The notes beneath the pieces were generated by a model. The model worked only from the letters and a program-made list of their open reading frames with translations, did not search any database and was not told the origin of the DNA. The position numbers were made by a program, and so were the translations under genes. 64,000 nt of DNA from Takakia lepidozioides (Eukaryota > Plantae > Bryophyta). This document shows, in pieces, positions 1-64,000 of this stretch; position 1 is the first letter of the stretch; every line of letters starts with the position of its first letter. Location of the stretch: positions 49,848,001 through 49,912,000 of the forward strand of contig CM060732.1 in NCBI GenBank assembly GCA_030704615.1, read 5' to 3'.

Positions 1-44
1 CGCAAGCCAAGTCCGATGGTTCATACCTGTTGGCTGTTTTGCAG

Positions 45-601
45 GAAGTGGCAGTAGTTGGAGTGGACTGTCTCGGGGTGGACGTGCGTGTCAGCTTTGG
101 CATTGAAGTTCAAACACTTCGCTTTCCATTTAGTAGGCGGGTATGTGCAGATTATTTGCATGTGTGATGATTCTAACTAGTTGGTCTCTCCTCTTGAGCT
201 GGTATTTAGCAGGCAATGCATCTGGGAGTTCCACTGTTCTAATTACTGCGTCGTATGAAGTTTCTTGTGGCGATGTGCGATGTTGTGCTTCTTTGGAGTA
301 TGGCTGAATGATGTGGGACTTCGCTTTCTCGTCTGAAGAAAAAGAGAGCTTCGGGACCTTACAAATAACCAGTAACTAGCAGGCCAGCAAAGAGCAGTCA
401 TGTATGTCATGTTTAATGACCAAGGTGCGGTACCTGCAGGGTTGATAGATGGATTAATGCTGAAGAGTTGTTACTTTCCTTGGGAAATTGGTGCAGGCAA
501 GCTGTGAATCGAGTGCAGAGCAGCTTTTAGATCAGGTGCTGAATCCACGCTCCCACAAGCGTCCCAGAAAGAGCCAACAACCACGAGCCCCACGGCGCTG
601 A
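45..601 (+). CDS. 3' end (last two exons) of an At3g49140/At5g24060-like split-barrel protein gene
   Basis: Exons 45-140 (EVAVVGVDCLGVDVRVSFGIEVQTLRFPFSRR) and 497-601 (ASCESSAEQLLDQVLNPR...stop), GT-AG intron in phase 0. Matches the recalled C-terminus of this plant family (VIGVDSLGFDVRVCSG.QVQTLRF.F..RATSE.SAE.QL). The 5' part lies outside the window. Confidence 0.75.
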
Positions 602-2067
602 CCAACACCCTTGTCTTCGGTGAATTGCCTGAGCTAGGTTTTAGGAGGTGCAGGATGGTTAAGCTATTTTCTACTGTCTGGAGGATTCTTAGACAAATAG
701 ACACATCCTTGTAACAGTAGAGGTGGTTATTGTGGTACCGGCTGGTAGAATTCACTATCAGCCACCGGTAATTTGTCCTTGTTGCATGTGAGGAACGAGG
801 AAAGAGACTTGCAAAGAAGTCAAGGTGTTCTTCAGAAAATAAGGATTCACCATATTACTTCGTCATTACGAAAGTTCAAACTTGGGATTGGCTCCTTGTC
901 TCTGACACGCCAATACTGGTATATGCTTATTTGGAGGAAAAATCTCTCATGAATTGCTCAGCCTTGTGGAGGAAGTGACTGAAGTAGGATTCTCTGCCAG
1001 CAAATGAACAAAATTGCAGGCGGATGCAGAGGTGGTACCATCGATCTGAATCAATCTCGACTGGCGGAGGTACCCTGATGTGATGACTTCATCTATTTAT
1101 AGCAGCGTTTACCAAGACAACAAACAACTCTTGAATTTTGAAAGCCTTTGGGTTCTTCATCAAAACCACAGATTTCTCAAAGATGTTCCTCTACTTCAAT
1201 CCTGCCTCTTTCTTGCTCTCGTCACATGGAGGACTCCTGCAGTACGTACTACAGTCTACGTTTCCCAGTAAGCTGTCACATATCTCCACACGTTGACAGT
1301 CAGATCTCTCCCCCCCCACCTCGCATGTGCGTACTCTGCCCCAGGGTGACCTGCCATTGCACAGCCCTGCCTGCGCACATGGCCAAGGAAATTAACGTGC
1401 CCACCCACGCTCTACACAGACCTCGCATACATACATGGTACTGCCTGTCCCTGCTAAGTAGTCAAGCAAGAACGAGGAGGCGAGCTATGGTGGAGCCAGT
1501 AAGCATAAGACTCACGTACCTCTCTTCTCTTTGCTCTTTGGGCCTGGTCTTGGAATGGACCTCAAAAAGCTGGCAACCATTAATGGGACGTGGAAAACTC
1601 GGTGGGCGTTAATGCTCGGTATCGGAGAGATGGGCCCCGCCGCCAAATGAGCGGAGCGGCGGCGGCGGCAGGTGGCTGTCGGAAGCTGCCAGACGGGGTA
1701 TAAGTAGTGCGCGTCCCCGCAAAGTCTGGCAAACGTTATGGGATAAATGGAGTGCCAAATATGCATCGATCGGACGGGCCCTTCCTAACCCCCTCCCCAG
1801 CATTAAATGTAGCGTGAACATGATTGGTGGCGCAATCCCTGTGTTCCGTCCAAATATCCCTTCCTACTTCCGTGCTTTCCAATGTCGTTGGAAATTAACA
1901 TCCATTTAATTTATTGAAGATACTCCCATCAGGTTCACATCCACGGAGAGTGTTTTCATCCACCTTTCGCCGGTACGGCCGCCCCAATTACAACGGACCC
2001 ATCAATTCCGTCAGATCTGTCCGTTGGTTTCTGCGCCTCCCATCTAACCGGACTTACTCAACCACCG

Positions 2068-2200
2068 AATGACAGGACACAGTCATCCAAAAGCACATAC
2101 GCTCACTTAATCATCCAGATAATGACAGGACACAGTCATCCAAAAGGCCATACATTCATTTAATCATCCAGCTAATGACAGGACACAGTCATCCAAAAGG
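2068..2200 (+). repeat. Three tandem ~54-bp units (AATGACAGGACACAGTCATCCAAAAG...)
   Basis: Direct repeats visible in the sequence; probably subterminal repeats of a DNA-transposon remnant. Confidence 0.8.
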
Positions 2201-2290
2201 CCCTACATTATTAAAGAGCGGCTAATGTCAGGGCACGTGAGGCGCGACATTTATCCCCAACAGTGAAGCGGTACCCGGTCCGGTGAGGAC

Positions 2291-2353
2291 AGGTTAGGTT
2301 AGGCTGGGCTAGGTTAGGTAATGCTCGGTTCGGTTAGGTTAGATTAGGTTAGG
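2291..2353 (+). repeat. Degenerate (TTAGG)n tract
   Basis: aggttaggttaggctgggctaggttagg...ggttaggttagattaggttagg. Confidence 0.75.
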
Positions 2354-3659
2354 TGATCCAATATTGAACCGGATGGCCTGACACTGGATATCGATAATAA
2401 TGTTGCCTCCTGCCATTTATCTCAAACTTAGTTCCTTGCCAGACTTGGCAGGGATTTCTCGAACTAATATACAGATTTTGCTTTATAAAAATTAATACAC
2501 ATTATGCCTCAAATAAATAAAAAGTTATGGTGGGTACGTAATGTACTCGTATATATACATCAGACAGTACTACTGGGCAGTTGAGTACCTGCTTGGAGGT
2601 ACTTCCCTTGTGTAATACAACAGCATATTTCGCTAACGTGGAATTTAAGCATACTTAAGCCTCGTTAGTGAGAGGCTGCAGTTACTACGCAGTCGACAAG
2701 ATCTCAATTAGTGTACTGGTTAGTAAGGAAAGATGCTACTAACAGTAAATGGGCTTACTAAACTCACACTTTAACGGTCACAGCACTTACTGAGGTTACT
2801 CAGTACTGTTGACTCACCGAACCTCTGCCTGAGTTCGGCTGACCGGATGTGGATGAGGAATCTCGCGATCTGTGACAGATTTTAGCACCGTGCTTTTTGT
2901 TTTTCTAATATTCATTTAAAATAATGTTTTAGTGGAATATTGAGATCCCAGTAAGCAGACTGGTTGAAAATGGCCCAGTCGTCGAAACGCGATAGGTCTA
3001 ATAATATCCAAGAGTGACTAGGGACTGCGAAAAGACTGTCCAGCAACAAGAATATAAATAATAGTTTTTAATAATTAACGGTGACGAGTGACCGCAGTTG
3101 ACCGTGGGGGGGCCGGCCGAGAGCCGGAAAGTAGTCTCAATAAGTTATTCGCCGCGTGGGGCGGGGTTTTAAATGAGCGCGGAGGATTATCCCATATCGA
3201 TTGCCGCCCACTGAGATGGTGCGGCCTACTTATAGGCCTTTCTGCTCCTGCCTTGTGACTTGGTCCGACAAGCTATGGCTGAACCGGCCGCGGGATTGAC
3301 ATTGAGTTTACTCTGATCCGGCAGCGTGAAGGGGATCTTCTGTTATCTTCTGTCAATGTTTTCTTACCTTACCTTGTGTTCTTCTAGGAGGTGCGTCCAC
3401 GCTGCCGGCTACGCAGCCTAACGGCCCGGCCCAGGCCATGCAGGCCACTTTTGTTCTGCTCGTGCTCAATTTACTCGACTTAACAGATAGGCTCAAACTG
3501 CCCACCAGAGCCGCCACAAAGGGGAAGGGGAAAAACTTACATCATTCAAATTAGCATTTTTGGGGGGTCTTTTCTAAGTAATATTGGACCAGCTGCTTGT
3601 TCTCTTGGCCACTGACATTGCAAACGAGGAAACTTAGATAAATTTTATATATATATATT

Positions 3660-3870
3660 TAAAGGAAACCTGGGAGCGACTGCTCACAATTCAGGCCCTT
3701 GAGGAGGGGGAAAAATTAAGCCCCGTTCAGAGAAGCCATTAGGCACACAGGTGGGAAACGTCACCACCCGACCAACCGGTCACGAACAATCCACACACCG
3801 GGTAGGGCAGCGGGTTTGAACCCCGAACCACCAGGGCGACACACTGTGCAGCTACCAGCTGATGTGCAAA
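3660..3870 (-). mobile_element. tRNA-derived SINE-like element
   Basis: Minus strand has an A-box-like CAGCTGGTAG and B-box GGTTCAAACCC, followed by a non-tRNA body and an AT-rich tail. No complete cloverleaf. Confidence 0.5.
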
Positions 3871-6800
3871 AATATGTTTTAACCTCACTTGAGGTCAAAA
3901 AGGGCCCAATATAATAGTAATATATGAAGCCTCTGGAAGGAAGCGTAAATTATGGTGTCTCTTGACCCCAAGGGCTACTGCCTTCCGCGAAGAAGGTGAA
4001 CACCTTTGTGACACCAATCAGTGGATTGAACCCACACCCACTTCCGAGGTGGTATGTGCGTGTTACCGCTGGGCATTTGTGGAATTTAACCATGAATAGA
4101 TGCAACGGCACTTTTCAAGGTTTGTACATTTCTTATACAATATAGTTGTAAAAGAACATTGGTACACTTGTTGTGGGCTGCAACTTGGTTGTCAAAAAAG
4201 GGCCCTATACGGAGACCGCGGTATGCTTCTACCATCTGTACAAATTTCCTGATAAGCCTCTTAATTTTCATGTTTGTTCAAGCACCCAATCCAGAAATGA
4301 ATTGAGGTTCGGCCGTTGGAGAAATGTCAATTATATAGAAAAAGTTTACATGTTATTTATATTTATGTTTTCAAATATATAAAAAGGGAAACACCCATTA
4401 GCGACTGCTCCGAGATACCATAATTTAGGAGGTGAATTTCGTGCCCCTTGTTTTCCCGATTTATTTTTTATTTTTTTCCGGATTTGAGAATCCTGGAGGG
4501 AGGATTTGAAATCTGGGAAAATATGTAATATGTAATGTCTATTGTAATATCTATAAATGTAATATCTATTGTATGTGTAGCGCAAAATGTGGAATCTGTG
4601 GAATGTGGATTTCCGGGTGACAGTTTTCAATTCAGCTGGCAGGGCTATAAAAAGGAATGTTAACCTTGAATTTAATAATTTTAGTCCTGAGCCCTAGAGG
4701 CATGAGGAAAAAATTGGATGAAAGCAGTTAGTGCCACTTGTACGTGATCTGAACAAGTTTTCACATGAACTATTATTGATGAAAGATTTTGTATTGCAAC
4801 TGAGTATATCAGTTGTGTCAATTATTGTTAAAACAGATTTTTTTTTTTTTTTGAAAAAAATAAGGAAACCTTTTTTTCCCCTCAATAAAAGGTTTTTGTT
4901 TTTTTTAATTTTTAAGGGGAAACCTGGGAGCAACAGCCCAACAACAGATTGTGAATGTCCAAAAATGGAGTCGGACGAAACACACAACTCTTTCATGACT
5001 CCGTCCTGCACTTTTTATATCAATATCATTGTACCAGTGCCGGTTTCAACTGGATAATGTCCCACTGGTTTGAATTAATCATACCAAACAATATATTTGT
5101 GTGTATCAGATCAAAGGGCCAGTAGGTAGGAGTGCATTTTAGTTGACAGGTGTAGTCCAACACACGCCGTGGGAATACATGCTACCATGGGCAATTTGCG
5201 AAACACCAGATGGAAGCTTGTGCGTCAAACACTGCCAACCGCACTCTTATTATAGAGAGCTGTAGACGGACGGTCAATCTGTTGTCCCTTTACTACCACT
5301 AATCACCTCAATTGTTCATAAGAACCTATTTTTGATGTGGGACTCTCGGACCGACGCATTTGTGATATTTGACACCTGGTCCAAGAAGTACATTTAGGTG
5401 AACTTCCTTCAACTATGAATAGAACTTTATAGGGCTCTGCATTATTACTATTTAAAAAATAAATCATAAAAAAAATGCATGTTTTGTAGTCTTATGTCCC
5501 AGTGATGTAGGGAGGGCCCAATTGGCAAAAATTGGTCCTTTTTAGTCAAGACTCCGTACGTAGACCGATGTCATGCACAAATTTTATATCTCTTCGGTTG
5601 TGGAATAAAGACCGGGTTATTGGTTATTTTTCCCATGATCCATTTACAGGCCGAGTCCATCCGATCCCCTTTCATTTGAATGAAACAAAATAGTAAATTA
5701 GAAACCGACCGACCTTCATAGTCCTCTTTTCCTAAAAACGGTAGTAGTGAGCAATGACAATTTTGTCCCTTTTATAAATGGTAATTTTTTGAGCAACCTT
5801 CCGTGAAATTGCAACCCTACTCGCCACCAAATTCATTTTCATGAATAAAAATAAAATAAAAATAATATGATTATTTTATCATTTTGAATATTATTTTCCC
5901 TGCTTTTTTACTGTATCAGCTTTCTTCAAATAATAGTAATAAAGTACAAAAATAATTCCAAGTAAAACTCCCAGGGCCACGTGACTGTCCACTGTTTATT
6001 TATTTATTTATTCTAGTTTTTAAAAGTACAAGTAAAAATCCCGGTTTGATAGAGCAGGTGGTACTGGGTTCAAATCCTGGATACCACACTCAGGGCATTT
6101 GTGTGCAGGAGGGCGGCGGTGTTATTATGCACACATATTATACACCTAGTAAGAGCTAATTAATTAGATTAGATTAGAATAACAGTACTACTTATTCCTC
6201 AGTCCCCGGATAAGTTCTTTAACTTAACCCCTTATGAAAATGACACAGATTAGAGTCTAGACAGCAGCCAGATGTGATATCGCCATAACCACACCAAAAG
6301 GAGTGTCACTCCAAACGGTGTAACTCCCACTTATTAGTTTGACAAGCCCGACAGTAGGCTCTGTAAATTCACTGGACGTTAAAGAAACTTTATCCTTATG
6401 CTGTCACAGCAAGTTAACATGAAGGCCAGTGAAAAAAACAAAGCAAAGAAAAAAACATGTAGGCTGGCAGTGGAGAATAGAGGGTTAAAGAGTGAAGACT
6501 GTGTATATGGATGGGGCTGCAGAAGAAAAAAGCTATGGCTGCCTGCCTCGCTCGGATGGTCAGCAGCTGAAAGTCAGGAGTCAAGTAGAGCGGAGTGGGT
6601 TTAATACTTGTATTAGCTTTGACTCTTTGTGTTGTTCAAACATCTCTTTTCACTTTATATCTTGTTATAATCTCACGGTTTCTCTCTCTCGTCGTTTCTT
6701 GCAGAGCAGGTAGAAGCTTTGATCCCTTTCTGTAGGGGGGTGGGGGGATAATCATGGGGAGTACCTGAGGGAAGTGATCCCAGAGTCCTGCATGAGAAGC

Positions 6801-7567
6801 TGTCAGGACGATTTTTTAACTCTCTGAGCGGGGAGTTGATTTGGTGAGTTCTTTGGAAGGATTGACGGACATTGTTACGAAGATGCTATGGAGCTCTACT
6901 GCTTTCTTGGGATTTGCTAGTTTTGATGGGTTTGAGGTTCAGCTTGGGGGCGTTGAGTCCACTTTCTCTCTTGAAAAGTGGTGAGAAGAATTGTGGAGAC
7001 GCTACATAGATCTTCTTCCTGTAGATGTTCCCGCAGATGTGGGTGACTGTGCTGTGAAGCTACTGAAGCGACTGGCTGGCTAGCCACTTGGTCTACCGGA
7101 TCTTACTTGGCCTTTAAGCTGGAATGTTTTGGGTTCTAGGGGAATTTCTTTCCATGGTTCTGCGTAGTTGAGCTGAGCTGTGAGGAAGGAGTTCTTTGGG
7201 TTCGAATTTGAGAGCAGATGGAAGCCCTTTTTTTCTTGAAGATGGCAACTTGGAAGGAAAGGGGTTCTTGATTTGTTCTTCCGGAACTGGAGACTTTCAG
7301 CCGGCGTCGTTATCGGTCATCTGGAAGATCAATGGGGCTTTGTCAGGATTGGCCACACAATCCTTTGCCCCTTGTAAACTCTTAGTCTAAGAGGATAGGT
7401 GCAGCAAGGATAAACGTGGGTGCCTCTGGATGTTCACGGTTTCCCGCCTCATGAGGCGAGTGTATTGAAGAAGACTGTTTTCTATCCATGTCCTTTAGCT
7501 CAAACTGTTCGACGTGAAGTTCTGAGGTTCTACCTCCAGGTACCTTGTAAAGCCGAAGGAGTGTACC

Positions 7568-10500
7568 ATGAGTTCTCCCAAGTCAGGAGGTTCGAGGGGT
7601 TGGACTGGGTTGGATTCAAATGGGAACGAGGAGGCAGCAGTGTCTATGCCTTCTCAGAATTATCACCATCCAAGACAAGTTGGGCAGGCTGTACAATCAG
7701 ACCTGTCCGAGAGGGTGGTGGTGGCCGTTGATGCAACTAAGGAAATCACCAAGCATGCGCTCGAGTGGGCGCTCACGAATGTAGTGGTGCAGGCTGGGGA
7801 GACCATAATTCTGTTGGCAATGCTTCCAATCGGCAACTATGGTAGGCTGTGTATCCACTTTCACAGGCTTTGGGATCTTTGGGGCGTGTGGAATAGATTG
7901 TGGGTCTATCGTAAGTTACGACTTTAAATGTTTTCATTTCCTGTACAGTGGCATCTGCCGGTGCTCTCCTTATTCCTTCTGAAATCCACACAGACCTGAG
8001 GGATGCTCGTATTGTAGCTCCACAATCAAACACTTTGTACCAGCTATCGGTACTATCTCACCTATCTGCAAATGAAAAGATTATGACTTGTGACTACCTT
8101 TCAGTCAAAGGCGTTGGTTTCTCGGGCCACATTGGGTGGGTACACCTCGCATCTTTGTTTGTGTCGCCCTACTCATTCACGGGTTTGCCTTGTGTGTGTG
8201 GCAGTACGAAAGAATTGGGGTATTCCTGCCCTGTTGCCAATGTTGGCCGGGGAGTGCAGATACCGGAGTGGCACTGGTGCAGGCCCAGGGACCCAGATAG
8301 ACCTGGAAGAGGATATCCTGGAGTCCTGCTCCATCATGATGCGCCAACTGCATAAATTGTCCGATGCTAAGAAGGTATGCGGACAATAGGCTTTTAAGAT
8401 GAGTTTTGTTTGTTTTGCTGTCACTTGTTTTGTCGTGGTGATTTTCAGGGCTCCTCTAATGCTTATGGTTAAGACAGAGACAGAGACAGAGACAGAGGGA
8501 GGGAGCCGAGTATGTATAGTATCGACACCAGCTTTGCTTCAGATGGGGATGTGTATTTGACAGTTAACTATAAGGGGAGCCTTGGGACATCTTTGATTAG
8601 TTCAGTACACAATTTTTTCTGTGGGAATTCTACCCTTCAAAGCATCACTAAAGAAGAGGAGTTGTCCTCTCGAATGCAGGAATGGCAGAAAGTGCACAGA
8701 AGAGCACTGACTATCAATCATTGAACTCACCAGAGTGGGTAATTCTGGACTAGCAGGTCAATATCCAGGTGAGGGTGACCCAAGCCTCAGCAAGGGAGAC
8801 TACAGCTGAAGAGGCCAAAAAGCTGTGTGCAACTTGGGTTGTTCTTGACAGGCAAGTTCTGCCCCCTTTGCAAGCTAATTTGTACTGTTCTTGTATGGCA
8901 TTGTATATCTCAGTTCCTCGCCTTTTGCAAATTTCTTTGCATTCTTTTCAACCCTCCTCCAACAACATGGCTTTTGTTTCCTTGAGCAAGCAGCAGAGGA
9001 TAGCCTAGTCTCGCATTCCTGAACAGGGTTTTGTTTTGCTGAAATGTGGCTTGTTGATGTATGGTCGAGACACTTCACCTTGTATTGTCTGCATGCCAGT
9101 CAGTTCTCATCATTTTTTTTGACAAAGATAGTCGAGGGACAGCTTCCTTCTACTACCTACAAAGCTTGGAGAGGTGGGGAGTTGTTGGATCTTGAGTTTG
9201 CGAGGTTTATTCCACTTTGACAGGGAGACGCGGTTTGCTCTGCAGGCATTTGAAGAAAGAGGCAAAGTACTGCATGGAATTGCTAGAATGCAACATTGTG
9301 CTTGTAAAGCCTTCGGAGCCCAAAATATTGCGCTTGAATCTGAAGCGTACAGGACCCTCAGGACGAGCATCAGAAGAACCAGATATTGAGTCATCGTCTA
9401 TGCTTTTTGAGGGCTTGAGCTTTTCAGTATTTCCAAAAGGATTCAACCAGAATGCTCCCCATGGACCGGCAAGTTCGCCAAGTAGAGTTGGGGGTTACCC
9501 AGGCTCTGAGCGGACCACTCCCTCAAGCAGTCCAGATGATGACATTGGGCCCGCTTTCACGCCCTCTGATCCTGGGACCTCTTCCAACTCCAGCTCTGAG
9601 CCCAGCAACTCTCCTTATCCTAACACACACTCCAACCAGCGGTCTTCTGAAGTGGGTGTACGGGGGGCTATCTTGGAGGCTGTAGCAGCGGAACTCATTG
9701 AGAAAGGAGGCTCTTATGCAATCTTTGACTCTGACAGTGACGATACTAGCCCCATGCCAGGTGTAAGCCCTGATCCAGCATCTGGTGCAAGTAGTGGCAA
9801 CTCCACGCGCGGCAAGTCTTTCTTTAAGGCGAGTGAAAAATCTCGGTTGGAGAAGGAGAAACCTACTTCAGGTATATTCTCCTCTTGCCCTTTTCACCTC
9901 AACTGTGTTCTTGATCATCACAGTCATAGAAGAGCTGGGAGCTCAGAATTCACCAGATTGAAAAGTGTGCTTTGTGTGTATGTATAGAAACAGCAGCCCA
10001 AAGTGTAAATGCCCTAACTGACCATACTGTCAGTGCAAAGGCAATTATGTCACAGGAATTTCCAAGGCATTTCGATTGTCTCTGACATTAGCCGCTATCA
10101 TTCAAACAGGGAAAAGGATAGTGGGCTATGCTGGTGATATGACACCCTCGTCCAGATCAGGGTCCAGATCAAGCTCCAGAAGGGGATCACCAGTGACACC
10201 TGCTCAGAAAGAGTCCCCTGTACAACTAGCGAGTGCAAGTGGGCGGCAGTCACTTGAAGGTCAGCCCTCCCTTAATAGGAGGGAGCCAAGTGTTGGACAG
10301 ACTTTGAGAGCAGTGCTTCAAGCCAATGCAGAGCTTGACAGAATGCCTGCACAGCGAGGAACCCTTTCAGAGCTTCTGAAGCCGGAAAGAGGTATGACAA
10401 TGACTACCTTGGTCTATGTGTTTGATACTAAGCTTAAGCATCCTGTCTTTTCTCTCTCTCCATAGAACCCAACCTCAAAAGTAGCAAGTAGCCTCCGGGG

Positions 10501-13500
10501 GAAGGGGCTCTTAGTATCAAACCATGTTTGCTGTGGTGGATGTCTTTCACTCCTCTTTTGCACTTTCTCTGAGCTTTCCATCAGACTTGGGTGTATGGCC
10601 TATACAATGGTAGTGGAATGTGTCAATCCTTCTGTCGAAGTGCATGGATTATAAGCGCATGGATTATAAGCATAACTTAGTGGGACTTAGTGCGCAGGCT
10701 TTATGACTGAGCCATTGCCCTGTATGCAAGTGGCATACATGAGTCCTCATGCCCCCACTGATAGGCTTATTTGGCTCATTCAGTGTTTGAGACTTGAGGC
10801 CAGTGTATGTATCTGTCTTGGGTATGCAGATGTGAGGCAAGTCTCAGAGGCAAAGGACAGTCGTCAAAGATATGGCGGGGAGCCTTGGGGTGAGATGCTG
10901 CCACCCAGATCCAAGCAAGATCTGGAGCGGGCATCCAGTGTTCGAAAGGCTATGATGCTGTCGCGGCACATGCCACTAGGTGCCCCACCCCTGTGCTCTA
11001 TATGCCAGCACAAGGCGCCTGTGTTTGGAAAACCCCCACGAAGATACAGCTTTACCGAGCTGGAGCTTGCCACTGGTGGTTTCTGTCAGACCAACTTTCT
11101 GGCTGAGGGTGGGTATGGATCGGTATACAGAGGGGTTATGCCTGATGGCCAGGCTGTGGCAGTAAAGCAGCATAAGCTAGCCAGTACACAGGGAGACAAG
11201 GAGTTCTGTGCAGAGGTTGAGGTCCTCAGCTGTGCACAGCACCGCAATGTGGTGATGCTCAACGGCTACTGTGTGGAGGGTAAACGGCGTTTGCTTGTGT
11301 ACGAATTTATCTGCAATGGGTCGTTGGATTCTCACCTCTATGGTAAGCCTTGGCACCCTTGGTCGGGATTGTAAATCTTTGTCTGAAGAAAAAATCAAAT
11401 CTTTATTCAAGGTAGGGAGCATGCTCTTTCAGGGATGAGGGATGTCCTGTGGTTGGTTGGGTTCTATTGTCAGGTGTGCGTGATTCTACAGTGAAATGTG
11501 TTGAGACACATCCTGTACTGGAGGATGTCGTCATGCTATTCAGTCCTTAACTGGCTTGCTGCTTGAGCAGTTAACTCTGATTGTTGATTAGCTATAATTG
11601 CATGCTCAAAGTCACATGTAGCCGTCCAGGAAGTTATTTGTATGCAAACTTGACATCGAATGGTGTTCCTATATGCAGGCCGGGATAGGCCGCCATTAGA
11701 GTGGCACTCCCGACAGAAGATTGCAGTGGGGGCAGCACGTGGGCTTCGGTACTTGCATGAGGAGTGCCGTGTTGGTTGCATAGTCCACCGTGATTTGCGT
11801 CCCAACAACATTCTTCTTACTCATGACTTTGAGCCAATGGTATGCCCTCATCTAGATGTCATTGTCTCAGATAATGTTATATAATCTATGTTCAATTAGC
11901 ATTGGAGTCTATGCACTCTTGGTAAGTCCCATGGGTGTATACTTTGGTTGCTTAGTCCACCGTGATTTGCATCCCAACAACATGCTTCTTACTCGTGACC
12001 TCGAAGCAATGGTATGCTCTCATCTAGATGTCATTGTCTCAGATAATGTTATACAATCTATGTCCAATTAGCATAGGTCAGTCCAGGCACACTTGGTGAA
12101 TCACATAGGTGTGCAGTTTCAGCCAAATCTGTCTGACTTTCTTTCTTGTGATATATTCAATTTTAGGTTGGAGACTTTGGGCTTGCACGGTGGCAGCCTG
12201 ATGGTGACTGTGGTGTTGAAACACGCGTGATTGGTACTTTTGGGTAAGATCCTCTTCCTCCGAAGCTTGATGAATTGCAAGAAATTTTACTAGCTCTACA
12301 CGTTCATGGTGACTTAATGTGCTTTTGGTATTGCTCTTGGTTTTTGACCTCATAAGTCCAAGAATCAAGGTTCTGTATGAGATTTGTGTTTCATGGTCTA
12401 CAATCAACTGAGCTCAGTGACTGTGAGGACAGGTGCAAGTGCATTTTCTGGAAGATCTGTTGATCTGTGGATTGGCTATAACCTTTTCCTATAGCCAAAG
12501 ATCTCACCGCTGAGCCAGTGTCAAGGTCCTAAGGTTAGGGGTCTAATTTTACATGGGATTGCAGTTTCATGATCAATAAAGTAGCTCTAAAGTTGGTTTG
12601 GGAATTATGGTTCCTGGTTTTCTTGTTGGCAGGTATTTGGCACCCGAATATGCACAAAGTGGGCAAATCACAGAGAAGGCAGATGTGTACTCGTTTGGAG
12701 TTGTTCTTTTGGAGCTGATCACAGGTCGCAAGGCTGTTGATATCGATCGCCCCAAAGGACAGCAGTGCCTCACTGAATGGGTGAGGCAGCTTCCCTGTTA
12801 TTAGTAGTAATTATATTCTGTGCGTTCGACTGTTTTGGGTTCTGGTTTCTTGGTTTCTTTCCTGTCCCAGAATCCCACTTTCTGTGGTTGCTATAATGTT
12901 TCTTACTCTCCCTTTCTGTCTTCACAACATATCTTCTTTCCTTTCCTCTCTCCCTCTCGCTCATTTGCCTTGTTTATCTGTACCCGTGTGCAGGCACGGC
13001 CCCTGTTGGAGGAGAAAGGGAGCCTCCTAGTGGACCCACGCCTTGAAAACCGATATGCTGATTTTGAAGTCCATTGCATGCTGCATGCTGCAGCTTGCTG
13101 CATTCGCAGGGACCCCCAGCAGCGACCACGGATGTCTCAGGTAAGCTGGCAAGCTTTGTGCAGATGCCATCTACTATATTAGGCTCTGCATCATGCATCA
13201 GTTCTCGGTTGGCAATCCAATGCCAGCTCAAAGTTATATCAACGCATTCCTTCTTAGTTCAGTTAACATTTGTGACCTGGCTGGTGCCATACCTCTACCG
13301 ATGGTGCATGTATGATGTCCTCTACAACTGACTGATATAACAAGGGCTAACATGGGAGAAACCTATCTATTCTTTTGCCTGACATGCCAGCAGCAAGCTT
13401 AGTGGTTTTGTGTTTCAGAAACTAACTTATTAGAGAGCTGATTGGTGATGCACCTTGTCTCTTAGGTGCTGCGGATGCTAGCGGAGGGTGAGATGATCAT

Positions 13501-13870
13501 GGATGCAAGTGGCTCCCCTACGCCAATTTTTGCGGCTGGGAGACCCTCTTGTGAGTGCCCTGGTGGTGGAATGGAAAACTGTGGTACTGAGAATGGAAAA
13601 ATTATGACTGATATTATCAAGTCCCCAAATGAGCATCAAAGGAATTACTTAACTGTCAGTGGCAAGAAGGTCAATCTGTCACACAGTGCCCCCTTGAGGT
13701 TGAGCCCAACCTCCTTGAGTTACAGTGGGAAGCTTGTGCCAGAACGTCCTGTCGCCCACAGCGGGAAGTTGAGCTTTGAGGCATTGAAGGCTACTTATGA
13801 GGAGAAAGGCAGCTACAGACATGTTTCAGCCTTGGCATACGAAAGCTATACGGCCGGAAAGAGCTATTGA
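7568..13870 (+). CDS. USP-like (adenine nucleotide alpha hydrolase-like) domain + PERK-like/RLCK protein kinase (HRDxRPNN subfamily)
   Basis: Phase-consistent exons 7568-7841, 8205-8374, 8757-8851, 9246-9871, 10110-10391, 10830-11342, 11679-11839, 12167-12243, 12633-12780, 12994-13140, 13466-13870. Motifs VVVAVDA..ALEWAL (USP), [49 protein letters not shown]. Confidence 0.93.
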
Positions 13871-16800
13871 TTGTGGTCAGTTATTTGATGAATGTTCGGC
13901 TCACATTGACGTGAACCTGCAGTAGTGGAGAGCTGAGGTTGGACACAGGACAGTCTCCTACAAAGGAGATAAAATTACCCTTGTCATGTTTCCTCGCTGT
14001 TGGGCATCTGATGACCTTGTATTATTGATCTTGAAGAAGACAAATACTGGATCAAACTCTGTAGAAGTATAGATATATGGGTCAAAGTGGAGACCTGTCA
14101 AACACCCCAGTATTTCTCTTTACAAAGTGGTTGGATCCACCATAGCTTTTGCCCCTAGAAATGTGGGGCCTAGTTCAGGTACAAACTGCTCTCGCTGTAC
14201 ATTACTTGATTTTGATCAAATATCGTCATATGACAAAACCTCCGAAAATCTTATCCAACTGCAGAAGACATCAGTGTATCACAAGTTGACGGTAGTTTGC
14301 CACTTGCTTATATATGTCATATATTCTGACTGTATGTGTAAGAGGTAGATGCTTTTTTCATTTGAGGATAGAACTGAGTTTCCCTGGTTGCCGAGTGGTG
14401 TAAGAGAAGCTGCAGCTGGTGGGACCGAGAACCATGTGGTTGAAATTCTGGAGGTCAATACTCTCACTTGTGAGTGAGCAAGAAAGAGTACGCAGTGTTC
14501 TTGCATTGAACTAATGAAGTGTTCTTGCATTGAACTAATGAACTTGGTGCGTATCCAGAATTGTAGATATTTCTCATCTATCTTCCCTGGATCTTTGGGA
14601 GCATCCAGTAGATTGCAAAGCATGGTCCCATTATTGGCATAACTACACTCTAGTTGAACTGTATACGTCAGATTTATGCATAACTTGTGCTGTGGAAACA
14701 ACCAGCCCTCCTAGCAAATCTGGATCAGCTTCTCTGTGAAAGATAAACAGATGGATTGAGCATGAACCTGAACAAAACTTGGAAAGCGTAATGGGAAGAA
14801 TTGATCCCAGTTGAAGGCATATCCTCTTTGCTATAACTGGTGAATGGAATGTACCTGGAATCCGGACCTTATAACGGAATTTCTGATGGTAGTGTTGAAC
14901 AAGAAAACACTCAATCTCTAATTTTCCTACGTTCCCTATGTACCCAGGAGGCTTTTGGGTTACGTTTACTGTTCCCACGTGCCTTTCTCCTTATTCTTGC
15001 TTCACGCCAGGGTTCTCAGCATAGTAGAAGAGTTGGAGAGGCGGAAGAAATTAAGGAAGGACAGACTATGGGTGATGGGAAGTTGAGGCGCTTAGCTGGA
15101 GAAAGCGTTCAGCGAGAAATTTCCAGAGAAAGAGCGTCACTGTGATGCAAATTGTGCATACACCTTCTACCTACTGCAATTGTGTGCTGCAGGTCTCCTT
15201 CCGTTCCCTTTCGTCTCTTCATTGGTATGATTCAGCGCTAGTACGGATGCCCTGTGTAAATGGGTTAAGTGGGGCTGGGAACTCGCTGGGATAGTCACCA
15301 GGAAACGGAATCGGTTGGGAAATCTGTCTACCTCCCCCCGTTATCGAAATTCATGCCTTCTTGATTTCTGAAGGAATAACTTGGAATGAATCTTGGAAAG
15401 CTGATGGGTTCAAGATGAATTTTCGAAGTAGTTTTATAGACAATCTGGGAAGTCAAGCTTTGTGTCCTCTGTTTTTGAACCCTAATCTACAGGCATTATT
15501 AAAGCCACCAAAAGATATGGAGGATTCCATGCTATGGGCAAACTATCTTATAAGCCATGAAAATAAAACGAAGCAACGCCATATTTTGATGTTGGAGTCT
15601 GCTCTCGTGCACGAGCTTTATTTGGGGCTCTTTAGTGCTTACCCCGTATAGACCTCATGGTGAGGTTTATAAGAAACGGAACGATAGTCGAATATCTTTA
15701 CTGTGTCTCTATGGTTAGCTCCGAAGAGCCATTAAGTTGCATATGCACTGAAGCCCAGGACTAAACTTGGAGATGGTAGAGATCTTACCCAATCTCAGGC
15801 TCTTTTTTGAAGGGCACGAAGAGATAAAAAAAAGTGTGTGAATGACTTGTGGGGTTGTAGCTGACCCCTTCACATTCTTAGTCGAAACCTTGGTAAGAGA
15901 TTAAGAACTGAAATGCTAGCTGTAGGGACTATGACAGCACATTTCAGACTGCCATTGCAGTTTGGATTTTAGATGAGTTTGTGGAGTAAGAAGAGTACTT
16001 TGATTGGCCAATCTGACTTCTGTCTAGAGATTCAAGAAGCAGACGAGCTCTTCAGCAGCTGCTTGGACCAATTGAACACGGACACTCTTCCATGCTTGGA
16101 TAATGGATGCAGAAAGGACAATGATTCGTTTGTTCATCTAAATACGCATTAAAATGTGGACAAAGAAGAACTATCAGTAGGAGGGCTGGTGGAGAAGTTT
16201 ACAAGGCATGTAGCAGGGTATTGAGGTGATACTTTTTGACCATTGCCACTTTTTTCTTCTGAGAATTTCAAGAAAGACAACCATATTTGCATCAAGATGT
16301 TTGTTGTGGTAACCATCAAAGAGGAATAAGCACCACCTCTTGCAGCCCCTTCTTCTTTTGGTGAATGGTTTGGCATGCCAAGCAAGTGTGCAAGGTCTTG
16401 GGTTGCTGTTTCTGCAATTTCTGTGCTCTTTTGGCTCCCTTCAACACCAATTATTAGCAGATAATCATCCTGGCATGAGTACAAAATGCACTGCTTGAGA
16501 CATTCAGGAAGCAAAGCATCCAATTCAAGTTCTAGAACCCTGCTTTTGGGGGAAAAGTAGCAGATAGATCGCCCAACAGATGGCTGATGGGAGTCACCTT
16601 CACTATGTTCATGGGGGTGCTTGAAGTATCATCACACTCTGTGTGTCTCCATCACTCGTTCCCTGTCTTGAAGTTTGGCAATGATCAATGTGCGGTGTGA
16701 CTTGTCACTTTGGTCGGAAACATTGTTGTGTGCTCTGCTCTGGATGTGAATTAACAGAACAGCTCTATCATGAGTTGCTTCACATTTTCAGCTCCATTGA

Positions 16801-17084
16801 AATATATGTTACGGATATGTTTTCTGTGGCAAACCCACTCGGCCAAGGTCACTATTCACAGTATGAGCAAGTCTAATATTCACAGTCTTTCTCCCCTTGT
16901 TCTCCCTTCCCTCCAGTTAACCCTTCTCCCTATCATCTTGTTGGCTTTTTGGTGGGTTTTGCGGTTCTTAATGTAAAAGAGCCCACAAGAGCTTCTAAGG
17001 ACAATCTGATCTGCTCTCAACACATGATGACAGGATCTGAAGGTGGAGAAGATTTTGAGATGAGTGCGACAGAACGAGACGACG

Positions 17085-20000
17085 ATGCAGATACTCCAGT
17101 GGATGGCTGCATTGCAGCGGCAACTTGAGGCATGGTCTCCACAGCAGCAGCAACAACAACGTGCCTCTGCTGCTGCTCACCGGCCCGTGTGGCATCGGAA
17201 TTGGAAATGGCCGTGGCAGGAAGACAAAGCATCAAGGCAACGGTTCCAGGAGTACAAGCGGAAAACGCAACAGGTTCAAGCACTCTGTTCTGCATTGAAG
17301 GTGGAAAGTGTAACAGATTTGCAGGATGTCCTGGGTGCTATGGTGTTGTCCGAATGTGTGTACAAGAGACCGGAGTCAGAGGTGTTGCGAGCCGTAAATA
17401 AGTTCAAGGAAGACTTTGGTGGGCAGTTGATATCTGTGGACCGCATTGAGGCATCGTTGGATCATGTACCTCATAGATATGTGCTGGCAGAGGCAGGGGA
17501 CACCCTGTTTGTGTCCTTCATTGGAACCAAGCAATACAAGGATGTCATTGCTGATGCCAACATTCTCCAAAGAGCACTCTTTGGGGAAGAAAGTGAATCA
17601 GGGAGTGTCGAAGGGGAACAGGAACAGGAGGAGGAGGAAGGTGTCTCAGAAAAGCAGTTAGGTAGTGGTCTGAGAAAGGGGTTACGATTGAGCAATGATT
17701 TGGTCCGTCCAATAAAGGTCAAACCAAAGCACAATGGACCCAAGCCTGCTGCTCATAGCGGATTTCTTGCACGGGCCTTAGGTGTGCCAGCCGCTGAACT
17801 TTACCGAATAGCACAGAGAAAGGACCGCCGGCTGGTGTTATGTGGGCATTCTTTGGGTGGAGCAGTTGCAGTGCTTGCTAGTCTAGCAATTTTGAGAGTT
17901 TTTGCATCATCTTCGGTATCTAGACCAGCAAATACTGTTCAGATCAAGTGCATCACATTCTCTCAACCTCCTGTTGGAAATGCTGCTCTTCGAGACTATG
18001 TTCATAGAATGGGATGGCAGCAGCATTTTCGGACGTATTGCATCCCAGAAGACATAGTTCCACGCATCTTGTCACCTGCTTATTTTCAGCACTATCGTTT
18101 ACAAGCTATGGATTCCCTTCTGCAGCAAACCCAAAATCTCCCCTTGGTGCAGGTCGCAGAGGATGAATCAGACAGGACTGGCATCCAGAACCAAAGCAGA
18201 GATGTTGAGCGGATGGCCTTGGGTTTTGGTCCTGTTCCAAGCCCGCTCTGGAGACTACCAAAACTGGTGCCACTCGCAGGCGTACAGAAATCTGTTCAAT
18301 GGCTGCAAGGGAAAAGAAAAGAGGCAGATGCACCAGCAGATGAGACTGAGACTAGTGGTGAAGGGGGAATCCCATTACCAGAGCCTCTGGAGATCCAGGA
18401 GGGCACTGAGGGTGTTGCTTTGACATCAATGTCCTCTTTCAGTGAATCTGGGCTGGAACTTTCACGCAAAGGAGACACAAGGCCTCCAACCAATGGAAGG
18501 AAGGAGCCTAGAATAGCAGGGGCTGCCGACTGGCGTAGTAGGGTCCCATCACTGCCCTCTTATGTACCTTTTGGCCAGCTTTATCTGCTGGAGAAACATT
18601 CAGTAGAGCCATTCTCTGCTTCTGAGTACACTCAACTAACTTCTGTCCAATCGGTGCTCCTAGAGTTAAGGCAGCGACTCCAGTCCCATTCAATGAGGTC
18701 GTACCGTTCCCGCTTCCAACAGATTTACAATATTTGTGTGTCTAATACTGCAGCTTCAACAGTAGGCAGTGTGGAGTATCTGCCACACCTGCCACACCTG
18801 CGACAGTGGCTGGGTGTCTTAGGAGCCCCGATGGCTGAAGTAGGGCGGATATCGAACCCCATCAGTATCCGGATGGCAACATCTTTGGTGCCTCTAGGCT
18901 GGACTGGTATATTGGGAGAGAAGAAGGGAGGCCAATCTTTGAAGGTGGATGTCCTGGGGTATGGCCTGCATCTCTGCACACTGGTTCGTGCTCAAGTTAA
19001 TGGTCGGTGGTGTTCGACATCTGTTGAATCCTCACCAACCAGGCCATCCTCACAGTTGGAGTTCAAACCCAAACTGCAGAGAATGCGCATTCGCATTGGA
19101 GCACCCTTACCGTCAAGTCAGATCAACACAGCACAGCCGACATCAGAGGCAGCCATGACAAACATGAATGAAGGAGACTGTAGCAACTCTGACGACTCGA
19201 GTTTGGCAGATATTGGACTTGGTATATGTGACGTGGAGGGCTTGCGTGAGGTGAAAGTGTATTGTAGCACAGACTTTATGACTGTGTCACGAAATGTTGC
19301 AGTAAGACTGCGTCGTGTACGACTACTCGGTGTTGAAGGAGCAGGCAAAACTTCATTATACTTGGCTCTTTTGGGACAAGGAGGAACCACCTCAAGCAAC
19401 AGTGATGGAGGTGTCCTGCCTGACATGGAATGGCATGAAGGGGCGGTGGGTGGTGTTGGTTACATTGATGCTCCTGGAATAAATTTGCAGGACTTGCCTG
19501 GGGAGACCAAGCAGCTGAAGCAGGAGCTAACTGTGAAGGTTGGGCAGCACACCAAGAAGCTAGACCTTATTGTCTTGGTGCACAATCTAGCCCATAAGAT
19601 TGCACACACGGGTACATCAAGCGGGCCTCGGCCTGCACTGGCGCTGCTCATAAATGAGGTGATTGCAGCTGGGGTCCCCTTCATCCTGGCCATCACCAAC
19701 AAGTTTGCGGTGAGTGCAGATCGTCGAGACATGGCGTCTGCTGCAGTTATGGATACATATCAAGTGCCTTCAGAGTTGTCGAAGGTGGTAAATTCATCTC
19801 CATATAGAGTCCATGGGATTATCAGTGAGCCACTGAGAACAGCACAGGATGATCACAATGGGGCAGGGAGACAGGCACAACGCCTTTTAGCAGGTCCCAT
19901 GAACCTGATGCAGCGGCCCTTTCGCAAGAGAGAGGTGGTACTTGCACCACAAGGTGTCCAAGACTTGCGGATGCTCGTGCAGACTGTGTTATTGCAGCAG

Positions 20001-20201
20001 GAGGAAATTGCTATGGCGGAATTCGCAAGACAGAAATTGGCACTTGAAACCACAAAGGAATTGGCGCGAGAAACTAGAAATGCCATGAGAGCAGGCCAAG
20101 GAAAAGGCACGGGTGTGGCAACAGCTGCTGCAATTGGAGCAGGTTTTGGTATGTTGGTGGCAGTTATCGTGGGTGCAGCTACTAGTCTGCGAAAACCATG
20201 A
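17085..20201 (+). CDS. Class-3 lipase family protein with C-terminal P-loop domain and terminal hydrophobic helix (At3g07400-like), single coding exon
   Basis: 1045-codon open frame, first ATG at 17085. AHSGF, GHSLGG nucleophile elbow, ITFSQPPVGN, EDIVPR, Walker-A-like GVEGAGKTS, C-terminal GVATAAAIGAGFGMLVAVIVGAA. Confidence 0.9.
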   Translation: MQILQWMAALQRQLEAWSPQQQQQQRASAAAHRPVWHRNWKWPWQEDKASRQRFQEYKRKTQQVQALCSALKVESVTDLQDVLGAMVLSECVYKRPESEVLRAVNKFKEDFGGQLISVDRIEASLDHVPHRYVLAEAGDTLFVSFIGTKQYKDVIADANILQRALFGEESESGSVEGEQEQEEEEGVSEKQLGSGLRKGLRLSNDLVRPIKVKPKHNGPKPAAHSGFLARALGVPAAELYRIAQRKDRRLVLCGHSLGGAVAVLASLAILRVFASSSVSRPANTVQIKCITFSQPPVGNAALRDYVHRMGWQQHFRTYCIPEDIVPRILSPAYFQHYRLQAMDSLLQQTQNLPLVQVAEDESDRTGIQNQSRDVERMALGFGPVPSPLWRLPKLVPLAGVQKSVQWLQGKRKEADAPADETETSGEGGIPLPEPLEIQEGTEGVALTSMSSFSESGLELSRKGDTRPPTNGRKEPRIAGAADWRSRVPSLPSYVPFGQLYLLEKHSVEPFSASEYTQLTSVQSVLLELRQRLQSHSMRSYRSRFQQIYNICVSNTAASTVGSVEYLPHLPHLRQWLGVLGAPMAEVGRISNPISIRMATSLVPLGWTGILGEKKGGQSLKVDVLGYGLHLCTLVRAQVNGRWCSTSVESSPTRPSSQLEFKPKLQRMRIRIGAPLPSSQINTAQPTSEAAMTNMNEGDCSNSDDSSLADIGLGICDVEGLREVKVYCSTDFMTVSRNVAVRLRRVRLLGVEGAGKTSLYLALLGQGGTTSSNSDGGVLPDMEWHEGAVGGVGYIDAPGINLQDLPGETKQLKQELTVKVGQHTKKLDLIVLVHNLAHKIAHTGTSSGPRPALALLINEVIAAGVPFILAITNKFAVSADRRDMASAAVMDTYQVPSELSKVVNSSPYRVHGIISEPLRTAQDDHNGAGRQAQRLLAGPMNLMQRPFRKREVVLAPQGVQDLRMLVQTVLLQQEEIAMAEFARQKLALETTKELARETRNAMRAGQGKGTGVATAAAIGAGFGMLVAVIVGAATSLRKP

Positions 20202-21077
20202 CCACACGATTGTGGCAGTCACAGTGCCATTTCTGGAGTGGACCTGATACTTGAGATGAATATCCACAATGTCCACTCTTTCTCAAAGAAAATCTTTCTC
20301 CTTGTAGACTAGGAATTCTGAGTGTCAAAAATTGTTTTGGCCTATGTGTCAGGGAGGTGTTTGAAGCTGTGGCAAATGCTAGATCTTCTGTCCCTTGTAT
20401 GATCACCACAGGAGGTGGAACATTCAATGAGATTGACATTCATTTTTCACTTTGGATGGTGATCCAATACATGCAACATGGCCATGATTGGAAACTTACT
20501 GCTGTACAGGAATGAGATCCCGATCTAGAGCTTCGTAGTTTGAAACTCACACATTAAAGTCTGGGTGGTGCAGCATTCAAACTGTCTTTTCCCCTTTTCT
20601 ACCCTTTTGACTTGCTCATGTGTCTTCAATCTAGGTTGCTGCAAGCATCTCTGTCTATCTCTCTCTCAAATGCTCTGATGGATTTCGGCTTCTTACTTTC
20701 ACTAAGAAGGGAAATATTGTTCATAATGCGCGTACATCCAGCCATAGGGTAGAATTTTTAGGGTGTGGGAGGCAGGATTGTGTTGTTCATCCTGTGTCAA
20801 AAGCTCATATGAGTTGACGTTCAGAAGCCTGTGCAGAAGGGAGGTCATGTGAGTGTATGATATCCAGCATGTGGCACATGCAACCTTGCATATATGATTA
20901 GTGAAGAGAGTGGCCAAGGATCCATGGATGAAGGACCAATTGCCCCTGAAGCCACCAGGCCGCTAACCTTGTGACCTACATCACCTCCAATTCACAGACT
21001 GCAATTTCTAAGAATTTCTCAAGAGGTTATATAGGCTGTATGTTTCTAAGTTCAAAGACAACAAAAAAGATGAGGGG

Positions 21078-21310
21078 TTTTTTTTTGTTTGTTTGGGGAG
21101 GAGGTGTTTCAGCCGGGGCTACTAATCACCCCCTCTAACAGCGAGGGGTACCCTGTCCCAGGGGGGACCACCTCATGTCGGCTACCAACCGCTGGTCCAC
21201 CCGCGTGTGCTGCAGCGGCCAACTGCACACACCGGGTATTCGAACCCAGCACATCTTGGTTGGCTTACGGCAAGGCTGCTCTACTCTGGCCACAGAGTCA
21301 TGTCCCCAGG
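21078..21310 (-). mobile_element. tRNA-derived SINE-like element with A-rich tail
   Basis: Minus strand: TGGCCAGAGTAG (A-box-like), GGTTCGAATAC (B-box), GC-rich body, CAAACAAACAAAAAAAAA tail. Confidence 0.55.
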
Positions 21311-21699
21311 GGACACTAACTTTGTTTTGCTCAAACAATTTATAGACACTCACGACAACAGTCGCAATACTGGGCAATGCAAAAAAAGCCAAGGACCATT
21401 TTAATGTGGACAATGAGGCGTTGATCACTTGCCCGGGAGATGGGCCAAAAAAGATATACATATGTACATGGCTGATCATGAAAGGGTGATCAACTTTGGG
21501 GAAATATAGGGCTCTACGATATTTAAATTCATTGCTTCCAAGGTGGGAAAGGCAAAAGCAAACTAAAGTACAGATCAATGGAACACTTTGCCACAAGGCT
21601 ACGGCAAACAACGTCTTATGAGTACGTTTTCTCTCTCTCAAAAAGTTGTTCAATCTGGCAGGCGCAAAGCATTGGGTCTCACTAAATTTTTCCATTGCA

Positions 21700-22899
21700 A
21701 AGGGATCAACTCTGAAGTAAGAAAACCATGCTTTGCCATGTTGTTAGGCCTGCCTTGGAGTACACATCTGCAGTGTGAGTCCAACCAGGCTAAGTCTCTA
21801 CAATCCATTCAAGTGGGGGTGCTCAAGGAATGCATGTCAGCATGCTCCAAAACAGCTAATGTGGCTGTTCGAGGTGAGTTCGGCATCCCTCCCTTAAGCT
21901 CCCGACGAGATGAATCCAAAGACAGATGGTGGGGTCAGCTGCAATCTATGACTAATTTCAGATATCCTAAGTTAATCGACTCGATATCTTGGAAGCAGGA
22001 TCACCCTGTCAAACAGGCTAAGTCCTGGCGGAAGAGGGTAGAAGAGATTTTCCAGGAATCTAAGTCCGCAAGTCTTGACCCTGCTGGATACATCTGACTT
22101 AGAGGCCCTAGTGTCCAAAGCCATGTCGTTGCAAGGAAATTGTCGGATGAAGATGAAGTTAGGCAGAAAACTTCCCCGAGCTTGTTTCCAGTCTGTGAAA
22201 TGGGGGAGGCCATCATGGATGACCTCACGGGTTTACCCACTCTCAGCACGAGACTGAAATTTAAACTTGGGGCGGGAAGCCTACCTTTGAACAGCAAACG
22301 AAAGCAGAGAGGAAAGGGGGATTGCAAATGCGTGTTGTGTGGACAACCTGAAGCCAATATGTACTTTCTGATTCTTTGTCCTGGGTACTCTGGCACCTGT
22401 GGATGTTATGAATGGTGTGGAAGTAGAAAGTTATTTCTTTCTTCCTTCCTAAGTTCATTCTTTCTCAGGATTTGTCTCTAAAAAAGCAGAGAGGAAAGGG
22501 AGAGTGCAATTGCCCGTTGTGTGGGCAATCTGAAGACAGTATTCATTTTCTGATACACTGTCCAGGGTTCTCTCACCAAAGAGACGCTCTCTTCAAATCT
22601 ATTAAGGGAATTGTGCCTGTACCCCTGTTTACCAACTTTGAAAGTCTCGAGGCTGAGCCAAAAGCCCAGGCCCTCCTGAGGCCTAGTTTTTGGGCAAATC
22701 ACACACAGCAGATTGATGCTTGTGTGAAGGGATTTCTAGAGGATATCTGGAAAACCCGGATTAATTCTTTATATGGAGGTAAGTCTTACTACCAACGTCA
22801 GCCCCTGACAGAGGTAGGTTCTGTCCCTTTTGTTCCCGCTCAAACTGGGCGCGGGGTCAATGGCCACAAGGCTACGGCAAACAACGTCTTATGAGTACA
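21700..22899 (+). mobile_element. 5'-truncated LINE remnant (post-RT region and CCHC zinc knuckle)
   Basis: SKTANVAVRGEFGI motif, two diverged C-x2-C-x7-H-x4-C blocks (CVLC...YFLILC, with the His replaced by Tyr, and CPLCGQSEDSIHFLIHC), FLEDIWKTR; contains stops and frameshifts. Confidence 0.75.
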
Positions 22900-23978
22900 A
22901 TCTAACAATGGAAGATTCATCATTTCTAGTCAATACCTTTAGCCAATCAAAAGGTAGTAAGAAGGTGGGTGGAGTGTTACCAGAAATAAGGCACCGGTGC
23001 ATAGATTTTGTCAGACACCACCTTGAAGGAAGGAGCTCCCAGAACTGGTTGGACCTTAGCTCGGCTCATATCTCCATGAGTTTCAGAGCAGATGCAAGTG
23101 TACAATACGCAAGCCATTTGGAACTCAACTAAATAAGGCTGCGCTTCTAGAGGGAGAACTGTCACAAGGAAAGATCACAACAAGGCCTGACATGACATAC
23201 GAGAGAGGCGGAGCTTAAGTGATAGCTTGTATTCCAGAGTTGGGCAGGAAGTTCAAGCTCAACGTGTCAAGACAAGTCACATCTCATTGAGAATCCCATA
23301 ATATATTCGTGTTCACTTCATCGAAAATCAAAGAATCTACACATTGGGTAAAGACGTAAGAAATTTCTAGCTCGACATGACAAACCCTATTTCAATAAAA
23401 ACCAAGGATCTGTCCATTTGCTAACGATGTCACAATACCACAGCTTGACTGAGATGACAGACAAAAAGACATTTGCTAAAGATGCAAACCACACCCTCTC
23501 ACTTAGATGACAGTCAAATGGATAGTGCATGAGACAAAAGTACAGTGCAGTGATCACTCCCTGAAGGTCCAGAGTGACTACTTCCACCACCAACTAAAGA
23601 ATGCCCCACAAGGAGATCCATCTTGGAACCAATCAAACTGCTACTTATTGTGCCTGACTGCCATCGAATTTGACACAGACAACGTCAACACCTAACTTCA
23701 ACCCCATACCAGGCCCACACCCCAGCCTGCTCTAGCCAGTTGCACGGCTGTAGCAGGCCTACATTCAAGAGTGCAACACTCCACCTACACACCAACCAGT
23801 CCCATCTGGTGCAACTTAAACCTCTTTAGTATTTGGGCATTTGTATTTACAGGCTCTTCTGACAACAAAATTTCAGCCAGCTCTTTGCTACCTGGCATGT
23901 ATTTCACTCTGTGTAGATACCACAAAGTGAGCTTTTGCCTACACATCCTCATGAGGTTGATACTTTACTCTTAAGGCC

Positions 23979-26549
23979 TTAAACCTCCCTCCTTTTCTTC
24001 TTGCGGCCAGCAAAATTACTAGGTCCCACCGCCCTGGAAGTTCGCTTGACCCTGGTAACCACAAGCATGAACTCAACATTAGGAATCTAGCAGTTGAAGA
24101 AGGGGCTTCCATGAAGCTAAAACAGAGACAGTGCGCTAACAAGGGGATAGTTGAAACCATCACAAAGCGTGCTAATATATATAATACATATGTATTTGTA
24201 CATAAATAGTTGTGTGTGTATATATATATATCCTAAAAGAGAGTTGATCATGCTGGAATTACCGTTCATCAATTTCCTCATCACTGCCACATTCATCCTG
24301 CCTGTCATCTTCTGATACTACATCTGCACAACCACTATACAAGCATAAGGCGCCAGATGGAAGATGGTAACAATGAAAGATGACACCCTCTGCCCCCATC
24401 CCAACTGTCAGACTGCTGTCACCAGTCTCTCTCTACTTCCGTGCACTCCCCAGCAGAAACGCATGCAAAGTGCCCTTCCAGCCTAATGTTGCAAAAATAA
24501 AATCGGGATTTGTTGGAAGCTCACAATCTCATGAACAGAAATAATCTCCAAACTTATTTTTCAGACTAGACAACACTCTTTCACCAATTCACCTTCCGCC
24601 ATCTCGAAATCACTGTCTAAGCTCCCAGCTGCATCCCCTTCACTGGCATCTTCGTCCTGCCAAATTTTCTTTCTCGAACGCGAGCGGGGGGCACTTGACC
24701 AGCGATCAGGGTCCCCTGAGTCGAAGTCCCAGCGCTCACCAAGAGGAGGGATCCAAAAGTCTAAATCCTCCGACTTTGCCTCCCCATCATTCTCCATATC
24801 GGCATTCATATTCACATCCATGTCAACATTGGTGGTCTCACTTGTGTTCCCATCTGTTCTTTCCAGTTCCTTCGTCTTGCCTGTGGACTTCCCATTACTC
24901 CTCTCATCCCCAGCCCCATTCTTGCTTGATGGATGATCCTCCTTCTGAAATACTTGCTTTGAATCTCGAGAACCATTCTGTACACACCTATCTGAAATGA
25001 CATTTGCCTTCTCTTTGTCCTTTTTCTTCTCCTTCTCTCTCTCCTCTGTGATGCAAGCACACATGGTGAATGAGAGAACACCTTGGTAAACTAGTTGTAG
25101 CTGGATACTTCAAAAATCTCTGCTTAACTGGATTTCAAAAGAATACATCATTTGCACAAAAAAGGGAACACTAGTCAGCTGAGGGAGAAAACTCCGCCCA
25201 ATCTAGTATGTTCATTTTACTATAAATTATAACTTAATCCTACGGTCTATGTGTGGGTGCCTGCATTCCAATAAAAGTTAGAATTGAGAAAATTGTCAAT
25301 TTCCAGGAAATTCGTGTTGAAGTACAAAAATAAGAGTTCTAGATGTCGATATACTTGACACATCTTTCAAATACATCCATGCACAAACTGATAAAGTAAT
25401 GACTGTAGCTTATAACCATAATCACCCGCAGTCAGCCTTGAATCAGCCCAGTTAGTGGGTCTGAACAGCCCCTGGTTACAGCTTTCATGTTGACATCAGC
25501 AAACTTGACTTGCCAAACAGTACCCTGACTGCTGAGTTGTCTGTCAAAAGCTTCTAATGTAAATAACAACGGAGAAGGAGAGGGGAGGAGGGAGAAAGAA
25601 TCACCAAGCTTGCGTAGAAACTTCCTGCCCATCATGTGTTTCCAGACAGCTTCTTCCCGCTTGTTCATTATGGCTCCTGTCAATTTGCATACTATCTTGT
25701 CTCTGCATTGTAGATGGCCCCACCCCACCCTCATTCACCTTACAGCTGCTCCCAGGTCACTACTCTTATTATGAGTGAAAAAATCTACCAAGCTATGAGA
25801 TTGACATAGAGAGAGAATTCACAAGAGAAAAAGGATGGAGTAGAGGTCTAGAAGAAAGACAACTGTATGGATCATGCACGGAGACAGATGTTGTCTGCCT
25901 CTAATAAGATACAACTCCTCCCAGCTAGATGACATTCTGAGTAGGGGACTCCACCGCATCCACACTTGGGAAGTAACATTCTATGTCTGAAGCTTTTTCT
26001 TTACCGGGTGTGGGCGAGAGGTAGGCAGACATGTACTCATTTGCTTGCAATAGCATTGTGGAATAGACCTGCACCAATAGACCCGGCCATCGCCATCCGG
26101 TGGTCTCGTGGCGGACTTCGTTTAGAGAAAAGACAGCGACTTTGGCCTTGCCTATGTGTTTTCGTGGTTGTGAGACAACGAGAGATCCACCCAGGTTTGC
26201 TATGCCCTTGTAAACTACTTTTATTACTACTTTTTTTTTTTGAGAGAGAGAGAATGTACTCATAAGACGTTGTTTGCCGTAGTCTTGTGGCCATTGAGAG
26301 AGAGAGAGAGGGAGAGTACCTATACATAGGACTTTGATCAAACAAGTCCAGGGGGGGTCGTCGTTGCGAAAGGGCAACTTCGAAGAGGGCAATCCGGCAC
26401 TTTTTGGTGCCACTATAGCTCGACTTGGTGGCCTCTGGCATCTCGTGCCCAGTCTCTATACACCGAACCCGACCTTTTCCCAGCTCCTCATAGTGCACCT
26501 CGCCAAGCAAATTGCAACCCTCCATGGCATTCTCTGAAGGGGAATCCAT
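23979..26549 (-). CDS. SURF2: Surfeit locus protein 2 homolog
   Basis: Phase-consistent GT-AG exons 26549-26320, 25702-25605, 25045-24593, 24323-24263, 24051-23979. Motifs EG.NLLG, GRVRCIETGHE, CKLTG..NK.EEAVWKH..GRKF, DFW.PP.GERWDFD, C-terminal GPSNFAGRKKK. Confidence 0.9.
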
Positions 26550-27049
26550 TGCCCCACTCCCCTGCAACAGAAACCCACTATCTACCGATGGTCACCACAA
26601 GAGGCTCAAAATCCAAACTTTCACACAAAGAAGAGTACCTTCATTCCAAAAAGCCAGGAATCCTTGCAAATCAATCCAACCCCTTACCGTGCACCTGACA
26701 TCCTTCAGTACAAATTGAACAATCACACCCACAACAGAATCGTCATCATCCCAAACCCCTACTGAAGAATTCCATAACGGTCACAGCTTGAGCTTTGTCA
26801 CTAACCAGATTCAACACTCAGACTGAGAGCCTAGCCAAGCTGCATTAGTTCTGGCTCGTCATCTTCCATTACTCGACGCGTTGTTTTTCAGTGTCAAGGA
26901 TTCACAGTCTCAGCTACCACAAACATGAGAGACGGTAGGTAGAGAGCCTTAGGGTTTTAGGGCTGCCCGTCCCTATGAATGTCTAAGTGACTCAAAGCCT
27001 ACTACCGGTCCGGTCAGTTAAAATGATAAATATAACTCAGAAAAGAGCC

Positions 27050-27900
27050 AATCATTTTTTTTTCAAAAAGGGAACAGAGGCCCTAAAAACTTTATTGAAG
27101 CAAGGAAAAAATAACCTTGCAAAGGCCATGAAGGCTGATGAGTGAGACAATGCTAAACCCTGCATAGCTTTATAAAAAGACCCAAGTAGGGTGAGTGTAC
27201 AAATGGGTGTAACTGTCCCCAAGAGGAAACAACCAAAGCTCGTAGAGCTAGATATATTAACACAAAGAAAGAAATCAAACTATTCTAGTATCACCTACAG
27301 CCTGAAGAGGGTCAGACAACAGGAAAGAGGGTGGATCAGAGAGTGCGGGGAGGCGAGATGAAGCCGCCCTAGCAACCTCTGCCCGACGTAAAATAGATTG
27401 AGCTTGAGCCTTTTGCAAAGCAACAGAAACTCGTTGTCTAAAGAAAGCTACAAGAACAGAGGCGTATGGGCTTCCAAGGCTTTTGTTTTCTGCTGCACGA
27501 TAGGCACATGTGCGAAGGAACTCGTTGAACTGATCAAGTTCAGTAAGGCAAAAGATTGAATCAAGAGGAAAGGAGTACTAGCAGCTGCCTCTCTTGCATT
27601 TAGGCAGGTCAAAAAAAAGCTGAGTCTTAGATTTAGCTCTCCTAATACGGGGCGATGCCTCCAGTTCACTTCAGAATCATCCTCTTTAGTAGGGGAGCAT
27701 CTGGCGCTATGGGAACTCCCAGCAAGTTGGGAGGGAGTCCTTCCATTCCACTCTAGAATCTGTAAGGCGTATGCACAATGAGGTTTCCTTTTCCCAAGGA
27801 ATTGTCAAAGGACGAGAATAGTTGAGTCCGCCTCCTGCTTCCACATTTTTCAAGAGCTGCAAAAATCACCGATCAAGATTTTCTTGCTTCAGACATCAAG
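27050..27900 (-). mobile_element. Possible degenerate LINE 3' remnant
   Basis: AATAAA and an A-run on the minus strand near 27055-27095 and a decayed CxxC-like segment. Weak support. Confidence 0.3.
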
Positions 27901-27929
27901 TCTGAGTGAACTCTGAAAATTACCCTTCT

Positions 27930-29325
27930 AAGACAATGAACAAGCCCCTTGAGGTCCATGAGCATCTGACCTTCCAAATGTGCCAAAGGACATGACCACG
28001 TAATTAGGCATCCCACAGAGGGCATGAACGAAAGATAGCATCATGTTTAAATTAAGCAAAAGAATTGAAACAGAAAGATAACCACAAGGGTCCCAAAGGG
28101 TAGATGATGAGTCCTCTAAGTGAACAGGATGATTTGGGTTCTTCTGTGCTTTTTTTATATTTGCAAGACTAGCCATCTCTTCTTCACTCAGAGTAGGGGG
28201 ATTCATTTCTTCCAATGTATCAGGCGCAATCATCCCTACGCATGAATCACTCTCATCCAATGACAATGTTGTTGCATCGTGCATGGATCTTTGTGTAAGA
28301 CAACTTTCCAGTTGACAGCATTGAACCTTTCATTGGAAACGAACCTACTCCACTTATCTTGGATAAGTAGATGGCTGGTCAGATTCAGGTAGCATGCGAT
28401 TGAAGTCCACAAGCAAAAATCCATATTCATCCCTCTTCATGGTTGGATTGCGCCATGTCATGGTGGTTCTTAGTTCTTACCCATGCACATAGAAATAAAA
28501 CTGGGTGTACACGGCCGTAATCCAGTTGCAATATCTCTCGTACAACACCGCAGACATATGGCGCGGTTTCCATCAACATTCTCCGATTCAGACTCTTGTG
28601 CAAATATTTAAGCAACCCCGCAATTGTATGTGGCATGATGAACAGCCCCACTAGGTACTTGGACTTTGTAGTGGTTTCCATATCATGCCCACATTGACCG
28701 AAATGAACGGGCAACAACGCTAGGGGGAGTGCACAGGGACCGAATATTTGCATAATACACTTCACTGCTTTGGACTTGTCTTTCTACTGCGTTCTTTACC
28801 CACAAGTGGAAGGGAGGCAATGTTGGGATGTTTTCAGGGTAAGGAATTGGTTGTGGAGTGCGTAGACGTTGATTTTGATCTTGAGGGTATGTTGCTTTGA
28901 ATTCTGCTCTCTGTGACTCTTGTTCAGCCTTCTCAACATCGTACAACCTGGTCACACATACAACAAATTAGAATAGTTATGCAACCATGCTCATATTTCT
29001 CCACTTGCAAGTACACTTTTGGCGGATACCTACATGTGCTTAGCCAGCACGCTTTAATGTCAAGTTCAGCACAACAAAGCATACACAAACTTACTCCAGA
29101 AATGGCCTCATGCACTCCGTATTGTGAAGCACATAGTCATGGGCTTGGTGTCGAAGCTCAATAGACATTCTCCGTGGACCTCCGCATCCCTCCAAAACCT
29201 CGCCAGCAACACTCTATTCCTCGTTGAAGTCCCATACCCTCCCGGTGGTGCCCTCAAATTCAGCAATGTATTCTGTGATAAATCCAGGGGCCTCCTCAAG
29301 AATATCCTTGGGCCATAACACAATT
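27930..29325 (-). pseudogene. CACTA/EnSpm TnpD-like transposase C-terminal remnant
   Basis: Minus strand, across stops and shifts: MAQGY.LEEA.GFITEYI...AHDYVLHNTECMRPFL, then YVCGVVREILQLDYG..HPVLFLCAWV and DEYGFLLVDF, typical TnpD C-terminal blocks. Confidence 0.75.
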
Positions 29326-29589
29326 TTAAGTAAATCTGGACTAAAGTTTGGTCCAGAAATAAGGAGAAATATCTGAATATGTATTTTTTAAATCATTTAA
29401 ATGAATTTAAATGGATCATTTTAAATATAAATATATAAATATAAATAATTATTTGTCTATTAATATATAATATGAGCAATAAAAAAACATTATGTATAAA
29501 CTTCAGGAGAAAAAGCAGTTTCTATTTGGCTCATAAAGCAAGTTCCACTATTCACTCGACGTTTAGTAAGAATTGAATGAGATACCAAC

Positions 29590-29806
29590 AGTCAGTAGCT
29601 CAATTGGTGAAGTGCACTGAGTGCCACCCAGATGATTATGGGGTCAAATCTTGCTACTGACGAGTGTGGTATGTTCCTGGGTGGTATTCCATTCCAATGC
29701 CACATGGCGGGGTTACTGTGAAAGAGATTATATTATTAAGGGGGCATGATTTATGAGCTGTCGCTCCCAGGTGTTTCCATTACATTAAAAAATAAATTAA
29801 AAAAAC
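29590..29806 (+). mobile_element. tRNA-derived SINE-like element
   Basis: A-box TAGCTCAATTGG, degenerate B-box GGGTCAAATC, A-rich tail at ~29785-29806. Confidence 0.55.
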
Positions 29807-29849
29807 GGGTGTCGGGTTGATAACTCGCTTCATGATCCGCGGCCTAGTG

Positions 29850-32800
29850 GATGATTGGAGCACCAGTCATATTCGTAACCGCGACTGAGCTTGTGAAGGC
29901 CGTTACTATATAACGTACAAGACAAATCAATCAAATATGTGAGCAAAACATGGCACAATGACACAATACCATGAAATGAAATGAAAGACAATGGGGAGAC
30001 ATTGTTGATAAACAACCAGGTTTTATTTCAGAACCATGTCAATTTGAGTAAGTCTCGCCCCATGCGGCATGGACCAATACAAATAACGTAAACCATGTCA
30101 ATGAGAGTATCAACTTCTAGAAGGAGGGCTGAACTCCGTTAGCACAAGTCATTTCCCAAAATCACGATATTTTGACAAGGTTGGAGGGACCATTTTCAAA
30201 TCTGTATTCTTCCGTTGTTCCGAAGGTTTTCGTCAGCAGAAGATGGAAGAAGTCCCTGAAATGCTGTCTCGAGAATCGTTGATATGGTCATGACCTCACA
30301 AAAAATATCCTCCAATATTACGCCAACCAACAATGTCTTGTGCGACCGAAGTTCAACTGTACTTCTCAAAGAATTGGTGGTCTTGCAGACTTTCAGTGAA
30401 TCGCGAAGATGATGAATTACTCGTATACTCTTCAAAACATAATGTCCAAGTAACTGACCCTGGAGTAAGATGCTGAAAGTATCCAATTGGGCAGTAAGTA
30501 TGTTGCTCATATGCTTCTGGAGAGTGGCCCGGTGGCGAGTACGTTGATGGAGAGAGTGACATTTTCTGCGAAATCTTCAAGCAAATAGTGTCGGGTGACC
30601 AGTCGAGGTTCGTCTGTGACGGGCTGTGGTACTTCTGACGATTTACTATAAAGCACTAGTAAACTGATCACCAACTAAATAATCTCCAACTGACTAACCA
30701 CCAACTAACTGATTGGAGCTGTCACAAACAATGTCAAAAATCTTATTTAATGCTAGGTGTTTGATGCTATTGTTGTTCCTGTAGCTGAATTGTATAGTAG
30801 TCGTTTTGCTATTCCTATGCGAACAGTATCAGGTCCCAAGATACTGTCATATTCAGACTCCCGTATTAGCCACTGCCCACCATCATTGACCAATATAAAA
30901 CCATCAGCTACATGTCAGCTGAGAACTAGATCTTCGATTCATTGTATGCGACCCTAGATAAACACCTTAGTCCACAAGTAGTTGGCCAGCAGCTTGAGAT
31001 ATTTCTCCGGGCTGTGATTGAATGAACTGGAGATTTCATTCTTAGCTGATGGTTTCATGTAGGTGGTGCCTGATTCCGATTTCGGAATATGGCAGTCTCA
31101 GTGGACCTAATGTTGTTGGAATGGGAATAGCAAAAAAACTCATATAGAAATCAGCTACATGAACATACGCGGTATCAAGTACCTTGAAGTACATATGATT
31201 GTTGAGATTGTTTGCACAGATTGTTAGTGACGGTGTTCCTCCTTTGGTGTCCAATCGACATGAAAACGACGAGAATGTCGCTGGAGATTGACGTTCAATT
31301 ACTGACATTTTGCCTCCTCGTAACACTATTTTGGTGTGCAATGATGGACATCAGAACATGTCAGCTCTTTCAAATAAAACATCACGAAGATGCTGTCAAT
31401 TGTTGGAGATCGGATTATGCAAGCAGGGAGAATGAGTTCAAACAACTTAAAGACTAGGATTATAAGATACTTGAACAATCCGCCAAGGAACAAGTCACAC
31501 CATCAGCCTGGATGATTTGAATGCGTGTTCTGAAACACATCAATGAATCATCCAGGATGATGGTGTGAAATATTCCGGGACGGATTATCCGAATACCTTG
31601 AGTTCCCTCGCTGTAATTGACCTGAAGTAACTCATTATGCCTGCAGAATCATCACATCTTCAAATGACAGCATTTTCGTTGTTGAATGCGTGAGCATAGA
31701 AAAAACATCACTCCGACCAATCACATGTGACACTGTTGAAGTAATATAACACTTTGGCAATCGGCTGGAGAACCAGGACGATGCTAAATTCCACTTTTCG
31801 AACCACGAGTGATCGCACGACAGATCTCTGCCTCTACCACCATTGAGAACCCCAAAGAGCCAAGTGCATCCAGATTTCAATCAACCACAATGATGCCATC
31901 AGTTCGTTAGGGAAGGAATTTCGAAGCCGCCAAAATTACTTCAATCTATTTGAAGAGAGATTTTAACAGAGCTTCACAATCCGCTCAGGAACAAAAGAGA
32001 CGACCATCACGGGAGCTTGAATTACGAGATAGGAACCCAAATTCAGTCATAGACGATGATCATGTCACTTGTTCCCCATCGTAATATGAAAATATCGGAA
32101 AATTTCTTCTCCTCCAACCTCCTCCAGCCTCCAGCCTGATCTGTTATTGCTTAAACTGACAATGAAGTCAACTTGTTTTGATAACATCTGATGGCACTGC
32201 TAATCCATGCTAGCTCCACAAGAGGATATATGAGGGAACCACGCGCAATCGCGCGTGATTTCTCTCAAACTTCGATGACTAACATTACAGCCGAAAGGAT
32301 CTGGCATAACATTGACAGAGTTAAATAACGTATGTGTGTAATGAATAGGCCGGCCATAGTTTAATTCATCAATAACACAAAGTTGCTTCCCAAACGGCTC
32401 ACACTCAACGCATATGCTCGAGATCGCCGTCGGTTACCACTGATGGCGGAATTTTGAGCACCCGAGGAGATGGATATAGTGAGAGATTGATGTAAGATAT
32501 GACCAGACACCTCACTGGTAGCTGTACTTGATGACCTTGACAAACATAAAGCCTCGCGGTCCCTCTGCTCAGCCTTACGCTGCCGTTCCTCTTTCTTCTC
32601 CTGTCGAATTTGATTCTGAACTTGAATCTAAAATATAACTGTGTGGAGGCAGCAGAGAAGGGAATTGCTAAAGAAAATACAAAGATCATTGAAATATCAT
32701 TGATCTCACAAAAGTCATTTGAAGTCAACATACGTATAAGTACAAATGGAGGTTGAAGTAAAGCTGATGGACTACACACAAAACAGGGCAATGTTAAACT

Positions 32801-35460
32801 ACGTATCCAGATAATTAGGATCTTTTGAGGGGGGTGCCAAACAGAAGCATCAATAAATCTAAACCAGGACCAGTAGACGTGATTTTGATCTATCGGAGGG
32901 CCGAAAGATTTGCAGGAGTTCTTGCCGACGTAATCAACAACGGACTGGGCTCCAACCAAGCCAGAGAGAAAAGGCCACAAAGCTTTGGTGAGGTCAACCA
33001 AATCCTCCCAATTGCTTGATTCCTTGAATGTGATTGGGAAGACTCCAGTATTCAATGGGTTTCGGAGTGCCTTGGATTGGTCATCGTCGACCAGTAGAAT
33101 TTGCCCCTGCCTAGCAAATTTTTTCCCACTAAATTTTACGATAGTACTTTTAATATCTTTAATAAGATATTTCATTCCAGGCTTAATATGTCCAGCTGTA
33201 TCTGTGCAATGTTCCATATGAAACATAATTGTTTCTTAATTTCCAGAGAAACGAGACACTCCAACATCTTGAATACAGTATCCCTCTTAGAGCAAGACCA
33301 AATCGCTACATGAAAATGAATCAATGTAAGTCGAAGAAACTCCAACACTCCAGATCTTGGAACCACAAATGGTCTTGCGGGCACCCAAATTGTTACTTTC
33401 CTCAAGTGGAACCTCTGTTTAAACAACTCACACCTCCGGTAGGAGTAGGAGGTGGCCTATAGCAAAGAAGTTCATTGACATTCAGTACCAGCAACATGCG
33501 TTTGTGTTTCCAGACACCACACATTTCTTGAGTAACAACGTTCTGAACCATCCAAAAAAGCCCATTAGTATCTGTTATCTGACCCAAAAATTAGGTATTA
33601 CCAATACATTTTGCAACTCAAAAAATGCCACGACATACTTACGTTTTGTACCTAGTTTCTATACCCTGATTTTCAAATGGAATATTTTGCGAAGGTAATA
33701 TTTTCAGCATTACGACACCCAATTGAGACTTAAGACAAAAAATCACAATCGGGAGTCTCTGAGTTTCCTGCAACTACGCGCGATCGCACGAGGTTACTTT
33801 GTGTAAAGTTGTGTCGACGATGTAAATGATATATGTAATGATTACTAGGAAGCCATAACCAATAAGACAGAGGACCAAGTGAAGAAGATACTTATTACCT
33901 TTGCTAGATTTACCCTTCGATTTCTGAGGCGGGTTACCACTGGAGACAGGTGAATGTTGAAAGGATAACAGAACGCCAGATGCTGTTTTTTTATCGTCGG
34001 ACACCGCCGCCGCTGACTGCTGTGATCTGTGACGTTTCCTTGACACAGGACCATCCGGAATTCTGGGGGGTTGGGGATGTGCAGAAATATATGTCGGTCT
34101 TGTCGGTGTGCTGACCTCAGTCGGCGAATGAGTGAGTTCAATAACCTTATCGCTGACGGTTGGCAATGGAATTCGGTTTCTTTCTTTCTGCACATCCTGA
34201 ATCGAATTCAAACAGAAAAAAATGGATTATCTTGGAATACAACCCCACAGAAGTTGCTGCTTCACAGGAAGGTCATACGTTGCAGCTTTTCTGGCCTGGA
34301 GTAAAGAGAGAAAATCAGAGGATGAACAGAAACACGGTAACAATAAAACGCATGGATGAAATAGAATTAAATCACCTGACTTCTCAGCAGCTGAGGTGTC
34401 CAGCCCTCGTGATCCGGTGACCCGCTTGGAATTACGACATGATGAGGAGGCAGTTGAGCGATAGTTGCAACCAATAGTTCGGTAGACTCATGTAGATGCC
34501 CCGTGACGGCGTCTGGTAGAGAAGGACGGCTCCAAAGAGGATTCCCCAATATATTGAGAGTCGTTTTCCACTATGCAGCCAACCCCAATTAAATCATTGA
34601 CCCTGCTAACGGTGGATTCACCTTTTGACATTTTGAGCCTCAAAACAACATCCGAAACACTGATGGGATCACTCTCCATAAAAGCAATGGATGCCTGAGT
34701 AGACAACAAGTTGTCAAGTCCTTGGAAAGCTTCTGGCCTGATCATTTCTACATCGTCAACAATATCAGACGATATTGTTTCGTCAATTGGAGATGCATTT
34801 GTGGCATGGAGAACATATTGATATGGGCATACCTGCAAATGAAATATATGTCAACAAAGTTGAGTTGGAAGAACGCGTAACCACGCGTGGTTCCGAAAAG
34901 AAATCAACGGACATAAAAGAACACCGTTACATATGGTTTGGCAATATAACAATTTCCATGCAAAGCAAAAGAATATCAGAAGAAGACTGAAATTCCATGG
35001 TCTTCACAATCAATTTTAAATAATAAACTGTGTCCACAATAGGACGCGAATATTTACTTATCATTTACTCGGAAATCACGATATTGTGAATTGTTAATAT
35101 AGTCAAGAAGAGGCTTGAACTGTGGATCGTTAACTTTGAAAGGTGGAAATCATATTCTCCTTGTTTTCAAGAAGCTTGAAACGTTCTCAAATTTCAAGAA
35201 GTTAAGCAAGAAATCTCTAAGTTTAAGAAGGAAGAAACACTACAACACACCCTATGTAATTTCGACGATTTAGTTTGACGCTGGCGTTGACTGTTGTCAC
35301 TTTTGACTGTTCCAACCATTTTGCAGTCAAAATTTATATTAAAATATTTGAGGTGCTAGACAACCGCGAAAATTTTGACTGTAGTGAGAGACTTTGACTA
35401 CCTAAAATGAGCTCACTGAGACAACCAGTTACGCAATGGCACGTGTAATCACAATATATA
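29850..35460. mobile_element. Decayed DNA-transposon-like cargo region, related to the 41-64 kb element (boundaries approximate)
   Basis: Shares the FCP1-like gene, the YxPIGYFxHLxPGS protein and the CGCGCGATCGCGCG palindrome with 41-64 kb; TTGAC-rich repeats at ~35270-35400. No terminal inverted repeats identified. Confidence 0.5.
32820..33500 (-). pseudogene. FCP1/NIF-family HAD phosphatase-like gene, frameshifted
   Basis: LLVLNVNELL...VPRSGVLEFL...FHVAIWSCS, then ILLVDDDQSKALRNPLNTGVFP. The first catalytic Asp reads as Asn. Confidence 0.7.
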
Positions 35461-36059
35461 AATTATATAGCAATACATATGTGGATAATAAGAAGTAAAA
35501 AAAAAACTATTTTTTCACTGACCCAGCATATTAATAATAAACTAATCGTGTGCTGGTTAAGGTTAGTGAAACAAAACAACTGAATTATATGAACATAAAC
35601 GTCTTGCTGGCAGCTATTGGATGAACGTATGAAAGGTTAGTGAAACAAAACAATTGGATTACCTGAACGAGTGATAAACAAACGCCTTGCTGGCAGCTAT
35701 TGGATGAACGGATGATAATGCACTTGGCTGGGGTTTAGGGCTGCTAGGTTGCAGTGTGCAGCCTGGCTGGGACTTGGTGTTCTTTTGGGGTCGGCGTGGT
35801 TCGAGAGCTCCGCAGGCTTAGGGACTTAGCGTTTGTTTGTCTTTGTGCCACCATCTGTGTTTTCTTAAGGTTCGCGAACCAGGATAAGCGGTTTCTAAAA
35901 TACTAGTATCTTGCTGTGTGCACATGAGAGAGCGGGTGGGCGAGGGGAGGAGAGAATAGAGAGAGAGAAGTGCCGCGCAGCGAGTGTACTGTTTGTACTG
36001 TTTGTGGGATCGACCTGTATGTTTGCTCTTGTTGTGTCGACCACGGTCACGACGTGTGC

Positions 36060-39000
36060 TATATGGGAGCTTTAGAGCGGAGACAGCAGGGAGTGTTCAA
36101 CAGCATGGCTGAACGAGATGTGGTGTCGCGGAGTGCGATGATTGCAGGATATGCACAGCGGGCGCGGGATGGAGGCTTTGCAGACATATGAGCACCTTCT
36201 TCAACACATTTCAGCCTGTTTTCCCTGTTATCAGGATTCAGAGTCATCCCTAAATTTTCAGGTTGAATTCTGCAAGTTAGCTCGATGTTGGTGCAAAAAG
36301 GTGAATGCATGTTGGAAGCGCAAGTCAGCATAGGAACTAGTGTAGGGTTAGGGTGTTTGCTGGAACAAATCTAGGCTATCATTGTCCGCTGCTACTATGC
36401 ATGATTTGTGCTGAGGTATGGATAGCCGAAGGAGCAGGGCTAGAGTGTGGGTCCAGATTCATCCAAGAGGGCCGGATTTCAAGCTCCAGATTACCTATGA
36501 ATCCCTGTGGAATGATAGCTACAAGAAACCTGCATGCGTAGATGGTCAACTGGAAGCCGCAACAGCAGTAGCGGCGGCACAATTGATAAAATTCAGGTAC
36601 TGCTACTCAAGGCACCTTCTTCAACACATTTCACCCTGTTTTTTCCTCTTATCAGAACCGGTCCTAAATGTCTCTTAAGGCCTTCAGCAGATGGGTTGAA
36701 TAGAGTCACGTGGTTTACTTTTTCAACTTGATTTTCAGATCTTAGGGCATGCGAGAGACAGTGTCAACAATCAATCATTCTTCCTGCAAAGTCTTGGTAT
36801 GCACAATCTGAGACTTGAGATCCTCCACAAAGGCCAGCAAGTTTTTAGTTGAGGATCCACCCTCTGCCATATCCTCATGAGCACAATATTTGAGCTTCCC
36901 TACCCTGGTTCGAATTGCCATGCCCTCCTCCCCTGTCATTAGCTCCCTAATGTGTGCATGATTTGTGCAGAGGCAGAGATAGCTGAAGGAGTAGGGATAG
37001 AGAGTAGGTCTAGATTCATCCAAAAGGGCCAGATTTCAAGTACAAGATTACTTATGATTTCCTGTAGATCAATAGCTACAAGAAACCTGCATGGGTAGAT
37101 GGTCAACTGTCATGCCGCAGCAGCAGCGGCACAACTGATAATATCAGGCACTGGTAATCAAGGCACCTTCTTCACATTCACCCTGTTTTTCCCTCTTATC
37201 AGAATCGGCCCTGAATTTCCATGTTGAATTCTGCAAGTTAGCTGGTTGAGTGAATATAGTTTGGAGTGACTTTGACATGATACTGCCACTGTGACAACAG
37301 GAAAGTATCCAAAAATACGTAACAGAGATGAGGAGAAGCTGTGGAATGAATACTTTTCTGACCCCAGTCAATGGTGGGACACTAGGCAAAAAGGTGACTG
37401 CTTGTTAGATTACATGAGAGTAGCAGACGCAATTCAATATAGGAACTAGTGTAATAAGCTGAGTTGGGTGTTTCCTAGAACAAATCTAGGCTGTCATTAT
37501 CAGCTGCAAGGCAAGGATGTATGCATCATTTGTGCAGAGGCATGGATAGCTGAAGGAGCGGGGATAGAGTGTGGGTCCAGATTCATCCAAGAGGGCTGGA
37601 CTTCAAGCTCCAGATTACCTTGATTTCAGGTGGATCAGTAGCTACAAGAAACCTGCATGTGTAGATGGTCAACTAAACAATATGTCTGTCTGTTGCTTAA
37701 GTGCATCAAGATGGATGGTCTGGAAGCTGGAAAGCAGGTGCACACTCACATTATCCAAAGAGGATTCACACCAAATGTTTAGCACCCTTGTCAACATGTA
37801 TGTTAAGTGCGGGAGCATCATGGATGCTCACCAAGTGTTCAACAGAATGCCTCAATGATCTTTGATCACGTGTAATATTATGTTGGCAGGATTTACCAAG
37901 CGTAGGTGTGGTAGGAATGCTTCGGAGACCTATGAGCAAATGTTGCGCGAAGGGGTGAAGCTCAACCACATCGCGTTTGTTTGTGTTTGCAATGCGTGTG
38001 CAAGCCTGGGAGCTCTGGAAAAGGGCAAAGAGGTCCATAGTGACATTGTCAAAGCTGGAATTGTACCAGATGTCATCCTGGAACAGAAGCGGCAGCAGCC
38101 CAATTGATAGAACAATTCGCTGCTAATGAAGGTACCTTCTTCAATACATTTCACCCTGTTTTGCCATGTTATCTAAGTCGTCTCTAAATTTCATGTAGAA
38201 TTCTGCAAGTTAGCTCGTTCATGATGTGAGCTGGCATGAGTTTTATAAAGATCCTTCACGATGGTGGGACAACCGCAATCACAAGGTGTGGCTTTTCTTA
38301 ATGTACGATGTGAAGAAGTTTGTCCATCCTGCAAAGGTGGGCTCTTGGCTCCTGTTAGTACCATGATTTGGTATTCTTCCTGATGTTTACAAGGTTCTTG
38401 GGAGAGTCAGCTTGGTCTTAGTAGGCCGTGTTTCAATCTCTGCCTGCTCAGCTGCACCGTGGTGGTTCTCACAGACCAATCCAACATTACCTGACTACAG
38501 AGACAAACATCACACACAAGAGGTCATTTTGGGTTGATGCTCGGTCAAATCCTCCATGGGTCAAGGACAATGTGGTGAGGGCACCTTCTTCTTTGACCTG
38601 TTGCAGCCTGTTTTGCCCCCTCATCAGACTTGGCCTGAGATGCATATTGAATTCTGTAAGTTAGCTCATTGGGTGGATCTGTGGTGGTTTGGAGTGACTT
38701 TGAACTAGTGTGATAAGTAGGGTTGGGGTGTTTGCTGGAACAATTCTAGGCTGTCATTGTCAGCTGTTAGCAGCAAGGCAAGGATGTATGCATGATTTGT
38801 GCAGAGGTATGGATAGCTGAAGGGGCAGGGATAGAGTGTGGGTCCAGATTCATCCAAGAGGGCTGGATTTCAAGCTCCAGATTACCTATGATTCCATGTG
38901 GATCAATAGCTACAAGAAACCTGCTGCATGGGTAGATGGTCAAGTAAAGGTAGCAGCTGCAGCGGCACAGTTGATAAAATCAGGCACCTCAACCATGACC

Positions 39001-40345
39001 ACAGCTTCTGAAAGAGGATCAAGAGAGGGAGTCCACAATGCCTCTTCTACTGGGCATGTGAAGATGCTTTGTGAGGCAGGCAGACTGACAGAGGCTCTAC
39101 AACTTTAAACCAACAAGGCATTTCAGCAGATTCAGATATGTTTGTCTGTCTCTTGCTTAAGTGCATGAAGATGAAAGGTCTGGAAGCTGGAAACAGGTGC
39201 ACACTCACATTATCCAAAGTGGATTAACGCCAAATGTTTTTCTACTCAACACCCTTGTCAACATGTATGTGAAGTGTGGGAGCATCATGGATGCTCACCA
39301 GTTTTTCCACAGAGTGCCTCAACGATCTTGATCACTTGGCAGGATTTACTAAGGATGGGTGTGGTAGGAGTGCTTTGGAAACCTATGAGCAACTGCTGCG
39401 CGAAGGGTGAAACCCAACCACATCACATTTGTTTGTGTTTGCCATGCGTGTGCAAGGCTGGGAGCTCTGGAAAAGGGGAAAGAGGTCCATGGTGACATAG
39501 TCAAAGTTGGATTTGTACGAGATGTCATTATGAACACTGCCCTGGTGGTCATGTATGCCAGATGTGGGTGCATTAAGGATGCGAAGGGAGTTTTCAACAC
39601 TATGGCTGAACGAGATGTGGTGTCATGGAATGTGGGGGGAATGTGATGCTTGCAGGGTATGCACAGCAGGGACATGGTATGGAGGCTTTGGAGACCTATG
39701 ATCAAATATTGATGGGGGAAGGGGTGAAGCCCAACCACATCACGTTGCAGCATACTGGTACTTCACAGCCATGGCGGCTCTCTCAACCCCTCTATTTTTT
39801 TTTCCTTTGGTTTTTTTGGCGCTGGGAGAGAGCAGCAGCTTTGCTGTCTCCTTCCCCTTGCTTATGCCGATCGTTAAAGGGGAAATTGTCATTCTGAACT
39901 CTGCCTTGGTGGACATGTATGCCAAATGTGGGTGCAGCAAGCCTGATGTGAAGGGAGAGTTTGACAATATGGCTGAACGAGTTGTGGTATTTTGGAGTGC
40001 CATGATTGCAAGGTATGTGCAGCATGGGTATGGGATTAAGGCTTTGGAAACATAAGAGCAAATGATGTGGGAAGGGATGAAGCCAGACCAGGCCGTCATG
40101 TTCATTTGTTTTTGTAATATGCATATGCTAGCCTAGCAGCCCTGGGAAGGGGCAAAGAGGTTTATGGTGACATTATCCAAGCTGGAATTGTACCAGATGT
40201 CATTCTGAACATTCCCCTGGTGTACATCTACGTCAAATGTGAGCCTGGCAGCCCTCAAAAGGGCACAAAGGTCCATGATGACATCGTCAAAGCTGGAGTT
40301 GTCACTCTAAACACTGCCTTGGTGGATATGTATGTCAAGGCAACC
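36060..40345 (+). pseudogene. Tandemly duplicated, decayed PDF-motif + PLS-class PPR gene array
   Basis: PPR fragments (TLVNMYVKCGSIMDAHQVF, DVVSWN, GVKPNHITFVCVCHACARLGALEKGKEVH) with stops and shifts. Repeated IHPRGPDFKLQITYESLW and WWDNRNHK blocks. Confidence 0.85.
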
Positions 40346-40984
40346 CTGGAAGTGGATGTCACTTTGGGTGACAAGGTAGCTGGCACCACCATTTTCTGGA
40401 ACTCATTCTCAAAATGATTGCTAATGTTCTCTTGACATGTCCACGATAGTGCTGGACCTAGCTGCACGGCAGATTATCCTTACTCAATGACTTCAGTTGG
40501 GCAGTGTTGGTCATTTGTAGAATGTGGCCAAAACTTGTTTAGCAAAACACTCTTGATATAAACCAGTTTTGAGCCATCCAAATGTTTTTGGTTCCGACCT
40601 GTATTTGTATTCTATGTTTTGTTGTATTTGTGATATATTTTCAATGCAGTGCAGCGAATCAAAAAAATTAAATACAATATCCACTAATTCACATACGTAC
40701 AGATATAAACTAAAAGTAAATGAAAAAAACCAAATAACAGTAATAAACAAAACACCAAATATTAAATTAAAAGCCTCCCAATTCATATATATATATATAT
40801 GTATTTTTATATTTTTATGTATATATGTATATACATCCCGTGAAACATATTTACTAAAATGTGTCCTCTTTTACTGCTTCACAGTAGAATATTACACTAT
40901 ACAAAGTCAAGCAAACTCACTATCACTGATTTACAGTCAAACCTTATACTAAACATCATGGAACGTAGTCAATATGTTCCACTG

Positions 40985-41155
40985 CAGTTGAACCACTTTA
41001 CTACACGTCATGCATCCACGTCACTCTGCCCTTGAACCACTCACTACACGTCATGCATCCACCTTATAATTCAGTTAAACCATTTTACTACACGTCATAA
41101 CCATGTCATAACCACGTCGCACCCACGTCATACTGTGCTGCCTACACGTCACCCC
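40985..41155 (+). repeat. Cluster of (A/C)CACGTCA repeats, probable transposon subterminal repeats
   Basis: At least six CACGTCA cores within ~170 bp, with longer units AACCACTTTACTACACGTCATGCATCCAC. Confidence 0.65.
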
Positions 41156-42180
41156 CTAGGTTTTACTGTCATATTTCACTGTCAGAACCTGGCATCTGGA
41201 TTCGACTGCTTGACTGAAACGACTTGACTTTTGTCACGCATGTTCGACTATGGAGGCTGGGAGTAAAAATGTCGCAAACGACTCAAAAATGAGTCAAATA
41301 CAGAGTCGAAAAGCCCAGCTTGTATTGTAGTGAAATCGTCGACGTCGATGTTCTCAAAAGACTTGAGAAGAAGACAAGATTCAGGAGGGTTCAGCAAACA
41401 CTTCAAAACCGTATCATCAATCAGCAGAGTGTTACTCTAATTGTAAAAACCTTCAGAACTCTGCCATACTTTAAGGAGTGGTTTCAAGAACACATGAGGT
41501 TGATCTTGTCCCGTTCGGTAATTTGGGTGCAGATTGCTTGGGCAAATGATACAATCCTCCTGCGACACGATGAACGCTAGCCGTGGAAGACCACGTAGGA
41601 GCAAATCCAGAATGGCATTTAAGTTTTTAAGCACCATGCAGCTCCAGATACCTAAAATGAAGTGCTTGTGTAACTCTTGCCAAACTTCCCGGTACATCTT
41701 CCGTCTAAAAATTTGCCGATACCCAACAATAGTAGGAATGTTGTAATCAGATTCCGAAAAACGTGGAGCAGGTCCTGGGCTCTGGCGCTTTGTTATTTTG
41801 CATAACACTCCATTAACGTCAAAAAAATATCAAACGGGGTCCCCTCATAGATGGAGATCCAGGCTGTCGGATCTATGAAGGAGTGATAAAGACACTTAAG
41901 TAAATCAAGAAAAGAAGAATCCCATGAACACATAAGGAACTCAATGACCTCAGAATCCCAATTCATTCTCAAAACTAGTCACTTTAATATCTCATGCTCC
42001 ACTTCCAGGGCCTCTAGATACTTTAGATGTGCATCCCATTCCTCCTTGTTCTTAGGCCATGGAAAATCCCAGCGATTAATGAATTTCACTCTAGCATCCT
42101 GAAAGTAGATATCCTTAGGTATTCCAAAAGGGTTCTGCTCATTGAAGGCCCAAGTGTCAATTTTTTAATGCCTCAACTTC

Positions 42181-42396
42181 TCATAGGTGGGGCTTCAGAT
42201 GACCCATCAAAAAATCATCCTTGTATGGATCTACAAGTGCTTCGTATTTAGGTAGGAAGATGTCCAGGCTCAGAGAATTGAGGAAAGACTTGTACATGTT
42301 CCCAACGACGTCGATAAGCAGGGTGTTAGACATGTAGGCTTTAGAGTCGGGGTCTACAAACAAGTCGTAAAGTCGTTTGAAGTAGATTGGGGCCAA
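42181..42396 (-). pseudogene. C-terminal half of a second FCP1-like HAD phosphatase (split by inversion)
   Basis: PIYFKRL...SNTLLIDV..NMYKSFLN....IF. The N-terminal half is at 46340-46671 on the + strand. Confidence 0.6.
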
Positions 42397-43750
42397 CGAG
42401 CCAAGAGGTTTAGGTGGGAGGGGACACACCTGCTCCGAATATGGGAGGATGGTCGAGTGAGGATTGTGCCTCACCCAACACAGCGGGCACGGTTAGTGCG
42501 GCATGCCCATGAGGAGTTGGGGCATTTTGGGGTGCGACGCACTCATAGTCTACTGCAGGGGCAGTATTGGTGGCGTGGTATGCACACAGAGGTGCAACAA
42601 TTTGTGGCTAGGTGCATGGTGTGTGATAGGGTGTGTGCTTCATTCAAACGCCCCTACTCCACAATTGCACCCTCTTCCGATCATGGGATTGGGCTACAGG
42701 TGGAGTCTTGACTTCGCAGGGCCATTGCCACTGACCATGCGCCACAACAAGTATGTGTTGGTGATGGTGGAGCACTTCTCCAAGTGGATTGAGTTGGTTC
42801 CATTGCCTGATAAGGCTAGTGAGGGAGCTGCGTATGCATTCTTGGATTGTGTGCTTAGCCGATTCGGTGCTCCAGCTGAGGTACTCACGGACCAAGGGAG
42901 AGAGTTCTTGGGGGAGTTTCAGGCTTTGTGTGACAAGGCCTTGATAGACCACCGCACCACTTCTCGGGATCATCCTGAGGCTGATGGCTTGGCAGATAGA
43001 GTTGTTCAGACAGTAAAGAGAGGTTTGCGCAAGTATGGCTTGCAGAAAGGACACCTAGGAGATTGGGACCTTCAGTTACCCTGGTTAGCCATGGGCTATA
43101 GGTTCAGCAAGCAAGCATCACTTGCCTCCTTTTCACCTTACTTTCTTCTCTTCGGCCGAGAGCCGGATTTGCCTACATCCATTCGCAGAGAAGCTGCTAC
43201 AGTTCTTAACCTTGACGATCCGGACGTGTGGGCACGTGCATGTGAGCAGCGTGCAGAGTTGTTCAAGAGAGTCATGCCCATGGCTTTCGAGAACCTTGCC
43301 ATTGCACAACACCGTGATACGTTGAGGTATGCTACCATACGTGGTGGGGGCTATCGTCCTGGGGTTCGGAGATTCAACCCTGGTGACTATGTCTATCTAC
43401 AGCAGACTACTTCTACGACCCTGGATGTGACTGCATGACGTGTTATTTTGAGGGTTCGAGAGGTCTTGCCCTCAGGCGTCTTGGTCTTGGAGGGTCGGGA
43501 TGGCATAACTTGGAAGGACCATGTGCGTAATTGTGCGCCATGTCACCTTCCGAATGTCGATGGCAGGATTGACCCAAACCTAGCAGTGGTATCTGCAGGT
43601 TTGAGGTGCATGTTGTGTGGGTCTGCTAAAGGAGCAGCCACCATGCTGGTGTGTGATCGATGCTCTAGAGGTTGGCATATGGGATGCTTGACTCCACCTC
43701 TTGAGATGGTTCCGGATGGGGATTGGTTATGTCCACATTGCATTGGATAG
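42397..43750 (+). mobile_element. Gypsy integrase (HHCC + DDE core) fused to a C-terminal PHD finger
   Basis: HEELGHFG...CMVC, WSLDF, VLTDQG, ADGLADR (third acidic residue reads D), SPYFLLFGR. One frameshift at ~42645 and an in-frame TGA at 43436. Then C4HC3 CMLC...CDRCSRGWHMGC...WLCPHC. Confidence 0.92.
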
Positions 43751-43998
43751 TGGGAGTGGATACAACCATGGAAGGCTAACAAGAAACGCAAGGCCCAGCT
43801 ACTAGGAGACCTTGAACACACGAGGTCCTGGCTCAAGTTACAGATTGCAAGACGGCGACTAATGATGGGGCTACTCTTGTACCCAGCCTCTTGGTCTATA
43901 GAGTTTGAGTGCAATAGGGGCAGTGATAGAGGACTTAGTACGGCTGTGGCTATCACATCTTGTAGCTATCTGGAGGTAGAGGGACCTACCCACCAGCT

Positions 43999-44009
43999 AG
44001 GGGGGCGAT
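43999..44009 (+). other. Polypurine tract
   Basis: AGGGGGGCGAT immediately 5' of TGTGG at 44010. Confidence 0.6.
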
Positions 44010-44538
44010 TGTGGCAGACTACTTTATTGTGCATATATGTGTGGTATGGTTTGGACAGCGATGTAGTTGTGTAGCGATACGTATGCGCACGACAGCTGTC
44101 AAGTTAAATAAGCACAGTGTGAAAACGACTAGAATAAAGCTAGTTATTTGTACTTAACACTTGGATTTAGGTCAAGTGTTAAGTCAGGTGTCAAGTTTAG
44201 TTTGACACCTGAACCGTCTTATCTTCACGAGAGCGGCAGTCGCGCAGCTCATCTCTCTCGAGTTGAGCCTGCGCGACCGAGCTCCTGCATCGTTTAGGAC
44301 TGAGTGTGCTCATGATGGGAGTGTAGGTTGTTGTGGGGTGGAGTCCCCACAGCTTGGGGTGCCCCTGGCTCGACTTCTGTTTTAAAGAGTGATAGCGATG
44401 GATTTCATATTTCTTGTGTTGGGAGTGTGTGTCCTTTTAGCTTTTCTTATCATTGTGACATACTACTTTATTGTGCATATATGTGTGGTGTGGTTTGGAC
44501 AGCGATGTAGTTGTGTAGCGATACGTATGCGCACGACA
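44010..44538 (+). repeat. 3' terminal repeat block: A (44010-44094) - GC - B (44097-44452) - T - A' (44454-44538)
   Basis: A and A' are 85-bp direct repeats with 3 mismatches. B is the reverse complement of 55701-56056, identical by eye over 356 bp. A-gc-B reads TG...CA. Confidence 0.92.
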
Positions 44539-44960
44539 TCTTCTTGACGCAGAGGTCCTCTTCCAATCTGGTTTCGTACATAAGGTTTGGTGAGGGGCGA
44601 GACAAGTATATTCTGCTTCAGGGGTTGTATCTTCCTGGAGAGTTCGACAATCCTTACATGAGCCGGCCAAAGTCATTTTCAAGGCCACTCATGTGCCTTG
44701 ATTACGTATTTCCTGCTACAGCTGCCCAGATTGAGAACCACGAGGAGCACCTGCAGGGAGTGCTGATGTTCAGCCCCATTTAAACCAGTGATTAAGGCTC
44801 CGGACACTGAGCTCACGAAACACGAGAAAGATTGTGCCGCTTATGAACACGAATTGCGGGCAGAGTCGAACGACTACATTGCGTCCTTGTTCTGTGGCGA
44901 AGGGATGACGGCTGTCAACGTTTTTGGAGGCGTAATGTTAACATCGGCTCTCTACGTAAG
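44539..44960 (+). pseudogene. C-terminal part of the host-transposon gene interrupted at 56057 (amino-methyltransferase motif-I-like end)
   Basis: Removing one TCTT copy fuses ...NAFVF (56057, minus) to FLTQRSSS... in frame. Downstream sequence reads ELRAESNDYIASLFCGEGMTAVNVFGG. Confidence 0.55.
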
Positions 44961-46339
44961 CAATTTCATTTCCATTTCCAATTCGATTTCCATTTCCGAA
45001 ACACATCTTTGGAACCTCGCGCGATCACGCGTTCATTCTATTTACTCAATGGTTGGCATCTTTTGTAGGCTATGAACGTCCGAGTCATCACAACCTGAAA
45101 AAAAAAATTTGCGCGATTAAGGTTGCCGCTAACTACACACTCATCCACACGGAGAATGAGGACGGAACCGAGGTTGGTGATGACACATTGGGAGGGCAGG
45201 GAGACCCACAGGCACAATGGCGAAGGAAATGACGACGACGATGACGATGAAGATGACGGACAAAGAGATTTGGAGACAGAGCAAAACCAGGAAGAAGGTG
45301 ACGGAAACGAAACGTTGGACAAAAATGAAGAACTTGAGGGAGGTGAGGAAGACAAGGGCGACTACCAACACGATGATGTCGTCAACAATTTCTTGCAAGA
45401 GGAGACAGAATAAATTGAGCAAGGCAGAATTCCACCAGCTGATCAAGCAGGGAGGGTAGTACTAGAAGAAAGCCACCATCCACAGGCCCAGACAAATATC
45501 GGTGAATGAGACAATCCCGAGACAACTGTGCTGTCTTCCTCCACTGAAGAAGTGGAGGGAGACAATGTAAAGGATAACGCTGATTCTAGAGACATCTTCG
45601 ATAAGGAGATTTCAGAAATAGACTCAGAGGTGGGATTCAGTCCTGTGGAGGGGGATATGCCATTACGGATATCACCATATCAAGGTTTAAGCCAACGAGT
45701 TAGAGACATCGTTGATGGTCAGGCATCTAGGGCATTGGTCGGCAATCAAAACTCTGTTGACGTGAGTATTGCAGATTATGAGCTGTCCTGACACTTGTAA
45801 AACCCAATTTATAGCAAACTTGATATAACACCAGAATCTTTTACCAATGGAACTAATAACCTATTGCTCTGTGATAGTCTCGTAAATCAATCGAAATATA
45901 TACGGAAGTCTAATCACCCGCATTTTCTGTAGATCCGTGAGTCCAATACGGAGGAAGTGACACATACCAGAACAAACGACACACAACAGCGTACAATGAA
46001 GAAACAATACGACTTGAGAGTGAGAATATTGTCGCCCAAGGTAGTAGCTTCAGAAACCGCGAGCGATCGTGCGAGGTTACTTATGAGACGGGTCGACAAA
46101 AACATACCGAACGGCGAAAGACCCATCGCCGGGGGAATTGGCGGCGAAACCTCATCCGGCTTGGAGCAAGTGCCGCCAAAGCTGGTACTTCATTCTCCGC
46201 CTTCTGTTTTCTTTTCTGCATTCCATTGCGAAAAACTTCCAATGAATTAATAATTATTTCATAATGGGCAAGATGATATGATCTATCCACCACACAACTA
46301 TTCCCAAATTATCAATCCCGCGGATTTCTTTGCTCTTCC

Positions 46340-46671
46340 AATGGGTCCAAATAGATGTCAGCCCGGATATTATGTCCTGGTTTTGGATGTCGGGTTTTAT
46401 GTGAGGTCTACCTCCAGAATGGGCCAAAAACCCCTCCCGCAACGCAGCCTTATATCTCCACTGAAAGATTTAAGTTAGCAATGCGACATGAGGTGTGAGA
46501 CTTCCTCAAATGGGTCGTTAAGAAGTTTTGGGTCATCTTATAGAACACTAGCAAATAAGAGACTGCCGTGGATTTCAAATCAGCCTTGTTCGGGATGAAC
46601 GCCCACAACGTCAAGCATTACAGTTCCGACCAATGTGTGGAACATAGACTTACTTTCAACACATATTGGCC
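46340..46671 (+). pseudogene. N-terminal half of the second FCP1-like phosphatase
   Basis: YVLVLDV.GFLC...MRHEV*DFLKWVVKKFWVIL*NTS, read across a frameshift and stops. Confidence 0.55.
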
Positions 46672-48388
46672 ATCCCTCTCCTTGGCAGTCACAGTGGCTG
46701 CCGTGTCTCCACTGCAGAGGTAGTCCAACACAACTGAATCCTCATGTATATCTTTGGCGCCACCCTGCTCATTGCTGGCCTCAGGGTCCTCAGACACTTG
46801 ATCTACAGTCATCCCTGTTGTAGGTCCAACCTGGCCTTCCGCTGCCAAGATACACAGAAATGCAGATGCATGCCATCCGGGCACCATCTCCTCGTCCGTC
46901 TCACCATGCCACCGAGCTCCAGTGTCATCCTGCTGGCTCGTGCATGGATTGCGACTCAACCCATCTGCATTGCAATTGACCAAACCCGGTCGATGCACCA
47001 CCTGAAAGTCATACTCTTGAAGGATGAGTGCCCACCGTGCAAGCTTCCCCGTAAGTTTGTCTGACTCCATCAACCACTTGAGTGGTTGGTGATCCATGAC
47101 AAGGGTGAAGAGATTGCCGTATAGATAGCACCTGAAGTGTGCCACGGCCCACACTGCAGCTAAGCATTCTCCCTCATATGAGCTATACTTAGACTCTGCA
47201 GCATTGTTCGAGCGGCTAGCATAAGCCACTACGAACTCTCTTCCCTCATCATCCACCTGTGTGAGCACCGCTCCAAGCCCCAGCATGCTCCAATCTGTAT
47301 GCAGCTGAAAAGGACGCCCCCTGATAGGTCGTCTCAACATGGGCGCCGAGGTCAACCTCGCCTTGAGCTCTTGAAAAGCTTGTTCTTGCTCATCTTCCCA
47401 CTGCCACTCCTTGTCCACCTTGGTCAGCTTGGTTAGAGCCTTTGCAATGGCACTAAATCCCTTAACAAACCGTCTGTAATAGTTTGCTAACCCCATGAAA
47501 GCTCGAACTCGGCTCACATCCGTGGGGCGTGGAACCTGTGCAATGGACTCTACCTTAGTCTGCTGTATCCCCAATCCTCTAGGATATATCATGTGACCTA
47601 GATACTCAATCTGGTTGTGGAAAAACTTGCATTTTCCCGGATGTAACTTCAATCCGTGCGCCCTCAAGCGCTCAAATACCCCCTGAAGGTGTCTCTCATG
47701 CTCCTCCACCGTAGCACTAAAGATGATGATGTCATCTATGTAGCACCGAGCAAACTCCACCCCTGCTAGAATCTTGTCCATGACTCTTTGAAACTCAGCG
47801 GGAGCGTTTTTAAGCCCAAATGGTAAGAACCGCCACTGGTATAGGCAACTTATCCGCCTCCTTGATCGGCAACTGGTGATATCCGGATCGTAAATCCAAC
47901 GTGCTAAAGACCTTGGAATGCCCAATGGCATCAAAGATCTCCTCTGGTGTCGGCATGGCATACCTATCGGACTTGGTCTGACGATTTACAGGCCGGTAAT
48001 CACCGCACATACGTCTCTCCGTCCAATTGCCATAGACATCCTTCTTGGCCTGCATCACTGTGGCTGAAACATACTCTCCACCAGAGAGCTCCACCAAACC
48101 TGTCTCCCAGAGATCTTGAGTCCTCATCTGAATCAAAGACCTCTCCATGTCACTGTATCTATAGGGTCTCCGAAAGATTGGCGTGTCAGTGGCCAACTCA
48201 ATACGGATCTCTTGACCCTTCAGTGCTCCCAAGTCCTTCAAATTGAAGGCAAAGCAATTCCTGTAAGCCCTCAGGAACCGCCGTATACGTCGTCTCTCTC
48301 CTCCGGTGACAATGGGTCCAATGTGAGGCTCCCAATTGTCCTCCGTAACTGCAACCTTAAGTCCAGTGGGCTTAGAGGTAGAGGACAC
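46666..48388 (-). mobile_element. Gypsy reverse transcriptase and RNase H
   Basis: RMCGDYRPVN, FSTLDLRSGYHQL, LPFGLKNAPAEFQ, YIDD (~47731-47743), YLGH, LHTDWS..GLGAVL, YASR, DHQPL, ADGLSR. One deletion/frameshift at ~47845. Confidence 0.95.
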
Positions 48389-48587
48389 GTCCCGTGGTTG
48401 CTATGCTGCAACCTCTTGAGCAGTACTCCCTTCTTGCTCAGTCAATGACAAGGCCTCATCCTGCCCCATCATCTCATCATTGAGAACCTCCTCATCCCGA
48501 GAAGAATCCCCAACCTCATCCATCACAGCTGCCTTGGCTGCCAACTCCCTCTGAACCTCGAGCACCTCCCACGTGTGTCATGGATGT

Positions 48588-49709
48588 CTACACCCCGTGG
48601 TCCTCACTCGCTGCCTGTACCATCTCGGCAGGCAGAGAGACCATGAAGGGGAGTGCACTCCGCACTCTACGTTGCTCAGCCATAGCCAAGCTGATAATCC
48701 AGGTCAAGCAATTGAGATCCATTGCTTGCCCCAACACCTGACGTCGTGATGCCTCAGAAAAAGAAGGCACCGCCGTGGTCCCAGTGGAAAACCCCATAGC
48801 CCGTTCTCGCTCGTTGGCATTAGGCTCCACTAACTGCTGCAATTGAGCATCCCACAGAAGGCCAGGTCCACCATCCCGAAAAGCATGGAATCCTGGGAAG
48901 CTGAGCAGTGTAGGTAATGCTGCTCGTGGTTGACCCACCCTGTTGACCACTGCCAAAGGCAAACGGTCATCGTGTCTCACACGTTTAGACTGCCTCCCCG
49001 TGTCCAAAATGCCATCCACGGTGAGGTGTGCTGGCCGCTGCACCCCATCAAATGCACGCTTGAGTAGTGCGGGTGGCATCAAATTAATCCACCAAAGCCG
49101 TGGACGATGAGCCCGTGACCCCACTGCAGCTGCATCCAGCAACACTGCTAACCCAAGCCACGATCGGACTTGATGCACACTGGCCATCACCCTGGCCCGA
49201 GAATCACCCATCAGTGGCACATTCTCCAAGATGTATGTTGGAGATACAGCTTGATGAAGCTGCAAGTAGCGCAAAATCCGCACCATCTCCCAAAACAGAC
49301 CCGTCCTCGAGTCTCGCAATCCATTGCCATGCCCGGCTGATGAATGCCCTTGGCAGGGCCAACCTGCCACTACCAGATCAATGGAGCCAACCTGCTCCAA
49401 ATCCTGCGCCCCCAACAAAGAAATGTCTGCTGGCAAGGCTTGTTGGTATCCACGAACTGCAAACACTGGCAACAAGTCAGGGTATTGCTGTACCAACTGA
49501 GCAACATGGCACAGTGAGACGCGTCGTGCAGTCTCATCCCTCTCCACATACAGGTAACGTCGAACTCGTACACCTGCCTGCAACACTGCAGCCAATCCAG
49601 TGCTGATCCCGCCAAACAAGTCCAGAAGGCATATGCCTTCATCCGGGCACTGCCACACAAGAGGTGTGGTGTCCAATGGCGACAACTGGGGTGGTCCTGG
49701 TGCAATCAC
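48588..49709 (-). CDS. DNMT3-like C5 cytosine DNA methyltransferase domain inside the retrotransposon polyprotein
   Basis: Uninterrupted 373-codon frame with motif I DLFGGISTG, II YVERD, IV GWPCQ (catalytic Cys), VI ENV, VIII SRAHRPRLWW, IX ERERAMGF and X RRQVLGQAM. In frame with gag-PR, separated by one TGA. Confidence 0.92.
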   Translation of the reverse strand: MIAPGPPQLSPLDTTPLVWQCPDEGICLLDLFGGISTGLAAVLQAGVRVRRYLYVERDETARRVSLCHVAQLVQQYPDLLPVFAVRGYQQALPADISLLGAQDLEQVGSIDLVVAGWPCQGHSSAGHGNGLRDSRTGLFWEMVRILRYLQLHQAVSPTYILENVPLMGDSRARVMASVHQVRSWLGLAVLLDAAAVGSRAHRPRLWWINLMPPALLKRAFDGVQRPAHLTVDGILDTGRQSKRVRHDDRLPLAVVNRVGQPRAALPTLLSFPGFHAFRDGGPGLLWDAQLQQLVEPNANERERAMGFSTGTTAVPSFSEASRRQVLGQAMDLNCLTWIISLAMAEQRRVRSALPFMVSLPAEMVQAASEDHGV

Positions 49710-49724
49710 CGCACTCTCCTCCTC

Positions 49725-52136
49725 TCATGACGGTACGAAAGTAATGGCCAACTGATGTCGTGTCATGCCCCGAGCCTGCTCTGATCCTCCCAGAGATGTC
49801 TGTATCTGGAAAGGACAAGGCTCCATATCCGCCTCCATGAGGCCCAAACCTGCAATAGCAGCTCTGCCCAACATCAGTGGCTGAGCTCCCGAGTCCAACA
49901 AGACCCGCAGTGGCCGGTACTTCTTGCCTGCCGGTCCACTCAAAGTGAAAATGTCTCCCTGGTTGTCTAACAAGACAACTCCATGTATCACCATGGCGCG
50001 CTCAAAGGCTGGCCTAGCTGGCAGCTCCGTCAACCTGGCAGCTGCAGCTTGCCATGGCGCAGCCATGGCAGTCTTGACCCTCAAATCCGAGGATCCCTCT
50101 GCCACTATACCTTCCACTAACTCCGCAGAAGATGAAGTGACCTCCTCACTCTCACAGAGTGTTGCTGCTAGTCTTAACACTGCAGCTGGTCTTACCCCCG
50201 ACGTCGCAATCATGGTTGCTGAGAACAGTGGGGCTTGACACACAGAGGTGGCTGCCCCCAACAACACACCGGCTGCACTAGCCTTGGCAGCAGGTGTCAG
50301 TGCTGCACGTGTAGCTCTCCCCAATGGCATAGTAACCTCCGCCTCGGTAACAGTCGGGCGAGAACTAGGTGCCATGGATGGCGTCGACACTATCTCCGCC
50401 AATGTGAATGACTGAGGAAGCCTCGCCTGACGGCTTGCCTCCCCAAGTTGTGGATCCAACTCCACCTCTGCACCTCGTGGCTCAGGAACTCGTGCTGCTC
50501 CTCGAGTCACGGCTGCAGCAGACTCCACCTGCTCTAGTGGTAGTGCTACTCCGCACATAAATCCCATGCCTCCCATATCTCCTCCCTCAGGAGCAGGAGG
50601 TGGACCATCCCGCCTGGGAGCCGGTACCGCCTGAGCTGTAGCCATGGCAGCGAGCCTCTGCTCTAGCTGCTGAAGCCGGTTGGCCATGCCTTGGTCAACA
50701 CCCTGACCTCCGCGTCCTTGGCCATGTTGAGCTTGCCCTTGGCCTGCACCTCGTGCCCGACCACCTCGTCCTCTCTGGGCTGGTCCACCTCGCCCCCGGC
50801 CACCATTGTTCCCTTGGAACTGGCCTGGGTGCAACTCAGGATGCAAGTCATAACACTGGGCATCTCCATGCCCATACTTGCCACAATGCCCACACTGCAA
50901 CTGTGCAGGCTGTACTTGTGTCGGCCTTTTGCCACTCTCTGGGCAATCTCTTTTGACATGGGGTCCTCCACATGTCCAACATATCACCCATGGTTGCTGT
51001 TGGCCTGCAAAAGATGCCACGGGCCTCTGCCCCTGAGGTCCCCTGTAAGCTCCATGGAACTTGGGCTGGGCAACCTTGCCCCCCTGACCACGCTGTTGGG
51101 CAGTACCTTGTGCCTGTGGGCTGGCAGCTGCGCCTTGTGCAAGCATGTCCTTGCCAAATCCAATGGTAACAACTCGCTCCTCCACCATGTTGAGCTCAAT
51201 CCGCTCAACCAGCAGAAACACATCTGCTAATGTGGGTTGGGCTGCTTGTAACAGGGTTGCATCTCGCACCCTTCTCTTGAGCTCCTTGTCCAGAATTCCA
51301 TACCAAAACTGGATTGCCTGAGCTTCAGTAACCCCTTGGGTCACACTTATCAAGCGCCTCATACGAGTGTACGCCTCTCGCAGGCTCTCACTGGGTTTGC
51401 GCTGGAAGTCTTGCAAACTTTGCAGCTTCTCTGTCCGTACACCTTGGTAGTTCCTCCGCAACTCCTGGAAGAACTCCACCACCGGGTTGAATCTAGGCAC
51501 ATGTGTTGTAGTCGTGGCAGGAGGAGTAGTAGCACCTTTTGAACTGGTACCACCTGCAGAAGTACCGGCACTACTTGCTCCACTACTAGTGCTGGCAGTG
51601 GGAGATATTGGTACTGATGCAGCTACTGGTCGCGTCGTACCTCGAGTAATGGAGACGTAGTTAGGTGACCAATACATCCTCCACTCCTCAATCTCTACTT
51701 CATGTCCTCGCCTGAACTCGTGGTAATCGTCCATAGGCGGGCCTTCCAAATGCTGGAACAGTCCCTTCCACGCCATGAATGGGGTGAATAGCTGTGGATT
51801 GCGCATCTGCTGCAAATCACACCAGCTGTCGAACTCCTAGATAAAGTCATCCAACTCGATTGTGCCCACAGCTCCAGAGTACCTACGAGGCCCCTTGGTA
51901 GCTCCATACATCTCCTCCATATCGTCCCACAACAATGGCGAATGAAACTGCACACCTGTTGATGAAGCCTCCGAGTCTGTGTTTGACTCTGCACTAGTTG
52001 AGGGTGGAGGTGAAGGTGGTCTGAAACGAACACCTCGTCTGGTGAACCCACTCTCACTGCTACTGCCTATAGCCGTACTCCCCTCAAAACCCTTGGGTAA
52101 CTCCGTGATGACACTCACAATGTGCACCTCCCCCAC
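49725..52136 (-). mobile_element. Gypsy gag (two CCHC knuckles) + aspartic protease
   Basis: Gag QRKPSESLREAY; CWTCGGPHVKRDC and CGHCGKYGHGDAQC; LLDSGA. In-frame TAG at 51837-51839. The protease C-terminal half appears deleted. Confidence 0.9.
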
Positions 52137-52655
52137 GTGACACTATAGGGCTCTAGTACTAATTCTAATAGTGACACGGGTGGGCACCTGTTGCAGTTTA
52201 AGGGTCATATCCCAATGGCTCAGGGCACCTGCACCTGCATCCACCGCAAGAACTCCTATGGTTGGCTGGTCATCAACCCAGCCTCACCATAGAAGAAACG
52301 CTGGTGGTCTTGCTGGTCATCACTCCAGCCTCACCACCAACAGCATACTCTAGGATTGACCGGTGATCAAATCCGGCCTAATCCCTATGAAAGCAAGCGC
52401 CCACACAAAACCAACATGGCGTACAGTCAAGCATGCAGGTGTTGGGGGGGATCCAAACACAAGAAATCAAAACATCAACACCCCCATACCAAAATCCATC
52501 TGCAGTGTTGACCTGCAGAATATCCCAGCCCAAGACCCCGGACTGACTGGCCTCCACCAAGAGAGGCTTTGGCAACTACAAGTACAAGGTAATGAAAATA
52601 GTACAGAGATGGAGGGGAAGAATAGAAGCCCGACCCAGCAAGATCTAATCCTGAT

Positions 52656-53405
52656 CTATGCTATCAACTGCCAGACTTCTCTCAAAGTGCCTCGCTCTGC
52701 ATGATGGTAAGGTGTAGGAGGTATATCTATGTCCAGAAACCTGCCACTAACCTTGTCCCAAGCTACAGTAGCTCGCTCTAACCAACCCTCCTCCTCTTTT
52801 TGCCAGGTAGAGACAAAGCAACACTCTGCTATCTCCTGCTTACTGAACACTAAAGAAAACAAAGGTAGGGTCTGATAGTCTCTCAACTCGAAAGCTTTGA
52901 GACGGTTGCGGGTGTCCTCATTGTGAATGACTGCATCTCCTTCAAACAGAACAAACTTGTCCTCGCTAATGAACCCCCGCTCGTGGTTGCCTTGTGCAGA
53001 GCGTGTACGGCTGCAACGCTGTATGATTGCATAAACTTGTTCATCTCCTGCTCCTCTGCTCCAGTACACCACGGCCTTGTGGCTGAACACCTTGGTCCCT
53101 GGGGCTGTCTTTGGCTGTGTTCCAAGCCTAGCTTTCACCCACTTTGGTATTTCATTTACAGCTGCAGAACTGCTGGCTCCAACAGAGTTCTGACTGTCCA
53201 AAGCAATATTGAGGCCCTCAACGCCAACTACAGCATTTTGTTGTCCACTGCTAATGCCTGACTCCCAGTATGCAATCAACTCGTCCAACTGTTCTCCACT
53301 CAAATCAGTCTGAGTTCCTTGGGAAACATAAATCTTGTCCCCTTGGGTGCACAGGCTAAGAGAAGAGACCTGCCCTTCAATTACGTCCTCATTTCCCCCA
53401 GCCAT
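52656..53405 (-). CDS. Extra 249-aa ORF upstream of gag, function unknown
   Basis: ATG-initiated open frame on the element strand between the 5' repeat and gag; no recognisable motif. Confidence 0.45.
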   Translation of the reverse strand: MAGGNEDVIEGQVSSLSLCTQGDKIYVSQGTQTDLSGEQLDELIAYWESGISSGQQNAVVGVEGLNIALDSQNSVGASSSAAVNEIPKWVKARLGTQPKTAPGTKVFSHKAVVYWSRGAGDEQVYAIIQRCSRTRSAQGNHERGFISEDKFVLFEGDAVIHNEDTRNRLKAFELRDYQTLPLFSLVFSKQEIAECCFVSTWQKEEEGWLERATVAWDKVSGRFLDIDIPPTPYHHAERGTLREVWQLIA

Positions 53406-53889
53406 ACAAGGAATACATCCCCAGATTTATCTCTCATGTAGACCAGAACAGGTTCTAGAAACAAGATTGTGGATCTTTCATGGCACACTCACACTCTAAA
53501 AATTCCATAGATTTCTAGCAGAGTCCCAAAAACAGAAACCAGGTCTAGATAGGTAGATTTCCCCTTTCTGCAGCTATCCCCTCAAAAACTGAGTCAAACG
53601 GAGCTCATTTGACAAAGATATGACCAACCAGGCTTTTTAAACATTTAAATTAGATAAAAAATGCCCCCTTTTTTTTTTTAACACCAAAACGTTTTTGCCA
53701 TTACAACCTGTTCCCAGGTTATCTACGGGTTCCCGAGGCCGTTCCCCTCCAGGCTTCTCCGGGCACCAAGAGCTCATTAACTCCAAAACTCGACCTCAGT
53801 TGGGTGGGGTATCACACCCTGGAGGCGATTTGCTTTTCTCTGCGCGTGGGCCTGCCTCCTCGAGCTTTCAGGATGGCAAGGCAGTAGCC

Positions 53890-54000
53890 ATGTTTATGGC
53901 ACGCAGGAAGATTCAGAAGGAGAAGGGGCTCGAGCCTGATGAGTTCGAAGAGGCTGTAGCCCAGGCCTTATTCGACCTAGAGACTACAAACCAAGAATTG
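53890..54000 (+). pseudogene. RPS7: Captured fragment of 40S ribosomal protein S7 (eS7) N-terminus
   Basis: [37 protein letters not shown] matches the plant eS7 N-terminus; similarity ends abruptly. Confidence 0.85.
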
Positions 54001-54229
54001 GGGCGATTTCAAGAGCAGATGCACTGCGCAGCACCTTCATGGCTTATGGACAGGCGGCCTGCTGTAATGTGGCCGTCTTTGCATGGAATGCAAGGCCAAG
54101 ACCAGCTTGAAGTTCCATCAACTTGGTCTAATTCGCATCTCTCGCCAGCAATTATTGTTGGCTTAGAATGGTTTCCGCCTTCCTGTTACTGCTCGTGTTT
54201 CTGCCCTGCTGTTGTTGTGCATCGATAGC

Positions 54230-54595
54230 TTCGGCATCTCTCGGGAATCCATAGCGCATGCGTTGCTTGTGAAGCCTTTGGTTCTGGTTAGTCCCGGCAA
54301 TTGCAGCTCAATTCAGCACCAGCTCCGACAAACCGCCTTCTTGCCTCTCCCTCTGAGATCTGCAAGGACGAAATGTGTCGCTTCCAAACCATCAACAAGC
54401 TTGATTTCTGAAGGATTCTGGACTCCTTCATCCAGTGACAGTCACCAAGTCTGGTCCATGAGGAGTGATCTGGAGTTACCCACCTCAACATATGCTTATG
54501 AGGGGCCAATTGCTCAGGGAGGGCAGGGCCCATCACCCATGTTGGCTGAGCGATTCCAAAGCGTGATCACTCAGCTTTTTCAACAACGAATCATT
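54230..54595 (+). pseudogene. CLPP5: Captured fragment of plastid ClpP5 (transit peptide to start of protease domain)
   Basis: VWSMRSDLELPTS...QGGQGPSPMLAERFQSVITQLFQQRII resembles ClpP5 WSIRDDL..PSS...GQGPPPMVQERFQSIISQLFQYRII. No intron in the fragment. Confidence 0.8.
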
Positions 54596-55537
54596 CCACC
54601 TTGGCTGGCCGATACTGCCGTTCCAGCTGGAGTCGGCATTTTGTGTCTTCACAAAACCAAACAAAACCAAACTGCAGGAATTTGCGATTGCCTCAGTAAA
54701 GTGGAACTCAATTTGCAGCCGCTGGTGCAATGGGACCTTGCCAAGCAGCCCCTTCTTGATGTCAATCTGCAGCTCGCGCAGAGGAAGCGCAGCAAGAAAA
54801 ACTCCTTCACAAATTGACGGCAGGCACCTCTTCCAACATGCACCACATCAGCAGCAGCAAGGTCCAAGCCATTGGGTTTTTCATCAGAGGCGACAAGTGC
54901 AGTTACTGGGGAAATCTGTTCACCCTCAGCCTGCAGGTCCCCCTTTCTATATCAATTGCTCATACAACCCTTCTTAGAACCCTGTGTAGGAGCTTTCCGG
55001 ATGTTTTTCCCTGCAGCCATGACGGACACTGTGAACGGGAGCTTGGCCTTCAACGCTACTGCCTGTGTGCGCTTCGAACATACGATTGTGATCTGCACAC
55101 CAAGCCAAGGTATCTGCCACCGTACTCCCCCGCTGCACGGATGGCATGCAGCTCAATCTTTCAACCCGTTTTCTTCTGGTGGAATTCCGGCTCAAGCAGG
55201 GAGCTATTTCTGGAGCTCGTGCTTACCACCCTCCTACAACTGGCAACGAGAGAAACCCTACCAGCTGCTATACGACAGTGGTTTCAGGACCTTCGTCCAA
55301 GTAGCTATGGATCCTTTACCCTGCACAGCCTTTCGACAAGATCATTGCGATCGAGGTCTGTCCTCAGAACCTCGCACTCGAACTAGATCGCAGCTTGCTT
55401 CCGCAGGTAGCTTTCAAGCGTGGAATCCCGTCTTCCCCTTTCAATCATAGGTTATGGTGAACACATTCTTCTGCTGCCCCCCGAATCAACTTCCTCCAAA
55501 ATACATCGCTCCTGTGCAACAACAACAAAATGGAAAA

Positions 55538-55624
55538 CGCTTCTTGGACGAGCTTGGTATGGCTTATGACAAGTTGGAGAACCACGTTGTCATCAAGCAT
55601 GCCGCTCTCTTCACCTCGACCATC
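55538..55624 (+). pseudogene. THI1: Captured fragment of thiamine thiazole synthase
   Basis: [29 protein letters not shown]; [12 protein letters not shown] is the THI1/THI4 signature. Confidence 0.85.
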
Positions 55625-55700
55625 GACATAGTGCTAACATAAAAGAACTCTATCTAGCTTAGCACTACAAGAAAACTAGATACAGCTGATCTATCTCGAG

Positions 55701-56056
55701 TGATAAGAAAAGCTAAAAGGACACACACTCCCAACACAAGAAATATGAAATCCATCGCTATCACTCTTTAAAACAGAAGTCGAGCCAGGGGCACCCCAAG
55801 CTGTGGGGACTCCACCCCACAACAACCTACACTCCCATCATGAGCACACTCAGTCCTAAACGATGCAGGAGCTCGGTCGCGCAGGCTCAACTCGAGAGAG
55901 ATGAGCTGCGCGACTGCCGCTCTCGTGAAGATAAGACGGTTCAGGTGTCAAACTAAACTTGACACCTGACTTAACACTTGACCTAAATCCAAGTGTTAAG
56001 TACAAATAACTAGCTTTATTCTAGTCGTTTTCACACTGTGCTTATTTAACTTGACA
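55701..56056 (-). repeat. 5' terminal repeat (B only) of the DNMT-Gypsy element
   Basis: Starts TGTCAAG at 56056 and ends TATCA at 55701; preceded by TCTT, the same 4 bp found at 44539-44542. Confidence 0.92.
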
Positions 56057-58255
56057 AAGAAAACAAATGCATTGGGGCTCAGCTGTTGTTCGAAGAACGC
56101 ATCGAAAATATTCTTGTAATTTCTTTGCATAAAAACATTTGAGTCATCGTCACAGACTGTGTTGACGAACACCATTGTGATGTTATCGAAATCCCTCTTT
56201 CTCACAATTTTCAACTGTGTTTTGGCATCCGTGAACCTCCGCTTCCCTCCTATGCACTGGCAATGTGACTTGAAGGTATCCTTGAGGTTGCCCATTTCCT
56301 TCTCCATGTTTTCAACCATTTTCTTACATGAAAGCACGTATTTGATGAAAGCGTCACTCACTTTTTCGGTCTTCATGTTCACTTTGCTTTTCATGTATTT
56401 GGCCCCCAGTTTCGATCGGAATGTCTCGAACTCCGACTTGTTGAACTTGTACATTTTTTTCACTTCGAGCCATTGTGCTTTTGTGTACGGCTCTGGATGC
56501 GGCTTGCTTCTGGCATCAAATCCCAATACCACCATGACATCATCGATTATAAACCCTCTATCCTTTATTCGATCGATGTAATCGGATAGACAGAGAATCT
56601 TGGGGTCTTTTCCCTTGTAAGGACCACGAACATAGATCTTCAAGTCCAAAATCTTTTGCGCAACCTTCTTCATTTGAAGGGTGTTCAATCCTTGGAGTTT
56701 GCAGACTGCAGATTTTTTGAGCTGCAATTGTACACCCTTGTGCTTCTTACCGTTAATGTCCAGGAGGGTTCCCTTCTCCCACTCTCTGAAAACCTCCTGC
56801 CACTTCTCCCAAACATCGTCATTGCAAAGGACCAAGGTCATGGCCTCCTTAAACTCTAAGCATCTCCAATATAAGTTGTGAGGCTTGCAAAAATTCTTGG
56901 TCAACAGGAACAGCATGTCAGGCCAACACACAACAGGGACACACAGTTCTAGTGAATGTACAACAAAACATTAAACAATAAAGGAAGTCTAAATAATTAC
57001 CTTCCACTGAACGGTTTCAGATTTGGAAACGTTATCGTTGAATTTCTTGGGCTTCCCCCTCAACTCATAGTACATTCTGGCGTGAGCAACTTTCTCCGGG
57101 AATGTTGTTTCGAATTTTTGGGCTTTATTTGGGTTGTTCAGGAGCTTAGAAATCTTCAGCAATCGATTATTGCTATCTGACTAGAGGATAATTGATGGTC
57201 GTTCGGCGTAGTAGTCCCTCTGCTCCCGGTCAGTAATCTTCTCCACAAGTTCTTGATTTGGAAAATGTTACATCGGCATGGAATTGAACTAGAAAAGAGC
57301 ACGCGCGATTGCGCGAGAATAATAATGAGGCAACGCAAAGAAATATTCGAAAGATGATTATCATAGAAGTAGAGAAGAATATAGAAGCACGCGCGATGCG
57401 CGAGGTAAACGTTGATATACTATACCTTTGCAGCCATAATTGTGTGTTAGCCTCCAATTACGAAGAATTTTGAATTGTTAATATCCTTCTGATGCCTTGG
57501 TTTCATCGCAGACACCTGGGTTGGCTCCTGTTCGTTCCTCGGCGCCAGATACACGGGATGTTTCGTATCTAGAACCCGCAACTGGTACAGACGGGCTTTT
57601 ACTTCATCTTTGTGATTAATATTCAGCGGACGATACACCATGCTTCTTGGAGCAAGTTCCATCATTGAGATGTCAATTGAGATTATGTGGTTGAACCCAA
57701 AAGATGTTTACCTTTACTTTTTACCCCCTTCGTTGCCGCATCGTCTCGTTGTTTTCTGTTGATGTTTCCCTGCGCATGGAGTACATCTTGGAAAATGCTC
57801 CAAGCTTGTACGAATCCCTGAGCAGTCAGGGCTGCACCACCTTCAGGGAAAGTGAATCCCATCTTTACAGCTGGTTTCATCATTGCCTTGCGAACGCGGC
57901 GAGATTCTAGAGAAAAACCAAACGTCTTTTTCGCTCTACCATCTTCCAAAATGAAAACCACCATCATTGGATTCTCCACGTCCGACTCCATCTCAACATC
58001 TTTAACGTTGCCATAATTAATCTCCTTCACCTCCGCTCCAATCTTGAAGGAAAACTTCAATTGGTGGTCAGGAGGTACACCCACAGGATTTATTCCCCAC
58101 TCGGAGATCGTCTGGTTAAGAGTATACAAAGCTACGTGGTCTATGCTGAAGTTTGGCGATTTTGTTGAGATGAACTCCCCACATATCTCCTTGCATACGC
58201 CAACCAGGCAATCCGCCAGTATGTTTGACTGACCACTGAACATGAAACACAACAT
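56057..58255 (-). pseudogene. Multi-exon transposon cargo gene with a ParB-like N-terminal region, interrupted by the Gypsy insertion
   Basis: YRPLNINHKDEVKARL...FFVIGG*HT (GGQH with a CAA>TAA change), a GT-AG-bounded exon at ~57001-57177 and a long exon at 56931-56057. Confidence 0.5.
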
Positions 58256-58448
58256 TATGTTATCTGGATTAGATATCTCATGGCATTATTTCAGGATTGA
58301 GAGGAAAGGCCGAAGTTTGAAACAAATCATAATGTTACGGATATCAGGCCAATATACTAATGGGAATCCACTGGGAAGAAATGGAATTGAAAAAAACTAA
58401 CTTACAATTAAGCTGGAATAGGGGACATTCAGCGGAGCTACGGTTATT

Positions 58449-59132
58449 ATGACGGGACCTTCCGAAGGAGTTCATGTTATATCATCTCCAGTTTCTACAA
58501 TTCCATCCATAGAAGAGCCCACCTACTCCCCTGAATCAGACGATCAGGACAATTATTCACCAATAGGATATTTTTGCGGCGTTCCTCTCGGGTTAGCAGC
58601 TTTAAGTTCTTTTCTAGAACAATACTGTGGAGGGTCTTCCGGAGATCCTGTAGCTGAAGTATCGGCGGAATCAAATGATTTCTGCGCTATGTACCCTGCG
58701 TATACGCCAGATTCTCGAGATTATATACCCGGATCCCCGGAGTATACTCTCGTATCACCAGAGTACACTCCCTCAACCCCAGAGTACACTCCGACATCCC
58801 CAAAGTATACACCCTCATCGCTAGGGTATACACCGGGATCCCCAGAATACTCACCAATAGGATACTTTAGCCACCTCAGACCCGGGTCGGCTGCATTGGC
58901 GTCATTTTTGGCACAATACACACCTACATCAACTGTAAGTTCCATTCGACCATTCGGAATCATCAGAAATAGAAAGATTCTTCACGGGCTCACCGGAGTG
59001 TACTTGAACCAGTTCCACCACACTAGAAGAATCATCAAGAACTCGTGCTCAGTTACAGACTGTACAAAAGGAGACACGCAAAGTTCGCGCGATCGCCGTA
59101 TTTGGTCCACAATTTTCCCTCCAATAACGTAA
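58449..59132 (+). CDS. 227-aa protein with RNA Pol II CTD-like heptad repeats
   Basis: YTPDSRD YIPGSPE YTLVSPE YTPSTPE YTPTSPK YTPSSLG YTPGSPE YSP, encoded by 21-bp DNA repeats at ~58701-58856. Confidence 0.65.
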   Translation: MTGPSEGVHVISSPVSTIPSIEEPTYSPESDDQDNYSPIGYFCGVPLGLAALSSFLEQYCGGSSGDPVAEVSAESNDFCAMYPAYTPDSRDYIPGSPEYTLVSPEYTPSTPEYTPTSPKYTPSSLGYTPGSPEYSPIGYFSHLRPGSAALASFLAQYTPTSTVSSIRPFGIIRNRKILHGLTGVYLNQFHHTRRIIKNSCSVTDCTKGDTQSSRDRRIWSTIFPPIT

Positions 59133-59490
59133 AATCCGATTGTAAGCAACAACGAGGTTGCTAAGCATGGCGAACATAATCCATATACATGACTTTGTTC
59201 TTTCAGTTATATAAGAATATCCTGACATCTATTATCCCAAGAAAATTCTTCTGAGCTGTAGGAACATCAGAACCACGCGCGATCGCGCGTTATTGAGTTG
59301 AGGAACAGATGAACGAATTTCATCCCACTGGGAGAAGTCTACCGGAAGGACTATTAAAGTACATTGAGGATTATCTAGCTGGGAGTCGTTTTTATTTATA
59401 TTTAGAATAAGACTGAAACGAAGAAGTCAAATTCGCGCTATTGCGCAATGTTCAATAATTGCATAATCCTTAAAATTGGAAACAATGAGT

Positions 59491-62330
59491 TTACTGTCGG
59501 TATTGCCAAAGAGACTCACCCTCGTTGTATGGCCGGCCACAAAGTTTGTCAAGGTTATCCAAAGGCCTCTCCGCAGGTTTAAAGATCATGAGGGCTCTCA
59601 TCTTTACCTTGGCCCAAGTCAGGTTTTTTTCACCACTCAAAGCAACATGCAACAAATCACTGGCTTCTCCTTGCATGCTCATACGGAATGTACCTATCAA
59701 GACCTCTTCCGTAGCTTTGTTCATTTGAGCCATGACTTCAAACAATTCCAGAAAATTCTCTATCTTCTTTCCCATGTTATACTCAGAATAGGCGCGCATA
59801 AGTAATCACCGGTGCTACATGGTATACATGACTAGCATCCACAGGTCCCTAAAAAGCTACTGGCTGAATTCCCAAATTATTGTAACCTGACCTCACATCT
59901 CCATCCTCATGAATTGCCACCTCCCATAGCCCGGGAGAGAGGTACTATAGTAGGTGGGGTACTAGACCATGACTGAAGAGCTGGTTGACTCTGTGTAAGC
60001 ACTTGGCTTCGCACAGGGCCAGACCAAGCGGACTCACTAGCCACGTACAAAGGATGAGATGCACGAGAGGAGGTGACAGGCATACCTTGAAATTGAGGAT
60101 TGTCATGCAAGGAGATAGGCCTCAGTTCTGTCGGTGGAGCGGAACTTGAAACTGAGATGCTAGGCTGACCTGCAGGTGACTCCCCTATGCGATCCAAGCC
60201 GTCCATCTGTCGTGCATGAAAATCCATGGCATACAGGTTGGCCCTCATATCATCTGCAACATCCAAGTTTTCTCGAATTCTACCACCCAAGCCAGGCCTG
60301 GTGCTAGTGGCTACCGTAGGTCCAAGACCATTGGAAGCCCTAGCCTGATTTCTACCATCAACCCCACTAAATCCTTCTTCCATTGATACCAAATCTGACT
60401 CTACAAAAGTCCTATGTCGCGGCTCAGTGACTGGAGATAACACAGGAGCAGCAGATATCCTATTTCTACCTGAACGCAACCAACGGCTATTGGGCGAGTT
60501 GGACATTAGTTAGGAATCACCACCTTTAGAGATCTTCAACTTCCACCACACTAGTACACTGCCAAGCTTGTGGAGTCACAATCCTCAAAAGCTTGTGTGT
60601 TTCTTGATCGTGCTCAGCAAGAGCCAACCAATTCCACTCGCGGGAATTCTTGAACCAAAAACCCACATACAAGGTGTAGTCTAACCCCTAGTAACGGTCA
60701 CTTCTCCAAGTTCGAGACAAGACAGTGCTCGGCGGCCAATGCCCGATGGAGTCAAAACGTTCAGTTTGCGAATCGAGCGGAGAGCGAATCTCTCGTGAAG
60801 AAGAATAACAAGATCTCCTTGAAGAGCCTTCTCACTATGACCCGTGAGAGAATCAACAAGGTCACGGGTAGAAGGTGTATACACTGCAAGACTCCCAAAT
60901 CTTAACAATCGTAACAAAATCGTACCAATGCCACTGGTGAACAAAGCCAAATGCCAGGGATCCACAAAACCACAAAAAACCAGCGGAACGTCAAGGGATT
61001 GCATGGATATTTGTTCGCAAAGCCCAAACTGCCTGAATTCCAGGGCACCGTAACCGTAAGACAAAAATCGACTTTTGAGTTCGGGGATAGGCAGCTTGAA
61101 CTGTCTCCTCAAAGCTAGCTCTTTGTCAATCACACTATGAACTTCTCTCACCAGTAAAGCAGGATCGCTGATCCAGGCAGAGAAAAACACGAGACGTCCA
61201 CAAAAAATCGAGATTCAAATTTATCGATCCACACCAAGTCGTCACTGCTCAACTCGAACTGCTCACTATCAAACACAAGAGAGTCTTGGATTTGCGAGTT
61301 AACATCAGGCAGCCCCTCAAGATCGTAAGCAGGCTCAACGTAGCCCAAACTGTAATCAGCTCTGTCAGGGTCACCGCTTGGCAAAGAGCCCGAGCTCACT
61401 GAGCCACGAGCCGAATACAAAGCTCTTTCTTCAAAGGCCGCTTTTGCCCTAGCATACACTGAGTAGTTAGAGCTTGAGGAGGTAGGTCTTTCAATGTCAG
61501 GAACATGAACCCCTGGAATCAACAATGGAACACGCACGGCAGGAGCTGCAGGCACTTCCGGGACTGGATGATCATCCACTACCTGCAAACTGGGAGCAGA
61601 TACATGAACGCCTACAACTAACTGGCTGGAATCCACCACGTCAGAGCCTGCAACCTCCACTCTCAATTCTATCTTAACCAAAATCGAGTCGTTGTCCTCT
61701 CTCTCGCTTGACAAGCTACAGAGAACTACAGACGCCATTGCAACACACAACGAACAAGCAAGACAAACAAATGCAAGTGCACAACGCGAAGAGTGAAGTT
61801 GCCGCCGCCATCGCAACTTCCTCTTGAACCAAAAACTTCTTCCAAAACCAGATTGAACCTGAGGTAACCGCGCAAAATCACTGTACGTGCGAAGCCGCCA
61901 CTACCCACAAGACTCCACCATATTTTGTGCTTGAATGAGATTCTCCCGTCCTCACAAGTGCACGTTAAACTAGGGGGTAAGAGCTCAGAAGGAGCGGCTT
62001 TACAGAACGAGAAGAGAGATGAACATGTAGAGGATCCCACGTACAACATATGCAGAGCTAACACACACACATCCAAAGCTCACATAGCACGTCCAGAAGC
62101 CCGTACACCAGGTTGTACATACGAGAAGAAGGGCCCTGACTCAAGGTCAGGAACAAGCTTATACCCAAAACCTAGGGTGAGGCAATACCCCCAAGTGGTA
62201 GCATGCCACGGGTTGCCTAGATTATAAATAGATCTGGCCCGTTGACCAATGAAGGGGCCAGATGCAGCCACAAAACTCTAGGATAACCTCAAACAAGTAT
62301 AGGTCAGGCTGTATATTAACGGTCTCCCCC
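59491..62330 (-). mobile_element. Truncated second LTR-retrotransposon 5' region (gag-like), boundaries approximate
   Basis: 59491-59799 reads KIENFLELFE...TWAKVK...YNEGESLWQY (retrotransposon gag pattern), preceded by S/P-rich ORFs. No LTR pair found. Confidence 0.5.
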
Positions 62331-62465
62331 CGTAAATACTATTGGCATGGGATGAACCTGTCAGATAGTAATGAATAGGCTGAAAGTCAGGCCAGGAGAA
62401 CATGAGCCATCACACTTCCTCCAATCACACAATGTAAAATGAATTTGTGACCATTCTCTCTCCAA

Positions 62466-63854
62466 TCACACAAAACATTTTGAGGGAGGGTGTTCGGGGA
62501 GCAACATCTCATTCTTCCAGAACTCCCTGTATTTTTTAATTCCAGTTTTGATAAAAGATTGTTTATCGGATGAGTCATCTCCCACACCCCAAATTGGTGT
62601 TTTTTTTACAGCCCTGGGTTGTACTGCTACAGGCAACTTTGGAGATCCATCGGGATTCGACTTCCACATCTTCACCGCACCTTTTTTGGGGAGCCACTCA
62701 GAATCAGTAGCAAACTTCTTAAACTTCATGACAGACAAACCATCTTCATCTACATAGAATCGAAATACATGCATTTTTGTTTGCCCAACTAAAGACTCTT
62801 TTCCATCGAGAATGCAACCGTCCACATACGCCTTGAAATCTGGCACTTCTTGAATGATTTGAGGAATAAATTGCAGATCTTGAGAGATCATAAAAAACCT
62901 CATAAGATCGGAGAGAACGTAGGTGTTGTTTTGCTTCAGCTTCTTCGATAAATAACTGAAGAATCCGTCGATGTCCTCATGGGTATGGCCAACCATGAGA
63001 AATCCCATCTAAACCTCCTCAAACACTCCTCTTACAGTTAGGAGCGACATCATAGCTAGCATCCACCTGTTTTTGTTTTCCTTCACGCGGTTGTCCAACT
63101 GCAGGTAGAGTCTTTGGGGAAGTGGGACTTTTCCTTTTTTCTTCTCCTTATCGCCGAAAGGTTTCAAGACGTCGAGACACCTCGATTTACCCTTCATGAG
63201 AGATTCGAAAAAAGAATTCTGAGGTGGGTGGTCAAAGATGTTACGACTTTCGCGGCAAGAGGGCTTCTCTAGTTAGTGGAGGCATCTTGCTAGAGAGCCA
63301 ATCGTGAAGTGCGGGTCTCCCGGCAAGAAGTCCAGAGAGTATTGTCCGTAGGCTCCGTCCCCGTGGCCGTGGGTGACCATGCTGGTTAGTGAGATTGGAA
63401 GCTGACCTAAGCCGGAGACCATCTTGTTCGTCGTCTGCAACCTTGGAATAGCTGTTTTCCGATGATCCATCTTGTCATGAATGATGCAGAGGAACTCGGA
63501 TGGCATCATAGCTGACTCATTCCTCCAGCTGTGATAGAGTCTCCTACAAGATTCCTGAAGCCTAAGGTGCTTATCAAGTGCTTTCTTGTGCGAGGCCTGC
63601 TCATCACTACGTTTGACCGACTTCTTGATTAGGTCTTTGAACATCTCACAGTCTGTGCATTTGGCAAACGTGCTACCATTTTTTCTAACCTGGACATTGG
63701 GAAAAATCTGTTGTCTGATTCTGCTGACGGCTGCCTGGGAGATAGGCTTCAACCCACATATTTTATTTGCCTGCAAGACAGACAGGGGAAAATGAACCTC
63801 GCGCGATCGCCCGAGCTTTAATAGTGAGAGGTCTGATATATTGCGTGGAAGCAA
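62466..63854 (-). mobile_element. Sola-like DDD transposase pseudogene (5' part probably outside the window)
   Basis: One reading frame with two stops (63273, 63009): FAKCTDC, IIHDKMD, LYLQLDNRVKENKN, FLMVGHTHEDIDGFFS. Confidence 0.7.
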
Positions 63855-64000
63855 AACAGGGAAGGTCCCAAAAAATATAGAATTCGGAAAGTGGTAAAAA
63901 AAAAAAAAACTACCTCATTACACTCCTCATGAATTTTTTTCTAGTTCAGTTCAGGTGGCAGAACTCGAAGAGTATCTCTCCGTCCGTCTCCAATACATCG

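Follow-up and report, generated by a model that had tools for sequence, protein, structure and literature searches.

What does a PHD finger do at the end of a retrotransposon integrase, at the place where a chromodomain could be expected? This question is raised by the window analysed here, a 64,000-nt stretch of the Takakia lepidozioides genome. The answer that we hold to be reasonably probable is that the finger is the last integrase domain of a dead element of the Gypsy-DNMT3 kind, which in active relatives would tether the integration complex to nucleosomes via the free N-terminus of histone H3 and would probably disfavour promoters marked by H3K4me3. Few integrase-borne chromatin readers other than chromodomains are known in plants, and if the PHD binds H3 tails, it would represent a second reader-based targeting route across green plants.

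The C4HC3 PHD finger is complete at 43607-43741 (+), with the spacing C-x2-C-x11-C-x2-C-x4-H-x2-C-x14-C-x2-C, and is followed by two residues and a TAG stop codon at 43748-43750. Its Pfam match has an E-value of 1.6e-11 (44.4 bits against a cut-off of 24), and PHD structures superpose on its AlphaFold model (pLDDT 87.9) with an rmsd of ~1 Å over 46-50 columns. The integrase core (rve in Pfam, E 1.9e-14), a linker, an SH3-like module and the PHD lie in one frame (42692-43747 (+)), interrupted by a single TGA at 43436-43438. In a relative of 91% identity, P0024, there is no break at the TGA position and the same final residue precedes the stop, indicating that the TGA is damage and that the protein normally terminates after the PHD. 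An earlier note on this DNA had described the finger as intact and in frame with the integrase apart from one TGA. Indeed, the finger and its frame with the core are as described, but the TGA is not the sole break in the integrase, since the H2C2 zinc-binding domain (42475-42633 (+), Pfam E 1.8e-16) is in another frame than the core, with the shift near 42647, the third DDE position (codon 42995-42997) deviates from the Glu seen in most rows of alignment A1, and the element is split by an inversion.

Ahead of the PHD lies an SH3-like module of β-strands (43373-43546 (+)), which gave no Pfam SH3 match and was matched to the SH3 (GPY/F) module of a chromovirus integrase by alignment position. 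The chromovirus integrase of locus L076 served as positive control, being recognized by Pfam as SH3 plus Chromo (Chromo E 6.2e-12), and when it was aligned with the window integrase, its chromodomain and the window PHD were found to begin at the same point. No Chromo domain was matched by Pfam in the window, nor in the relatives scanned (28 and 22 proteins, one common to both sets). Judged from this alignment, the PHD occupies the chromodomain slot of the integrase C-terminus, as had been claimed earlier. The arrangement is like that of chromoviruses in having a histone-reader domain after an SH3-like module at the integrase C-terminus, whereas chromoviruses have a chromodomain and ordinary LTRs and the window element a PHD and split repeats (Neumann et al. 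2019, PMC6317226). PHD is not mentioned in the accessible portion of that REXdb paper (PMC6317226). In addition, the module ends with a conserved P-C-H, part of the motif H-x2-N-C-x-P-C-H directly before the PHD (43520-43546 (+)); P-C-H is present in 262 of 296 fingers, and its Cys and His are kept in 97-100% and 92-93% of relatives, respectively. The motif is possibly an extra metal site, and UHRF1 has one ahead of its own PHD. True chromoviruses with SH3 and Chromo domains were also observed at L076 (11939-13042 (-)) and L070, adjoining a member of the PHD family.

The integrase belongs to an element that spans 56056 to 44538, a broken and dead copy split by a local inversion. On the minus strand, from 56056 down, a 356-nt repeat is followed by a leader, gag, protease, C5 methyltransferase, RT and RNase H, ending at 46672; on the plus strand, from about 42394, come the integrase, the PHD and the 3' repeats. 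The ORF1 region with gag, zinc knuckle and aspartic protease lies at 49725-51836 (-), with a stop at 49725-49727 and a layout as in relatives, although the gag assignment in the window has a Pfam E-value of 0.0027, under the cut-off. A DNMT3-like C5 cytosine methyltransferase domain follows at 48591-49670 (-) (E 5.7e-13), and the frameshifted RT and RNase H (46672-48400 (-)) run up to the inversion breakpoint. The order gag-protease-RT-RNase H-integrase, a DDE integrase, TG...CA ends and a short target duplication, all expected of Ty3/Gypsy elements, are present. Its sequence features assign the element to the Gypsy-DNMT3 kind of Ty3/Gypsy retrotransposons and make it a relative, in a land plant, of KnitGypsy-Dnmt3.

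The inverted segment (42394-46671) lies between integrase and RNase H. In contigs of other copies, the RNase H linker continues into the integrase, and the other joint is crossed un-inverted by host-repeat contigs (in both cases in runs X1 and X3 from one sample). Because a 6-nt word is common to both breakpoints and contigs join both uninverted joints, the two halves are taken as one inversion-split element. The inversion may be natural or an assembly error. An assembly artefact was also considered as the source of the integrase-PHD fusion and was rejected, the same fusion being found in proteins of relatives and at metagenome loci.

TCTT flanks both element ends (44539-44542 and 56057-56060). 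Within the element, the summed contig depth exceeds that of the flanks several hundredfold; this is not a copy number, but the excess points to a very large family, and the PHD family is apparently very abundant in T. lepidozioides. The landing site is itself a repeat, because its flanks are covered by several contigs differing by a few percent. The insertion interrupts a host repeat ORF at 56057-56970 (-), which resumes at 44539-46671 (+) and 42394-41300 (-), and the latter part holds a NIF/FCP1-like phosphatase piece (Pfam E 2.7e-5). A second NIF/FCP1 look-alike lies across the inversion in the host repeat, and an ESM Atlas search with the host repeat ORF returned nothing above 0.79. The nested landing had been read as consistent with targeting. 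The site is indeed a multi-copy repeat, but in a window so rich in repeats a single insertion does not count as evidence for targeting. An insert in the leader (53700-55660 (+)), absent from most copies, contains antisense pieces of the host genes RPS7e (E 8e-5 to 4e-4) and Thi4 (E 2e-4) at flank-like depth; it probably consists of mRNA fragments captured in a sub-lineage.

The fusion is not peculiar to this copy. A search with the integrase-PHD query retrieved 452 proteins at E<=1e-20 among 3586 candidates, the best 120 of which include proteins from Calypogeia, Marchantia, Sphagnum, Klebsormidium, Tetrabaena and Chromochloris, and Pleodorina, Volvox and Haematococcus are found among the best 120 of 169 longer matches. 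The 561 cluster representatives at E<=1e-30 (best 150 listed) extend the family, and the PHD is present in 119 of 120 further cluster representatives; PHD counts from the longer proteins and cluster representatives are inflated, as the query itself held a PHD. The earlier note had named as contrary evidence intact copies that stop before the PHD. Intact relatives do not end there: at metagenome loci picked by motifs upstream of the PHD, the finger is present in 72 of 80; among the remaining eight, four end at a contig edge, two break earlier and two align through a decayed PHD region. Moreover, in comparisons of the window with the 14 of these 80 loci that have gap-free matches in both PHD and core, the PHD is under purifying selection (pN 0.21, pS 0.64; core 0.14 and 0.74).

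The best 120 of the 169 longer matches consist of 25 proteins with the layout RT-RH-DNMT-integrase-PHD, 29 shorter pieces of that layout, two with DNMT-RT-RH-integrase-PHD, 23 with RT-RH-integrase-PHD and 41 pieces without RT or DNMT. In an RT-RNase H tree of 83 proteins (a quick tree with a midpoint root, as were all such trees), two branches are separated with an SH-aLRT of 99, a short-tailed one of 24 rows, in which the DNMT lies upstream of RT, and a long-tailed one of 59 rows, in which it precedes the integrase. In a second quick tree, the window falls in the short-tailed branch, next to Marchantia proteins at 79% identity. The outsiders in this second tree comprise only two near-identical chromoviruses and one other Gypsy element, both far off, the chromovirus of L070/L076 being on a branch 1.68 changes per column long. 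No relatives of the integrase or RT were found in the viral contigs searched, and an ESM Atlas search with the pol of a relative gave generic Gypsy clusters only. On these sequence comparisons, the integrase-PHD plus DNMT layout is the rule in a large, old and partly described family across green plants.

The nearest structures of the finger are readers of unmodified or acylated H3. PDB sequence matches are led by CHD4, PHF12, PHD1 of KDM5B and KDM5A, ATXR5, DPF3 and BHC80, and matches of the predicted model include DPF3, BAZ2A/B, UHRF1, ATXR5, BHC80 and ORC1b, many of them solved with unmodified H3, which agrees with the H3-reader type assigned earlier. Residue conservation was examined in 296 distinct intact fingers (71 short-tailed and 225 long-tailed); 300 of 415 proteins passed the pattern, so that the Cys and His columns are fixed by this selection. 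The Asp after Cys3 is present in the window and kept in 95% of short-tailed and 94% of long-tailed relatives. The window also has the P-x-G-x-W pocket, of which the Pro is kept in 94-98% and the late Trp in 98% of short-tailed and 91% of long-tailed relatives. In solved PHDs, the Asp after Cys3 and the residues of the Ala1 pocket contact H3 Arg2 and Ala1 (PMC3214078; this and the other papers are cited from the portions available). From this residue pattern, the free H3 N-terminus is the likely ligand.

The position two before the His ligand, which we take to be the column of the H3K4me3 cage Trp, is Gly in the window, in 97% of short-tailed and in 89% of long-tailed relatives; in this putative column, the cage Trp of H3K4me3 readers was seen neither in the window nor in most of the 296 relatives. 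A Met three before Cys3, presumably a cage-type position of H3K4me3 readers, is kept in 92% of short-tailed and 76% of long-tailed relatives and would suit a finger that recognizes H3K4me3 and directs the element towards promoters or open intergenic DNA elsewhere, but the Gly column and the nearest structures, with their unmodified or acylated H3, make this very improbable, and exclusion of H3K4me3 is the likely outcome judging from these residues. Insertions of Gypsy-7a often lie in UTRs and intergenic DNA (PMC9940879), which would also suit H3K4me3 reading; however, the cage of H3K4me3 readers needs a conserved Trp (PMC3214078, PMC5415848).

Readers of unmethylated H3K4 have an acidic residue before Cys1 or an acidic wall before strand β1. 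The window PHD has no acidic residue at any of the four positions ahead of Cys1 or in the loop preceding strand β1. An Asp three before Cys1 is present in 39-44% of relatives (39% of short-tailed ones), about half of the short-tailed relatives are without an acidic loop residue, and an acidic loop is common only in long-tailed relatives. The UHRF1 PHD reads K4 loosely (PMC3214078), and by analogy the finger here may do so as well, or its binding may be weak. The loss of acidic residues in the land-plant branch would also fit a PHD that has no part in guiding insertion and that serves the integrase as an accessory structural or protein-binding domain, for instance in multimer assembly, in handling the unusual DNA ends or in recruiting host chromatin factors after insertion. 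The conserved P-C-H upstream, which hints at a module packed with the SH3-like domain, and the four bases adjoining the 3' ends of relatives, in which no common motif was found, are in line with such a role. We nevertheless consider it doubtful, because the best-kept residues are the ones that contact Ala1 and Arg2 of H3 in PHD structures (PMC3214078) and because the slot is the one that chromodomains use for targeting. Targeting through the H3 tail, the reading that we prefer, is testable with the 50-residue domain and with the existing insertion and chromatin maps of Marchantia and Chlamydomonas.

A similar element is Gypsy-7a_cRei of Chlamydomonas reinhardtii (Craig et al., PMC9940879), a Gypsy LTR element with a PHD in Gag-Pol, which differs from the window element in that no methyltransferase is among its listed domains. 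Intergenic insertions of Gypsy-7a_cRei are 2.6 times as frequent as by chance, a bias that would fit PHD-guided placement, and its PHD was proposed to reduce harmful insertions, although the authors allow selection as the cause of the bias (PMC9940879). PHD is reported as a common accessory domain of Chlamydomonas elements (PMC8557442), and PHD-transposon fusions have been surveyed (10.1101/2021.11.30.470311).

We then consider the methyltransferase, which sits 5 kb from the integrase-PHD segment and on the opposite strand, yet in the same element. Its best PDB matches are DNMT3A (E 1.1e-9) and DNMT3B, and motifs I, IV (PCQ), VI (ENV), VIII and X are present in the window copy; DNMT3 kinship is judged from these matches and motifs. 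The catalytic Cys is conserved among relatives in both layouts, in 34 of 36 DNMT domains of one and in 88 of 92 of the other, in which the DNMT precedes the integrase. In DNMTs between RNase H and integrase, the Pro ahead of the catalytic Cys is often Glu. The CpG observed/expected ratio in the element is ~0.5, a depletion no stronger than that of the lipase ORF in the window (0.45), and thus no sign of self-methylation.

The earlier note had inferred that the element pairs a chromatin reader with a DNA methylation writer, and had drawn an analogy to the ADD domain of DNMT3. The pairing holds for the element, the DNMT and PHD co-occurring at 27 of 32 metagenome loci with at least 1.7 kb before RT, but in land-plant-type elements reader and writer are mostly on separate ORFs, and some lineages have the PHD without a DNMT. 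In the window, DNMT and RT are in different frames, and the copy is damaged near the boundary. Among 56 longer DNMT proteins, 26 end 55-172 residues past the DNMT without RT and only seven run into RT, while 14 have the DNMT between RNase H and integrase, eight are cut at the DNMT and one is a patchwork. Because of these 26 ORFs against seven, land-plant-type elements appear mostly to have reader and writer on separate ORFs, the DNMT usually ending ORF1 and the PHD ending ORF2. An ADD-like unit, in which the PHD senses unmethylated H3K4 and steers or switches on the methyltransferase of the element, is therefore not what the window suggests: in its branch, ~1000 residues of RT, RNase H and integrase separate the two domains, the acidic residues associated with K4me0 are absent from the window copy, and the DNMT has shifted its position within the clade, the PHD remaining attached to the integrase. 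Three complete protease-to-PHD proteins (P0203, P0222 and P0385) are without DNMT, and the listed PDB and fold matches of the finger are canonical PHDs with no ADD structure among them. Neither in the window nor in the relatives examined was the ADD-type arrangement found, in which a single protein has the reader immediately N-terminal to the catalytic domain.

On the other side, that the two domains travel together and that the catalytic Cys is conserved would both fit such a unit, as would the 53 of 83 full RT-to-PHD proteins in which the DNMT lies directly before the integrase in the same ORF. Gypsy polyproteins are cut by their own protease. In this algal layout, a joint DNMT-integrase-PHD product is possible. 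Overall we regard an ADD-like unit as unlikely, and the PHD and DNMT as two tools of one element, because they rarely share an ORF in the window branch and because the DNMT was moved or lost, whereas the integrase kept its PHD. We propose that the DNMT3-like enzyme works independently of the PHD, on the cDNA of the element itself or on the fresh insertion, since land-plant-type elements mostly encode it on the other ORF and it can disappear where the PHD is retained.

The closest described element is KnitGypsy-Dnmt3 of Klebsormidium nitens (de Mendoza et al. 2018, PMC5890265), a Gypsy element with a DNMT3-like domain, which was named Gypsy-DNMT3 of streptophytes in a preprint (10.64898/2026.05.21.726589). 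The window element shares with it the Gypsy domains, the DNMT3-like domain upstream of RT, and DIRS-type repeats in which two A repeats flank the ORFs and two B repeats flank the 3' A, a layout of the A...B-A-B type already found in one figure legend of that paper (PMC5890265). Its DNMT is reportedly in the Pol ORF, whereas in the window and most close relatives the DNMT ends ORF1, and in yeast it showed no activity, a result called inconclusive (PMC5890265). The word PHD is absent from the text of PMC5890265 and the three of its supplementary files searched, while its figure may show the domain; the Klebsormidium proteins P0009 and P0049 have both rve and PHD at 52-57% identity. KnitGypsy-Dnmt3 was described, in the text available, from K. 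nitens only (PMC5890265), and the clade found here reaches liverworts, mosses and chlorophytes, which expands Gypsy-DNMT3 beyond a single alga to a large clade in which the DNMT can occupy two positions. EpiLTRs (10.64898/2026.05.21.726589) are also LTR elements that join a DNA methyltransferase with a chromatin reader, but they have a chromodomain and a DNMT4-related enzyme instead of a PHD and a DNMT3-like one. In the full-text literature searched, subscription papers and theses apart, we found no description of an integrase-PHD plus DNMT3 clade in land plants, nor of the junction between the B and A repeats described below.

This less known part of the family is the element ends. The repeats follow the layout A...B-A-B, with A alone at the 5' end and B-A-B at the 3' end. 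Repeat A1 forms the 5' end (55701-56056 (-)), next to the target duplication at 56057-56060. At the 3' end, a polypurine tract (43999-44005 (+)), in the same place in relatives, stands directly ahead of the 86-nt repeat B1 (44009-44094 (+)), whose last bases are GACA. B1 is followed by the 356-nt repeat A2 (44097-44452 (+)), identical to A1, and by repeat B2 (44453-44538 (+)), which forms the 3' end, with the second TCTT directly next to it. The junction of B1 and A2 (44090-44101 (+)) is a palindrome made of the right end of the element, 2 nt and the left end.

Both repeats were found in the relatives L036, L050 and L064 by self-comparison and in L004 by inspection. Among five elements with both ends, the 4-bp target duplication is exact in three, holds in three of four bases in one and is absent in one. 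Of 62 sequences that extend for at least 450 nt beyond the PHD, 31 have the B/A junction palindrome, compared with 5.7% in shuffles; the pattern was derived from the same 62 sequences and allowed for C-to-T decay, and several loci are the same insertion seen twice. B2 is present in 28 of the 31 palindrome-bearing sequences, 27 of which end in ACA.

Because the polypurine tract precedes B1, B-A would be an ordinary LTR, and this arrangement suggests that the integrated form is a two-LTR circle opened at B/A. Reverse transcription would give B-A at both ends, the ends would then be joined, and the DDE integrase would open the circle at the built-in CA-nn-TG palindrome inside one repeat, producing A...B-A-B and a 4-bp duplication. 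Transposases of the IS3 family open such end-to-end junctions. A palindromic two-LTR junction can be cleaved in vitro by HIV-1 integrase (PMC1905944). Alternatively, extra template jumps may lead to a linear A...B-A-B molecule. The conserved palindromic junction behind the polypurine tract, which suggests integration from a circle, makes a specific claim on how a DDE integrase makes DIRS-like ends. The B copies of the window differ at 3 of 86 positions, all in the 5' half, compared with 0 of 355 in A (Fisher p 0.007). The idea that each cycle re-copies the 3' half of B but not its 5' half was dropped, as 28 elements gave 113 differences in the 5' halves and 221 in the 3' halves.

DIRS elements of the PAT/Ngaro type have split direct repeats, use a tyrosine recombinase and are not known to make a target duplication. 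In contrast, the window element has a DDE integrase, TG...CA ends and a 4-bp duplication, and no tyrosine recombinase was matched in the window ORFs scanned, where rve and H2C2 are present. What the two have in common is the A...B-A-B layout, in which the end-to-end junction is repeated internally (review file of PMC5890265).

Unlike EpiLTRs, several long-tailed relatives (P0148, P0150, P0169, P0190, P0204, P0219 and P0237) add Tudor-like and amino-methyltransferase-like domains after the PHD. A D-P-x-x-G-x-G motif followed by S-P-P-F or S-P-W-F is present in 23 of 109 tails longer than 250 aa, and MethyltransfD12 matches in long-tailed relatives are weak (E 0.002-0.003, under the cut-off). 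Taken as one system, a clade from chlorophytes to bryophytes might integrate from a circle, dock its PHD on H3 tails away from K4me3 promoters, pre-methylate the new copy with the DNMT3-like enzyme and, in algae, add a Tudor-like reader and an amino-methyltransferase; we offer this combination tentatively, as a possibility with the balance somewhat against it.

Other features were observed elsewhere in the window. A broken ORF resembling a DDE transposase contains a DUF7869 domain at about 62700-63150 (-) (E 2.4e-36), and a gag-like piece recognized by eye at 59700-59950 (-), with no Pfam match, possibly belongs to another nested retroelement. Degenerate tandem repeats resembling PPR motifs extend over 36000-40340 (+). 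A 1045-codon ORF with a class 3 lipase domain, along with a protein kinase piece, was noted at 17064-20201 (+) and 10691-11374 (+). Finally, two pairs of inverted repeats of 47-55 nt, 3.3-4.6 kb apart (21590-21644 with 26237-26291, and 22857-22903 with 26251-26297), are possibly the ends of DNA transposons.

Follow-up and report, generated by a model that had tools for sequence, protein, structure and literature searches.

It has long been asked, for both retroviruses and retrotransposons, whether LTR circles are dead ends or serve as genuine intermediates of integration. In the IS3 family, an rve-type DDE enzyme cuts a circle junction at which the ends abut across a short spacer; these are DNA transposons, whose transposase makes the circle, and no reverse transcription takes place. 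Palindromic 2-LTR junctions are cut by the foamy virus (PFV) integrase (PMC1180852), and cleavage of the 2-LTR circle junction has also been described for HIV (PMC1905944, PMC4372172). Self-priming was reported for the Ty3 elements Tf1/Sushi and Tcn1 (PMC6317226), and split direct repeats in the order A1...B1-A2-B2 for Ngaro and PAT (PMC6681497). In Klebsormidium, KnitGypsy-Dnmt3 combines gypsy domains and a DNMT in pol with DIRS-type repeats in the order A-coding-B-A-B (Fig. 4c legend, PMC5890265). The sections of that paper treating the element concern Klebsormidium only and describe no att palindrome, target-site duplication (TSD), self-priming, short form or mechanism. The name 'KnitGypsy' was found only there in the literature searched, and a streptophyte Gypsy-DNMT3 is merely named in the relevant part of bioRxiv 10.64898/2026.05.21.726589. 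No description of an internal att palindrome or of an internal-cut route in a Ty3 element was found, subscription papers and Repbase reports lying outside the search.

The split-repeat element of the window

The window analyzed in this study, a 64,000-nucleotide stretch of contig CM060732.1 from Takakia lepidozioides (GCA_030704615.1, positions 49,848,001 to 49,912,000), contains a decayed Ty3/gypsy copy with several stops and frameshifts, which reads B-internal-A-gc-B-A' with a TCTT target duplication. The 5' B repeat (55701–56056, −; 356 bp) starts with TGTC and forms the left end of the element, and is 100% identical to the 3' B repeat (44097–44452, +). The A repeat (44009–44094, +), which ends with GACA, and A' (44453–44538, +), whose GACA forms the right end, are 86 bp each and mismatch at 3 of 86 positions. 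By sequence comparison, TCTT stands before TGTC at 56057–56060 (−) and again after GACA at 44539–44542 (+). The copy thus begins at B (56056) and ends at A' (44538) between two TCTT copies, exactly as the original prediction had stated. The further claim that removing one TCTT restores a host reading frame also held, as the interrupted flank frame (5' part about 56057–56970, −, in a frame from 55996; 3' part 44543–44783, +) then stays open for 79 more codons, and a Pfam scan of it was blank. A DUF7869 transposase-like gene lies at 62466–63914 (−) in the same window, so the insertion target may itself be a mobile element.

Further features were seen elsewhere in the window, namely a single-exon 1045-aa frame with a class 3 lipase domain (17064–20201, +), inverted repeats of about 50 bp at 21590–21644, 22857–22903 and 26237–26297 that bound 3.3–4.6 kb and resemble DNA-transposon ends, and a degenerate repeat cluster (36088–40338) with a PPR-like translation, as judged by eye, and interspersed non-coding repeats.

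The sequence GACAGCTGTC occurs once in the window, starts at 44091 and spans the A|B boundary. Its palindrome GACA-GC-TGTC (44091–44100) places the right and left ends of the element head to head with a 2-bp spacer, and the GC that is missing between the integrated ends is its centre, as had been proposed. The B|A' junction of the window joins B to A precisely, the two sharing a 1-bp A; the separate T earlier placed between B and A' is in fact the first base of A'.

In the internal region, Pfam detected gag (weak), C5 DNA methylase, reverse transcriptase and RNase H on the − strand, and an integrase zinc finger, rve and PHD on the + strand. A long 5' region (52143–55688, −), of which only a 30-bp stretch matches relatives, is followed by a gag and protease-like region interrupted by stops (49725–52142, −; Retrotrans_gag weak, and Asp_protease weak in the related locus L081), a C5 cytosine methyltransferase domain (48588–49724, −), a frameshifted reverse transcriptase and RNase H (46672–48400, −), a frameshifted integrase with H2C2 zinc finger and rve core (42397–43438, +) and a PHD finger at the integrase C-terminus (43439–43750, +), where a chromodomain gave no match. 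A ribosomal protein S7e fragment (53908–54003, in the + strand frame 53641–54228) lies antisense to the element within the 3.5-kb 5' region; it was not found in related loci and may be a captured or nested sequence. In the near-intact L081, one in-frame TAG (3489–3491) separates gag-protease-DNMT from RT-RH-INT-PHD, which suggests stop-codon read-through or a separate start, and the window frames are interrupted at a similar place.

The gag-PR-RT-RH-INT order with an rve integrase, the TG...CA termini with a 4–5 bp TSD, and the PBS after U5 and PPT before U3 all agree with Ty3/gypsy, while the two complete terminal LTRs with att at their edges that are canonical for the group are absent. Among solved sequences, Ty3 Gag-Pol comes closest to the integrase profile. 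The D-D-E triad is retained in most of 32 aligned integrase proteins; at the third catalytic position, 28 of 31 relatives carry E and the window copy D. Scans for a tyrosine recombinase found none in 20 window frames or in another 66 taken from the window and from four related loci (the near-intact L081 included, the L067 frames left out), and a hidden recombinase was rejected on this basis.

The two halves of the element face opposite ways because an inversion of about 4.3 kb (about 42391–46671) split it after insertion. Both breaks carry a 6-bp microhomology (GGCCAA at 42391–42396, TTGGCC at 46666–46671), and about three codons of the RNase H-integrase linker are missing at the inversion compared with relatives. 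After it, the B copies stand as 100% identical inverted repeats 11.2 kb apart; a similar picture would follow from an excised circle reinserted nearby. The window copy is atypical of its relatives in that A and A' differ at 3 of 86 positions and the Bs at 0 of 356 (p = 0.007); our guess is that the B copies, now in inverted orientation, were made identical by conversion or by polishing. The inversion and the anomalously identical Bs would suit an assembly artefact, or an ordinary LTR element that on a single occasion integrated aberrantly or was rearranged. Such an accident is, however, very improbable, as the same ends and TSDs recur in many independent insertions of several families and the same repeat order was reported in Klebsormidium.

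Element ends and the internal palindrome in related loci

Copies were surveyed through sequencing-run contigs and through 86 related loci, comprising the best 80 of 512 metagenome matches from an integrase-alignment scan and six genome-collection contigs, onto which A and B references from several families were mapped. These loci are short-read metagenome contigs, in which repeats can collapse in assembly. Named relatives are Calypogeia fissa (integrase identity up to 84%), Marchantia polymorpha, Sphagnum fallax and Klebsormidium nitens (57–58%); viral contigs searched by DNA pattern and by protein gave nothing.

A right end was recognizable in 58 loci, or 50 after merging shared flanks, and all 50 of these independent right ends stop at the end of A. 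They comprise 26 long forms (A-gc-B-A'|flank) and 24 short forms (PPT-A|flank, that is, B-internal-A). The terminal 4-mer was GACA in 35, AACA in seven, TACA in two, GATA in two, and GAGA and AATA in one each, so that 48 of 50 carry GACA or a decayed variant, and the other two have an offset coordinate or an indistinct end. The 28 loci without a classifiable right end reflect contig ends, deletions or unrecognized repeats. On the left side, 14 clear and independent ends begin with B; A lies upstream in none of them, nor in two degenerate left ends. The complete B-internal-A-B-A' pattern was found in nine related loci. The original prediction had proposed to check whether other copies share these ends, which they do; the ordinary A-B...A-B LTRs that it had named as contrary evidence (flank|A-gc-B or A-gc-B|flank) were found in none of the 86 loci. 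Two loci, L009 and L081, read PPT-A-gc-B-PBS and could result from assembly collapse, the termini of L081 overlapping by 127 bp; they were rejected as normal LTR copies, no host flank adjoining A or B.

The expectation of 4-bp duplications was borne out in part. Among 12 two-ended copies, seven have a perfect 4-bp TSD (L007, L011, L015, L023, L052, L067 and L069; five long, two short), two are off by one transition, a solo B-A' copy is off by two, and L030 and L031 have none. A solo B-A' copy with TGTC/GACA ends (L080:2457–2964, −) represents the solo-LTR equivalent of the clade. The mirror isomer, B-A-gc-B-PBS...PPT-A, was seen at none of the 14 clear left ends, nor at either of the two degenerate ones (0 of 16 in all).

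Similar ends were found in public contigs of the window's own family, in which depth drops about 500-fold past 44538. Dozens of contigs leave A after GACA (44094) for unrelated flanks, at least 22, 24 and 20 in three runs of one sample, and at least 7–8 more per run leave A one base later. The flanks after 44094 are long and mutually unlike (agreement 0.38–0.39). A second study gave one right end and one left end at 44097 among the matches listed. The best-matching sample may be the window's own source and hence not independent of it, whereas the metagenome families are independent.

The GACA-GC-TGTC core is common to families without detectable similarity in A or B. The A|B spacer is 2 bp in all 32 junctions (GC 11, AC 11, AT 5, GT 4, AA 1), that is, GC or its decay products. 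Two loci at 50–54% integrase identity carry perfect palindromes of 16 and 20 bp about 50–60 bp after the PPT (L083:4608–4623 and L084:2780–2799, respectively), in which PPT, A and palindrome are present and A' is not; their contigs are GC-rich and probably eukaryotic, in prokaryote-labelled assemblies. We regard the relocated att sites as a real, conserved, clade-wide Ty3/gypsy feature, and the putative use of the internal att palindrome by the DDE integrase is well supported.

Priming, junctions and the route of integration

In every family, as predicted, a G-rich PPT (in the window 43999–44008, +) precedes A and a PBS follows B. B-A' was therefore rejected as the replicative LTR; instead, A would be the 5' part of U3, and 5' B would contain the 3' part of U3, R and U5. 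The TG...CA form attributed to the replicative LTR holds on the A side in the window and fails in other families, A starting with TG-like bases only in some of them; the replicative LTR edge is thus not a conserved att.

The 12 bases after 5' B (55689–55700, −), which abut it, complement a site 155–183 bases into B, with 11 of 12 bases pairing in the window (55891–55902, −, the predicted transcript 5' end) and 12 of 12 in L007, L030, L047, L009 and L081. The self-primer sequences differ among four families, with covarying pairing in three families besides that of the window (compare L009 and L081). In 7 of 17 copies tested, which are decayed, pairing was not clearly above shuffles. The complete self-complementarity with covariation led us to reject tRNA priming and points to self-priming at the PBS. 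Since the self-priming site lies within B, the palindrome is placed inside U3.

Among 12 copies compared within one family, an element's own A and A' have private non-deamination variants in common, the A/A' transversion distance is 0.012 within and 0.024–0.025 between elements, and no fixed difference separates the A set from the A' set. Together with B/B and A/A' divergences of similar size in eight complete loci, these results indicate that A' is recopied from A. The B|A' junction falls into seven types among 14 copies of one family (no insert in four, AT in five, and A, T, ATT, AG or a deletion); the inserted bases correspond to the beginning of the PBS or to the G of the PPT, and both common types are found in more than one subfamily. 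In the window's family, one joint runs from the B end into the PPT, of which a part is kept. Such variety with PBS and PPT remnants suggests that cDNA ends are joined anew in each cycle.

These observations bear on a templated route of the Ngaro/PAT type, in which the RNA runs through A', the terminal junction is templated by the internal A-gc-B, and a new copy receives its B|A' join and its A' from the parent element. It would match the repeat order of Ngaro, PAT and VIPER as given in PMC6681497 and would account for the single isomer. We nevertheless regard it as unlikely, because A' tracks its own A rather than other A' copies (a pattern that post-insertion A/A' conversion could also produce), the junction types, which contain traces of PBS or PPT, reappear in different subfamilies, the self-priming PBS and the PPT define a normal LTR cycle, and the frames scanned hold no recombinase.

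The route we favor, and consider fairly probable, is that an ordinary two-LTR cDNA has its ends joined in a circle, and that the DDE integrase then cuts the internal GACA-GC-TGTC palindrome. Transcription would start about 155 bp into 5' B and the RNA 5' end would prime on the PBS adjoining B, as the observed complementarity suggests. Minus- and plus-strand transfers would then yield a linear A-gc-B...A-gc-B, consistent with the PBS, the PPT and an A' recopied from A. Host end-joining may fuse the B end to the A start and leave the variable PBS/PPT remnants seen at the junctions; the joining would precede integration, in a circle, rather than just follow it. Finally, integrase would nick each strand of the PBS-side palindrome behind its CA; the two resulting 3'-CA ends, with overhangs of 2 nt, would then be inserted with a 4-bp stagger. 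Cutting after CA on both strands would give processed-type ends and lose the GC, matching the observed ends, lost GC and TSD. Of the original proposal, a DDE element integrating through a circle at an internal att site, the att site is thus well supported and the circle is the conjectural part.

The short form, B-internal-A, is predicted to be a dead end and may derive from one-LTR circles, double cutting, later recombination (A × A') or assembly collapse. A 2-LTR circle has two equal palindromes and should also give the mirror isomer, so its absence counts against the circle route; possibly the left LTR, as the first stable duplex, captures the integrase, or the short form is what remains once a mirror product collapses. 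Its main rival is a linear route, in which integrase assembles on the left-LTR internal palindrome of the linear cDNA and strand transfer attaches the two ends created by the cut to the chromosome; only then would host repair join the remaining cDNA termini, B on the right and A on the left. This predicts the same product, the same junction variety and A' equal to A. Repeat annealing during repair would give the short form and could erase the mirror isomer, because B (270–360 bp) offers longer homology than A (86–179 bp), so that the many short forms and the missing isomer could both be explained. The linear route, however, would have to break the chromosome each time the element inserts, whereas most TSDs and ends look clean, and we consider it a distinctly less likely, though serious, alternative.

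If circle cutting is true, DNA circles, usually seen as dead ends, would become a normal insertion route. Throughout the clade, insertion appears to require both the joining of cDNA ends and a cut at a head-to-head att pair inside the LTR. It is slightly favored, as one joint reading, that this is a widespread green-lineage Ty3 clade, with members in Marchantia, whose att moved into U3 and for which end-joined LTR circles are the obligatory integration substrate; this would be a third, DDE-catalysed insertion mode of LTR elements, one that produces Ngaro-like split repeats and could serve as a model for how such repeats originate. With its defined 10-bp substrate and Marchantia relatives, the clade makes the circle question testable. 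LTR finders that require two full terminal repeats would probably mis-delimit or miss these DNMT- and PHD-carrying elements.

Comparison with known systems

The repeat architecture has been noted once before; what appears new is the att palindrome together with the TSDs, the self-priming, the short form and the evidence from junctions. The suggestion of a possibly undescribed mode needs qualifying as to the repeat order, which the Fig. 4c legend of PMC5890265 states, and stands for the att site and mechanism, which the sections on the element do not mention. The window element resembles KnitGypsy-Dnmt3 in its C5-DNMT domain in the polyprotein region and its A-coding-B-A-B repeat order, and differs in that the relatives found here come from liverworts, Sphagnum and many metagenome contigs. 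Its integrase is 57–58% identical to two Klebsormidium proteins, kinship being compared by integrase identity alone.

Similar to Ngaro, PAT-like, VIPER and TATE elements, the window element has split direct repeats, whereas it carries a DDE integrase instead of their tyrosine recombinase, together with TG...CA ends, a 4-bp TSD, a PPT and a PBS; split direct repeats therefore need not mean a tyrosine recombinase. As far as the available accounts of Tf1/Sushi and Tcn1 go, the self-priming PBS adjoining U5, the distribution in non-seed plants and the rve integrase with a C-terminal chromatin reader are shared with them. In contrast, the window element has a PHD finger rather than a chromodomain at the integrase C-terminus and a DNMT domain, and its att lies inside U3 rather than at the LTR edges. 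Cleavage of the retroviral 2-LTR junction, in the cited descriptions, offers the parallel of an integrase cutting palindromic head-to-head ends. In retroviruses it is the joining of two LTRs that creates the palindrome, and a normal provirus results, whereas in the window element the palindrome is pre-encoded in each LTR, and the join lies elsewhere and is imprecise.

Follow-up and report, generated by a model that had tools for sequence, protein, structure and literature searches.

The window, the whole 64,000-nucleotide stretch of Takakia lepidozioides DNA analysed here, contains a copy of a Ty3/Gypsy retrotransposon carrying a cytosine methyltransferase domain of the DNMT3 type (Table 1). 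The element spans positions 56056 down to ~46672, with its 3′ part flipped at 42394–44538. Its ends are arranged as X … PPT-B-X-B, where X and B are repeats and PPT is the polypurine tract, and TCTT flanks both sides. The insertion target is itself a repeated open reading frame (ORF), which is split into 55996–56970 (minus strand) and 44543–44780 (plus strand). Two frames (41437–42492 and 46360–46669) are phosphatase-like (NIF/FCP1) by eye, with no Pfam hit, and a DUF7869 domain is located at 62469–63008; together with the split ORF, these surroundings are likely a large DNA transposon. Elsewhere in the window, a class 3 lipase gene (17085–20198, plus strand) forms a single uninterrupted frame of 1038 codons, with 64% identity to Sphagnum, 57% to Ceratodon and 49–52% to liverworts and a lycophyte, values that point to a moss as the likely host. 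Positions 36400–40400 (plus strand) hold decayed tandem repeats, PPR-type by eye, mixed with other repeated pieces.

Table 1. Features of the retrotransposon copy, in window coordinates.
Feature	Position	Strand	Basis or remark
4-bp target duplication, 5′ side (TCTT)	56057..56060	-	matches 44539-44542
Repeat X1, element 5′ end (TGTCA start, CA end)	55701..56056	-	356 nt, 100% match to 44097-44452
Predicted self-primer within X1 (likely RNA 5′ end)	55891..55909	-	17/19 bases pair with the site right after X1
Predicted primer-binding site, complementary to the element's own X, start not TGG	55682..55700	-	complementarity
THI1 (thiazole synthase) host-gene fragment, antisense to element	55535..55624	+	PDB 1rp0, E 1.9e-7
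Plastid ClpP host-gene fragment, antisense to element	54434..54595	+	PDB 7eko, E 1.1e-7
Ribosomal protein S7 host-gene fragment, antisense	53890..54003	+	Pfam Ribosomal_S7e, E 8e-5, below cut-off
gag (stop at 51837) plus the first protease half (DSG), deletion at end	49728..51920	-	51% to P0003 residues 1-689
TGA at junction of ~150-codon deletion, private to the window copy or its subfamily	49725..49727	-	comparison with P0003; contigs diverge
DNMT3-type C5 cytosine methyltransferase domain	48654..49640	-	Pfam, motifs, PDB match, AlphaFold model
Natural ORF1 end (TAG CAA CCA), fits stop-CARYYA readthrough consensus; RT in same frame	48395..48403	-	sequence
Reverse transcriptase (deleted and frameshifted near 47850-47930), RNase H	46672..48394	-	Pfam RVT_1, RT_RNaseH
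4.3-kb inversion flipping integrase, PHD, 3′ repeats and flank	42394..46671		contig of run X9; run X1 joint 42394/46671 on opposite strands
DDE integrase (H2C2 zinc finger, rve) with a frameshift and a changed third catalytic residue	42394..43435	+	Pfam
PHD finger, integrase C-terminus	43604..43747	+	Pfam PHD, E 1.6e-11
Polypurine tract (PPT)	43999..44007	+	same place in relatives
Repeat B1	44010..44094	+	repeat comparison
Palindrome GACA-GC-TGTC at the B/X junction, formed by two back-to-back integrase-type ends	44091..44100		kept in relatives
Repeat X2	44097..44452	+	identical to X1
Repeat B2, element 3′ end (CGACA), 3 differences from B1	44454..44538	+	44538 is the end of other run X1 copies too
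4-bp target duplication, 3′ side	44539..44542	+	interrupted frame from 56970 open 79 more codons, in matching phase

On the minus strand, positions 48588–49724 form a stop-to-stop frame of 378 codons that matches Pfam DNA_methylase (E 5.7e-13). Motifs I, II, III, IV (PCQ), VI (ENV), VIII (RxR), IX and X are all present, in linear order. Among the 57 of 171 homologues that span the whole DNMT domain, the catalytic cysteine is conserved in 53, the glutamate in all 57, and the two arginines in 53 and 56. An earlier sequence-only reading of this DNA had claimed these C5-methyltransferase motifs apart from motif III, including PCQ, ENV and RxR, and a location between protease (PR) and reverse transcriptase (RT); both claims are borne out. 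The best PDB sequence match is DNMT3A (E 7.6e-10), followed by DRM (7e-5) and HhaI (4e-4), and an AlphaFold model of the domain (pLDDT 83.8) has DNMT3A as its best fold match (TM 0.68). A host DRM or host DNMT3 gene is ruled out by the linear motifs, the lack of introns and the embedding of the domain between protease and RT.

At residue 251, in the likely DNA-recognition loop, the window domain differs from 128 of 136 relatives, and so the domain itself may be impaired. The arginine that reads CpG in DNMT3A has no clear counterpart in this loop, as judged by eye. This feature would suit a domain kept for a role other than DNA methylation (DNA binding, RNA or particle structure), as would the report that the related enzyme of the alga Klebsormidium nitens, KnitGypsy-Dnmt3, gave no methylation signal in yeast, which its authors call inconclusive (PMC5890265). 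We consider such a role improbable: the catalytic cysteine, the glutamate and both arginines are near-invariant over the 57 homologues, and human DNMT3B failed in the same yeast assay (PMC5890265).

The window copy is dead: it is a decayed and partly inverted copy of an abundant Ty3/Gypsy family, of which intact relatives exist. The sequence-only reading had described an unbroken frame continuing gag and protease. In the window, the phase is indeed the same, but the TGA at 49725–49727 and a loss of ~150 codons intervene. The unbroken frame is instead found in relatives, the search for which that reading had proposed: the Marchantia protein P0003 is an uninterrupted gag-PR-DNMT of 1278 aa, and locus L019 is a whole element, with ORF1 (Gag-PR-DNMT, 1369 codons) and ORF2 (RT, RNase H (RH), integrase (INT) and PHD, 1047 codons) in the same phase. 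Residues 690–859 of P0003 face just 15 window codons, from which we deduce that ~150 codons are gone, including the second half of the protease. The tail of ORF1 is cut by a frameshift near 48610. Integrase is damaged by a frameshift and by a stop at 43436, and its third catalytic glutamate is replaced by aspartate.

An unrelated frame is split at the two inversion points, 42394 and 46671. A 5009-nt contig from another organism (run X9) reads from RNase H straight into integrase, and in run X1, 36 contigs depart from the window at 46672 and 22 at 49742. Near 49725–49727, 22 contigs of run X1 and one of run X9 continue differently from the window. The inversion and the ~150-codon deletion are therefore not general to the family. 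No contig among those listed bridges the inversion junctions at 42394 and 46671, and the 4.3-kb inversion may exist in the plant or only in the assembly. Repeats X1 and X2 are identical over 356 nt despite the decayed coding region, and B1 and B2 differ at 3 of 85 sites. The identity of X1 and X2 may reflect recent mobilization in trans, gene conversion or an assembly effect.

Summed contig depth, which is not a copy number, is ~1e6 over the element core and ~2e3 over the flanks in run X1, and 700–1600 and ~5, respectively, in run X5. In both runs it is about equal over gag, DNMT, RT, RH and INT. The 5′ leader (53673–55700) carries at least three pieces of host mRNA, from RPS7, ClpP and THI1, strung antisense along it. 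Their depth is at flank level, hundreds of times under that of the core, and thus they are carried by few copies. The sequence-only reading had pointed out antisense host fragments, permuted repeats and a PHD finger, all of which are present in the window, and had taken them as a self-contained epigenetic system; for the host fragments, flank-level depth and confinement to few copies contradict this. Contigs near-identical to the leader (53673–55700) reach a depth of ~700 in run X1, a hint of a small amplified subfamily. Upstream of gag, a 256-codon ORF (52656–53426, minus strand) has no Pfam match and about one-third of the core depth; it is possibly an accessory gene of the subfamily. An identity was sought for this ORF and for the ORF at 54818–55447, and none was found.

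Relatives with the gag-PR-DNMT/RT-RH-INT-PHD layout are found in Marchantia, Calypogeia, Sphagnum, Closterium and Klebsormidium. Named homologues with 60–71% identity come from Marchantia polymorpha, Calypogeia fissa and Sphagnum; Riccia supplies a further, partial one. In chlorophytes, a related DNMT is located between RNase H and integrase. We refer to the two layouts as type A (PR-DNMT-RT) and type B (RT-RH-DNMT-INT); among 143 further cluster representatives, 13 are type A, 87 are type B and 43 lack context. Four of 19 element proteins bear species names: Klebsormidium (GAQ93235.1) and Closterium (GJP34393.1), both with PR-DNMT, and Scenedesmus and Cymbomonas, both with DNMT before integrase. 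PHD and DNMT co-occur in both layouts. Among 51 matches and the best 120 of 177 listed, there is no named fern, lycophyte, hornwort or seed-plant match, which is not evidence of absence in those groups.

A tree of the DNMT domain shows a single split between 48 type A and 89 type B sequences (support 0.81). Within it, a clade supported at 1.0 unites the window with the named proteins of liverworts and mosses; Closterium and Klebsormidium fall outside this clade, with GAQ93235.1 on the type A side. Of the phylogeny proposed by the sequence-only reading, the tree covers the comparison with charophyte element DNMTs, and it is built without host DNMT3 sequences. In an RT-RH tree of 70 sequences, from which the broken RT of the window was left out, the 12 type A members group together with no other sequence among them (1.0). 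By identity, the window DNMT lies nearer to that of Scenedesmus (43%) than to that of Klebsormidium (37%). The trees are compatible with long vertical descent during which the domain moved once, or with two captures, and the KnitGypsy-Dnmt3 type is, on these alignments, best filed as an old green-lineage clade rather than as a capture limited to Klebsormidium.

Median dN/dS values for DNMT fall with rising dS (0.55, 0.43 and 0.17), compared with 0.40, 0.28 and 0.31 for RT. These estimates come from metagenome relatives; the value of 0.17 is the median of 20 diverged pairs, and pairs are not independent. Between diverged pairs DNMT behaves like the core enzymes, whereas in young pairs it is less constrained than RT. 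Stops are found in 32 of 44 distinct DNMT copies. Neutral evolution, which the sequence-only reading had named as a possible refutation, is contradicted between diverged relatives; in young pairs the value is 0.55. Another outcome it had named, copies lacking the domain, is at odds with the even depth and with the same slot in the named liverwort and moss proteins. Together, even depth, constant position and a dN/dS of 0.17 support DNMT as a standing, conserved part of the family. The idea that DNMT merely rides along neutrally, or was inserted into the window copy by chance, hardly deserves belief: the window copy is broken at many places, as that idea would have it, but dozens of relatives in several phyla carry the domain at one and the same position, under purifying selection and at even depth, which largely refutes it.

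Origins outside eukaryotes were also considered and rejected. Among 185,579 prokaryotic genomes there is one match, which is a whole element on a small contig (L098), and in viral scans all matches were weak and partial, at E 8e-16 or worse; both scans were pattern-seeded and miss distant relatives. L098, on a contig of a cyanobacterial genome record, is a whole type A element in a circular assembly, with two long ORFs and one junction palindrome. The contig is likely eukaryotic contamination.

Where the DNMT domain lies bears on how much enzyme is made. A stop followed by CARYYA, in phase with RT, is found in the window and in L001, L019, L021, L043, L066 and L098, and stop-CARYYA is a plant readthrough consensus (PMC5397192). 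Around 15 loci of another family carry TAG/TAA-CAACCC at the ORF1 stop, and the CARYYA context is absent in one type A family (the L056 group). Because DNMT lies ahead of a leaky-type stop, it would be made at the level of Gag, and many copies are predicted to be packed into each particle. The leaky-type stop gives indirect support to the packaging supposed by the sequence-only reading. Ribosomes would mostly halt after DNMT, with low-rate readthrough yielding RT-RH-INT-PHD.

The repeats have an unusual arrangement. All 16 distinct 5′ ends start with TGTCA after unique flank, and B never precedes them; the distinct 3′ ends number 15, of which 7 run on as B-X and 8 stop at B. These counts leave out L015 (contig ends), L078 (truncated B), L098 (circular contig), the 3′ layout of L024/L026 (rearranged), L045/L052 (unclear ends) and duplicates of one insertion. 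The 4-bp duplications are perfect in L035, L024, L077 and the window and have one mismatch in L028; both L077 and L028 are X…B copies. The B/X joint reads GACA-GC-TGTC in type A elements and at a single type B locus; this palindrome is conserved in L002, L035, L043, L056, L074 and L098, with one mismatch in L019. The X2/B2 joints differ among copies, and one retains bases of the PPT, as would be left by end-joining. One type B element, L063/L068, has a single ORF of 3329 codons and ordinary TG…CA long terminal repeats (LTRs) with a repeat-to-repeat junction.

In the window, the site directly after X1 pairs with a mid-X stretch at 17 of 19 positions; in a random-interior control, none of 3000 12-mers matches X as well as the primer site does. 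Four families show self-pairing, each through a sequence of its own (window 12/14, L035 14/14, L062 14/14 and L098 13/13), compared with 8–11/14 in cross-family controls. In family 1, it reaches 13–14/14 in just 4 of 11 copies. A TATA-like box is located ~30 nt upstream of the predicted RNA start in two families. We infer from this complementarity a self-priming site in place of a tRNA site: the RNA would start inside X, and its first bases would prime reverse transcription without a tRNA. Self-pairing of this kind resembles the self-priming of Tf1.

Reverse transcription would then yield a repeat composed of B and X, the true repeat of the element. The integrase would use the internal palindrome of the left repeat as its two ends, producing X…B-X-B or X…B flanked by a 4-bp duplication. 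For foamy virus, cutting of a palindromic LTR junction by integrase has been reported (PMC1180852). A model in which a two-repeat circle opens symmetrically was rejected, as it predicts X-B-X 5′ ends, seen in 0 of 16. Another route to the same layout, to which we give an appreciable though minor chance, is copying of the DIRS/PAT kind. Here B2 would be part of the transcript, both ends would be templated by the B1-X2 joint, and no internal site would be cut. This route shares the A1-B1-A2-B2 layout of PAT and Ngaro elements, explains the one-sided layout and agrees with the divergence of the window repeats (B1/B2 3/85, X1/X2 0/356; p about 0.007). However, B begins right at the PPT and the primer site directly follows X, the X2/B2 joints are heterogeneous, the two repeats of L035 have diverged equally (X 92%, B 94%), and X…B copies bearing target duplications exist (L077 and L028).

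Base composition may bear on the enzyme's target. The CG observed/expected ratio is 0.34–0.64 in 7 of the 8 type B loci measured and 0.98 in the eighth, L060. L060 (1–6803) is an intact type B element with an ORF of 1997 codons, and it ends in CACGACA like the window family. It contains 2 CAG/CTG in 6803 nt, against ~135 expected in the coding span; none is in the first 6750 nt, and both codons are unused. A search for further loci of this kind found none. The composition of L060 suggests a CWG-specific enzyme or a host effect. CG-poor type B loci and a CAG/CTG-poor L060 are what one would predict if each enzyme marks its own DNA in every cycle, although they may also reflect the hosts. In the window, the ratio is 0.50 for the element and 0.44 for the host lipase gene, and a shortage of CAG, such as CHG methylation by the host would produce, is seen in most type A loci too. 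The CG shortage of the window element was therefore rejected as a sign of self-methylation: it equals the host level, and the window gives no such signal.

We hold, with slightly more confidence than doubt, that the window contains a decayed copy of a moss Ty3/Gypsy family in whose relatives the DNMT3 in the Gag frame is packed into the particle and methylates the element's own new DNA, most likely at CG. The new DNA would enter the genome already marked like host heterochromatin, which may lessen detection or runaway expression.

Two other roles in DNA methylation were weighed. The enzyme might act in the nucleus during or after integration, on the neighbourhood of the insertion or on resident copies, guided by the PHD-integrase. 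PHD and DNMT occur together in both layouts, the type B DNMT is directly N-terminal to integrase, and moss host DNMT3 works on H3K9me2 heterochromatin (PMC6453930). We nevertheless find this unlikely, because in type A the DNMT is in ORF1, ahead of the stop and apart from integrase, and the domains listed for Chlamydomonas Gypsy-7a include PHD and no DNMT (PMC9940879). Quite unlikely, too, is protection resembling restriction-modification: with the CG and CAGCTG of the palindrome methylated by DNMT, genomic copies would be safe from integrase, and only the left copy made last would be cut. The attraction of this idea is that families 38–67% identical in DNMT share the junction CACGACAGCTGTCA, which contains a CG and a symmetric CWG, that use of the left palindrome only (0 of 16) would be explained, and that foamy virus integrase cuts such a junction (PMC1180852); yet L063/L068 keeps its DNMT despite ordinary LTRs, and the spacers are altered in L019 and L079.

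Packaging of the enzyme and methylation of new element DNA, the reading we prefer, can be extended into a wider scheme, which we offer as speculation and think unlikely as a whole. An ancient green-plant clade would run a restriction-modification-like cycle: integrase cuts an internal palindrome instead of acting on the cDNA ends, and the many-copy, Gag-fused DNMT3 methylates new DNA so that one site is cut and genomic copies are spared. Specificity would have shifted between lineages (CG mostly, CWG in L060), leaving a corresponding gap in the sequence of each element, and in mosses and liverworts such enzymes would contribute de novo methylation that has so far been overlooked.

These findings have practical consequences. 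How a retrotransposon uses its own DNMT3, a question posed in 2018, has had no tractable host. Marchantia polymorpha is a genetic model with methylation mutants, and whole gag-PR-DNMT frames are annotated in it as hypothetical proteins, so that cDNA methylation, readthrough and priming are testable there. What was a curiosity of one alga becomes a clade likely dating to early green plants. Because its repeats are split, ordinary LTR finders would probably miss the family. If the proposed cycle is correct, integration at an internal site would be a new route for an LTR element.

Several known systems share parts of this design. SymbioDIRS-Dnmt3 of dinoflagellates also has split repeats, and its DNMT3 methylates CG in yeast; it is described with a tyrosine recombinase and an unrelated RT, whereas the window family has a DDE integrase and 4-bp duplications (PMC5890265). 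PAT, TOC and Ngaro elements share the A1-B1-A2-B2 repeats, but the window family has an rve integrase, a PPT and a target duplication, and a cytosine rather than an adenine methyltransferase (PMC4157794). Pfam finds no tyrosine recombinase in the 26 window frames scanned, and does find rve and H2C2 integrase domains. A DIRS, PAT or Ngaro identity was thus rejected, on the missing recombinase, the rve integrase and the 4-bp duplications.

The Tf1/Sushi and plant Tcn1 chromoviruses resemble the window family as Ty3/Gypsy elements of non-seed plants (PMC6317226) with predicted self-priming; the window family differs in having PHD instead of a chromodomain, a DNMT and split repeats. Neither the scanned window frames nor the domains precomputed for whole relatives include a chromodomain hit, and a chromovirus is rejected by this domain content. 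Gypsy-7a_cRei and REM1 of Chlamydomonas are Gypsy elements with PHD and 'LTR subparts', and no DNMT appears among the domains listed (PMC9940879). EpiLTRs of Cymbomonas and Euglena are LTR elements with a cytosine methyltransferase, which is DNMT4-related and accompanied by DAM and a chromodomain; their authors set them apart from streptophyte Gypsy-DNMT3 elements (bioRxiv 10.64898/2026.05.21.726589).

The closest system is KnitGypsy-Dnmt3 of Klebsormidium nitens, with Gypsy domains, DIRS-like repeats, a split-repeat layout already drawn in the original description and Ka/Ks <0.2 (de Mendoza et al. 2018, PMC5890265). Its authors called it an acquisition in the K. nitens lineage, placed DNMT3 in Pol and hypothesized methylation of cDNA by the element's DNMT3 (PMC5890265); two later papers say 'streptophytes' when citing that work. 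We take GAQ93235.1 (PR-DNMT, 37% identity to the window) to be the published element. Shared with it are the Ty3/Gypsy order gag-PR-RT-RH-INT (restored in relatives, the window being locally inverted), an unrearranged, intronless DNMT3 with the key residues (in a single ORF in P0003 and L019), DIRS-like split repeats (A1…B1-A2-B2) and purifying selection on DNMT (median 0.17 over 20 diverged pairs, higher in young ones). Every structural feature compared is thus shared, and the window family belongs with KnitGypsy-Dnmt3. As the sequence-only reading had supposed, no description of an element DNMT3 from a land plant was found in the literature searched (PMC12344493, PMC10952607, PMC9516144, PMC6453930, PMC6317226, PMC2836005 and bioRxiv 363937, in the portions available); theses, Repbase or subscription papers may hold one.

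The core idea, a retrotransposon with its own DNMT3 and a hypothesis of cDNA methylation, is therefore already published, and the design was previously described from one alga. Unlike KnitGypsy-Dnmt3 as described, the window family is found in a land plant at very high abundance, spans streptophytes and has chlorophyte relatives; its DNMT ends ORF1 before a leaky-type stop rather than being placed in Pol; and its PHD, self-priming and palindrome are absent from the available parts of the published description (PMC5890265). What is new here is the range across land plants and chlorophytes, the position before a leaky stop and the signature of L060.
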